Shown one piece after another: positions 1 to 64,000 of a stretch of 64,000 nt of DNA. The notes under the pieces were generated by a model. That model was given only the letters and a program-made list of their open reading frames with translations. It searched no databases and was not told where the DNA came from. A program made the position numbers and the translations under genes. The number at the start of each line of letters is the position of its first letter. The stretch's first letter is position 1. Origin of the DNA: Moniliella sp. 'wahieum' (Eukaryota); NCBI GenBank assembly GCA_003971905.1, contig RSEE01000167.1, forward strand, positions 1 through 64,000. The letters are read 5' to 3'.

Positions 1-3000
1 TCAAGTTAGGGCGGCACTGCCCACCAAGGCCAGGCGTCGCATCACAGTGAGAGTGGTAGGGGTGGATAGCTACAGCCTTGTATACTCAAACTAACTCACT
101 CCGTGGTTTCCAGTCAAAAGTGTCTCAACCCTGAATGGTGGGGGGGCATGCCCTTGAAGTATCAGGTCGTACCCCAGGTTCAACTCCACCTCGGTCCGTC
201 AATATTGGTCCGACCGGAATGAAACTACCAGGCCCTCTAGACCTCGGGAAGGACTAGAGGGCTGCACGAAACAGATCTGGAATAGGTCGAGGTTTGAGCC
301 CTGTAGGTCGAGTAGAGGGTGATGTCACCGGTCAGACTTCCCACGGACGGTACTCGGTCAGTATTGGTCCGATTGAGATCCGGACCGGTGCTATCGCTTC
401 TCCTGACCCAGCTCTACACATGAGGTACTTCGATTGGGTCCTGGGGTCGGCGTTGAAGGGTGATGTTCACTCAACGATATACGGTGACCGGTGATGTCTG
501 TCACCCACTTCTCTCCTATGACAGGTACCCGATTCCACCAGGTGATCATGGATCTGAATACTGTCAGCTCATCTCCTGGACTGGGACTACTGATGTGGGA
601 AGTGGGAGCTGGGGAGGCTGAGATCCAAGTTGGCATGGTCGCATCCATCCTGGGTCCTATGGGTGGGGTCAAGTTAGGGCGGCACTGCCCACCAAGGCCA
701 GGCGTCGCATCACAGTGAGAGTGGTAGGGGTGGATAGCTACAGCCTTGTACTACTCAAACTAACTCACTCCCGTGGTCTTCCAGTCAAAAGTTGTCTCAA
801 CCCTGAATGGGTGGGGTGGGCATGCCCTTGTAAGTATCAGGTCGTACCCCAGGTTCAACTCCACCTCGGTCCGTCAATATTGGTCCGACCGGAATGAAAC
901 TACCAGGCCCTCTAGACCTCGGGAAGGACTAGAGGCTGCACGAAACAGATCTGGAATAGGTCGAGGTTTGAGCCCTGTAGGTCGAGTAGAGGGTGATGTC
1001 ACCGGTCAGACTTCCCACGGACGGTACTCGGTCAGTATTGGTCCGATTGAGATCCGGACCGGTTGCTATCGCTTCTCCTGACCCAGCTCTACACACTGAG
1101 GTACTTCGATTGGGTCCTGGGGTCGGCGTTGAAGGGTGATGTTCACTCAACGATATACGGTGACCGGTGATGTCTGTCACCCACTTCTCTCCTATGACAG
1201 GTACCCGATCCACCAGGTGATCATGGATCTGAATACTGTCAGCTCATCTCCTGGACTGGGACTGATGTGGGAAGTGGGAGCTGGGGAGGCTGAGATCCCA
1301 AGTTGGCATGGTCGCATCCATCCTGGGTCCTATGGGTGGGGTCAAGTTAGGGCGGCACTGCCCACCAAGGCCAGGCGTCGCATCACAGTGAGAGTGGTAG
1401 GGGTGGATAGCTACAGCCTTGTACTACTCAACTAACTCATCCCGTGGTCTTCCAGTCAAAAGTTGTCTCAACCTGAATGGGTGGGGTGGGCATGCCCTTG
1501 TAAGTATCAGGTCGTACCCCAGGTTCAACTCCACTCGGTCCGTCAATATTGGTCCGACCGGAATGAAACTACCAGGCCCTCTAGACCTCGGGAAGGACTA
1601 GAGGCTGCACGAAACAGATCTGGAATAGGTCGAGGTTTGAGCCCTGTAGGTCGAGTAGAGGGTGATGTCACCGGTCAGACTTCCCACGGACGGTACTCGG
1701 TCAGTATTGGTCCGATTGAGATCCGGACCGGTGCTATCGCTTCTCCTGACCCAGCTCAACACTGAGGTACTTCGATTGGGTCCTGGGGTCGGCGTGAAGG
1801 GTGATGTTCACTCAACGATATACGGTGACCGGTGATGTCTGTCACCCACTTCTCTCCTATGACAGGTACCCGATTCCACCAGGTGATCATGGATCTGAAT
1901 ACTGTCAGCTCATCTCCTGGACTGGGACTACTGATGTGGGAAGTGGGAGCTGGGGAGGCTGAGATCCCAAGTTGGCATGGTCGCATCCATCCTGGGTCCT
2001 ATGGGTGGGGTCAAGTTAGGGCGGCACTGCCCACCAAGGCCAGGCGTCGCATCACAGTGAGAGTGGTAGGGGTGGATAGCTACAGCCTTGTACTACTCAA
2101 AACTAACTCACTCCCGTGGTCTTCCAGTCAAAAGTGTTCAACCCTGAATGGGTGGGGTGGGCATGCCCTTGTAAGTATCAGGTCGTACCCCAGGTTCAAC
2201 TCCACCTCGGTCCGTCAATATTGGTCCGACCGGAATGAAACTACCAGGCCCTCTAGACCTCGGGAAGGACTAGAGGCTGCACGAAACAGATCTGGAATAG
2301 GTCGAGGTTTGAGCCCTGTAGGTCGAGTAGAGGGTGATGTCACCGGTCAGACTTCCCACGGACGGTACTCGGTCAGTATTGGTCCGATTGAGATCCGGAC
2401 CGGTGCTATCGCTTCTCCTGACCCAGCTCTACACACTGAGGTACTTCGATTGGGTCCTGGGTCGGCGTTGAAGGGTGATGTTCACTCAACGATATACGGT
2501 GACCGGTGATGTCTGTCACCCACTTCTCTCCTATGACAGGTACCCGATTCCACCAGGTGATCATGGATCTGAATACTGTCAGCTATCTCCTGGACTGGGA
2601 CTACTGATGTGGGAAGTGGGAGCTGGGGAGGCTGAGATCCCAAGTTGGCATGGTCGCATCCATCCTGGGTCCTATGGGTGGGGTCAAGTTAGGGCGGCAC
2701 TGCCCACCAAGGCCAGGCGTCGCATCACAGTGAGAGTGGTAGGGGTGGATAGCTACAGCCTTGTACTACTCAAACTAACTCACTCCCGTGGTCTTCCAGT
2801 CAAAAGTTGTCTCAACCCTGAATGGGTGGGGTGGGCATGCCCTTGTAGTATCAGGTCGTACCCCAGGTTCAACTCCACCTCGGTCCGTCAATATTGGTCC
2901 GACCGGAATGAAACTACCAGGCCTCTAGACCTCGGGAAGGACTAGAGGCTGCACGAAACAGATCTGGAATAGGTCGAGGTTTGAGCCCTGTAGGTCGAGT

Positions 3001-4197
3001 AGAGGGTGATGTCACCGGTCAGACTTCCCACGGACGGTACTCGGTCAGTATTGGTCCGATTGAGATCCGGACCGGTGCTATCGCTTCTCCTGACCCAGCT
3101 CTACACACTGAGGTACTTCGATTGGGTCCTGGGGTCGGCGTTGAAGGGTGATGTTCACTCAACGATATACGGTGACCGGTGATGTCTGTCACCCACTTCT
3201 CTCCTATGACAGGTACCCGATTCCACCAGGTGATCATGGATCTGAATACTGTCAGCTCATCTCCTGGACTGGGACTACTGATGTGGGAAGTGGGAGAGCT
3301 GGGGAGGCTGAGATCCCAAGTTGGCATGGTCGCATCCATCCTGGGTCCTATGGGTGGGGTCAAGTTAGGGCGGCACTGCCCACCAAGGCCAGGCGTCGCA
3401 TCACAGTGAGAGTGGTAGGGGTGGATAGCTACAGCCTTGTACTACTCAAACTAACTCACTCCCGTGGTCTTCCAGTCAAAAGTTGTCTCAACCCTGAATG
3501 GGTGGGGTGGGCATGCCCTTGTAAGTATCAGGTCGTACCCAGGTTCAACTCCACCTCGGTCCGTCAATATTGGTCCGACCGGAATGAAACTACCAGGCCC
3601 TCTAGACCTCGGGAAGGACTAGAGGCTGACGGAAACAGATCTGGAATAGGTCGAGGTTTGAGCCCTGTAGGTCGAGTAGAGGGTGATGTCACCGGTCAGA
3701 CTTCCCACGGACGGTACTCGGTCAGTATTGGTCCGATTGAGATCCGGACCGGTGCTATCGCTTCTCCTGACCCAGCTCTACACACTGAGGTACTTCGATT
3801 GGGTCCTGGGGTCGGCGTTGAAGGGTGATGTTCACTCAACGATATACGGTGACCGGTGATGTCTGTCACCCACTTCTCTCCTATGACAGGTACCCGATTC
3901 CACCAGGTGATCATGGATCTGAATACTGTCAGCTCATCTCCTGGACTGGGACTACTGATGTGGGAAGTGGGAGCTGGGGAGGCTGAGATCCCAAGTTGGC
4001 ATGGTCGCATCCATCCTGGGTCCTAGGGGGGGTCAAGTTAGGGCGGCACTGCCCACCAAGGCCAGGCGTCGCATCACAGTGAGAGTGGTAGGGGTGGATA
4101 GCTACAGCCTTGTACTACTCAAACTAACTCACTCCCGTGGTCTTCCAGTCAAAAGTTGTCTCAACCCTGAATGGGTGGGGTGGGCATGCCCTTGTAA
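1..4197. repeat. Head-to-tail tandem array of a 676-bp unit (6 full copies plus about 165 bp, cut by the window start)
   Basis: The phase marker TCAAGTTAGGGCGG recurs at 1, 669, 1342, 2011, 2684, 3360 and 4033. The majority consensus counted by hand is 676 bp. Copies differ almost only by 1-3 nt indels. The array stops after CCCTTGTAA at 4197, where the consensus would continue GTATCAGG. Confidence 0.98.
3360..4032 (+). ncRNA. Candidate viroid-like / circular structured RNA monomer (one representative unit)
   Basis: Nested complementary segments in near-constant register: GGGTGG 3500-3505/CCATCC 4011-4016, CATGCC 3512-3517/GGCATG 3998-4003, CCAGG 3593-3597/CCTGG 3940-3944, CAGATC 3636-3641/GATCTG 3916-3921, GATGTCACCGGTCA 3685-3698/TGACCGGTGATGTC 3850-3863. 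Wobbles are G.U on the + strand. Transcription and circularity are inferred, not shown. Confidence 0.6.
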
Positions 4198-4203
4198 CCC
4201 TAA
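4195..4203 (+). repeat. Telomeric seed TAACCCTAA (1.5 x CCCTAA) at the array/unique junction
   Basis: CCCTTG|TAACCCTAA|GCCAACC. The C-rich strand is on +, the orientation of a left chromosome end. The first TAA is shared with the repeat unit. Only 9 nt, so chance is possible. Confidence 0.6.
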
Positions 4204-4823
4204 GCCAACCGACTTAGTGGTCTGAGAGCTGCAAGGTTCTGTAGCTCGAGTCATCTTTTCTTCTTTTTCCCTACTTGCGTATAAGTAGGACGACCCCTCG
4301 CGGGTATACAATGCTAGTCTTTACCACACCCACCCCCTTTGGCTTGCCTGGTAGACTCCGCTACTTTACAAGATCCATCACCTCCTCCCTCTCTCTCCTT
4401 TCTCCGTAGGCCTTTGTCCTCGCCTTGACACCCCTCCTGTGGTGTGGGTCCCCTCGGGACTCCCCCCTTGACATTCAGGCTGACGGAAGAGGTGACGGAA
4501 TCATGAAGGGCCAAAGAGTGCGAACAAACGAGATGAAGAGAGAGATTGGTCGGTATAAGCAACAGGACGGGCCATAAGTACCACAACCAATAGCCGTAGG
4601 TAGGGCTACTGGTCCACAGGAGGGATCAGACCAAAGGGAGCAGAACAGGTCCACCTTCCCAACACCCCCCTCAATCACGAGCGGGTGCCACTGCCATTGG
4701 TGGTCAGCGGTACACACCACCCACTAGAAGTGCCTGGTAACATTAGCACCTTCGCGCACACCTTCCCGTCTGGTGTCGGGGCAAATGGGGCTTGGCCGAT
4801 GGGGCTACTGTCATAGATGACCC

Positions 4824-7594
4824 CTACGTTCCAAGAGGATTGTAGTTGTTGTCGTCGAGTGCTGATGCACCAATTTTGTTAGCAACCTCGAAGTTGAATT
4901 CGAAATAACCCTGCCAGAGGACCATCACGATAAGGGAAGTGATAGATGTTCCGATTGAGAGCGCACCAGAGAGGGTATACTTCATTCTGATGTGCCATAC
5001 AAAGAGGGGAGGAAAAGTCAGTCTTATGACAACCGAGTAACCGAGACGGGTGGGGGCGAAAAACGTACGAAAGCCAGTAATTGCCCTGCCGTGCACGGCT
5101 AAAAAAGTAGGAAAAGAGCAAACCAAAAAAGATCCAGGATGTGTAGCTAATCGAATCGTGGAGGTCCAGTCGGAGATACACCCAAAAATCACCGGCACAA
5201 CGATCCAGGCTGGTTTGAAGCGGTAAAAAAGCATCGACCGCCAGCGCGATAGGGCATAGACAGGGAGAGGAAGCAAGGCGCCAATCAGAAACCCATACAA
5301 GGTCCAAGAGTACAGTTTCAGGAAACCAACGTATGGTCCCACTCCGCCCCAGTATTGTACATCATTCTGTATGCACCGAGTTAGACGCAGCATTGTTGCT
5401 TGACAAAGAGGAATAGATGTGTCCTGACCCGGAAGAAGCCAATTCTTGCTCTTTGCCTTGGTGAATCCAGAACCCAGCATGAACCAAGCTACAGGCAATC
5501 TGCACACCAACTTGGGTAAGAAAATTGACGCGCGGTGGAATCTTGAAGTAATGGCACAGCTTGGATCCGCCAGCAAAGAGCGCGGCTTGATGGATGATGT
5601 TGTTGGTGAATAGGCTGAACACAACGATACTGGTGGTGTTGTGCTCAAAAAGAAGTCCTGAGACGAGGCACGAAAAGTGGCGCAGGGAGACTTGGATCCC
5701 TGTGATGCCCTGGACCAGGCAGATCGGAACGAAAAAAACCAAGGACACAAGAAGAGCGACGAACAGGCCCCACACAGGGAATCCGGTGTGGTACACGTGT
5801 ACTGCAGGAATGCAAAGAGCGATGCACACCACGAATAGCCCAAGACTCCACCAAGTGGGTACCTGTTTATAGTTGGTGAGTATGGCACGGGTGTGGGGAT
5901 CGTACGCGCTAGCTGGCTTTAGCCGTAACCAGTGGCGAATATCCGCCCCGTGGAAAAGCCCGACATGCACCAACACGGACGACACTGCAATAAAGGAAAA
6001 GAAGATGGCCACAACACTCATGGCGGACAGGTAAGGAAACGAGTAGGAGTTGTACTCATCTAAATCAAACCGTAATGGTTCCTCTAAGGAAGTGTTGCCC
6101 ACGTTTAGGCCGAGATACAGGTAAGGCGACCCATGTAATCGGATGGCAACGCATTTGAGAAGGGAATTTGGGCCATGTGATGGGTATTGGTGCACATGAG
6201 AGCCACTCCGATTACACATCCTCCCAAAATGACCCAGCCAACACACACACAAGACATATGGTGGCACAATCAAGGGGGACAACCCCATTGCCGTCACAAC
6301 CTTGTACCAATCGAAGGTGATCATGTGGAGTCCCAGTCCGTTGCTGCCCCAAAAAGGAGGTTAATGGCAAAGAATGAATGGGTGCCATCCACGGTAAGAA
6401 GCTGAATGTTTGCATTGGCATGAAAAACACCCTCGGTACCCATTCCCATAGGGCGATGAGCACCAGCACGCACCAGAACACGGGTCGCATAGGCCAATGG
6501 GTGGCACGGATCCCATGCAGAGCAGTCAGGACAGACGATGTCTCCAGCTGCACGGGCCACACGAGCGGCTCAGGCCAGACCAGCACCTTGTGAGCCAGAT
6601 TGGCAAGGGGAAAGCCTAGAAGTGGTGCGGCAATGGTGAGAAGAAAGATGAACCCTGGCTTCCACAAATCCACCTGCAAAATAGCCTGGATGTTAAGAGA
6701 GTCAGATACCATAAACTTTGCGTTCACTAGAGCTGTGAGCATGAAGAGGGTCTGGTTGGGGCCAGTGGTGATGCCCGCAATGACGGTTAGCAACCTGTGA
6801 TAGTGTTAGCAGAGCTGCTTTAGAATAACAGAGAAATGAAGTGTGAGGGCGGCAGATGGTCCCAAACTTACGCATGCCTACAGTTGAACGGCCCGGGATT
6901 GAAGAAATGTTTGAAGGCCCAGTGGTCGGGGTACGGAATCATGGACATCAGTTTGCCCAACCCATATGCAAACGGCTGAATAAACACGGATCCTACCAGT
7001 GTTGAAGCATCGCCCGTAATAAAGACAACGTCCAACTCAAATACAAGATCGAGAGTCCGACGGTGATCAAGGATCCAATGAGCCACACACGTGCCGTGTT
7101 GATTGGTAAGGAAGGGTCGTCCTCGTTGGGGACTGTGGCGCGAACTTCAGGCAGGGAAGAGATGGCTTGGTTAAAATTGGCGTCGACCCCGTTATCGTCC
7201 CCATTTTCATCGTCGGACATGGAAGAGGTGAAGGTCGCACATGGCGATGTTTTCGCTTTGGAAGATACTGTCCTTGCCCATATACGTATCGTAGATAGAA
7301 CGGCGGTGATTCATGTCCAGGAGCGATCTACCGTCAGGATCTGTGGCGTCCGTGGCATCCTCCTGCCGTGGGCAAGCGAATATGCCCGGAAGTTAGTCGT
7401 GTTGAAGGATTCGGAACGGATGGAATCCTGGCGATCGGACGGGGGAGCCTCATCGCGCAGGCGAGGTTCAGTAATGGTTCCCGTCAATGGTTCTTGATCG
7501 AGGTCATCGGGATGGAGAGCCCCGACGGCGGGTTCGCCATGGACAATAACGATAATGGACCGGTGTCCTCGGCAGCGGTCTTGGTGCTCCACAT
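4824..7594 (-). CDS. OPT-family oligopeptide transporter (frameshifted in assembly)
   Basis: OPT hallmark SSLPEVRATVPNEDDPSLPINTARVW, then NPGPFN, LVWPVQL, TFDWY, YKQVPTWW, KLCHYFKIPPR, YWGGVGP, with many TM helices across the ORF pieces. Intron 6795-6871 (GTAAGT...CTAAC...CAG on -). Start codon uncertain (7594 or 7220). Confidence 0.9.
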
Positions 7595-7962
7595 TTTGGT
7601 GCTGATGAGTATGAGTGGCTCGGGGACGATGACGAATGAGAGGAGATGGTGGAGGAGGTAAGGAAAGAGAGGCGTCCAGTGAGCTGGGGTCGGTACCACC
7701 CTAGCTTCTGTTCTTTTATCACGCCTTTATGTCTACCGCCACCGCTGCGAGTAGGGATGTGCTGGTGTCGCAAGTCCGGCGTGCCCACCATCGGATAGAG
7801 TCGCTGTCGCCTACTGTGTTACTGCGGATCAATCCTAAGCGAGAAATGGAGCCGAGCTGCGCGCTTCGTCACAGAGATTAAGCTCGTCTCTATTGGGTTT
7901 CTGAGCGGGGTTGGGGCGACAAACGTTAAACGCGTCACTCATGAGCACAAAGGTCCATCTCT

Positions 7963-8506
7963 CTCTGAGGGAGGCACCAGAGGGCACGCAGGCCTAACGT
8001 CGCAAATGACGGAACCGCTGTCAGGAACATTTATGGCTGCTAGGTTACCCGCCACTGTGCCATCGACACCGACCTCTGTCCATGTTTGAATCTAATCAAT
8101 ACTATGCACGAGTACTTGGACTTGTGGAGAGATACAACAGATGTGAGTCGATGCAGGCACGCCTTGGGGAAGGCTAATGAGTAGGGTGCGCCGTGAGGCT
8201 CGCCAGCGGCTTGCCCCGGCGCGGGAGAGGCTGGAATCTTGTTGGGGCAAGATAAGTACACCAGCACCTTGCATACATGCTTCGAGGCACCGTATGACGA
8301 ACATTAGAGATGTTTGAGCCGCTCCTCACGGCATCCGTGGGAGCACTTTCGACAAATCAAAAGTATGATTGCCTAAGCTGCTTAAAGGGCATGGAGCAAA
8401 TGCCTCTGAGGCAGGCACCAGAGGGCAGGCCGACTCGGGAATACAATGACTACCTACGCGGGAGAACACAGGCCCGGTCCGCTTTCTGAGGGAGGCACCA
8501 GGAGGG
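7963..8506 (+). repeat. Three dispersed copies of a ~24-bp motif TCTGAGG(G/C)AGGCACCAG(G)AGGG
   Basis: Copies at 7963-7986, 8404-8427 and 8485-8506, in the intergenic region between the divergent OPT and F-box genes. Confidence 0.8.
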
Positions 8507-9298
8507 AGTCTGCTCGGCTCTGGCGTAACTGGGCCACAGTGCCCCACAGGCGGGGGGCCGTCTCGGCTTCAGAATGACTTTTTAGGCTGGCGGGAGAGGG
8601 TCCAGTCCTCTTTCTATGAAGGGGCCAGGCGGGCGTGCAGCTGGGCTGCAGAATTATCACGAACGACCAAAAATCTGTTGTTGCATAGAGCTGCAGGCAG
8701 CCATAGTCCTCGCTATTTGTACACAGCGGACGCGTACGATTGTTCATATTGTGTGTGAGAGAGGATCCCCATGTTTCAGCCACTTCCACCAACTATTCGA
8801 AAGCGTCACGAGTTTGACCCCCTTCCCGCTATCGGGGCTCATATATTCAACACCCTGAAAAGGCTGGAGAGGGGATCCCCTACCCGACGAGGCAACTAAG
8901 GATGAAAAATCCTTTAAAGAGGGAAGCCACAGCGTTAGCCACCGACAAAGGGCGAACGGAAGACCGGGGGAATCGAGGGCAATGGGATGAAAAGGTGAAG
9001 GATGCGAGCCAAGAACGCGAGCGTGGCCTCGTTTGTCGTCCAAAACTTTCTGCTGTCCCGCCGGAACCACCACATACTTAGGCACACAGTGCTAAACGCG
9101 TGATGGCACCAGGCCACTGTCCGGGTGCTTCTGCCTGAGACAGCAGAATGAGGTTCCCGCAGGCTTCAGGACACGACGTGTAGGGTTACGCGTGGGTTGT
9201 GCACGGCCGACATGGGCGGTGCGTTGCGCTTCGCGTTGCGCGTGGCGCTCTGCCACCGCCTCTTCTTGCTGCCCCGCGCCCTCCCGCGGCGTGCCGCC

Positions 9299-11886
9299 AT
9301 GTCCGAGCAGTTCTTCTGGGACGCATGCGACGTGGGTCCGCTGCGCTCCATTGCCTCGGCCGCCGGCATTCCGTCCGCGGCTGGTCTCAGCAAGGATGCT
9401 CTCGTCGCCGCGCTGTCGCACAAGTCGCTGCGGGAGTACGACCTGCCCAACGATGCGCCGCGCGTTCTTCTTGCGGCCCGCCGGTTTTTGCGCGAGGTCC
9501 ACTCGGCCACGCGCGCACCGCCCCTTAGTCGCCTCTCCGGCCACCCCACCCCGCCCCCGCCCGCGCTCGCACCTCCTCTCCCTGCCTGCCGAGGTGGTGC
9601 ACGACATTTGCGCGTGCGGCGTGCTGTCTCCTCGCCAGCTCATCAAGCTTTCCTGGACCTGCAAGGGTGCGTCCCTCCTCCTCCCACGGCCTCGGCCCCG
9701 GCGCGCGGGTGACATGGGTGACATTGACATGTTGCCCCAGCCTTGCACTCCCAGGCAGGACGAGTCGGTGTGGCACCGGCTGGCCATCCGCTTTCTTGGG
9801 CTGCCCCGCTCGTGTACCACGTTGGCCCAGGCCGCGCCCCTCGCCGGGTTCGTCAAAGTCCCCAAGACATGGCAGGGACTCGTCGTTGCGGCCGAGCTGC
9901 TGGAGCACCAGTTCGGATGGACCATGGCAGGGGAACGGATAAGCAAAGGGGTCGATCCACCCCCCTTTAGCACGGCTGCGCCATGCGTAGATCTCAGGGA
10001 ACATCTGAATGAGTTCATCAGTCCCTATCCCTGGAATCCGGATCCACGCTTGCCCGAAGACCACATTTCCTGCGTTTTTCTCAACACTCCGACCAGCGTC
10101 TTTAACCCGAGAGAGGGTGGTTCGATCGAGGTGGACGCGCTCCCCTCGTTTTAACTTATGCTCCGTTGTCTTGCCGCCGCTGCCGCTGCCCAGCCCCTGG
10201 ACAGCTTACCATTATGTATTGCGGGTCCATCGAGAGGGGAACACGGTGCTCTTTTTTGGACTTGGAGTTGGGAGGTCGATGATGGTACGTTGCCCCCCTT
10301 GTTGGGTGGCCTTCCCTTCGGCTCTGCTACAGTGTTCTAATGCTAACTTCCTTGTGGTACCGACGCCGACAAGGCTGGGTGGATAAGAGAGAAACGCCGT
10401 ATTCCTTCAACATGTCGACTGTTTCTTTTGAGTCAGAGAACGCACCGGAGGTGGTACGCACCATGCGTTTGTGTTGTACAGAACTTACCTACCGACAATA
10501 CCGACGCATGCTGGACCACATCATGATGTTTACCGCGGTCTGTTACCCGAAGGTGTATCACCTGTATGTCCGACTGTTTCGTATCTGCGTCATACCAAAC
10601 AAATGTATTAACCCTCCCTTCAGCTCTGGAAAGGACCGCACGAACCTATCCACATTCAACGTTGAGACGGGGGTCGAGCAAAAAGGGGTGGTGACAGATC
10701 ATCCCTGGTTCGAGGACAAGGTGCCGTACGACGCCCGTCCAGACCTGAAGAAAGAACTAAAGTATGTCGGTTGCATCCTCTGGGGTTTTGGCCACTAACT
10801 CGGTCGCGCAGGTGCGAATTGTACTGCTGGAGACTGTTTGCGGATGACAAGTACGTGTACCTCATTTCCCAGGGGGATCTTATCGCCATGTCACCCGAAA
10901 CGGGACAGACCGTGTGGTCCTTTGCAGACATGTGGAAGGATGAGAACGCTAGCCATGTGGACGATGCCGCGCATTTTATCCTCGACCCTGAGCGTATGAA
11001 TGATGACGATGGTCATTCGATGGAACGCGTAGTGGGAGATTGTGTACGTACCCTTCCCCCCCATCTCGTGTCTTCTTGTTTCTTCTCTTACAATAGCTGA
11101 GCTGACTCGGGAGGGAGGTAGCGACCCCGTCGAAACAGCATTGGTATTGGGACGGGAAGCATGGCTGTGCAAGAAGTGTTTTTCGATGCGTCCACAGAAA
11201 CGCTTCTGATCAGTGTATTCCAAGCCGGGACCCAGCACCCATTTCCGATGGACGGCTTCCACGCGCTTTGGCTCATCAAGGATTACAAAAAAATGATCGT
11301 GTCGGAACGTGTGAGCTGGATGGCCTTTCTGCAGCTGCAGGAGTCCACGTTCCCTCACCACTGTGGCCATTCCGTGGGAAACGGGCGAATGCTCTGCCAG
11401 ATCAACTACGGCTGGCGATGGACCGACAAGGGCAAGTCAGTCGTGTCAGGAATGCCACGCAGAAGGTCCAAGCCCGATGGCTTGCTTGTGCCATTTGTCA
11501 TTGACTGGAAACACGCGCGGAAGCCCGAGGACATCCGGCTGTGCCGCCTGGTCGCCGGTCCCGTCTGGCGCTCCCTCTCGCCCGTCGGCTACCGCAGCAT
11601 TGTCACCCGGGTTTCCAACAAGCGCCAGCGGGGCGGGCACGAGGCCTTGCTCTGGAGCAGCCTGCTCGCTCAGCAGCTGCGGCTCAAGTACAATACCTTG
11701 ACCGCGACCGGCGCGACGTTGGTTCTGCTGGACGAGGCGAGTCAGGTGGACGACGATCAGATCCGAGATGGGCCAGCTCCAGACCGGTGCGTTGCTCGTG
11801 TGGGACTGGGGCCAGCAGGCCGAGCGCTGGTTGGCGGCGCACTAGCCTGGCGCGGCACGAGGCGGGCAGAGGCACTCACTAGGTAG
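9299..11886 (+). CDS. F-box domain protein, multi-exon, with a possible N-terminal HeH/SAP-like motif
   Basis: GCCGCCATG start context at 9299. LRSIASAAGIPSAAGLSKDALVAAL is HeH/SAP-like. HLLSLPAEVVHDICACGVLSPRQLIKLSWTCK fits the F-box pattern. Protein-like ORF pieces continue to 11886, separated by intron-like pyrimidine tracts. Exon structure not resolved. Confidence 0.6.
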
Positions 11887-12067
11887 TGCCGATCGGGGCG
11901 CCACAAAGTCAGTGTTTAACTATGTTGTACCAAAGCTGCGGTGGGGTAAATAGACGTGGGGCTGTGGTCCGTGCGCATCGCCCCGTTAAGCAGGTGGGCA
12001 ATATGTAGCCGCCAAAGCACACACCGCCGCCCGAAGAACTCAGGCGACACGGAGCGTCTTGCTCGCC

Positions 12068-12253
12068 ATGTTCGACTGCCTGCCGCGCGAGTTGGCGCAG
12101 CACGTGCTCTCGCGCGGCGTGTTGTCCGTCGCGGACGTCACGCGCTGTGCGGCGACGTGCAGGTGTTGGCGCGCGCACGCACGCGCCCTCTATTTTTTCA
12201 GAGGCCGAACCGTAGTACGTTTGTTCACACTTCCTGTTCCTCGCTGGTACTAG
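12068..12253 (+). pseudogene. Short F-box-only ORF or fragment
   Basis: MFDCLPRELAQHVLSRGVLSVADVTRCAATCRCWR matches the F-box pattern and shares GVLS with the upstream F-box. There is little room before the convergent ATAD2 3' end. Confidence 0.5.
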
Positions 12254-12435
12254 TAGGCCTACTTATTCCAACTGTTGGATAAGTGATGGAACTAGGGCGC
12301 AGCCCATCTCGCGCGGGGATCGCCACCTCACCGCGGCGATTATGTGGTCGATCAGGTGGATCATGTAAAAAAGGGGAATGCGATTACTATACAAGAACGC
12401 GGTCGAGGAGGGGAGAATGTTTCTAAATGGCTGGC

Positions 12436-15400
12436 TTACTGCCTCTGGCGCTGCAATCGCGGTGGCGCAGATCAGCCGCCAGAAGAATAGTGTCCACCAT
12501 TGACTGACCCACCGGGTCCCGGTTCCAACTTGACCGGTTGGCCCAAAGCAGGTCAAAGCACGCCGCTCGCAACGACTCGAGCTCCTCGACACTAAACTCA
12601 TGCAGGTAATCAATGTGGCGCTGCAGTTGTTCACCAAATAGGGAGACAAGACGAGATGGTGCGCAGGCTCAGGGGATGCATCGGTCGTCGGTACTGGCGA
12701 CAAGAGGGTAGTCAAGCGGGTCCGTTTCGAAGGCGATGATTCCTCTGCGGTGCCGTCTTCGTGGATCCGTTTGGACCCGTTCCGTTGTGGGGAGCCAACA
12801 GTATCGGTGCCAATAGGTTCAGCCACAATGGAAGGCGCCTCCACCTCGTCGGCCACGGGCTCCCTCCCCGGTGCTGGTGGGGGCGCAGGAGTGGTATCTG
12901 TAGGTTTCGTCTTCTCCGATTCCTTTTGCCTCATTTGCTTCTCTGCTTCTCCTTTTTTGGGATTGTTCGGCCGCCTCACGCCGGGCTACGCGGACAGCCA
13001 ACCGCTCGCACTCGACCCGGAAGGCAGGCTCGACAAATTGGTCGAGGAGGATGTTGGCCATGTTGAGCATCTGGTGGGCCTGAGTGCCCGCTCACCATCC
13101 ACCACTTCGGCCGCCTCTGCATTGTGCGCAATCCGTTGCAGATCCTCAACAAAGTTCGACACGCAGAGGTAATGGTCATAATACAGTTTCTTCTGCATCC
13201 GCTCCAGCGTAGTCGTGTAGAGCACGGTCCGCTGCCACGTAATGGTATCGGCCTCCTCCTCGTCAGCTGCTTGTGCTGCGGCAGTTACCTCGTCCACCGT
13301 TTCGGCCTCGACCGCGGTCTCGTCCGCATCGGCTTCTGCCATTGTCACCTCGGGAGCAGCAGCGTCCGTCTCCCCGGCCGGTACACCTTCCATCGCGTCA
13401 CCAATGGCTTCCCCGGTCGGAGAGCGCGCAACAACGGTGCCCTCGGAGGGGAGGCATGGCCATTCGCTCCTGTTGCCTCTCCACCCGAAGCAGAGGTGGA
13501 TCCCGGAGTCGGGTTGGTCAGTTGGTGAATCGAGATACGCTTGGACAATGTGGCCTGTTGTTTGCGCATCCTCTCCGCCTCCTTAGCGGCGGCACGAGCC
13601 CTGCGGTTTTTCTCGATCTCCTCGGGGGACTTTCGTAGGGAAGGTCAAGCGTGTATGCCCCTTTTGGCGCGTCGAGGGGAAGTTGGAGGTAAGGTAGGTG
13701 AGATTGTACTCCTCCTGTCAGAACGGGGTCAGCGGGGGGTCAGAACCCAGAGCCAGGACACAGAAGCCGGCACAGAGCGAGGGGAAGAGGGGAAGAATAC
13801 GCACCCAAACGTTTTTGGTAAAGACTTTGAACTTTTTGCGCAACTCAGCCAGGACAGGCCCCAGCTTGAATTTGAGTTGCTCCAACAAGCGTTCGTCCGA
13901 AACGATTTGTTCCTGCAACTCTTCCTTGGTGGGTTGACGGGGCGGCAAGGCCGGTGCCAAGGGAAGGTCGGGAAGGACGCGGCGTACTTTCGGTACACCT
14001 CCAGGGAAGAACGGTGGAGGCTGGGCCAAGTACGAGAGGAGAGGTTTGAAGAAGGCTCGACGCTGGTCTTGCGCGGGGGGGGTGAGCAAAATTCCCGGTT
14101 TAGCAAACCATTCTTGCACCTCAGGGTCCAGTTGGTCCCGGGGACAATCGGCCACCCGAGGAGCAAAAACCGGTTCGTCAGTCGCCAAACATCGAGAAGC
14201 GAACGCATCAGCGTGATCGTCGACCGCGGGATGGTATCAATCGTCCACGACTGAAGCGAGGGGCAAAGAGCACAGCAGGTTTATGCCGCCGTGCTTCAAC
14301 AAAGAGCTGGACCAAGGCCGTGTCGGGGGCCGGCTGGCGTCGCCGAGCAAGGTTGGCAAGTCCAAGCTGGAAAACATGGTACCCTTCCAGGTTTGTAGAG
14401 CAACGCTCGTGCGAGCACATTTGTCCATTCCCGGCTGGGCCAGGATCAGCATCCGGGGGCGATACACCGTACGACGAAAACTGTTGCAGCAAAACTTCGT
14501 GGTTGAACGTATCCCCGCCCAAGTGGGGCGATGGGTCTTGCCACATCGCCTCCTAGGCAGTGCGCTGCTTGGCGGGGGGCAAGAGACTGTCCAGCAGGTC
14601 CTGTGCTTCGGCCTCCGCGTCGGCGAGGAGTGGTTTGAGGTGGTCCGGTAGAGGCGTGGCTTGGGACGAGGCGGACGTGCGGAAGAAGGCACAATCTTAT
14701 TGATGGCCAGATAAAGTCTTTCGGCGTTGCCTGGACGGTTTCGGGACGAAGGAGGAGGCGGTCGGTGGTGTGGTAGATTTGGGGGTAGGTGCGCTGGACG
14801 GCGTTGAGCGCGGCCTCGGTGCAGAGCGCGCGCAGATCCGCACCGCAGTAGCCCTTGGTGAGCTGGGCAAGACGGTGGAGCATGGCGGGGGCAGGGGCGG
14901 CGGGGTCCCACTGGCGCGTGTGGATCCGCAAGATCGACTCGCGCGCCGGCAGGGTGGGGAGGGGGAATAGAATTCGCGGTCGAACCGCCCTGGACGGCGA
15001 AGGGCGGGGTCGACCGAGTCGGGTCGGTTGGTCGCCCATGACCACCACTTGGCCTCGGCCGTCCATGCCGTCCATGAGGGCGAGGAGGGTGGACACAATC
15101 GACGCATGGATCTGGTCCTGTGCTGCTCCGCACAGGCGCAAGGCCATCGATCTCGTCGAAAAAGATAATCGCCGGCTGGGAGCGCTTGGCCTCCTCAAAC
15201 AGCAGGCGCAGCTGCCGCTCGCTTCGCCCACCCAACTTGGACAGCACGTCTGCGCCCTTGCGCATAAAGAAGGCCACCTTCTGCCCTTGGCCCTCGGAGG
15301 CTGCGGGGGGGCAGCGCCGTCGGCGGCGGGGGCGTGGAAGCGGGAGCGGGAGCACTGGCCGTGCCCGATACGCTCGCGCCAGCGCCGCGCACCAACGTCT

Positions 15401-17024
15401 TGCCGTCCCGGGGGGCCATGGAAGAGGACGCGCGCGGCGGGGTGATGTGGAAGCGCTGGTAGAGCTCAGGATAGAGGAGCGGGCAGGGTGACCATCTCCT
15501 TGAGCTGCTGCAGCGTGCTGTCCAAGCTCCGACCGAGTCAAAGTCGACTTGCATGTTCGTCCAAGCGGATCAATGTCCGCATCGGGTCGCCACCCGTCTT
15601 GAGTCGACCCATCGTGTCCGCTGCACCATGGCCGGACAGGTCGCCTTGCCCGCCGCCTGGCGCCGCATCTCCGCGCCCAGAAGCCGCCCGGCATGCCACC
15701 GGGCACTCGCAGCCCGGCCCGGGGAGTTTACCCTTGCGTCCCGCGACCGTCTTGGCATAATCGTCGCTATCCGACGACTGGGTGCGCTCGCCAAAGGCGC
15801 GCGCGAGGTCTTTGCCCGTCATGGACTTGGGCAATCGGTCCCAGGTCGTCGCCCCGCCAAACGGACGGTCCCCGCCGCCGCGTCGTGCACCCGGATTGGC
15901 CCATCCTGGACCATTCAGGCCCGTGTAGGGGCGTGCGCGGCGCGGGCTGCCACCGCTGGGCGCAGGAGCAGCGGGGGTGGTATAGTTGACCTCTTTTCGC
16001 GCACGCAGACGCATCCCCTGGCTCTCCGGTTCCTCTTCTTCGGAAGCAGACGGATCGACTGAAGATCCACTGGCCGCATCGCCACTGACAAACTCGTCTT
16101 CGTCCGACAAGCGAGCCTTGCGTTTGGCTGTCTTACCTCGGGACTTGGTTCGGCTGCGCAGGCGATGGCCCGCAACCATGGGTCCATCCCCCTCCTCCTT
16201 CTCGTGTTCCTCGGCGCTGGTGGCGCGGCTGTACCGAGGGCCTTGATACTGGGCGCTTTTGCTTTTCAGCGCCGCCTTGCGCGTGCGCGCCAGTTCTTGG
16301 ACACGCGTCTGTGCCGTGCTTGTCCTTCGGGGCCCGGTCTTGATCGTCCGAGGTACGCTGCGAGCTGCGACGGCGCGTACGAACTCGTCGGACCGGGCCT
16401 GCCTCCTCCTCCTCCGTGTCATTCACGTCCACTTCACGCATGCTGGTCAAGTTGCGCGTGGAGCGACGAGGGCGGTGAGAAGGCAGGTCCTCATTGTGCA
16501 TCGTCGCGTCCTCCGCATGGCCGAGGCCACTGGAATTGAACGCTTGCGGGGGGCGAGGGTGCGCCCACTTCTCGTGGTGTGAATAACCGGCGCCACTTCG
16601 TCCTCGTCCTCGTCCTCGTCCTCGTCTTCATCATCCTCCCCACCACGATCAGTATCACCATCCGCATCTTCATCCTCTTCGGCGTCTGCGTCGAACTCGT
16701 CGTCCGGGTTGGCAAGTTTGTGGTGGCAATGCGAGAAGCAGCGCGGGACGAGCGGCGGGCGGGGACAGGTTTCGTACTCTTTTTGCGCATCTGGATCGGC
16801 GGGGGGGAGGCGCGATCGACGCCGGGCTCGAGAGAGACCTGGGCCAGAGCTTGGTTGGCGCCAAGGAGAAGGCACTGATGCGGATGCGCGGATACGTGGT
16901 GGGGGCGCAGACGCCGGGCTGCTCTCGCCCGGAAGGGAGGGGGGGAGGAAGGTGTGAGCCAGTGGATGTAGGCATGAGGCTCGGCATCGGCCAAGGCGGC
17001 CGCGGCGCGAGTTCTTCGCGTCAT
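12436..17024 (-). CDS. YTA7: Yta7/ATAD2-family AAA+ ATPase with bromodomain-like region
   Basis: [121 protein letters not shown]. Degenerate second AAA domain ([14 protein letters not shown]), bromo-like [30 protein letters not shown], acidic N-terminus. Ends approximate. Confidence 0.93.
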
Positions 17025-17151
17025 GGGAGAGGAGAGGGAGAGGGAAGGCAGGTGGGCGGGCCTGCGGCGGGGGGAGGGGGGAGAAGAGAGAAGCCAAGGG
17101 AGGTGGGAATGGCGGTGGAGGTGGTGGTGGTGGGGATGGGGTGGTGTGGTG

Positions 17152-17198
17152 GGTGGTGGTGGTGGTGGTGGTGGTGGTGGTGGTGGTGGTGGTGGTGG
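17152..17198 (+). repeat. (GGT)n microsatellite upstream of the ATAD2 start
   Basis: About 15 perfect GGT units. Confidence 0.95.
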
Positions 17199-19113
17199 GA
17201 GCGGTGCCGTCAGAACACGGGCGCGTCGTGTGATGTCGGCTGGGTTGGCTGTTAGCCAGTGTTGGTTGGTTGGAGTGCGCTGGGCTGCTACGGGGGGCTT
17301 ACGTCAGCCATCGGGACAGCGCTGGCGGCGAGTGGCTGATAATAATCATCTTAGGAGGGGGGTAGGAGGGGTGTGCAGCCACCACACCACCGCCAGCTGG
17401 CACCCAGACAGCCAGCCTTCCCACTGGGCTTCTTCTTCGCATTCGTATTCGTCACGCCGCCACAAAACACACCACAAGACCGAGGAATGAAAGCAAGCAT
17501 ATCATTACAGAGGGTGTTAACTGCAACCACTGATGTTTTTTTGCTCTTCGGTGTAGTTTCTTTCTCCCACCATTCACTGTGAACGCCCTCCTACTCTCCG
17601 CCTCAGATGCTCAACCCGTGCAACATCCAATCCTCAGGGATCTTCGATGCGCCCATCCTCACATGTCACAGGCCTCCCTGCTCGGTGCATCAAGGGACGG
17701 CGACCGTCGCATCGCTATTCACCGCGGTGATTTTGTCCAAGCAGGCTTCATCCCTGTACTTTAACCTGTGCAAGTAAGCAGGGACTGGGATTTGATCCGT
17801 GTTACCTCGGAGGACTGGTACTTATGTGCATCATAATCCCAGTAGCCGTATTGGAGAGACCATGTATGAGATCTGAGATGCTCAATGCTTCACAGTTGAA
17901 CGTTAACCCCGCCGTCCAGCTGGTCCAAAAAGCGCCCGCGTGTTGGGCAAACCCACCGGCTGCGGTTCCGGTTATGGCGAGGCACACTTTTGCGGCTGCG
18001 GTTATAGCAGTTGTGGGTCTGCAACTCCAGGCGATGGCGCCGCGGTACCTACGCCATCACCTCCGGCGTATACGAGTTGTGCCCCCCTTACTCTGTTCCA
18101 GCGGCCATGACCTCGTTATTCCTCTCGTCCCCGCCCCCAGAACAGGGGTAACCGGTACCTGCCTCTTCGATTAGCCGCCTACACTACTGCTGTCTGCGGG
18201 GGCAACACGGGTGGCCTCGTCGATGGGGAGTGAATTGCATACGTAGTACTAGTATCCCTTAGAACTCCCCTCCCCCATTATACTGAATGCGGTGCTACTT
18301 ATATGAACACAGGACCGTTGCGCTGGCGCTATCCGGCCAGCACCTGCACTCGTCCCTTGACGCCACACGCCTCTAATGTTGCGCTGTTGTAGTAACTTGA
18401 CCCAATGTGAATGCAACATGAGAGGGGTAGGCTCCTCCGCGCGCTGTGTTGGGATCTCAGATGCACAGGTCGATCATCGAAAAATGTTTTTTGCTCCGCA
18501 TTCTTGTCCCGCGCGGGTGCTGGACCCTGGTATGGCGTTGTTCGACAGCGCCGCCGAGGCCATGCGCATTCCTTTACTGGAATTACGATGTGTTGTTGTT
18601 ATAATATAGTGTCCGTTTCTGTTTCTGTTCACCTCCGTCTTCGCTCTTGTCTCCACCTCCTTCTTCTGGTTCCCCGCCACCCTCCAGCCGTTTGCTGTTC
18701 GGGCTTTTTCCAGTTACGTCTTTCCTCGAGTCACTCTCGGCAGCCCTCTCTGTGAGGCTTGGCCAACAGATGAGAGACTACTAGCTTCTCCCCAGTATAA
18801 TTCGGTTGACTGACTGTGGGTTGTTCTGTCTTCGCTGTGACTGTATTCATATAGCCACACCCCAAACACCGATCGGTCTATTTCGCCTTATACTCCGTTT
18901 GAGATCGATCAAAGCGCTGTTTCTGCCTCTCTTGCACTATGGCTACCGTTTCCCATCCCGCTCTGTCCGATCCGTTCGGTTCGTTCCTGTTGGCTGCTCG
19001 TGGGGGGGTCGACTGTTTGCATACACCAACTTTTTGAGTCTCAACCAGACGCACACCGACCGGCGAGCTTGTGCGCGCTCTCCTGCCGAGGAGGAGGCGC
19101 GGGTGCAAAAGGA

Positions 19114-19800
<687 letters not shown>

Positions 19801-20329
19801 AGAGTGACCCGCATTTCGCCCCCCCCTTCCACCACGAACAGTACTACATATAGATTTTCACTCTCTTTCTCTTCTCTCACTCTGCTCCTGGATCGGGAAC
19901 GGCCACGCTCCCGTGCGTGCGTCGCATGCCCTGCACATGATATGATGGGAGGTCCCCAGTGAGATTCCCCCTTCGCGATTTTTTTGTTTGGGCCCTTTTT
20001 GGGCGTCCATGCATATGTCTTTTCTCACCACAGCGTCCGTTCTTCGCTTTCTTGGGTTGGGTACGAGAGACTATAACGGAGGGGAAATAGAGGGGGCAGG
20101 AGGGTCATCCACCGACTTTTAGGAACCCACGCCGGACCGCATCTCGGCCTCTTCAGCGCCCAGGATGCAAACGGTTCAAAACTGATCAATTCCCGGTCCA
20201 TTCCACCCCGCCTGTGCCCCCTCGTTTACCAGCGACCGTGCTAACCGATCGGCTGTTGGCGCGCCACAGACGTGTACTCTGGGGACAGGCGGGCATGCTG
20301 GTTGTGGAAGCTGAACTGGGGGTCGGCGG

Positions 20330-20610
20330 TTGGAGGCAGCGGGGTTAGTATATCGAAAGTGCATCCAACAGGAGACGGACAAGGCGCAGAGCACAACGCC
20401 ATATTGCAATGGAAACGTCGTCGTGAAGAGGCGTGGCGCTGGTGTTTGGGCGCTGAGGTGCCGGGTGAACGCGCATGTTGGAGCTCGTGTGGGAGGCGAG
20501 CAAGGCAGAGGAAGAGATGGTGTGGATGCAATCAGGCGGAGGCAGCCGGCAGCGCCACAGGGAGGGGTGGAATGGAGCAGAGGCGGAACGGGGCCGCCGA
20601 TCGCACAACT
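20330..20610 (-). pseudogene. Degenerate F-box-like gene relic, paralogue A
   Basis: HPHHLFLCLARLPHELQH then, after a frameshift, FTRHLS...LCALSVSCW. Nucleotide similarity to 28841-28950. Confidence 0.35.
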
Positions 20611-22653
20611 CTTCTGCGACTGGGCTCCGGCGCATCTCGGTCGCATCGCTAGCTCATCGCTATTGGCTCGTCACGCGTCACGGTGACGCGTCGCGAGCAC
20701 GTGTTGGCCACTGTCACACGTCACATGTCACACGTCACATGTCACATGTCAACGCCTCTCGTCACGCGTCACGCGTCCCGAGTCACGCATGATGAATGGC
20801 TTCATTCATCATCCATTTGTGTCATGCATCCACAGCCACTGTGTCTAGCCCCACTGTGTGGAAGGTTGAAGCTTGAAGGGAGGACTCCTGCCACAGTGCT
20901 CCTCTGCCCCGGGTGCGCTGCAACTCTGAATCAGAGATCTGACACAGGCTCGGCCACCAGAGGTGTTTTGTTGATTTTGTGTGTGGCGTGTGTTGACAAC
21001 CCCAACACAATGATCCAGCCGTGTGGCATGTGCGTCCCCACAGGTTCCCACTCAGCGTCAGGCCTCACGCGGTTATGATATATGAGCATCGAGATCATCA
21101 GCCTTCAGCTCATCGATCATACATCCCTTGTTCTCACGTATAGGATGATCCATGTCTAACTTCAACACCTGTTCTTCCGACGCCCGAAGCTTAAAGCTTA
21201 AAGCTTGAAGCTTGAAGATCCTCAGGCCTCACCACTGTTCCATGGATACGCCTGCCTCCATTCCAATCTAACCTGCACAGCGCTCGCGGCCATTGTTACG
21301 GGGAGTGCATGGCGAACGCTACTGAGATCTGAGAAGTGAGACCATAGAGTACGGTTTGGAGGACGGAGGATTGCTGGTTTAGGAGGGTGGACCGCGAATG
21401 AACTGGGAGCGTCATCGATCATCGTACTGATGAGTGGTGTGTACTCGCAACATATGTTGAAGCTCGAAGCTTGAGCTTGAACGTTGAACGTTGAACGCGA
21501 ACGCAGATCGCCGTCACAGCCTCGCTCCCCCCCCCCTCCCCAAACAAGACACGCCCCGCTGTCTTATTGATTGGCCTTTTGTGCACCCCGCCCCCGATGG
21601 CAATGTCGACCCGTCCATCGCGACTGCGCCGATCGGGGCGCCAACAGCTCGATATTTCCGGTGGCCACCAGCAGCGTTCGCCAACAGGCGGCCTAGGTGG
21701 GTGCGGAGAAGCAAGGGAAAGGCAAGGCAAGGCGAGGCCGGCGCCAGACCTGCCAGCTCAGTGGTCACATGGCTCCCACCCAGCACCCAGTACATACGCC
21801 CCAGCTGTTCCATCTTGCTGGGGGCGCTGGTGACACACGGGAGGCCCCGCATTGAGAAGAGAGGGAGTGGCGTACAGTGTGCGTACCCTGAGTCGTGAGT
21901 AACTGTGAGTGTTCAAGTTGAACGGTGAACGTTGAGTACCGTGTATACTGAGTACTGAGGGAGTATGAGTATACTGCGTGTACCGACTACAATTCAATAC
22001 AGAGTCGCATTACTGAGACAGAGGACCGAAGCTGGCTGGGTGGCACCCGCACGGGTGTGTGTGTTCCAGTGTGTGTACCGCGGTAGCCAGCAGGCGGGGG
22101 GGGCACTGGGCGGGCGCGGCGTTGGCAAGCACGGGGCGCAGGCAACACGCTGTGCACGAACCACAGCGCATCATGCATCGAGGCCGTCACGCCTGCGCTG
22201 CCCCGCCACCCGTCACACACCCGACGAGCTCAGACATGCGGGACGATGACGCTCGGGTCGATTATAGAGCCACGCTAGGGGGGTGGATGGGAGCAGAGGG
22301 AGCAGACAGCGGAGGCGACTCGGCTCGAAGGGCGACAATGCGATGGCAGCAGCCCCGCGACGGACGCGGCGACGTGTTTTGGCGTGCTGGGGCCACTGGG
22401 ATCCCATCCATCCCATCCATCCTACCCCTTTCCCAGCGCAGCCTCCCACGCCACACGCACCCGCTCTTTTGCTACCCCCAACCGCCGTCGCTGTGGCGGC
22501 CATGCATCCCACGCCCTGGCTGCCCTCTGCCCCCACCGCCTCCCCATCCGACCCACAGCGCCGCCGCTGCCCGCCCGGCCCAGCCGCCCTCGCTCCCTCA
22601 CGCTCAGTGCCAGCGCCCTCCACAAGCGCCGCCGCACCCACGCGTCGCTCAAC

Positions 22654-22743
22654 ATGACCGGCCTCACCCCAGCCCCCGGCACATCCACCGCCCCCATCCT
22701 CTCCTCCGTCCACAGCCGAAGCCAATCCGAATAACATCCCCGC

Positions 22744-22782
<39 letters not shown>

Positions 22783-25740
22783 CAGCAGCACAGCAGCAGC
22801 AGCAGCAGCATCCCCCGCCACCCCCAGCCCTCCCCGCCACAAGCAACGACCCTCCCCAACACCAGTCGCGTCCCCCACTTTCTTTTCGCCGCCACAACCG
22901 GATCCGCATCAGACCGATCCAACAACCTCCCGTACTCGTCCGCGCGCCCCTCGCTGACAAGGGCGCCGCTACCAAGAACACCGACGTCTGGCCCGATGAC
23001 GTTGAAGTTGCATTTTGGGAAGGTGAGTGGCGCTGCCTGATGGAGCTTCTCGCATCAATCGCCAATTCCCTCTTTCGTTCTGGGTGGCTGACCACGGAGA
23101 TTATGCATCCTCCCCCTCTCTGCCGTGATCACAGCGCTTCGCTTTATCCCCAAGCTCGGGCGACGCAAAGTATGGTCCATGGCAAGGCGTGTGGCCGGAA
23201 CGAACTGATTGCGGACTACATCCATCGCAAGACGGGCAAACAGCGCTCGCGCAAGCAAGTGTCCAGCCACATTCAAGTCCTGAAAAATGTCCGCAAGGAC
23301 GATGCCGAGTTTTCTTCACCTCATAGCCGAGCCACGTTGTGAAGACGACTTTTACGTGCCTGCAGGTGGGATGATGTACGCCCTTTGCTCGCCAGCTCTG
23401 GCTACGGTGGCCTAAGTGGTCCCTATGGTGTGCCTGGATGGGAGATGGCGGCCGAAACGGTTGTCGAGGGCAACATCAATCGTCTTACCGACCCTACGCT
23501 TACCGCTCCTCCCCCGGCGGACAACATGCCGTCCGTGCTGCCATCCAGCTTTTCAATGTGGGCGCACTGCAGCGACAGTGAAGAGCGGCATGTGTACGTG
23601 ACGATGGATACTGCACTGCACCCTGTACCAGTGTAATTGACGGAGCAAAGCTATCGATACGGTACATTTGGGCCAAGTACGATTCCCCCACTTGTTCCGC
23701 ATGTTTGATCAAATTCCCTGCCCGTTTTTCACATTTATGCCCCACTTCGCGTTCCCCACGCCGACGTCTTTCTTTCCCGACTTTGACCAGTTTAGCACCC
23801 TCACCCTCACCAGCTGCGATGCCCACCGCCTCACCTCAGTCCACCGTCTTCTCGCACGGAAAAACGCATCCTGTCCCCATTGAGCCCCTGGATGCGCCCC
23901 AAGTCGCGGCTGCCTCCCCCAGACAACGGAGGACGTGACGACCAATGCAGCGCCTCGCTACTCGTATATGCACTACGCTCCCTTTGCCACGGACTTTTGG
24001 GCAGACTTGCTGAGTCGCAGTCATCCATCCACTTTCCCAAGACGAACGATTCCCCAACGTTTGGCAAGGAGCCGAGCGAACGCGCGGCGCTGGCCATGGC
24101 CGTCGCAGGCATCTCGCTCATCCAAGAATTTGTCGTGACCGACGAAACCATTCCTGCCCAGTCGTACAAGGGGGGCGAAGGCGACGACGAACTTCTGTCC
24201 CCCGGACAACAAGTGGGCGAAGTGCACCTGGTTTATCGTGGGATTGGAGTGCGTGGAACCCACGTCGCCTCCTGCGTCGTGCGCACCAGCCAAGCCGCGC
24301 ATCTCACTTCTCACTTCGGCCGCGCGCGGCGTGCCAGCGAGCCGGACCGGTCCCGCCACCCAACGGAGCAGATGACCAGCGCGTTGCCTCTCGGCCCGCG
24401 TAGGGTGACCTATCCGCACCCCACCGTCGTGCCCCCTCCTCTCTTTGCTCCCTTCTTCCGCAGCGCAAGAACAGGCACAGCTGCCGCTGCGTCTTCGCGC
24501 TCTTCTTCTTCCCAACGCACTGATGCTCAACTTGCCCATGTCCAACTTGCCCAGTTTGCCCAGTATGCCCAGTTTGCCTAGTCTGCCCAGCCTGGCCACC
24601 TTGGACGGCCACACCACACTGCACATGCCAGCTTCGTCCAGTGCACCGGACCGCCTTCCCCTGCCTGCTGTCAACGTTACTGGCGACGTTGACGGTCTGG
24701 GCCAGGGCCAAGACACCCGCCCACTGCGCATGGGCTCTCGGTACCGCAGCCGGGCATAACAACTTGGTTCCCCCAGTGTCGGATGCGACGCTGCGGGTCC
24801 GTCGCACCCTCCATTTGCAAGCCATGCCCACGCTGCTGCGCAAGCGTACCTTGTCCAATGCGACGCGTGAGTACCCACCGCCAAACCTACCCCGCCCGTC
24901 TGTCCATTCTGCCGCGTTCGATGGAGCCCATGGGTGCGGGGAAGGAGGACGGCAGGGCATGGGCATGGGCATGGGGACGAGTATGGATACGAGTATGGGC
25001 GCGGGCGCGGGGATGGGGACGGGGATGGGTGCGGGCATGGGGATTGGGATGGACATGGACATGGGTACGACAAGTGGGACATGGCATGGCTCTTGGCACA
25101 CCGCAATCGTCAGCCTGAGTTGGCCTGGGTCAGCAGGCACGGGAACGGGGACCTACCCCGACAGCAGCGTACCGAAGGAATCTGGTCCTTTCGTTCCGAG
25201 CCGGCTATTCCGTCGCCGCTCGATGCCAGTTGCCCACTACGCCCATTCCCGTCCTGCACACCCGCGTGACGAGACCAATCCGCCGCTGCGTCTGTCGCGC
25301 GCCATGTCGGACTACCACTCGGGCCGAACCACGGCTACCAAGGCTACCACGGCCAGCAAGGCCACCACAGCCACCAAACCCACCAAGCTCACCACTGCGC
25401 GTCTTCTTCGCCCTTCTCTGCCACGCCGTTGGGGTCGCCTTCGATGCTGGACGGCCGACCGCCTCCTGCGGATCCCGGCACGGCAGTACGCCTACCGCCA
25501 GCGACGGCGGCTATGCCCACCAGTCAGCCCAGTTCTACCCTCACGGACAGCTTGCGCAACTTTAGTTTCCACTCGACGCCGATGCCGACCGTCGCGTTAC
25601 CCGACGAAGCACCCATGGCGATCCGAAGAGCGTCGATCCTGACCCACTCCCCGGTTCCCATGCCCGCAGGTGCAGAGAGGCCCCAAGGTGAACAGGAGAC
25701 CGAGGAGTTGTCGTATCATCGTCGCACCCGACCGTTCCAA
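22654..25740 (+). CDS. TEA/ATTS-domain transcription factor (Tec1/AbaA-like)
   Basis: [13 protein letters not shown], intron 23023-23134 (GTGAGT...CAG), then [11 protein letters not shown]...[35 protein letters not shown]. Poly-Q/S N-terminus. C-terminal end uncertain. Confidence 0.9.
22744..22809 (+). repeat. (CAG)n tract within the TEA gene
   Basis: Interrupted CAG run of about 20 units. Confidence 0.9.
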
Positions 25741-25857
25741 CCGTTCCAACCGTTCCAACCGTTCCAACCGTTCCAACCGTTCCAACCGTTCCAACCGTTC
25801 CAACCGTTCCAACCGTTCCAACCGGTTCGACCGGCTCGACCGGCTCGACCGTTCCCG
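25732..25857 (+). repeat. 9-bp minisatellite (CCGTTCCAA)x10 followed by diverged CCGG(T/C)TCGA units
   Basis: Ten perfect copies at 25732-25821, then 3-4 variant units. Confidence 0.95.
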
Positions 25858-28779
25858 TTGTTTCTCTTCCTTTGCCCACTCTCCTTCGCCCATCACCGAC
25901 CTGTTTGCTCCGGTCTACCCTCACCTTTGGGCCGGGCCATAATCACCGAGCGAAAAGTATCTCATTACCTCGATCCTGTCGTTTTGATTCCCGTCACCTT
26001 CTTCATTTTCCACCTTCATTTTCCTCCTTCTTCCTCCTGCTTCCTGCCTCGTGCCCATTTCCTCTTTACTAATTACTGATTTCCGGTACACCGGGGAAGG
26101 AGCTGAGCTTGTCTCCCTTGCCTGCCCAACTTAGTCAAGAGTTGGCTCGAACTTTTGGCATTGTTGCTGGCCACTTTCCGCACCCTTGCTCCCCTTTTTT
26201 TGATTTTTTTACCCCCCCACCCCACCCCCTTCCTGTGGTTGAGCCTCTAAGGCCCCTGCTCGAGTCTTGAACGTCGTTGTGTTACCTACCCCCTGCAACG
26301 TCTCTCCTATTTTTCTCTTTCTCTTCCTTTCCTCTTATACTTTCACACTCCTTAATTGTCCTGTGCTACCTGTTCGGCCCTGATTTGCCTTGATTGATTC
26401 TGTCCTGTCCTCTGTTTTGTTCTGTTCTGTTCTGCGTCGGTAACAAGCTCTGCTGCGTTTTGGTGTATAGAGCGCGTATGCGGTCGTGTGGGGTTTTGCG
26501 AGAAGGGCGAGAGAGGGTTCTTCGCCTCGAGGGCCCTGTTCCTTGCTGCCCTGAGGGTAGCGGAGAGTTGCCGAGTTGATCGTTTGCCTATATCGTTTCT
26601 GCTTTTTTTCTTTGCGTTTGGGTCTATTCGATTTGGCCTGGATTGTCCTTGGCCCAGATTTGATCGTATAACCCCCCTAGGACGGTTCCTTTCGTCTTTT
26701 AGTTCTTTCGTTTTTTCATTCGTTTTTCGATGCGTTTCTTTCTTTCTTTCGGTTTGCTTCAATCAACAGTCGTCTCCATCACTTGGGATGAACCTCCTTT
26801 TTTCTCAATATCCATCCCACCTATTTTGTCCGGTTCTTTGCTTTTACCACAGCAACTGATACACGATCGACCAACGCGAATTGGGCTGGTTCAGTGTCCG
26901 AACGGCTAGTACAACAATCCGACCCAACCGTAGCTGTCTCTGTCTGCATTGCTCTCGCTTCAGGCCTGAGCTCAGGCATCAGGCCTCAGGCCTCACCCGA
27001 GCCCATTTGATGGGGGAGATCACCACAGACTGTCGAGATGCGCACGTTGTGTACGACTCGGCTCCCCCGATCGCCTTCGGTTCCCCGTTGGGCCGAGAGG
27101 AGGGTGTGGTAGGATATAGCACTTCGTGGTGGTAATGGAGCTTTGGCGCGGGAACTTGTCAGGCCCTAGTAAGTTGGGATTGGCCGAATGGTGAACCAGT
27201 GAACGTGGTGAACGTTCGTTCACGTTCAAAACGTTGATCATCTCAACGTTCATCGTTCAACCTTGAAGCTTGAAGCTTGAAGCTTAACCACCAATCTGAG
27301 AACTTAGTCGAACTTGGAACATACATCGGAGAAGCAGATCTGGACCCTAGTAGGGGGGCTACCCCCGCCTACGCCCGTATGCGTCGGGGAAATACAAGGG
27401 ACCAGTCTTCCCCATTGTTTCAGGCGGGCATGCCGAGTGGGTTCTTTGAACGGATTGAACGGATGGGGTCGATGATGTCGATGTCGATGAAGGTGCACCA
27501 TCCTCGATGGAAGGAAGGAATGCTAACAGCGTTCAAATTCTTCCACCAAAGCTTTAACGGCGATCGCTGAGCACTGAACGTGAACAACCTCAGCGCTGAA
27601 CAAAGTCCTAAGTTGTCCGTTGAACCAATTCTCAACGTTCAACGTTCTGCACACTCTCATCAACAACTGTATCGTACGTATACGATGTACTAGACCAACT
27701 GTTGCCAAGTCTGTAACGAACACTCCCATCAACGTCAACGCCAGTGTCATCAACAAAAGACGAAGCCAGAACAGCATTGGAGTGAGCTAGTGAGGCCTAA
27801 GGCCTGAGGATCTGAGGGTCTCAGACTTGAGGGCGAGGCAAGCATAGGACGTTGTTGGACGGTGTGGCGGTGCTCACAGGATGGGCCGCGAGTTTTCTCA
27901 TGATGAGTGCATTCGTTCTCGGTACACCATGTGTCCGTACTCTACTCGTACCACCCAGTACGTTCAGTCCCAGTAGAGAAGATGCCTTTGCGACGAATAG
28001 CGACGGGACTCCATGAACATATATGCGGGCTACGATCATTATCGATCCCACTGATCATTCGATCATTCGAGCACATTCGATCACTCCATCAGGAGAATAG
28101 GTAAAACGAACCAGGTCCCCATCCATCTCTCCCGCCGGGGACGGCTCCATATCGCGCATCCGCGAATCTCACGATCGCGCTCTCCTGCCTCTTCGCACGG
28201 GAGGTGGTGTGCATATATCATGTATGTGTGTGTGTGAACTAAGAACGACAACGCGGCCCCACCAACTGCGAAGGAAACGAAACAGCATAACATGGCCAGT
28301 GTCAACCGACCACGACCCGCTACTGCTTAGATTGAAGCTTGAAGCTTGAAGCTTGGATCCAAAGAAGCGGTCGATCAGGCGCGCGCTTCCCAGGTGTCTG
28401 CCCTACCAACATTCCATCTTCACATTACCAGACCGGTCTGCAGTGGGGGCGAACTATCCAGCACCTCATTCTTGACTCTTGTCCTTGGACATTCTGTACG
28501 CCCGTTGGGCGGCCATCGACCACATCCCAAAGGTAGCTGGCCGACGCTGCGGGCGCGATCCTGTACCGGGGAACCATTCCTTTCGATACGAGGCAGTTGG
28601 AGTCGGGGAGTGGGGATAACTCGGACAACATGGACATGTCGTGGAGGCGGGTCGGAAGGCGACCACCGGAAAAGGCGCCGGGGGTGGGGGCGGGTGTCAT
28701 AGGCGATCCCAGCTCCGGCGAGGGGGGTGGGAGGCCGTCAGAGCGGCTGGGATGGGGTTCGGCTTTACGGAACATACCA

Positions 28780-28960
28780 AGGCCTGTGGCGTCAAGATAA
28801 CTGTGGTGGGGTGTGGAAGAAGTCTCTCTCGTCATCATGGGGGAGGCGAGCAAGGCAAGGGAGGAGATGATGTGGATGCAATCCGGGGAAGGCAGCCCGG
28901 AGGCGCAACAGGAAGGGTCGGGCAGAGGCGGAACGGGCCGCCTCGCACAAGCGCTCGCTC
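28780..28960 (-). pseudogene. Degenerate F-box-like gene relic, paralogue B
   Basis: ERLCEAARSASARPFLLRLRAAFPGLHPHHLLPCLARLPHD then, after a frameshift, SYLDATGLG. Homologous to 20491-20608. Confidence 0.35.
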
Positions 28961-30254
28961 CTATCCGACACGGCCGGGGGGGGGGGGGCAGAGGCGTTGT
29001 TGGATACTACAGCGGGTTTTGGCAGGGGGTGGTCAGTACGGTGACCGTAGGTTGAGCTGAAGATGGGGAGATGTTGTGACATACATGGGATGCCGTACGC
29101 GGGGCGAGACGACGGGGTGGCGCAAGCTGAGCAATTAATCAACCTGGCGGGAGAAAACCCACCCAGCTGGGGTGTCAATTCAAATACTTCTCGTGGCTCT
29201 CGCCCGCGGCGGTTGGATGGTGCTGGGCATGTGATTCGGTCAGGGGATCAAGAAGTGCTTGCGCTGCTTGTCCAACGAAAACGGATGGGGGTTACCAATT
29301 CATGGCTTCATGCCAGTGTGACCTCTTTCGATGGGGCCTTGATCCGGGGGCTTGGATGATGGTTTGTACCTGTCACATGGTCACAGCCGGGGCTAAGGTC
29401 TGCCGGACGAAACGTGACGTTGAGGTGGTGAGGGGAGTGTGCTTGCTTGAAGGGGCAAGAAGAGGAGGCTGGAAGGACAGACGGCGGGGTTAGGCGGTCG
29501 GGCGGTGGGCTGAGCGCTGAGGCCGAGTCGTGCGGTGTCAGCGTGAGAAGGTGGGGTGCATAAGGACCGAGATAAGCGCTCCCAGGCATCGATCCTCGAG
29601 AACACCGCACGGGGTGGCTGTGGCCAGTCGCAGGATCATCGATCGCCAGGCATCACCCATCGCTAATCGATCGCGATTAGTCGTCGATTAATCATAATCA
29701 GGGCGTGTTGCTAATCAGCTGCGGCCACGCAATCGTCAGTGCATGCATGCATCGCACAAGCCTAATCGTTATCGCCACTTATCAGTGCTCGCCTGCATGC
29801 ATCATGCATCATGCATCCCCCGGCGCCCGGCTGATGCGTGGCGCGCGTGTGAGGCTCTGCGCCAGCCACCGGTTAGCAGCCCGCCACCCACACTCGCCCC
29901 GTGCGGCCCACGCGCAGCGGAAGGAGGCAGCGGCTGCTAGGGTTGGGCCTTGGCAGCGCTGCTCGCTCGCGGCTCGCAGCTAGCAGCTGTCCGCTGTGGG
30001 TGCGCTGTCTCTGACGCGGCTGCAGGGCGCCCGTGTCAAGGTGCAGCACACTCGCCGCGTGCCCCCAGCGCACGCCGTCCCTGGCGGGCACAGCGCCAGC
30101 CGTGCGGTTCATGCATGCTCGCTCACGCGTCCGATCTCAGACCTCATGCATCCGCGCGGCGTGCTGCTGGCTGCTGCTGCGGCCTCGGCCTCGGCCCATC
30201 GTCGGTCGAATACGACCGCCTCCACCCCCATCTCTCCAGCCCATCCCCGCCGAC

Positions 30255-33200
30255 ATGCTCTCCATGTCGTCGCCCCCGCTCCCCGTGCGGGCGCACGACG
30301 ACCGCTCCCGCCTCCGCCTCTCGCCAGCCCCGCCGTCCCCGCCCGCCTCCCCGCGCCCGCCCTAGCCCCCGCCGCCGCCGCCGCCCCCCAACCCCCATCC
30401 CCATCCCCCCGCCCGTCCCACCACCGCCCCCACCGCCCCCACCCCCCTCCCACCCCGCCCCGCGTGTCTTCACCCGCCCCGCGCGCTCCGCCCTGCGCCG
30501 CCCATCGACGGTGTGTATAACCCCCCTGCGCTCGCTCTTAGCTGCTAATCCGTCTTCTGTCGCGCCACAGCAACAACCTCCTCCGCACAGCCCCCACCCC
30601 GCCCTTAGCGCCCCCCGGCTCCTCCCCTCCACTGCCCCCCTGCCTGCGCACACACCGCTCGTGCGCAGCACCTCGGCCCAGACCCCGTGCTTGCCCGACC
30701 CCCCCACCCCTTTGTGCTCTCCTCGCCCCCCTCGCCCCTCGCCCTCGCCCCCTACTCCTCCCCCCCCCCCCCGCTTTCCCTTCCGCGCCGTATCCTCCTC
30801 CTTCGCATCCCCCGTCCCATCCTTCCGCCGCCGCACCCCCACCACCACCGCTCCATGCGTCCCACCACATCTCCTTCCTCAGCGACACGTCCGCCCCGCG
30901 CTTCTCTTCCCAGACCTTCCCCACTCCTCCCGCCAGGCACGCTGGACGCGTGCTCATCTGCCTCGCCCCGACGAACCGCCTCGGCCGTCGGCGTGCCCTC
31001 CTCCATCCTCCGCGCCCGTGCGCTCAAACGCCGAGGATCCGCCCAGCGGAGACGACCTGTCCTTGTCCTTGTCCCGGCAGACGTCGGGGCCGAATCGCTC
31101 CGGGCAGTAAGCTCGCCCGGTGGGATGAGCTCCTTGGACACGAGCCACCACCACCCGTCCCGCTCGCGGGGGGGTCCCTTTCGCGCTTTTCCGCCGCCGG
31201 CAAACCCAGTCCTCCCTCCCGTCTGCAGCCCCGAGCGACGAGGACGAACCGCCAGCCGGAATGGACGGCACACATCAAGAAGATGCCGCAGCGACGTACG
31301 ACACGTCGGGACGATTTGACTTGCCTGCCATGGGCACCTCCTATCCCGGCACCATCGCCAGTACGTCGCCCACCACGGCCCAGCTCGACTTGACGCCGTA
31401 CGAGGAGGCCCAGGCGCCCCATTTCGGCTTGAACATGGAAAATGTGCAATCGCGGCGGCTTCCGGATAAGCCATCGGTGGAGACGACTGATTTTGTCTAC
31501 ACGTCCCTTCCGCCGTTTAAGTTGCCTGGCAGCGGCACCCTGCAGCCCATCCCCAACGAGTCGCCCACTCGCTTTTTCCAGCGGCCGTGGTCAACGCCGC
31601 GCCAGGGACATTATTTCGCGTCTCGCTTCCTATGCCGATCCGTTTTATCTTGCTGCCCTTCGCGCTGGCATGGAGCGGTATGACTATGCCGGCGACCCCA
31701 TCGACATGGCGATGCGCAAGTTTTTGCTCAACGTTTCGCTGCCGTCGGAAGCTCAACAGATCGATCGCGTGTTGGAGGCGTTTGCCGTTCGCTATACTTT
31801 CTGCAACGCTGACATCTTTACGGACCCAGGTACGCTGCCCTCCCTTTCCGACCTTTTTGTTTCTAACCCAGAACCGAACCCAGACCGCAATTCCCAGACC
31901 CGTCATCTGACCCGTACTGTCCGTTTTCCCAGACTCGCTCTACATCCTCGCCACGTCCATCATGCTGCTCCACACGGACCATTTCAACAAGAACCTCAAG
32001 TCCAAGATGAGCAAGGCGGACTATGTCAAGAACACGTCGGCGTGATGCCGTTGATGCAGGCCGGTGTGATGCTAGAGTATGTGTACGACAATGTGACCTG
32101 CGCACCGTTTGTCTATCCCGACCAGGCCAAGGACAAGAAACGGGTCAAGGGCAAGCTCAATCCGTACGCGCTGCTTTCGCACAACCGCTACCGTGACTTG
32201 GCCTCGGACTTTGCTCGACTGTTTACGCTGGAGCCCACGTTGGCCGTCGATCACGACTATACGACATTGGATGCAGCCAAGCTACTACGGCACTTTTGTG
32301 AGTCGCCCACCATCCGCACGGCGAGCTACATGGCCTCTCCCATCGCCATGGCATCGCCCTCTGCGCTGGCCGTGTACACCTCGGGCCAAATCCCCCAGAC
32401 CGAGGTGATCAATACGGTGCGGGTCACTAAGCTCGACCTGCTCCAAGGGCGAGAAGAGTCCGATTCCATCTCGGTGCGCAAACCAGTCGCGTCCAACTGG
32501 TCTTCCTCTAGTTCGCGCACGCGACGCTGGGGCTTGTTGTTGACCAGCAGCCAGTTGGCCATCTTTAAAGACGCGTCGTATGGGGACATGTTACTGCGGC
32601 ACCTGGCCAAGTGCGCGCAGGACCCCCAAAAAGCCGACGAGGTGTTGCCCAACTTTGCGCCCGACTGTCTCTTGCACCTGTACGACGCAGTGGCATTTTG
32701 CGACAGCGAGACGGACCGCGTGCCCAACGCGTTCAAGGTCCGCGCCGACAACCCCAACACGGGTGTCCAGCGGCTCTTTTTCTTTCAACCTTCTTCCGCT
32801 GCCGAGCGGACAGACTGGATGGCGAAAATCAACTTTGCCGCGACCATGCGCTGGGCCGGGGTGAAAAAGGTGGATGGCGTGTCGAAGGGGGAACTGATCG
32901 CGTTGGCGCGCATGCGCCGCGGCTCGGCCGCCACCGCTCTGTCTTTGACTGGCAGTGGCGCCGGTTCTGGTCCCGCACAGGAGCGAGTGTGGCGCACCGT
33001 AACAGTGCGGTGACGACGAGCAGTGGGGGCAGCAAGGCGTCGCAACACCGGCCCAGTTCGTCCTCGGTCCGACGGGCGAGTTTTCTCAACGACGTGGGGA
33101 GCGAGACGGTGGGCCAGCGCGAGTCGATGCGCGAGTCGCGCCTGGCCGAGCTGGAGGCCAAGTTTGAAGCCAGGCTGCGGTGGGCGAACGGAGTGATCGA

Positions 33201-34003
33201 AGCGGGCCAGGAAACGATGGAGATGACCCAGCGCACCGCACGACACTTTAGTATTCTCACTCCGCTGCAGAAGAGCACGCGCGACCGTCTGATGCTGAGC
33301 GCTGTGCACTGGGCCAACCACCTGAACCAGCTCTACCTCACCACCTTCAAAGCGCACATCCGTCGTGCCATCTTGCTCTGTCCCCTCGATGCGCCCACTG
33401 CGCCCACCCCGCCCCACTCCCCCGTCCCGCCGCTCCTCCACCGCCCACAGGACCACTTCCCACCCGTTCGGTCCTCTCCGCCAGGCGAGTACAGCTTACC
33501 TGCGCTCCAGCGCCAGCTCAACGCGTTCCGCTTCACCCCGCTCTCCTCCGACCCCGCCCTGCCCCCCTCGGACCACCGCCGTCTCTCTCAGCCACAACAG
33601 CAGCACCATCCGCCTCAGCACCAGCACCAGCAACCGCACCCGCAACACCGCCGATCGCACCCGCGCATCTCCCTTGGCGAGCCCTACGGAGCATGGCCGG
33701 CACCCGCCGACTCGCTCTGCCTCGACCGGCACCCCCCTCATTCGGTTACGCTCGCTGGCGTCCCGCCCAGCCTGGGCACAGCGATGCACCCGCGCTGGCC
33801 TGGCCAGCTGCCTCGCCTTTCCTGCCGGGACCAGGGTCGGGACCAGGGTCGGGACTGGGTGTGGAGGCGCTGACACCCTCCCCTCCCATGCCCGAACCCC
33901 TTAGCCCTTGACCAGGACCCGCGCGACCTACGCGACCAGCAAGAACGCGACCACGGGAGCAAAGCGAGGGCGACCCGCAGCCTGCCTACTCCTACCTGCT
34001 TGA
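30255..34003 (+). CDS. Sec7 + PH domain Arf guanine-nucleotide exchange factor (Syt1-like)
   Basis: YDYAGDPIDMAMRKFLLNVSLPSEAQQIDRVLEAFAVRY, intron 31830-31932, then LYILATSIMLLHTDHFNKNLKSKMSKADYVKN. PH-like RRWGLLLTSSQLAIFKD...FFFQPSSAAERTDWMAKINFAA. Ends approximate. Confidence 0.88.
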
Positions 34004-35269
34004 GAGGATGCGGGACCAACACGCGGAGCAGGACCACGTACACGAACATCGCGTGGGTGGGCGCACGCGTACCCCCCCCCCCCCCCGTTCGGGGTGCCGG
34101 GCGCCGGCGTCTTGCTCCGTCTGTCTGGGGGGGTGTCTTTTGTATTTGTACAGCCTCTTGCTCTGGTGTTGGAGAATCAACTTGCCCCCCCCCGACCATT
34201 TTGCCTTTACCCTTTCCCCTTTCCCCTTTCCCCTTTCCCCTTTTCCTTTCCCTTTGCCTTTCCCTTTTCCCTTTCCCATGTGGATCCACGGCCTTTCCCC
34301 ATCACATATTCATACCTCCCATGTACCCCACCCTTCCCCCCCCACCCTCCACACCTCCAACTTGTTCGCCCGCTTTCATCTGCATCGCACCCGCCGCTTG
34401 GCACCGATATCTATTCTCGAATCTCCTTTCGTTGCATTGTGCTTGTTTGGGCGCTGAGGCAGTGCCTCTCGTAGCTCCCAATCTACGGTTCCAACGTGCC
34501 CAACCACAGTGGGTGGTGTACCCGGGCGGTACGTGGCACGGGCTGGACAGTGCATGTGAACGATCGTACGAAGGGAGGCAGAAGACAAGGCAGAAGCGTG
34601 GTAGGGCTCCAGGGCTCCAGGGTTAAATACAAAGTGCTTGTACGTCGTAGTAGTACAGTGCGGAGCTACTAGCCTTCAGGACAAGAACGTACGCTTCCGT
34701 TGCTCAAAATGGTTGTTTGCGGATGAAGATGACCCCAAAACTAACAGCTTCAGTCCCACCGTGCAACGATGACTAGATGACTACCGACTTGGACGATTCC
34801 TAGGACCCGGCGTGTATCTGGCTATAGTACTCCTATTCCTCGTCCTACTACCACTACTACTATTATTACTGCTGTGTCGGTCCCTCCACTTGTTCCACGC
34901 CCAATCACAGTCAAGTCACAACCAAATCCCAATCCCAATTCCAATCCGACGCTGCCGCACTGGCACGGCTGTAGAGCGTCGAAACCAGCGCCGGTCTTCT
35001 TGTCTCCACCCCCGGGCCGCGAGCGATCCATACCGGACCGTACGGGCCCAGGTGCCGGCGAAGACAAGCGTGCACGTTACACTGGTACATAAGGGTACAC
35101 GGTAGGAGGGTAGGAAGGGTACGAGGGTAGGAGGGCACGAGGGTATGGATATCGAGATGGATCGGGAGACAGGGAGGGAGATACGATGAAGGAACGAAAC
35201 AAGGGCACGGTGGACACGACATGCGGTAGTGCTGCTGGGCAAAGAACGGTGTGTGTGAAGACGGGGCAG

Positions 35270-37140
35270 GGCGGGGGGGGGGTGGTATGACCACGTTGCG
35301 GTAGATGGCCAACGCAAGCTTCACCAGGTGGGAGCCAAGAGCAAGAGCATGAGATAACCAAGAGCGGGGCAAAGGAGGAAGGAGACTCAGTACGCACCGG
35401 ACTCACTTGAGGCCTGCCCCACTGAAGCAAGTACAACCACAACCACAACCACAACCACAAGTACGTACGTCCACTTGGCTTACCCATACAGCGAATCGGC
35501 GCATTGGGCCAAAGTGAGCGAAACGTAGCCGAGCAAGCACCGCACGGGGTCTGGCGGTACAGGTCGAGAGGTAGGATAGAGCATGAGGTCGTCCGGGGCA
35601 TAGACGGACTGGGACCGAGCGCACCGCGGCACACGCGACGCGCTCCCCCCCCCCACGCATCGACCTCGTGCCCATCCCACCGCCACCACCCCTCCCTCGA
35701 CCGGAACCTATACGGGACCCTGCACCGGACCCGGGACCGGAAACCGAAGCCGAAGCCGAAGCCGAAGCCGAAGCCGAAGCTGAAGCTGAGCCGGAACCTG
35801 ATCCCGTCGATCCCAGCGAACTAACACTGGGCCGCTCACCACCTCGCGAATGTGGAGCCACGTACGCGCTCCCCTCCGTCCGACCGCGCATCACGCCCAC
35901 TTCCAACACTTGGCCTGCCGGACCGTATCCGCCCAAGAGCACCAACTGCGTCACGTCCCATGTACGACGCACGCCCTTAGCTGCCGCAGCTAGTACCCGG
36001 TCCCGCCTTCGGCTCGCCAAGCTCGTCCCCTCCGCCACGCGCGGCGTAAACCATAGCGTGCCGGGGCTCGGGGTGCGTGCCAGCGCCGTGCGGCTGTCCT
36101 CGGGCGCAAGGGGGGCGGAGGTGGTAATGGTTGAGGGGGAGGGTGGAGAGCCAGGTATAGGGGGAGGTACGGGGGTCAAGATGGTGGGTGGGACGGGAAC
36201 GCGGGAGGAGAGGGTGGTAGAACGAAGGTAGTGCTGCAACGCTTGGACCAGAAGTGGATCCCACGATAAGGCACACTCGCTCGGTTCGTGCAGCGGGAGG
36301 AACATGGTTGGTCTGGGACGTACGGCGGTGGGGCGCAGCTGGCCGTACCCCGGGCCGGGCACGGTGGAACAGGTACACGAGGCAGGCGAGCGAATGGTCT
36401 CGTTCCTCTCGTTGGTCGTGGTGGTCGCGCTCGTCGTATTGGTCGCGGTCGTGGTGTGAGTGGTGTGAGTGGTGTAAGTCTCGTTTGGCACGGTGGGAGG
36501 GGGAGGAGAGACCAGCAAAGTGCACCGAGACCAGTGCAGCCTCCCACCATACCGACCCGGCAGGCGCGTACCGGCTGCACACAGCTCGGTCCAGCGCAGC
36601 AGCAGTTGCGCCAGCGCTTGCACGCCCAAGGCAATTTTGGTTTCGCATGGCGTTGGCGCTGGATCAGGCGAGGGATAGGCAGCGCTTGCTCCTTGGCCTT
36701 GGTCTTGGTCTTGGTCTTGGTCTTGGTCTTTGGCTGGGGCGTCGACGTCGGTGTCGGCTTGGGTAGTGGTTCCCACGCCAAAGCGGTCGCCTAGGGAGGA
36801 CAAGGACCGAGAGGCGGTGGAGGAGCTCGCATCGGACAAGGGCTCGGACGGGGTCGGAGTGGGCGACGGCGGGAAAGCGGTGTTTGCTCTGTTTGGTAAG
36901 GGGGGAGTGGGAGGGGGATCCAAATGGGACTCCGAATGAGAGTCAGGATGGAGAGAGACGGGCTGGGGCGGAAGGAGGCGTTGTGGGATGGGCGCTGGGG
37001 GCTGGGGCTGGGACTGAGGGTGTGGTGGGCGGCGCGGGGCGGGCGAATGGGGGGGGAGGGGGGCGGTGGATGGGCTGGTGGGATGGGGGAGGTGTATTCG
37101 TCGGTGCTGATGGAAGGCCGGGCAGAGCGGAAGCGACCAT
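35270..37140 (-). CDS. Hypothetical protein with P/S/T-rich low-complexity linkers
   Basis: The long ORF 35403-37448 contains globular-looking blocks (IALGVQALAQLLLRWTELC, LSWDPLLVQALQHYL, RRRDRVLAAAAKGVRRTWDVTQLVLLG). There is a possible last exon (WLSHALALGSHLVKLALAIYRNV). No family recognised. Confidence 0.5.
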
Positions 37141-37877
37141 GGTGATGGGGATGGGTGTGGGGATGGGATGGGGATGGGGTGGCGATGGCGATGGCGATGG
37201 CGATGGCGATGGCGATGGCGATGGCGATGGCGATGGGGATGAGAATGGGAATGGCCGTGGCGGAGGCAGACGAGCAGACAGGACGAGAAAGGGGCTGAGA
37301 CTCGAGGGCGCATGGCGAGTACGCAGCTCACTGACGTCATCGCACATCGCTCCTCGTGTGGATTCCAACATTTCAGAGAGGGGGTTGGCATGTGGCATGC
37401 GACATGTGATGTGGCGTGTGATATGGGTGGACATGGGATGTGGCGCATGCTAGGCGATGTGATATGTGATACACGAAGCGCGGGGTAGCATCATTTAATG
37501 GCCGGTCGATGGCACGCACAAGCACCGCGCGCTGCCGTTCTCTCTGTCCCCTGCAGCCCCCTGCAGCGCCCACCAGCGGCGGTGGACGCCGGCGGGAGGC
37601 ACTGCTTGCAGTGCAGGCTGCCGCACCCGCCCTGTGTGCACGCAGGCGTTCTGCGTGCCGGTGGGCTCCCCTGTGCAGCGCTGCTTTGTCAACGCACAAG
37701 CAAACACAGCATCCACACGACGCATGGATGCCCCCCTGCATGGTGGATGCCAGTGCTTGCTGCGGCTGGCGTTCTTTTCTCCTCTTCTCCCACCACCACC
37801 ACCTCCTCCTCCTCCCCTCCTCTCCTCCACACCACCTTCTCTTGCCGCCGCGCAACTCCTCGTCCATCGTGCCCAGC

Positions 37878-40800
37878 ATGCCCCCCCCACTCCCCCTTCT
37901 CCCAGCCCACCACCCCCCGATCCCCCGTCCTCCCCCACCAGCTACGACGAGTGGATCGCCGCCCCCCGTCTCGCCCACCCACGACACCCACTACCCGCCC
38001 GCCAGCACCTTCCGCCCCTTCCCCGCCCACCACACCCCCTCACCCCCTCCTCCCACATCTCCCTCCCCACCGCCAGCACCCGACCACCTGCTCTCCTCCC
38101 CCCACCTGCCCCTCCCCGCCGGCCCCGTCCCCGCGCCCCCCCCTCCTAAGCTCCGACTCGTACTACTCCCACTACGCCCCGCCCCATGGCCGTGCCTTCC
38201 CGACCGCCAAGCGCCCCCTGCCCCTGCCCCTACCTCTGTCCGAAGACGACTTGCCCCACAGTGTTACCTCCCCTAGACCTCGTCCTTCCCACGGCCCATG
38301 TTCTGCCCGCCCTTTGGACGAAAAGAATGATCCTTCCGTAGCGTCCCGCATCGAGTCCTCACAGCATGTACCCGTTCCATTGGCTTGACCCTGGCATGGC
38401 GTCGTTGTCCGTCCGGCACTGGCGTCGGCGCCAAATACGCTCCCGATATGCTCTCCTCCATTCTCGCGCCCCTGTCCTGGGCCACCAAGCCCTTCTCCCC
38501 GCGCCACCTCCCCTTCTGCCAACAACGTCAACGTTCTCTTTCCTTCCTCGGGGCTCGTTCGTCCCGGCGAATCGCTTCTGGTGCTGGGCCGTCCCGAGAG
38601 CGGATGCTCCATCTTCCTCAAGGCCTTGGCCAGCTACCTCGACGACGACTATGTAGTAAACGGTGACCGCTATTCCCACCTCCACCCCAGCCACATTCGC
38701 AGTCGTTTCGTACGTTGTTGCATCCGTTCTTCTTTTTGTTCCTGGCGACTGGGTTCAATCGCTTTACTGCTTCACAACTGCTATACTACTGACACCTAGC
38801 CCCCCCCCCACCGCAACCGCACCCGCTCACGCGCGCATGTATATGCGTGTTTCCCTTTTTCTCTCTTTTTTCCCCGCAGCGAGGCGAGGTTGCCTACCTG
38901 GGCGAGGACGACATTCACTTCCCCACCCTCACCGTGGAGCAGACGATGGACTTTGTCAATGCCGCGCGGGCGCCCGGGCAAGACGCGCGTCCCGATTTGG
39001 GCACGTCAACGACCGAGGACAAGTCACGAAAAACGTACGCGGCCACTCTGCGCCATACCCTGGCCGTCGCACTTGGCCTAGAACACAGATACACCACCAA
39101 GGTCGGCGACGCTGTCATCCGTGGCGTGTCAGGCGGGGAGAAGAAGCGGGTCAGTCTGTATGAAGGCATGGCACTCATGTCGCGTATTCTTCTGCTGGAC
39201 AACCCGACGCGTGGCTTGGACAGTAACCGTGCCACTGAAACCACACAGGTCCTCCATACCGTTGCACGCGCCTCCAATGCAGTCCTGGTAGCAGCCATGT
39301 ACCAAGCTGGCGAGCCTATCTTTGCTCAGTTTGACCGTGTATGCCTCCTGAACGGTGGACGGGTGGTCTACTTTGACCCGACAGATTGCGCCGTCGCCTA
39401 CTTTGACAGTCTGGCTTTCAACAACTCCCGCACCAAAGCTCGGCCGACTTTTTGGTCAGCGTTACCGACCCGTCCGCGTGCAATGTCCAACCGGGCTTTG
39501 AAGGAGTTGTGCCGGTCACGCCGGCGGCAATGGAGGAACACTGGAACAATAGCCACCTTGCTACTCTCACACGTACCGAAACGCACGCCTTTCTCGATTC
39601 AGTCCAACCTGTTCGTAAGGACGACGACCAGAGGGGCAGCGAGTTGTTGGCTGCCGCTCTCAACACCCGTAAGGCCAAGCATGCCCCACGCAACTCGCCC
39701 TTTGTTACCACCTGGGCCCAACAGATCCGTATCTGTTTCCATCGCCGCTACCTGATGCAAATTGGCGATCCGGCCACCCATGTAACCATCATGATCGCCA
39801 TGATTGCTCAGGGCCTCATCTTTGGCAGTGTCCTTTACCAACTCCCTCACAACACTCACGGTCTTTTTCTCGTGCTAGCTCCATGTTCTTCATGTACGTT
39901 CCAAGCCTCCCCCCCATACCGTTTCGCTTTATTGCACTAGGAAAAAAATACAAAACCCATCGCACCCCCTGTGCATCTACTACCACACACACCATTGCTC
40001 TCTTTCTTTATCGCGCCCAAAAGAGTCTGCTAGGAGAGAGAGCGTGTGTGTGGGTGGATGGGTGCGTGTTCAGTGACGATTTATTGACGTATGCGCCTCA
40101 TCTTTCCTCCCCGCAGGCTCCTCTTTACTTCCTTTATGGCTCACACTGAGATTGTGATCAGCTACGACCAGCGTCCGATTGTCATTCGTCACAAAAAGTT
40201 TGGCATGGCGCGTCGAGTGCCGACTCGTTGGCCAACTCGATCTTGGAAATTTTGTTTCGGTTCCCTCCCCTGGCTGTGTTCATGGTGACCATGTACTTTC
40301 TCTGTGGCCTGAGTGCGACCGCGAGCCAATTCTTTATCGCGCTTGGCATTACCTTTCTCCTTACCGAGCTGTGCGTGGGCATTGACCGTATTCTGGCAGC
40401 CATGTTCCGGGACATGTCGCACGCAGCCATGGTGGCCGGCTTGCTAGTGATTGATTTTGCCTTGTACGCCGGGTTTGCGATTCCTCAACCCTTCTTTGTC
40501 AAGTGGTGGGACTGGCTGCGCTGGTGGAACCCGATGAACATGGCATTTGAAATGCTCACCACCAACGAATTTCGTACCCTGACAGCCACTTGCTCTCAAA
40601 TGGTCCCGGCAGGTGGATCCTACGACACGGTTCCGGTCGCCTACAGGTCTTGCTCGGCTCCGGGTGTTCCGCCAGGGACAGATAAGGTGTCTGGATCCGA
40701 GTATCTCAAGCTCGCCTATGGTTGTACGTCCTCCACATCCTTATTCTTTCCTTTTCCTTTTCGTCCTTCTTCCCATCACTCCTAATGTTGACCGTCTGTT

Positions 40801-43229
40801 TTCCCATGCGTCTCTTCTCAGTCGACTGGGACCACCGCTGGCGACTGACGGGTGCCATGCTGGGGATTTGGCTCGGATCCGTGGTGGCGTATGCGGTGGC
40901 CTGCGAGTTCCAGAAAGATGCTAGCACACGGATGGCTGTCCTTCTGTATTCGCGTCGTGCGAGCAAACTCTTGTCCCCGCTGCAGGTGATGGAGGAGCGA
41001 GCCAAGTCAGCTCGGACGCTGGAGCACGATGTGCCTGTTGGCCCCATAGTGACGCCAAGCCACAGTGATCCCTTTCCTGGCCTTGCAGCTGCGCAGCGGG
41101 ATAAAGACCAGCGCGTGTTTACCTTCCAAAATGTATGCTACGATGTGGTGGTCAAGGGCCAAACACGCCGCTTGCTGTCCGACGTAACGGGCATTGTGCC
41201 TCCGGGCCAATTGACGGCGATCATGGGCCCCTCGGGCAGCGGCAAGACAACCTTGATGAATGTACTGGCGCAACGAACCAAGGGCCTAGGCGTCGTGTCC
41301 GGTACTTTTCTCTGTGACGTCTCCCGCTTCCGTTGGGCTTTCAACACGAGACGGGATACTGCGAGCAAACTGACACGCATCTCTCTACGACCACTGTGCG
41401 TGAGGCGTTGCACTTCTCTGCGCTGCTGCGGCAGGCGACCGGGTCAAAGAAAGACAAGTTGGCGTGGTGCGAGCAGGTGATCGACTTGCTCGATATGGGC
41501 GCCTGGGCCGATGCGTGGTAGGCACGGCAGGCGACTGGCAAGCGCTCAGCTTGGAACAACGTAAGCGACTGACGATTGCCGTCGAGGTGGCAGCCAGCCG
41601 AGTCTGCTGTTGTTTCTAGACGAACCTACGAGTGGGATGGACACTTTATCGGCCCGATCGATTGTGCATTCACTCAAGCGTCTTGCCCTTGCCGGCCAGT
41701 CCATCCTCTGCACCATCCCCAGCCTAGCGGCGACCTCCTCGCCCAGTTCGACCGTCTCCTCCTCTCGACGAGGAAAGGTGGTGTTCAATGGTCCCTTGCA
41801 CACCTCGACCCGCTCCTGCGGCGCGGTGCTGGACCACTTTCAGGCCATGCCCATCGTCTCTGTGCCGGTGAAAACCCAGCAGAGTTATGATGGACTGCAT
41901 TGCCGCCCCGCCGCCCGAAGCGACCGATTGGGCCAGCGTCTATTCACATAGCTCCATGGCGACCCACACCAAAGCCGCCATCGCATCTGCCATCCAAGCC
42001 GGTCGTACCGCCTCGTCTCTTCGCTCCTCCTCTGATGCGCACTTGCACGCACACGAGCACGCACAAGAGTACGGCGCTCGTCTGCCCACCCAGCTGGCCC
42101 AGTTGTTCCGCCGCACCTGGATCCACTTTTGGCGCAGCCCCAATTACTTGGTGTCCAAGTTTGCGCTCAACTTGATTGCCGGTCTCTTTGTCGGCTCGTC
42201 GTTTTGGCACCAGGGCACGCAAAGTTCCCCGTCCAACCTGGCCATTCGCGTGTTTGCTCACTTTGTTGGTACGTCCCAGCCATCTTTTGTTTCTTTCCTT
42301 CCGTCTCCCTCTTCTTTCCACTGCGCGGTTAATAGGGACGGATGAGCACAACCGACTAACCTAAAGGACGGGCGGGGGATGCATTCTCACAGCCAATGTG
42401 CTGGCTGTCCCGCTGGCGCAGCACATGCTGCCCATGTACGTCGAGATGCGGAGCGTGTTTGAAACGCGCGAGCGGCAAGCGAAGATTTACTCGTGGTATG
42501 CGTTCCAGGCCACGTTTCTGGCGGTGGAGGTGCCGTGGGACTGGGTGTGTGGGCTGGCGTATTGGGTTCCGTGGGAGATGATGGGGGCAACACGGGGTCG
42601 CACTGGTGGTCGCTGCTGTGGTTTGTGCCGCTGTACTGCACCTTTGGCCAGCGCTGGGCGTGTGGATCCAGAACATGGCGCCGGACGCCTTGCTGGGCGG
42701 CATCCTCTTCGAGTCGTTCTACTCGTTCTGCCTCATGTTTTCTGGCATCGTCACGCCGCCGTCGCTGATGCCTGCGTTTTGGCACTGGATGAACAAGCTC
42801 ACGCCGCTGCGGTACTACATGGAAGGCCAGGCGGGCAACGCGATGCAGGGGGAGCGCGTGCGCTGCTCGGCCGTCGACCTGGTCCCGATCCAGCCGCCAC
42901 CAGGCATGACGTGTGCAAGCTACTTGGCCGACTTTAGTCCGACGTTTGACGACGCCCAGCGCGCCCTGGCCCAGCACACCCTCCCGCCGGGGCAAGGGTA
43001 CTGGGTGCCGCTCGACCCCGCCACCAGCGCAGGCGCGTGCGGATGGTGTCCGCTGAGCCATGCCGACGCCTACCTCGCCACGCTCGGCATGGACGCAAGT
43101 AAGCGCACGCGCGATCTATGGATTTGCGCTGTACGTCGTGGCCAACCTGCTGTTCTGCTTTGCCTCGTTTTATGTGTTCCGCATCGCGTCCCCGGCGCGC
43201 TGCTGGCGCGGTGGCGCCGCAAGCGCTAG
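37878..43229 (+). CDS. PDR-type (full-size ABCG) ABC transporter
   Basis: NBD1 [53 protein letters not shown]1 [18 protein letters not shown]2 [49 protein letters not shown]2 [29 protein letters not shown]. Several introns. Confidence 0.95.
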
Positions 43230-43230
43230 G

Positions 43231-43326
43231 GATGGTGATGGCGATGGTGATGGTGATGGTGATGGTGATGGTGATGGTGATGGTGATGGTGATGGTGATG
43301 GTGATGGTGATGGTGATGGTGATGGC
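43231..43326 (+). repeat. (GATGGT)n hexamer microsatellite
   Basis: About 16 units immediately after the ABC transporter stop codon. Confidence 0.95.
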
Positions 43327-43508
43327 AATGGCATTGGCGGTGGTGATGTTGGCTGCTGACAGCGTCATAGACCTGCGACATAGCACGTGCACGCCCACTG
43401 CGGATCCACTGCGGGGCTGAACGTTTCAGGGTGGGCTCAGGGGAGGGAAGAGAAGGGCAAGGGGCAGCCCCACCGCCCAACCGGTGCGGCTGCGCCTCCA
43501 CCTCCGCC

Positions 43509-46500
43509 ATGCCCGCGCCGCGACCTGACCGCAACGACGGCCGCCGTCGCCGACGACCGCCACGACGACCGCGGCGCTCCTGGCGGTGCCGACGACGACG
43601 ACCCGCTGCTCGACGGCGCACATGGCCTGCACATCGTCCACTCCTATGCCCAGTCCATCGCCGATGCCGACCGCTCCGAGCGGCGCCACACCGCCAGCCT
43701 GCCGCCGCCGCCAGCGCAGCACCCAGCTCTTCCACCGCATCGCTGCCTCCTTCCGCGCCGCGCCCTCCCACCGCCCACACCACCGCTCCTCCCTCCACGA
43801 CCCCGACCTCCCCGCCCCGACCCCGACGGCGACGGTGCTGACGGTGCGATGCCGCGCCGCTCCTCGGCCCGAGCGCGGGCCGCCGCCGGGGCCGGCCAGC
43901 ACCCGGGCCCAGCCCGCGTGGAAACGGCTCTTCCAGCGCACCCGAAACCTTGACGCGCCGCCGCGTGTACATGAACATCCCCCTGCCGCCTCGGAACTGG
44001 ACCGGTTCGGCGAGCCCAAGGCGGTGTATGCGCGCAACAAGGTGCGCACCACCAAGTACACTGCCTTGTCCTTCCTGCCCAAGTTCCTCTTTGAGCAGTT
44101 CCGTCGTATCGCCAACGTTTTTTTCCTCCTGCTCATTTTCTCCAGATCCGCGTCGAGTTTACCGCTGGCAACTCTATCCCCCAGGTCGCCATGCTACCGC
44201 TCGTTTATCCTCGGCATTACCGCCGTCAAGGACGGCATTGAGGATTCTCGTCGGCACGTACAGGATAAGGGGGTGAACAATGCACCTACCTTGTGTTTGG
44301 GACATGGCTGGCGTAACGTCAATACCCCCACGATACACGTAGTGCATTTCGCCGTCTGTTCCGCCTCCCGGGTGCGGGTTCGGGTGCGGGCGCCGGCGCC
44401 GGCACCAGCAGGACCCCGTCGCGGAGGGTACGCAAGCTTCGTGCTGCCCATGCCGAAGACGACTTGATTGCGATGGAACGTCTGGCTCCCGCGGTGGAGC
44501 AGGACGTGGAGTCGATGCAGGACGCCGGCACCACACTGTACGATGGGTCTACAGCCTACACATCTTCCCAGTCATTTACCAGTCTGCCCATGCTGGGCGA
44601 ATCAACGAGTGCCGCGACCGGCTCGTCCAGCTCAGCTGGCTTGCGCCGCAAAGCCGATGTCGTGGACGAGACGCGCACGGTCTCGGGCACAGTGCGGTGG
44701 GAACATACCATGTGGAAGAAAGTCGAGGTGGGGGACGTGCTGCTGCTACAAGAAAACGACGAGCGGTTGGGTACCAGCGGACGTGGTGATTCTAGCAACC
44801 TCCGACCCAGATGGTCAGGCTTACGTCGAAACTAAAAACCTGGATGGAGAAACTAACCTCAAGCCGCGCCAGGCTCTCAAGGCAACCCAAAACATCCGCT
44901 CGGAATCCGACTTGCAACAGGCCATGTTTGTTGTCGATGCCGAGGCGCCCCAGGCCAACCTGTACAGTTTCAATGGTGTGCTCGAGTTTACTCCTGCTCC
45001 GTCTTCTCGCCCAAATACAACCTCAAACACAACAACACAAACACAAAACAACAAATGAGACGGCCGATTCCGATACCTTTTCCCTGGCCGCGGCGGGTGC
45101 GACCGAGGTGGGCGACGCGAGCATCGAGCCCGTAACGATCAACGAGTTGATGTTACGTGGGTGCACGTTGCGCAACACGAGTTGGGCCGTGGGCCTGGTC
45201 TTGTTTACTGGAAACGACACGAAGATTATGCTCAACTCGGGCGAGACGCCATCGAAGCGGTCCAAGATCGAGAAGGAGACAACTTTAATGTGGGCTTTAA
45301 CTTTGTCTTGCTGTTTGTCATGTGCTTTGTGTGTGCGCTGGTGGGGGGCATCAATTCAGGCCGAACCAACGACTCAAGGGCGGTGTATGAGCGCAATTCC
45401 CTCTACGGCTCTAGCCCCGCTGCCAATGGAGCCATCCTTTTTGCGTACGTTGTCTCCCCCCCCCCCTCTATCCTGCCAGGCCAGCAAGTCTGGTCTGTCT
45501 GCTCTGTGCCCCGCTCACGGATTAAACATCTGGTTTTGCTCGTAGCGCCACCATCATTGTCTTTCAAAATATCGTTCCCATCTCTCTACATCTCGATCGA
45601 AATCGTCAAGACGATCCAAGCGTTTTTTATCCACCGCGATCGCGAAATGTATACGAGCCACTGGATTACCCCTGCATGCCCAAATCATGGAACATTGCCG
45701 ACGATCTGGGCCAGATCGAGTACATCTTTTCCGACAAGACGGGTACCCTGACGCAAAATGTAATGGAGTTCAAAAAATGTTCGATCGCAGGAACCACCTA
45801 CGGGTCGGGCATGACCGAGGCCATGCTCGGCGCCCTTCGGCGCCAGGGCAAAGTCGTTACGGACGTCGAGTGAGTTGGCTGAGCAGGACAGACATCTCGA
45901 GGAAGAAAAGCAAGCTATGCTCCAACGACTGGAAGGTACCTGTCCAATCCGTATTTGCAGCCGGACCACTTGACCATCGTTAGCCTCCCGCTCGCCACGA
46001 CGCTCGGTGCGTCTGCCCCTGCGAGTGCTCAACAGGCGCAGCAGCGCGACGCGGCAATTGGCTTTTTTCGCGCGCTCGCGCTCTGTCACACGGCACTCGT
46101 CGCCACCACGAGGGAAGGAACGGTGGACTACAAGGCCGAGTCGCCGGATGAGGAAGCGCTCGTCTCGGCTGCGCGAGACTTGGGGTTCGCGTTTGTCAAG
46201 CGCACTCACCATTTGCTCGAGGTCAACTGTTGGGCCAGAGGGAGAGGTACGAGCCGCTGCACGTGCTGGGGTTTACCTCGACGCGCAAACGGATGAGCGT
46301 GATTGTGCGCGAGACGCAGACGGGTCGGATTTTGCTGCTGAGCAAAGGTGATTCGGTCATGTACCAACGCTTGGCTCGCGACCACGATCGTGTATTGAAA
46401 GCCCAGACGAGCAAGGACTTGGAAACGTTCGCCAATGCGGGCTTGCGGACGCTGTGTGGCGTACAGTACGTGTCGGAGGGGAGGAAGCGTATGGCGCATG

Positions 46501-49001
46501 GGCCGAGGCTCATGCGGCAGCAGTGCATCCCTCACCGAGCGGGACGAACGAGTGGACGCCTCGGCAGACCAGATGGAACAGGATCTGTACCTATTGGGGC
46601 TACAGTCTGGAAGTAAGTTGCAACAAGGTGTGCCCGATGCGATTGCCAGTTGCGCCGCGCAGGCATCAAGATTTGGATCTTGACGGGCGACAAGCTCCAG
46701 ACAGCTATCGAGATTGGATTTAGCTGTAACCTCTTGTCGACCGACATGGACATCTTGATCCTCTCTGCCGATACGGCGGCGACGCGAAGCGCAGTGGTCG
46801 CTGCGTGCGACAAGCTCTCGCTGCCGGTCGAACCGATTGTTGTTGACGGTACCCCGCGCCCGATGCGGGCTAAGGAGACATTCCGTGCCGTAGTCTCTGC
46901 CGCGGGATGGGTTTGCCGTCGTGATCGATGGCGAGACGCTCAAGGGGCGTTGCGGGCGGAGCAAAACCGCTCTTCTTGGCGCTGACGACGCAGTGCGAGG
47001 CGGTGGTCTGTTGCCGCGTCTCGCCAGCGCAGAAGGCTGACGTGGTCGGCTGGTCAAACAAGGCTGTGGATCCATGACGCTCGCCATTGGTGATGGCGCC
47101 AACGATGTGGCGATGATCCAGGAAGCCCATTGCGGTGTCGGATCGCAGGTAAGGAAGGTGCCCAAGCCGCCATGTCGGCCGACTATGCTATTGGACAGTT
47201 CCGATTCCTGGTGCGCTTGCTCTTAGTCCATGGACATTGGTCCGTGGTTCGGATTGCACGCATGCACTGTGTATTTTTCTTCAAGAACATCATTTGGACC
47301 TTGTGTCTGGCGTGGTATCAGCTTATGGTGTGCGTATCTTTCCCTTCTCCATTTCTTTCTCCTTCTCCCCCCACCCCTTCATCTCCTCTCCTCTTTTCCT
47401 CTTCTCTCGCTGGGCGGGACAGGGCGATTGACCAAATATGTGGATAATGGACATGGCACAGCGAGTTCGACGGCACCTACCTTGTTCCCTACCCCTTCAT
47501 CTTGCTCTTCAACTTGGTCTTTACCAGTTTGCCCAGCATCCTTCTCGGTGCGCTGGACCAGGATGTGAACGCGGCGGCGCTCATGGCGGTGCCCGAGACC
47601 TACTTCAAAGGTCGGCAGGGCAAGTACTACACCCGCCCCATCTTCTTCGGCTACATTATCGATGGCATTTACCAGTCGGTCGTCTGCTTCTTTCTGCCGT
47701 GGGCCATGTGGGGCAAGTACCCCGCTACCAACGCCGATGGCCACGATATGATGTCGCTCTATCTGTTTGGTACCTCGGTCGCTGGGGCGGCGGTGACGTG
47801 CGCCAACCTGGCCGCGGCGGCCATCAGCAGTTACTGGACCTGGCTCTTTTGGGTAATTGAAGTCCTGTCGATCTTTGCGTTTTTTATCTTCTCAGCCATC
47901 TACTCGGCGTTCAACTCGTTCATCTTTGACGATGTCGCGTACTACCTGTACGCCTCGGTCCTGTTCTGGGTCACGCTGGCCATGACGGTGGTACTGGCGA
48001 TGCTGCCGCGGGTATGCTTTTTGGCGTGGCGCAGTAGCTTTTACCCGGACGACTGTACGATCGTGCGGGAACAGTGGGTTGTCGGTGACCTCAAGGACCG
48101 TCTCGGCCTGGGGCATCGCCACCCTCGTCGCGCTGAAAAACGAAGGGATAAAGCGACGGCCAAGCAAATCGCCTCCTTAGGTTTCACCCAGAGTTGGAGG
48201 CACAAGCTACAAGCACTACCAAGCTCGCAGCGCGCGCTGGCTTCCACCGCTCCACACCTTCCTTCGCCGAGTCGATCAGCGGATACCGTGCCTCGAACCC
48301 TGTGCGCCCCGACCTCGATCTCGACCCGGACGAGGCGAGTGTCTGGGCAGCTCCGGTAGACGAGTACGACGTTGGTGAGGCCATCGGACGCTCGTCACCC
48401 ACCAAGACGGCTGTGAAGCTCGACAAGGACACGGCACTACCCCAGGACGTTCCTCCCGGCCAAAAGGCAAGCGCGGGGATGGACATTCGCTTGGTCGACC
48501 TCGACAACGACCTCAATCTCGACAACGACCTCAATCTCGACAACGACACCCCGACTTCGACGTCGCGCCTGCCGTCCCGCCCCTCGTCCGCTCGCCCTCA
48601 CCCTCACCCTCGCCGTCGTCGGTCTATGGCCCATCCCATCCTTCTTCCCATCCCCGCCCACCCCCGCAGAGAGAAGAGTCTGGCCGATTTGTCGGAGCCG
48701 AGCGTGCGCTCTCGCTCTTGCCCCCCGCCCTGGGCTCTGCTCCCTTGCCCGCGGGGTCATCCTTGACGCCGCTGCCCCGCCTCCGTCCAATAGCACAGTC
48801 AGCTCCACCTACTCCGTTGCCTCTCCTTCCACAGCCGCGCCGCCTCCGCCCTGGGCATTCGATCGGTCCACGTACGATGAACCTGCGCGGCTGGACCCGT
48901 GGGCCGAGCTGGGCGCATCGGACGACGTGCTATCTTCCTTGGCGCCCACCATGTCCTCTCACCCTCTCCCTTTTCCGCGACCCCACTCTCCCGCCTCCTA
49001 A
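43509..49001 (+). CDS. P4-ATPase phospholipid flippase (Dnf1/Dnf2-like)
   Basis: [143 protein letters not shown]-terminal end approximate. Confidence 0.96.
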
Positions 49002-50255
49002 CTCCCTGATCCCCGCGGCCCACTTATCCACCCACTATCCATCCTCTATTCATCCTCCTAATCCTTACCCAGGCGGACGACGACCCCCTCCATCCCGCCT
49101 CTCCCCCAGCGCCTTGACCTCTCTTACCTTTTACGTTTTTCTCCCGCCATGTTTCTCCTGTTTCTCTTCTATTTTCCCCTTTTCTTCTCTTTTCCCTTCT
49201 CCCACCCAGGATCAGGCACCGCGCCAAGCGCACAAGGACGCTCTCTTCCCCCACTTTGCCCTCTCTTCCGCACCCTCTTATATCTTCCGGGACGGCTGGC
49301 CTGCTTCGGCTGAACGTCCACCGCTTCGTTGTCGGGTTGGTGTTGGCACCCGTGTGTGTCGGGCGCACGCACTACCTGTTTTGATCTATGGTCTATTGAT
49401 GTATGATATCCCATCTGTGCCGGGGCTAGACGTCCTCAGGATTTGCGTGGGGTGTGTGGCGGCGGCGGAACTGGGTATGGGTGCTGCGAATGCGTACTGG
49501 GCCGGCGGGCGTGTCGGCGGCCTCCGGACCGTCGGAGGTGAGCGGGCCGAGGGGACGCGCTACTGACTCGGTCGGTGGAAAAGAAGGAACGGGAAAGGGG
49601 CGACGAGTGTGACGTTCAAGTCACTCACTGGTGAGTAGTCACTAGTCACTTGTCACTCGTGACGTGGCGCACCTGAGACGGAGGACTCCACCTGAGCGTC
49701 TGAGCTGAGCTAAGCGTGCGGGTGGAGGGGCGCGGGATGGTTTGAGACGCCACGGAGGGATGAGCTGGGGGGGCGTAGAATGCCTGATCGTTTCTGGCGC
49801 CCCCGTTTCGGCGGTCGGCGATTCCTGCGTGCTGCTGCTGCGCGCCACAAGTGCCCTGCGTGGCGGGGGGGCAGTCACTAGTCACTAGTCACTAGTCTCG
49901 CCTTAGACCGGTGGCGTCGCCGGAGCGATCCCGACCAACAACCCTCGTTTGCGTGTCTACGGCCTGAGGAGGGGAGACGTGGTGGGCTCGGTTGTGCTGC
50001 GGTTGCTCCCCGGTTGCTCCTGCCATCTCGTATCCACACGCCTCCATCACATCCCAGTCACCTCATCCCCAGTGGCCACCCCTCCAGCATCACCCCCATC
50101 ACGCCCCCTGCCTGCTCCCCGCCTACTTCTACCTGCCCTTGGTGTTACCTCTGCTGTCCTCGCCTCTGCCTTCTCGCCACCATCCCCTGCCTTCTCCCCA
50201 CCATCCCCTGCCTTCTCCCACCATCTCCCCACCCTCCCTCAATCGCACGCCCCCC

Positions 50256-52531
50256 ATGGACTCGAGGCATGCGTCGACCGACATGCCCCCCACCCCCTCT
50301 GACCCGCCCGCCCTCCCAACCCCCCCCAAACACACCCTCCCGCTCCCACTCCTCCCCGCCGCCTCCTTCCCGTTGCCCACCGACGCTCCTCTCGCCTCCC
50401 CGCCGCCGCTGCCTGCCATGTCCTCCTCCCGCTCTCCTTCCCCTTCCGTCCCCGCATCCCGCACGCCGGCCAACCCCCGCTGTCCAACGACCACGGCTCG
50501 ACCCCCTCGACATGTCCTTCCGCTTCCCACCCGCGTCCAACCGCCCGCCAGGCAAGACATCCCATTCGTCTGCCCCACCCGCCGCCCGTCTGGCCATGCC
50601 CCCACCCGCCCTTCCTTCCCCTCCCCTTCCCCCTCCCCCCCTCTACCCTGGCCTCCATCTGCCCGCTCCTTCTCCCGATCGAACCGCCCAAGCCTGGGCC
50701 GGCGGCGTGGGCCATTTCGCCCCCGGTTTGCGATTCAAGTTGCTCGAAGTACTTGATGCTCTCGTCGATCACATTCCTCTTCCGCGCGAGGGCGAAACGG
50801 TGACCGCGGTGGAATATGGCGCGGTGCACTCCCGTGGCCACCCGCTTCTTCAAGCCTTTGCTGCCCGCCTTTCGGCCAACTGCCTCCAAGCTCAGTCTCT
50901 TCCCTACCGACCTCCACCGCGGCCCACGCCCGCGCACCCTTCTTTTCTCTCCTCCACACAGACATGCCAGGCACCGATTTTCGACAGATTATGGCCAGCA
51001 ACGAGCAGGACCACTTTGTACCCGAGGGACTGGCTTCCCACCTGCTCGAACACGTGTTTGAATCCTACACTGCTCGTCCCTTTGGCGCCGCTGTCACTCC
51101 GCAAGCAACAGCTCGGTTCGGACTCAGTCTGATGGACTTGCATTGGGCCCATCCTCGTCCGGCTCAAGTACCTGCACCGTCATCGACTGTTGGAGCTTCC
51201 CCGCCTAGCCCAGAGGACTTACCGGACATTCCATTTGCCGGTGGATTCCCCTCCACTGTCCCCTTGCCCTCGCCCACCCGCTAACGCCCCCGGCTGTCGC
51301 ACACCATGGACAGCAGAGTTACTTTGCCTTGCACAGGCCAACCGCGCTGGGGGACCTCGCGACCCTAGGCGCTGGATCGGTCCCACGCCGTCCTTCAGTC
51401 TCGGACCCACGGGATCACCATACCCACCGTGCCCACCACACCCACCACACTCACCACTCGCACTACACCCACCATGCCCACGTGCACCATGCACGTACAT
51501 TTTCCACGCCCTTGTTGCCCCCCTCGTCGGTCGCGAGCTCCGTTGCGTTGCGTTGGGGGGCGATCCTGACCCGCAACCAGCCGAGGAACTAGCTTCGTTC
51601 CTCGCTGCTCGTGCGACTGAATTTACCACTGGCGGGATCTTACTTGTTGCGTACCTTGCCGCCCCTTCTTCGCCCACTACCTCCCTCGCTTCTCCCCATG
51701 CGCACACTACCGACTCCACCTTGGGGCGTGCTAGCCACCCCGCGCTTGTCTCCCCGCCGGACGGGAACGGTAACAGCGACGCAAACGGCAGCGCCAACGG
51801 TAACCGCGACGGCAACGGATGTGGGGATGGGGATGAGGATGAGGATGAGGATGGGGACGCAGGTTCGCACGATTTTTGGACGGCACTAACGACGTTGCTA
51901 GCTCCGTGCATTCAACGTCTTATCTTTACCGCTCGTATTTCCCCGACGTAGCTCGACGCATGTTGGCTCTCCCGCTCTCCCTCCGCTCTTCGCACGATAC
52001 CCGCGCCACCTTGGATGCCCAGCAGGACTGGGACGTGGTCTGGTCGTGTGGCCTGGAAGAGGGAACGCAAGAGCAAGAGCAAGAGCAAGAGCAAGAGCAA
52101 GAGCAAGAGCAAGAGGAGGTGAGCACAGGTGCAGGCACAGGTGCAGGTGCAGGTTCAGGCGGTAGATCCAACGACCCAACCCTGGGGCACAAGTACAACC
52201 AAGCTCACCTCCCCTGGCCTAGATCGGAACCTGGAGCGACACGTATTGCGCATCCAGCATGGGCCGGTGCGCGCGGGGGCGTATTGACCAGCACGACGTT
52301 TGCGCGGGAACTTGTTGCGCTGGTACAATCGATCTACGAGGCACATTTACGTCGTGTACTACGTACTCGCGCACGTTTGTCCCAGGGGTCCACGGCGATC
52401 GTCCTAGACGCCTTGTGGGAACACCTCTTGGTTCGCATACAGGATTTGCGCCAGCTCAATCATCCCTCCTCCGCCGCCCTGTGCATGTCGAAGTGTGTGT
52501 TTTGGCTCTCCAGCGGCGCAGTCGCACCTGA
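50256..52531 (+). CDS. SAM-dependent methyltransferase-fold protein (SABATH-like), Pro-rich N-terminus
   Basis: VTAVEYGAVHSR, TDMPGTDFRQI, FESYTARPFGAAVTPQATARFGLSLMDLHW, ELASFLAARATEFTTGGILLV. These follow the motif order of SABATH carboxyl methyltransferases (DLGC, NDLPxNDF, GSFY...SLHW, FLxxRxxELxxGG). Confidence 0.6.
52068..52113 (+). repeat. (CAAGAG)n repeat encoding poly-QE
   Basis: About 7 perfect units within the CDS. Confidence 0.9.
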
Positions 52532-53691
52532 TGCACGATGCACGATGCTGGGTCTGAGTGCGAGCGTGCGTGCAGCGCCACCAAGAAGGGGAGGAGGAAG
52601 GGAGGGGGAAGATCCAGCAGAGAAAGAACGCTTGGTGCTGTTTGCGTGGCTGCTGGCTGTTGGCTGCTAGCTGCTGGCTGTTCGGTTGCGGAGTATTCGC
52701 TGTGTTTTGTCTTGTTTCGGTTTGTTTGTTTCGGTTTGTTTTGATTTGGTTGTTCCCGTTGTGGGCGCGGGCGGGAGGGTGTCGGGTCTCGGGTCTCAGT
52801 GGGGGGGAGGCTCGTTTGGCCTGTACATGCTCTCTCGTACGGGTTTGTCACGGTCGGTTTGTATTGTCATCGATCTCATCCACGCATTGTATTCATCCCT
52901 CCATCCATCCACCCATTCACCCATTCATCCATTCATCCCTCCATCCATCCATCCATCCATTCATCATCCATATCCAGTCGTCTTTGAACCCAACATGCTT
53001 TCTCGTCCTTTTGTCGTTGACGTATTTCCTTGAACTCTCCATAATCATGGTCGGACATGTGGACTTTTGTCACAGGACATGTAGATGGTTGTGTCGTGCC
53101 TGAGGCCCTGCCTGCACACCGGGCGCTGGGACTACTGAGTAATGATGTTAATGACGGGAGCAGAACTTTTCGTTGTTCGTGTTGTCCGTTCCACTTTCTA
53201 GTTTAATGGTTTCTCCCCGTTTTCTGGTCAACTGCAACCGAGCGTGGGTCCTCTGTCCTGGCTATAATCCGTGCCACGCGACTTTGCCACCTCTCATCGA
53301 CCTGCAGCTTCACTCTGTACGACTCGATTGCCACCTCTCATCAATCTTCTCAGTGCGCTCGCCTTGAGCTTCGATGGCCAGACGATATTATAGCTCGTCG
53401 AACGCATTGCCAATGGGAAACGCACTGGGGATTATCGATTAGGGTTACGCTTTCTGGTCGGTGCAATGGGGCGGAGTAAACTTTCACTTCTCCACGGTAT
53501 ATGGGGTAGTACTTGGTGCGTATCCAGTGTGGGTTTAATGATGTCGTCCACGCTCCGCCGCTTTATTGGCGCCAACGCCCTGGCGCCGACTTTGTTCGTC
53601 GTAGCCGTCTGGGTCGTCTTTGCCGTCATCGCCGCTGTCGTTGTGCCCGTTTTATCGGTGCGTCGCCATCGTTGCACCCTCCCCCCCGCCC

Positions 53692-55933
53692 ATGTCCTCC
53701 CTCGACCACGACGACAGCCTCCCCACCGCTACCGTCCCTCCCGCCTCGGCCCGGCCGCCACTCGGCCAGCGCAGCAGCCTCAAATCACATCCATGCGCCC
53801 GTGCCGTCTCCGCCTCGCCCCGCCTCCTGGCCCGCATTGGCCTGCGAGGCGCCGCCTTCTGATGGCAGTCCATCTTTGCCTCGCTCGGCGTCCTTGTTTG
53901 GGTACGACAAGGCGTCATGGCCAGCCTCATTGTCCACCCCGCCTTCCTCACCTACTTTCACCAGCCTTCCTCGGCCGAGATCGGTACCGCAGTGGCCATT
54001 CTCGAGCTCGCTGCGTCACCGCCCTGCTTGCCGGCACGCTCGCTGACCGATCGGTCGCAAAGCCACTATAGGCTGGGTGCCATGTTCACGTGCGGCGGAC
54101 TAGTGCAGACTGCGGCATGGAACTTAGCCATGCTCATTGTTGGTCGTACCCTGGCCGGGTTCGGCGTAGGGTTACTTACATGGTCGTTCCAACGTACCAG
54201 AGCGAAATTTCATCGCGAGCACGTGGCTACCTCGCCTCGATCGAGTACACACTCAACATTGCCGGGTACGCATTGAGTGTATGGGTTGGGTATGGCGCTA
54301 GCTTCATCACGAGCAACTCAAACGTTTCTTGGCGCTTGCCCCTCAGTATCCAGATCTTCGTCGGCTGCATCTTGGCTGTGGGAACGGTGGTCTTACCCGA
54401 GTCGCCTCGGTACTTGCTCATTAAGGACCGCGATCGCGACGCCATGCGCGTTCTCCTCGATCTCCATGGCGAACACGAGCGACGGATCCAACCAACGTGC
54501 CAAGTAGGTCCATGTCGATGTGATGCTTGGCCTCCCGGCTCTGGTCGGGCAGGCATGGGGTTGTACGACGATGGGTAGAAGCAGGAGGGTGGACTCCACA
54601 CGGGGGTTAGAAATGACAAAACTGACAGATCATCCGATCGTATCTCTCTCTCTCTCTCTTATCTCCCAGACTTGAATTCCGCAAAATCAAACAAAACGTC
54701 CTCTTTCTTCGTGGACAAGGCGACCGCTCGTACCTTGCAATGTTGAAGCGGTACCGCTACCGCGTGCTCGTGGCCTGCAGCAGCCAGTTCTTCGCCCAGG
54801 TTCGTACTTTGGTGTGTGTCCGATTTGCACAACCAAAAGGGGCGGTACACACGCACGGCACACTCTTATTGTCCTTGTCTCTCTCTCCATTTGTGGGCGA
54901 TGCAGATGAATGGCATCAACGTCGTTAGCTTTTATGCCCCGCGTCTGTTTTGCCAGGGCCGGATGGGAGGGAGAGACGGTACGTGAACTTCTAGGCGGTC
55001 TAAGTTATCTACTTTTTTATCGGGACATACTTACTAATTCTTCACTCCCTTTTTTGTCGTAAATTGATTGGTTTGGGTATTAGCGGTACTCATGACCGGG
55101 ATCAACGCCTGTCTCTACGTCGGCTCCACCATCCCCGTCTGGTTCCTGATTGACAGTTGGGGCCGACGTCCGATATTGATCTACGGCGGCTTGCTCGAGG
55201 CGCTGTTCCTGATGCTCACAGGACTGTTCCTCTGGCTCGACATGCCCCTTTCACCACAACTAACCGTGGTGTCGGTGATTGGCTACACGTGCTCCTTTGG
55301 CGCCAGCTTTGGCCCCGTACCGTGGTTGTTACCACCTGAGATTTGCCCTGAGTTTCCGTGCCAAGGGCGTCTCCCTCTCGACTGCCGTCAACTTTCTCAG
55401 CAACTATTACGTGGGGAAAAACGCCTATTTTGCAGGACTCCTTACCTGGCGCTTGTATCCCATGCACGGCCTGTTCTGTCTCGGCGCCGTCTGGAACGTC
55501 TACCTGTTTTACCCGGAAACCGCAGGCGTACCCATCGAAGAATGGGCATCGTGTTTGGTGATGAACCTGCTTCTCCGATTTCACAGCGCACTTGGTGTCG
55601 TTGCTCGAACCGGACGAGGAGCAAAGTACAGCCACGGAACTCGCGTTCGATCACATGGACCGCACCAATCCGAAACTTTTCCTTTAACCTCTACCCCGTA
55701 CCCGTCCCGCCAATCCATCTCTGCCTCCCCTTCGCTTTTCTTCCCTCGACGGTCCAGAGGTCATTGTCGATGAGGCTCAGGCGGCAGCAGCAGATGTTGA
55801 TCCTGCTACGCCTCCCCCCCCTCGTGGATGGCGTCGGTTCTTGGGTTCCCTGTGGAGGTCGGGACCGAGGTCGGGACCAGCATACGCGCTTGTCCACTCT
55901 GGGCCTTCTTCCACCCCGATTCCACAAGCTTGA
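53692..55933 (+). CDS. MFS sugar porter family transporter
   Basis: SLFGYD, IVGRTLAGFGVG, VVPTYQSEIS, SWRLPLSIQ, LPESPRYL, Q|MNGINVVSFYAP, IDSWGRRPILIYGG, SFGPVPWLLPPEI, FRAKGVSLSTA, YPETAGVPIEE. At least 3 introns. Confidence 0.93.
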
Positions 55934-57699
55934 GGGTTTTTTTGTGGTTTCGGGTGTCCCTCTCAACTCTCGCAACAACAGTATCTATCCCCTTTTGAAT
56001 ATACCGGCGGTATAGTACCGTTTTGTTGTGCCACGTTGTGTCTCTCTTTCCTCCCGCTTCCCGTCGTTACTGGTTACCGGTTGACATCCTTCTCGAGCGG
56101 CTGCTCGTCACATAACCGGCATGGGTCACACTTATTGCTGTATTGCCTGCTCGGCCGCACCTCGATCCTGGATGCTGGATGCTGGATGTTAAATTCTGAA
56201 TACTGGATGCTGGATCCTGCGTGATCTGCCGCTCCATCAGTGCTTAGTGGCACTGCAGGTCGGCCGTTTCCAACTCTCGTCCAACTGGATGGAAAACATT
56301 ATGTGCGGCACGAGTGGTTTGGGACCACGCGGAAAAGACAGTGGATACTAGTAGTCCCCTTTGGGTCGGCACGCCGAACCAGTAGTCGCTAGACCGCAGA
56401 CGATCAGCGAGTATGTAATCAAGTCCGAGGCGAGTGACAAGAAGGGGAAGGCGGAAGGGGGAAGGAGGTGATGGCGAACGAGGACAGAACACGCCGGCAA
56501 CTTTCGCATCTAGCTTCAAATCTACCAATCAGGCATGGCACCGGTGGGCGAAGTGGCAACAACCTAGTGAGTAGGTCCAAGAGGAGCTCACGGAGCGGCA
56601 CCTGCATGGAAATGGTGCGAGCGGGCGACCCAATTGCCAACTCTCGGATCCATCCGTACTCTCCTTTCAGATGGACGAAGCGAGCAGCCTAGCTCGCATG
56701 TGCAGTAGACAGAACGAATGACCCAGGCGAATGGGAGTTAATTCATGTCTCACCAGGGCTGGTACTACATCCTTCCCGATCGATGGCTATTATCCTCTTG
56801 CCTTTCTCTCCCCATCGACCTTCCATCTGCCTGCCGCAGATCTATCCGCATCGAACGCATGGAACACATCGGGCTATGTAGCACGACCAACGTAGCCTGG
56901 CTCGGGACAGAGAAGTGGGGCGGGGCACAGCCAGGTAAATGGTAAATACAAGAATGTGCAAGATCGGCGGGCCCAAAGATCGCGGGACGCCCGCTGGTCG
57001 CAACGGGAAAAAGGCGCAGCAATTCAAGCACGGTAACGAACGGGAAGTAAAAAAAAAGGTACAGACGCCATGGCTCTGGTGGGCCCAACCACCAAACAAA
57101 CACACACACCACAACCACATACACTTCCAACGTACAAGCGTACAAGGTAGCAAGCGTAGCAAGCGTATTAAGAGAAATAGTGGGGTGGGGGCCGCCATGA
57201 CCAGAGCGCACGAATGAAAATAGTGAAGAGACCCAAATGGGATAGATGGGATCAAGAATGGTCGCAAGTCGCAAGTGGCAAGTGACAAGTGGGAAGTGGG
57301 AAGTAAGAAGTGGGAAGTGGGCAACCGGAAAGCAGGAGCGATGGGTGGTCCAAAGAGCGAGAGAAGAGGAGAGGTAGAAATCGAGTTGGACAAACGCGTG
57401 ACATGCGTCGTTCGTCGTTCGTCGGTCCCAGTTCACACGGAAGGAATGTAAGGCAACGAAGCACGGCGCACTTGCCGTTCGGCACGGCGTCGTGCAGTCA
57501 ACGCCAATGCCGCAGCGTTGGGGTTGGGGTTGGGGTTGGCGTTGGAATTAGCGTCGGTGGGCCCAGCGACGGAATCGAGTGGTGGCACGGCCGAACCGAG
57601 TGGAGCAGCGCGAAACAGGTGGGGATCCCGTTACCGTCTTGCATTCGTTACCGTTGGCTGAAGATGCGACGGCAAGAGAAGGTGGGGTGGGGGAGACTT

Positions 57700-60600
57700 A
57701 GACGGTTCGTTATCGCGCAGGGCGCGCCAGGCCGACGGAGGCGCCGATACACGTGTTCCAGCCGACAAAGATGAAGCGCACGGGACAATGCTGTTGATGG
57801 GGGAGAGTTTTCCGCCTGAGGGGGCACGAGCGCTACGGGGGAAGCGCTCGAGAGGGAAGCTAAGGACCCAATTGACGCATGGCCCGTCAAGGGCCCCGAT
57901 GGCGCACGCATCGAAGGCGTCGGCGTTGTAGCTGGCGTGGTGGAGAAGGTGGTAGAGAGGGTGTCGATACCGCGTCAGACTCGCTCATCACGGCTGGCGT
58001 AGGCGAAAGCGCGGCAAGCGTGTGTGTTGAAACTGGCCCCCGCGGGTGCCGGGGGCCTCCACCGAGCGCAGCGGCCGGGGGCAGCGACAGGCTCAGACGG
58101 TGGCGGCGGCATTGTGGGTGAGCAAGCTGTGGGTCAAGGCGTGCTGGAGCGGCGCGGTGTCTGGACGAGCGTGAGGGGCAGCAAGCCGCCATGGGCGCTG
58201 CCAGCAGACGAGACACTGCCGCGGTCGCGATCGCCCAGCCCACCGGGGGCGTGGCGTGCGTGCGCGTGGCGGGAGCAACGATGCGCGTCGCGCCGCTGTG
58301 CTTGCGTGGCACTTGCACTTGCACTCGCGCCCGCACTTGGGAAAACGCCGTCGCTGCCGTCTTGTCGCCGAGCAGTGTGCGTCCCGTGGCGGGGTGCGAG
58401 GGCGGTGGACCACGGCGGTGGGCGGCGCGGCGGCAGGCGTGGGTGGAGGGAGTACCGTTTGCCCAACGGCCCCGGCGCGGGCGAGGGATCGGTGGCGAAG
58501 CTGGTGCCGAGGTCGGACTGGTACCCGCCGTTGCGCGCGGCGCCGCCGGCGTCCGATGTGCCCGATGCGCCCGAGGCAGCCGACTCGGGCTCGGTGGAGC
58601 GGTGGTAGCGCAGTGCGGCCAGGCCCGATCCGAGGGCGGGTGTGGCCGCCCCTCACGCGCATGCCGTTGCTGGAACCGTACGCCCCCGTCCCGTACCACT
58701 CGGCATGCGCGACGCCAGCGTGTCCACCTCGTCTCGGTGCTGGATGCGCGCGACGCGGACCGTGACGGCGGCATCGACGCCCTCGACGCGCGGCCTGTCG
58801 CCCCCGCCATGCCCCACGCGGGCGTCGGCGACCGCACCCGGCCACCGGACAGGGACGGGATAGCATCGCGTCGAGCGAGCGGCTGGTCCAGCGCTGACTG
58901 CGCTTGGCGCCGACGCGTTTCGGCTTCGGCGCCGGACCACTCCCGCCGTGGCCGGCGTGGTAGACAGTGGCGACGGGTCCCGAGGGCAGCAGCGGACGAC
59001 GCGCGGCCGGAGACTGAAGCGCCAGTTGCCGGGCTGGTCGCGCGCGAGGAAAGTGTGAGCGGGAGGAGCATAGGTCGTCGACGGGCCAACTCGGTTGCCG
59101 GCCGCTGCGCCACGGACGCTTGTGGTGGCTCGATAGCCCGCACCGGCTCGAGCTCGACCAGTGGCGTCGCGTTCGTCGTTTCGTCCGTCGAGTCCACCAG
59201 CTGCAAGCGCCTTGCGCCCGAAGCGTGTCCTGCTGTGCGTCGGCCAAGAGCGACGCCGTCGCCTCGCTCGACGCACGCGCATGGCCATGGAGAGACGTGG
59301 TTCGGGGCGTGGCAGGCGCACCGAGCGAGCGGGCTCAGTGTCAAGGGCGACCCGACGACCGACGACGTTTCCACCACCGCTGGCATCGCGTCGTTTCCCC
59401 CAGCCGCAACCAGACCCAAGCGGCAACGATCCGCGCCGCTGCGTGCTGCTCGTCCTGAGCTCGCGCGTCGTGTCCGAGTGGAAGGGCGAGCGGCGGTGGT
59501 GCGATGCGCGCGGCGGCGCGGCGAGCGCAGTGGCGCCCACCGCGGTGTGAGCGACGGCGAGAAAACGCGAGAGACTCTCGGCCGAGTAGAAGGGGGAGGG
59601 GGAGCCGAGTCGAGCCGAGCTGGGCGCCGCCGAGTCGTCGTCGTCGGACCACGCAGTGGTCGATGCTGGCCGACTGAGCAGGCGCGTCGGGTCGCTCAGC
59701 GCCGTCACGCTGACAAGACGCCCGTGGAGCGCGAGTGGGTGGGCAACGTGTACAGGCCCCTTTCGGGCGGCACCATCGTCGTCTCCGTCTCTTCGGGCTG
59801 CTGCTCATGGCGGCGTCGAGCGCAGGCCCGTTGCGCAGCTGCTGCCATCGACGGCCCGCTGGCCCGGCCTACCCTCCAGGGCAACCATACCTTCCATCGC
59901 GTCGGTCATCGACAAGACGCGGGAATGGGCAGCAAGGAGCCCGTGACCGAGTCGGCAATCATCTCCCACTGTTGGACAACGTGTCCCAGCGGAACGCACC
60001 GGCGGCGTACGAGCCGATCGATCCGGACGGGCTGGGGGGCACACCCGTTGAGCCTGTGCCGAGGCCAAGGGGGTGGACGAACGGGAAGCCAGTCGTGTGC
60101 ACTGACCAAGCGTGCATCCCCATCTGCGTCTCTGTCCCCGTTTGCTTCTGCCTCGGCGTCCACTTCGGCGTCCGCGTCCGCATCAGGATCGGGATCGGTC
60201 AACGCCATTTCCCAATCGGTCGAGCCGGAGATGAAGGAGGAACGTTGGAAGAGAGGGCGCCTGGTGTGGTGGGACCCAGTTCGCCTGCGGTCGACGAGCG
60301 GGAGAGGCAAGGGTCGCCGTGCTGCCCGTCACGAAGGACGAGGGAAGGGAGGACCGGTGGTGGCGAGAGGAGGCGGGCGGAGGAGCTTCCGCTGGAGGCC
60401 AGCGCGGCCGCGGCAAGTGCCTCGGCAGGGTAAAAGAACGAGTCGCGGTTGCGCGAGGCGGTGTGGCGGCTGCGTGTCGATGGCGCCGGCGACGGCGCCA
60501 AGTCCACCTCGGAGTTGCCGGCCGAGTTGAGGATTTCTCGTCGAACGAGGCGAAGGACGTGGAGCGCGGGGCGAACGGAGCGGCGTGCGGCGCGGTCAGA

Positions 60601-63600
60601 GCCAAGGCCGGCTGCGCGGACGCGCTTGTGTCCCGGTTCCAGACACACTACGGCGCGAGTCGGACGAAGTGCGGTCGTGCGACGACGAGATGGCCGATAA
60701 GGGATCGTGGCTCGTCCGCATCCGCAACGCATACGACCAGGCCGACGACGACCCGTCCGACGCTTGGCTGCCCGGACGCGCCAGTGCGGCCGACGCCAGA
60801 CTCGACGCCAAACTGGACCGCCGGTCTTTCAAAGACACCCTCCAGCAACCGAAGCGCCGCTGGCGTCAGCTCTTCCACTTGGTCCGTCCGCTCGCCCACG
60901 CTCCCTCGGGTCGGGGAGGAACGAGGACTGTGGCCATGGCGAGACGAGCTGGCGGGGTCCGTCAAGCTGGCCACCTCGCTCGCAATGCTGCCGCGACAAC
61001 AGCGGCGCGCGCCGAGCCAATGGACGCCCGCGTGCTCCTGGGCCGATCGGCGGCGCTGGCCTGCTCCCCAGAGGGGTGGAGCGGGAGCCAAAGCGGGAGC
61101 CAAAGCGGGACCAAAGCGGGAGCCAAAGCGGGCGCCGAGAGAGGAACCGAGCCAGAAGCCGAGCTGGCGCCGCCGGCGTCTCGAGCGAGTTGGCACGCTG
61201 GCTGGCGTGGTGATGGTAGACTTGCGCGGGCGCGGGGCCAAGCCTTGCAGCGTATCGGGCGGCGGGACGAGGAGGTGGCATTGGTGATTTGGTGATGCTC
61301 GCGGGCCCGAGGGGGCGGGAAGAGGAAGAGGCGTCGGCAAGGGCAGCGGGGTGGCGGTGGGGAATGTCGAGAGAGTGAGCTCGGACGGGACGGTGGCGGT
61401 GGCGGTGGCGGTGATGGTGGCGGTACGGGGCCCCGGACGACGGCACGGCGCTCAATGGTGTCCCGGGCATAGCGGCGGGGACTCGGACAGGACGACGTCC
61501 ACTGCCCGGGGCCATGCCCAGCGCCGTGGCACCGTCGGCGAGTCGGCTGGGCCGGGCTGAGGCGGGGTGGCCACCACGCCGCTGATGACCGACAAGTGCC
61601 CGCGGCGCCTTCTTGACGATGCGGGGGGAGCCCTGGCCACGAGATGGGCGAGAGATGCGGGGCGGCGAGCGGCGCACGGCCACAGCCGCTCCCCTCGCTC
61701 CTGCCCTGAGGAAGACAGTCGGACGAAAACTACCGGCTCGCTCACTTCCGATGCGACTGATGCGCCCCGGCCCGAGCGCACAGACGCCGACGTGGCCGCC
61801 GCTTGCGACGTGGCCGAAGTACTGCCGAGGGTACTGCCGAGGGTACTGCCGAGGCGCAAGGTGGGACTGCTGGGACCCCATCGACACTGACGCCGACGCC
61901 GAGCCGATGCCGATGCCGACGGACGACGCGTGGCCCGAGGCGGAAGAGACAGCTACCGGTGTCGCTGACGGGCGTGACCCTCGACGAGAACCAACGAGCG
62001 AAGCGACTTTGGACACGCGACCCTGGCCGGGACCACGTCGCGCTATGCTCCTCGCCTTCGCCTGAAGGTACCATCGCCATCGCTGTCGCCGTTGCTGTCC
62101 CTGTCCCTGTCGCGTTGCCGTCGGACAGGGTGGACGCCCTAACGCGACCCCGCACGCGTGCCCGTAGCTGAGCCCGGCCGGCGAAGCAGGTCCAAGATGC
62201 CGGCCGAGTAGGACCGACGGCGTCCGACCTGCCGTCCAGCCGACGGCTCGGTCGCCCCTGCGCGCCCAGCAACAGATCCAGATCCAGATCCAGATCCAGG
62301 GCAGAGACACATCCGATCCAGCGGACGGACTGGGGACTTAGACTTCATTTTAGCTGCTGCTGCTGCTGCCGCAGCCGAGGACGAAGGAGGAGGGACCTTG
62401 GTCCGCAGTTTGCGCAGCGCACCAAACGTGGGCAACCGCACGGGCGTCGTGTCTGAGTCGCAGTCTTGGGATCAACATGCTTTTCATGCTTGTCCTCCCA
62501 GCCCCATCCTGAGGCCGAATTCGATGTCGTGCTGCGCTGGTGCGGGTCAGAGCGGATACCCAACGCCGAGGCTGGGCGCGGACGCAGGCCCAAGCCCAAC
62601 CGCGATCGCGACCGAGGCGCAGGCGCAGGCAAGCGGGTGTGGGTGTCTGTGCCCGTGCAGGTGTTGGTGTTGGGGCGGGACCAGCTGAAGCTGGTCTGCA
62701 CAGCTAGTGAGGAGAGACTGTTTCCAAGAACCTGTGGGGCCGCAAAATGCACCAAAGGCGTGTCCGTGCACCGATGCGCCACCCACCACGTCCGTCAAGG
62801 CGTCCGAGCCGGCCCCAAGCGAAGAGGTATCTTCAAATACCGATACCAGCGCCGGTCCATCCGCCGCGTCGGGTCGAGTGCCGCATAGCGCTCAGCATCC
62901 CCAGCCCCATCTGCACCTGCATCTGCATTGGCACGACCCGCCTCGGCATGTTCATGTGCATCTCCATGGGCATGGGCATCTGATCCCCCGGGCAATGAAG
63001 CGATTCGCACGACAGCGGCAGGCCCGCCCGGTACGCCGCCAGCACTCGTGCGGCCGCGGTGGGCTGGCCCGAAGCACCACCACCAGTAGCAGCACCAGTA
63101 GCAGCAGTGGTACCCCTCCAGCAGCAGGAGGGAGCGCATCGGACTCCGCCAGGTCCTCAACCCAATCGTCCTCGCTGCGTCCGGAGGCGGAGGAGCCTGG
63201 TCCGGGGGGCGCGCTAGCCCGGCGCGGGCACAAGGTGTACCTGAGGTTGCTGTTTCTGTTCGAGGGAGAGGAGAGAACGCGTGTCGACGAGTTGGCCCCA
63301 TACGGCGTGTCGATGACCACATACCCGTTATCTGGATCCCAGCGGTTACGAGCACCAGCGTCCGCGTTGCAAAGACCAAGCGCGAGTCGGGTCCGTCGTG
63401 CCCGGCTGACTTGGGGTAGCGCGATAATAGGTGCAGTTTCGCCCCGAGCTCTACTACGCGCGCACTGGCCCCGTGCAACCGCGGGTTGACGTTCGTGTGC
63501 ATCGGACCCCAGCCTGCAGCTGAGGCTGGGCGCGAAGGGACGCCGGTGCCCCCAAACCCAAGTCCAGACCCAAGTCCAAGTCCAGGCCCAGGACAGACCC

Positions 63601-63750
63601 AGGGACAGACCCAGGCACCGCCGCACGCACGCCCGGCGCGGACCCTGGGCGTCGACTTGTCGTGCGCGGGACGAGGGAGACGGAGGACTGACGGACCCGA
63701 CTGGGGGGAGGGTACCCGCCAAACTAGCCACTGACATCTGCGCCGGACCA
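57700..63750 (-). CDS. Probable large Ser/Arg/Ala-rich disordered protein (one or more genes, fragmented by indels)
   Basis: Overlapping minus-strand ORF pieces with coherent fungal low-complexity composition (RSTSFASFDEKSSTRPATPRWTW, LKDRRSSLASSLASA, FGALRKLRTK, DPDNGYVVID) and in-frame hexamer repeats. No domain recognised and the strand is only moderately supported. Confidence 0.4.
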
Positions 63751-64000
63751 CCGGCCCAGCTCGCGCCCTGAGCCCCAGCCGAGAAGGAATGTGGTACTCG
63801 TTGCTAGCGAGAAGTGAGCGCTGTTCCGCGGAGGTCAGACGCGTGTGGCTCGACTTGGGGTGCAGGTGTGGCGCGGTAGAGGCAGGGGCAGTAGGGGCAG
63901 TCGCGCGCCATACCGCTCACGCCCATGGTCATGCTCATGCTCGATGTGGGCACAGCAGAGGGCGACGATACGCTCGGCAAGGCTACTGCTGACCCTGATG

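Follow-up and report, generated by a model that had tools for sequence, protein, structure and literature searches.

A satellite array joined to fungal gene-bearing DNA through a nine-nucleotide telomeric tract: a candidate case of repair after telomere failure

In the window, by which we mean the whole stretch of 64,000 nucleotides analyzed here, a tandem array of 676-bp non-coding units (1..4197) meets unique, gene-bearing DNA through a 9-nt telomeric tract that lies in its native orientation; this arrangement is confirmed. We favor, with about even confidence, the explanation that a chromosome end was repaired here after telomere failure, its stump having been extended into, or joined to, a pre-existing satellite by way of microhomology at the level of DNA.

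The tract, TAACCCTAA at 4195..4203 on the plus strand, occupies the boundary between array and unique DNA, as the first-pass annotation had claimed, and it is the sole C-strand-type 9-mer in the window. What that annotation took for one telomerase-length repeat is a stump of 9 nt, that is, of 1.5 C-strand repeats, a length that may be off by a base or two because array and unique DNA alike contain indel errors in this assembly. Across the junction the plus strand reads ...GGGCATGCCCTTG-TAA-CCCTAA-GCCAACCGACTT... and the minus strand GGTTGGC-TTAGGGTTA-CAAGGGCATG, the latter just as it had been annotated, with TTAGGGTTA pointing outward into the array; this is the orientation expected of a left chromosome end. 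The proposed 3-nt microhomology is borne out as well. The TAA at 4195..4197 is common to the telomeric tract and to the array unit (unit positions 164-166), and it can be assigned to either partner, since the same site inside the units reads CCCTTG-TAA-GTATC (for example with its TAA at 3522-3524). There are only two TAA sites in the unit, at positions 94 and 164, and at a random join an overlap of at least 3 nt would occur with P = 0.05.

Telomere-type 9-mers as such are no rarity in the window, where 2 occur and 2.6 would be expected; the significance of the vestige lies only in its position. Per position, one in the right orientation has a probability of about 2e-5, which becomes about 2e-4 for one that has to touch the boundary. 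The motif CCCTAA occurs in the window only at 4198 and 62137, with no C-strand telomere motif inside the units; no telomere repeats lie between adjacent units, and the window holds no telomere array of at least two repeats. The plus strand of each unit does carry a 6-nt TTAGGG, in the orientation opposite to that of the stump. Since this longer match went unused, the best available homology does not by itself account for the join.

The array, with a GC content of 0.55, continues past the start of the window and comprises six units followed by a junction-proximal partial unit of 166 bp (4032-4197). Units start at 1, 668, 1341, 2010, 2683 and 3359, the first of them (1-667) being one base short at the window edge. 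Individual copies are 98.5-99.4% identical to the 676-bp consensus, from which they depart by 27 deletions, 5 insertions and 14 substitutions, and nearly all of these deviations are 1-bp indels confined to one copy. The variants occur in one copy each, so that the units are in effect identical, which fits either recent amplification or continuing homogenization. Counted from the distal to the proximal end, the deviations per unit number 16, 5, 8, 7, 4, 6 and 0; this rise towards position 1 is suggestive of a sequence end at which fewer reads contribute, although the repetitive nature of the DNA might produce it unaided. A blastn comparison of the consensus with the window returned only short chance matches outside 1-4197 and, judged by this comparison, the unit is imported and is no copy of the neighboring DNA. 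Sub-repeats within the unit are limited to short, weak pairs of at most 19 nt. Every unit contains a perfect 10-nt palindrome, GGGCATGCCC, preceded by a block of G-runs; next to the junction it is found at 4182..4191, 3 nt from the join, and it is possible that it acts as a candidate site of fork stalling or breakage.

On the other side of the vestige, a unique spacer without blastn similarity to the array unit (4204..4826) leads to the first gene by the former end, an OPT oligopeptide transporter on the minus strand (4827..6805) with PF03169 matches at 5365-6360 (E = 2.2e-39) and 6215-6805 (E = 1.2e-11). This gene lies in pieces across frames, as introns, indel errors or both would produce, and a search for OPT relatives among longer proteins returned no match. 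Genes thus begin about 620 bp from the stump, in the order OPT, a Yta7/ATAD2-like AAA ATPase (for whose ORF the search gave generic matches of that kind only), a TEA factor, Sec7, a PDR ABC transporter, a P4-ATPase and a sugar transporter. Also in unique DNA, the reading frame of the flippase gene shifts across gaps of 0-7 nt. None of the 122 ORFs of at least 170 aa at 4200-64000 encodes an RT, TERT, PLE or helicase protein, and the gene set of the window contains no mobile-element genes.

The unit itself gave no match in searches for coding or RNA content. Pfam was run on 20 ORFs of at least 45 aa taken over two units, and 0 of the 20 reached the cut-off. Open frames of 226-227 aa in the array were rejected as products of indel errors; the longest frames of the consensus measure 108-136 aa and have no Pfam match. 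An Rfam cmscan of 1-6000 with E values up to 10 produced 0 matches and no ribozyme, a tRNA search found nothing, and CTGANGA, which we take to be the hammerhead core motif, is absent from both strands of the consensus. The circular minimum free energy of the plus strand is -247.0, compared with -250.5 +/- 7.7 for 60 dinucleotide shuffles (z +0.45), and that of the minus strand is -223.1, compared with -223.8 +/- 6.9 for the same number of shuffles (z +0.10), so that neither strand folds clearly more stably than its shuffles, as a viroid-like or rod-shaped RNA should. An exact 24-mer and an exact 20-mer of the unit, searched as exact words only, occurred in 0 metagenome contigs and in 0 viral contigs. 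One metagenome locus (L001), found with a second 20-mer, was rejected as a relative: it aligns over those 20 nt alone, which makes it a chance match. Inspection by eye revealed none of the diagnostic ends of a Helitron-type rolling-circle array, nor those of an LTR/TRIM tandem array, and both were set aside.

According to the explanation that we favor, the TTAGGG tract of this end would have eroded to a stump, the 3' end of which (...TTAGGGTTA) would then either have grown by copying from a DNA template or have undergone microhomology-mediated end joining. On the copying route, the template could have been an array of the same satellite already present at another end, entered by break-induced or microhomology-mediated replication, or else an extrachromosomal DNA circle carrying the satellite, copied in rolling-circle fashion. 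In the event of joining, the partner would have been a broken or extrachromosomal satellite array. The array could now form a subterminal or terminal block, either with ordinary repeats capping the chromosome further out or as a recombination-maintained, ALT-like end in its own right. We prefer this explanation because of the anatomy and polarity of the junction, the small chance of finding a telomeric 9-mer at the boundary, and the P value of the overlap. We prefer it also because the unit is imported, the units are near-identical, ordinary genes lie close by and there are no signs of an RNA agent, and because fungal precedents exist (PMC8381367, PMC6778800, PMC13234504). Against it stand the fact that we observe a single junction in a noisy assembly, the 3-nt overlap, which is weak and cannot tell polymerases apart, and the longer TTAGGG match in each unit that went unused.

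The precedents differ in how closely they resemble the present case. In Pyricularia oryzae, studied in TERT knockouts and after spontaneous telomere failure, a short remnant of the telomere persisted at each repaired end sequenced in the knockouts, and other subterminal DNA had been attached to that end through replication-based repair, MMBIR or NHEJ; subtelomeric tandem arrays were flanked by internal telomere tracts (PMC8381367). As in our case, the host is a fungus, and the old end retains a vestige and has acquired DNA foreign to it. Our host, by contrast, is a basidiomycete. Moreover, the amplified units described for Pyricularia (MoTeRs or a 4-kb repeat) have telomere tracts between them and RT-related sequence inside, and the 676-bp units have no such tracts between them and no coding signal. 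In telomerase-negative Naumovozyma castellii, the addition of TelKO repeats starts from an internal telomeric tract of 9 bp, and another end or a circle has been proposed as the source that is copied (PMC6778800); in the same way, a 9-nt internal tract here would start a tandem element on an eroded telomere. Each TelKO unit, as described there, combines about 220 bp of local, telomere-adjacent DNA with about 50 bp of telomere, whereas our unit is unrelated to its neighbor and has no telomere tract. That the units of TelKO and MoTeR arrays, the best-studied cases of amplification, all carry a telomeric tract, and that none is found here in the matching orientation, counts against the repair that we propose. 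To judge by these analogues, repair that keeps a vestige and captures other DNA is, as such, already known in fungi.

Laboratory telomerase mutants, HAATI in fission yeast among them, offer further parallels. Roll-and-spread elongation of telomeres from DNA circles in Kluyveromyces lactis and Y' amplification in type I survivors of yeast (both as cited in PMC6778800 and PMC13234504), as well as the HAATI-type replacement of telomeres by generic repeat blocks, a mechanism described in PMC13234504, are similar to the present arrangement in that a short telomere is combined with long tandem DNA through recombination or rolling-circle copying, or in that a generic repeat block serves as the telomere. 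They differ from it in their laboratory origin and in that the circles and Y' elements, as these sources present them, carry telomeric repeats.

The first-pass annotation had explained the junction by reverse transcription of a circular RNA onto the telomere end. Of this proposal, extension or joining of a nearly lost telomere fits the junction, where the array sits outward of a short, natively oriented telomeric tract and overlaps it by 3 nt; a circular RNA template and an RT as its copyist find no support in the analyses presented here. In its full form, the idea is that an RT was primed on the TTA-3' of the stump and copied a circular or multimeric plus-strand RNA of the unit, the enzyme being telomerase that had switched templates, an RT of the PLE type, or a Cnl1/MoTeR-like non-LTR RT directed at telomeres, possibly acting in trans; in a variant, the unit would be a non-autonomous retroelement with the natural 3' end ...CCCTTGTAA. 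We consider this highly unlikely. Its polarity does fit, with the plus strand as the RNA sense and its 3' end at the stump. The outward polarity that had been put forward as a signature of cDNA is indeed observed, but DNA-level repair yields the same junction and the same polarity. Likewise, the TAA used, one of the two in the unit, is predicted to be unpaired in the circular plus-strand fold (P unpaired 0.81-0.97), much as the annotation had placed it in an unpaired loop of a rod, but the fold in question is no stabler than shuffles. That the longer TTAGGG of opposite polarity went unused would be expected if only a single strand could serve as template, and non-LTR retrozymes are believed to propagate through circular RNA in the form of tandem arrays (10.64898/2026.07.22.740005). 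Athena and Coprina, which are EN-deficient PLEs, attach to telomeric 3' ends with the C-strand as their sense strand, and elements of this group contain hammerhead ribozymes, an RT ORF and reverse-complement telomeric repeats (PMC8557442). With these elements and the retrozymes our array shares telomeric 3' attachment in C-strand-sense polarity and, with retrozymes, the tandem arrangement. Of the three hallmarks of Athena and Coprina (RT ORF, hammerhead and reverse-complement telomeric repeats in each copy), the 676-bp unit has none, and it also lacks the RT/endonuclease ORF and the telomere-like repeats between copies that mark elements of the MoTeR/Cnl1 type. The lack of telomeric tracts between units, unlike in Athena, Coprina and MoTeR arrays, the lack of a hammerhead core on either strand, when EN-deficient PLEs and retrozymes possess hammerheads (PMC8557442), and the empty Rfam scan all argue against an RNA intermediate, as do the z scores of the two folds. 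The same is true of the protein searches, in which neither the 20 ORFs of the unit nor the 122 of the remaining window, that is, of the adjoining 60 kb, yielded an RT.

It is unlikely, though conceivable, that the former telomere is now internal, a deprotected end having fused by 3-nt microhomology end joining to a break in a large satellite block elsewhere (pericentromeric or heterochromatic, for example), with the contig breaking inside the array. Such an event would leave a junction identical to that of the favored repair, long satellites often break assemblies, and internalization of telomeres has been described in Pyricularia (PMC8381367). Fusion to another chromosome body, however, carries the risk of a dicentric. 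In addition, the 16 deviations of the outermost unit, as opposed to 0-6 near the junction, fit a sequence end (with the reservation made above about repeats), and we see no positive evidence of an internal array. Quite unlikely, in our estimate, is an artefact of assembly or library, in which a chimeric long read or a mis-join would link a natural chromosome end to satellite DNA. The assembly is certainly noisy, with 32 indels in the 4.2 kb of array and the frame changes of the flippase gene, and ligation of natural DNA ends to other fragments is possible when libraries are prepared. Yet if a natural end had been ligated into a chimera, a full-length telomere tract would be expected there instead of 9 nt, random chimeras are not expected to combine a precise 3-nt overlap with the correct orientation, and the identity of the units to their consensus, about 99%, exceeds what one noisy raw read would be expected to give. 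The faintest chance we give to coincidence, that is, to TAACCCTAA having arisen at random, without any link to telomeres, where an ordinary internal satellite happens to end. Telomere-type 9-mers do occur in the window at the rate expected by chance, and a TTAGGG telomere repeat is putative for this organism; the low probability of one touching the boundary in the right orientation speaks against it, and so do genes that begin as close by as at a compact chromosome end.

A further counterpart to an end of this composition would be found in Microstromatales, where chromosome ends consist of 1.6-21.6-kb arrays of long motifs (41-178 bp), DNA circles occur and a recombination-based mechanism has been proposed; TTAGGG is lacking entirely from these genomes, as are TERT (Est2) and Tpp1, the ancestral repeats are described as completely erased, and the Exobasidiomycetes examined outside this order have canonical TTAGGG repeats (PMC13234504). 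Our case has in common with them what appears to be the same fungal class (Exobasidiomycetes) and kilobase arrays of complex motifs that are not of the G-rich type, the terminal position being putative here. The unit, at 676 bp, falls outside the 41-178 bp given for those motifs, the array, at least 4.2 kb long, falls inside the 1.6-21.6 kb given for those arrays, and a telomere remnant is present at the array boundary, of which there is no mention in the part of the Microstromatales report on which we draw. The nearest named proteins, moreover, are those of Tilletiaria (48% identity) and Tilletia (44-45%), both Exobasidiomycetes, and not those of Jaminaea or Pseudomicrostroma. A survey of the literature on telomeres and satellites of Exobasidiomycetes found nothing specific.

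If the junction were an artefact or an internalized telomere, we would be dealing with an ordinary feature of a subtelomere or satellite. If reverse transcription had taken place after all, the array would be a chromosome cap built of giant repeats in a fungus whose telomeres are otherwise of the TTAGGG type, and it would suggest an RNA-templated origin for the long-motif telomeres of related yeasts. A genuine join would show, captured in nature, how an end that has lost its telomere comes by a block of long repeats, with both the 9-nt stump and the point of entry to the repeat still legible. Long-motif, telomerase-independent ends were reported in 2026 from one order of the same class (PMC13234504). 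A junction that has kept its stump, in a fungus seemingly outside that order, would provide a direct handle on the seeding step, with its microhomology and its circle or array as template, and would suggest that the phenomenon is wider than has been thought.

The 676-bp tandem array, whose interior already occupies the first base of the window, ends on the plus strand as ...GGGCATGCCCTTGTAA and is followed by CCCTAAGCCAACCGACTT, whereas the corresponding site inside the units reads CCCTTGTAAGTATC. The element that joins the array to unique, gene-bearing DNA is TAACCCTAA at 4195-4203, that is 1.5 telomere repeats, with the C-strand on the plus strand as expected for a left chromosome end, and its TAA is common to unit and telomere tract (a 3-nt overlap; at a random join an overlap of at least 3 nt has P = 0.05). 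Direct reading of the sequence thus bears out the first-pass annotation in placing a telomere tract at the array boundary with a TAA belonging to both, but the tract is longer than the single repeat described there. Since indel noise affects both the array and the unique DNA, however, the number of bases counted at the join should be taken with caution.

The array itself is highly uniform. Unit anchors recur at 668, 1341, 2010, 2683, 3359 and 4032 (spacing 669-676 bp), and aligning the six units with the last partial unit yields a consensus of 676 bp with a GC content of 0.55, to which the units are 98.5-99.4% and the 166-bp partial unit (4032-4197) 100% identical. Nearly all of the 48 variable columns among 681 represent a 1-bp gap in one copy. 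Starting with the unit at the window edge and moving inward, the differences from consensus number 16, 5, 8, 7, 4, 6 and 0, and comprise 27 deletions, 5 insertions and 14 substitutions; they have the look of long-read assembly consensus errors rather than of diverged repeats. Outside the array, blastn with the consensus found only short chance matches in the window, so the unit is not an amplified copy of the neighboring subtelomere. Searching metagenome and viral collections for exact words of the unit revealed no relative of it; the sole 20-mer match, in metagenome contigs, aligned over 20 nt only.

The remaining 60 kb, surveyed as 122 ORFs of at least 170 aa against Pfam, carries ordinary genes. 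The nearest, for an OPT oligopeptide transporter on the minus strand, starts ~620 bp from the telomeric stump, and others encode a Yta7/ATAD2-like AAA ATPase, an acid phosphatase, a TEA/ATTS factor, a Sec7/PH protein, a PDR-type ABC transporter, a P4-ATPase and a sugar transporter. The P4-ATPase (flippase) gene (43991-48269, plus strand) changes frame when aligned to its Tilletiaria homologue, once across 7 nt (44763 to 44771) and once across 0 nt (47142); as gaps of 0-7 nt are not introns, these look like assembly indel errors or a decaying gene, and the OPT, AAA and ABC genes are likewise broken across frames. Among matches with a species name, those closest to the flippase C-terminus come from Tilletiaria anomala (48% identity) and Tilletia species (44-45%), while matches lacking a species name reach 72-76%. 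Tandem Repeats Finder also reported short arrays of 7-bp period at 20713-20777, 34204-34277, 49873-49897, 52647-52680, 56164-56219 and 57264-57321 (motifs GTCACAC, CCTTTCC, AGTCACT, TGGCTGC, GATGCTG and GCAAGTG). Two microsatellites, at 25731-25824 (9-bp unit ACCGTTCCA, 10.4 copies, 100% identity) and 43231-43325 (6-bp unit GATGGT, 15.8 copies), are of in-frame length and perfect or near-perfect, and probably encode peptide repeats in genes.

How, then, could the array have come to lie against the telomere tract? The reading that we favor, about evenly balanced in our judgment, is that the locus is a chromosome end whose telomere would have worn down to a short stump, and that DNA-level extension or joining, via 3 nt of microhomology, would then have linked this stump to a satellite already present. 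We infer the terminal position and the erosion from the anatomy of the join; the template would be another array or a DNA circle, copied or joined by an enzyme that is likewise presumed. Each unit also carries one TTAGGG on the plus strand, pointing the other way from the junction tract (at 6, 674, 1347, 2016, 2689, 3365 and 4038, reading GTCAAGTTAGGGCGG); with ~0.3 per unit expected by chance, its presence may mean nothing. It nevertheless offered a longer, 6-nt match that would have reversed the array, and since this match went unused, the join was not simply driven by homology, which fits end joining, a donor array whose outward orientation was fixed, or a single-stranded template of one polarity. 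A G-run block GGGTGGGGTGGG running into a perfect 10-nt palindrome GGGCATGCCC (4173-4191, at the same place in each unit) ends 3 nt before the join, and is a possible candidate site for fork-stalling or breakage in the satellite.

That the 9-mer abuts the array by accident is the least probable account: the window holds two telomere-type 9-mers (4195 and 53439) where composition predicts 2.6, and the second, TTAGGGTTA at 53439-53447, in G-strand orientation and far from any repeat boundary, is consistent with chance, but for such a 9-mer to abut the array boundary and be correctly oriented, the chance is ~2e-4. A telomere internalised by fusion to a satellite block is unlikely, though the best placed of the alternatives. 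An assembly or read chimera could also set a satellite against unique DNA, but at a natural end it should bear a full telomere rather than 9 nt, and we consider it rather improbable.

The first-pass annotation had instead proposed that a circular RNA was reverse-transcribed repeatedly onto the chromosome end, which we regard, its retroelement variant included, as very unlikely. Rfam at permissive thresholds gave no match in 1-6000, ARAGORN found no tRNA, and the hammerhead core CTGANGA is on neither strand of the consensus. Folded as a circle, the unit has no structure beyond composition: the minimum free energy is -247.0 kcal/mol for the plus strand versus -250.5 +/- 7.7 in 60 dinucleotide shuffles (z +0.45) and -223.1 versus -223.8 +/- 6.9 for the minus strand (z +0.10), and the advantage of the plus over the minus strand is equalled in shuffles. 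The TAA of the join, one of only two in the unit, is predicted to be unpaired (P 0.81-0.97), in agreement with the loop drawn by hand in that annotation; this carries little weight, because the fold itself is unsupported against shuffles. Open frames of 226-227 aa in the raw array vanish in the consensus (longest 108-136 aa), none of 20 ORFs of at least 45 aa over two units reached the Pfam cut-off, and reverse transcriptase, telomerase, helicase and transposase are absent from the 122 ORFs beside the array. The locus does not belong to the Penelope-like element, retrozyme, viroid-like or MoTeR (telomeric non-LTR retrotransposon) families, because their defining features, when tested, were absent.

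Repair of a failing telomere at the DNA level has parallels in other fungi. In Pyricularia oryzae TERT knockouts, according to part of PMC8381367, all sequenced repaired ends keep a small telomere vestige, and replication-based repair, MMBIR or NHEJ had linked them to other subterminal DNA; some wild strains have subtelomeric tandem arrays bounded by internal telomere tracts. In telomerase-negative Naumovozyma castellii, part of PMC6778800 reports that tandem addition of the telomere-associated element TelKO starts at a 9-bp internal telomeric tract, with copying from another end or a circle proposed; TelKO and MoTeR units contain telomere tracts, however, whereas the 676-bp units do not. The Microstromatales, an order of Exobasidiomycetes, are described in part of PMC13234504 as lacking TERT, Tpp1 and any TTAGGG, with all chromosome ends consisting of BAL-31-sensitive arrays (1.6-21.6 kb, motifs of 41-178 bp) accompanied by DNA circles and TERRA-like RNA, while other Exobasidiomycetes examined retain canonical repeats. 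Our locus departs from these in the length of its unit, in having retained a telomere stump (the part of that paper considered here mentions no telomere remnant at array boundaries) and, apparently, in lineage; for Tilletiaria- or Tilletia-like fungi, our literature search turned up no account of such an array. Several fungal precedents nevertheless match the anatomy of the junction, and we therefore read the locus as a repaired chromosome end, one that works like known telomere-failure repairs.
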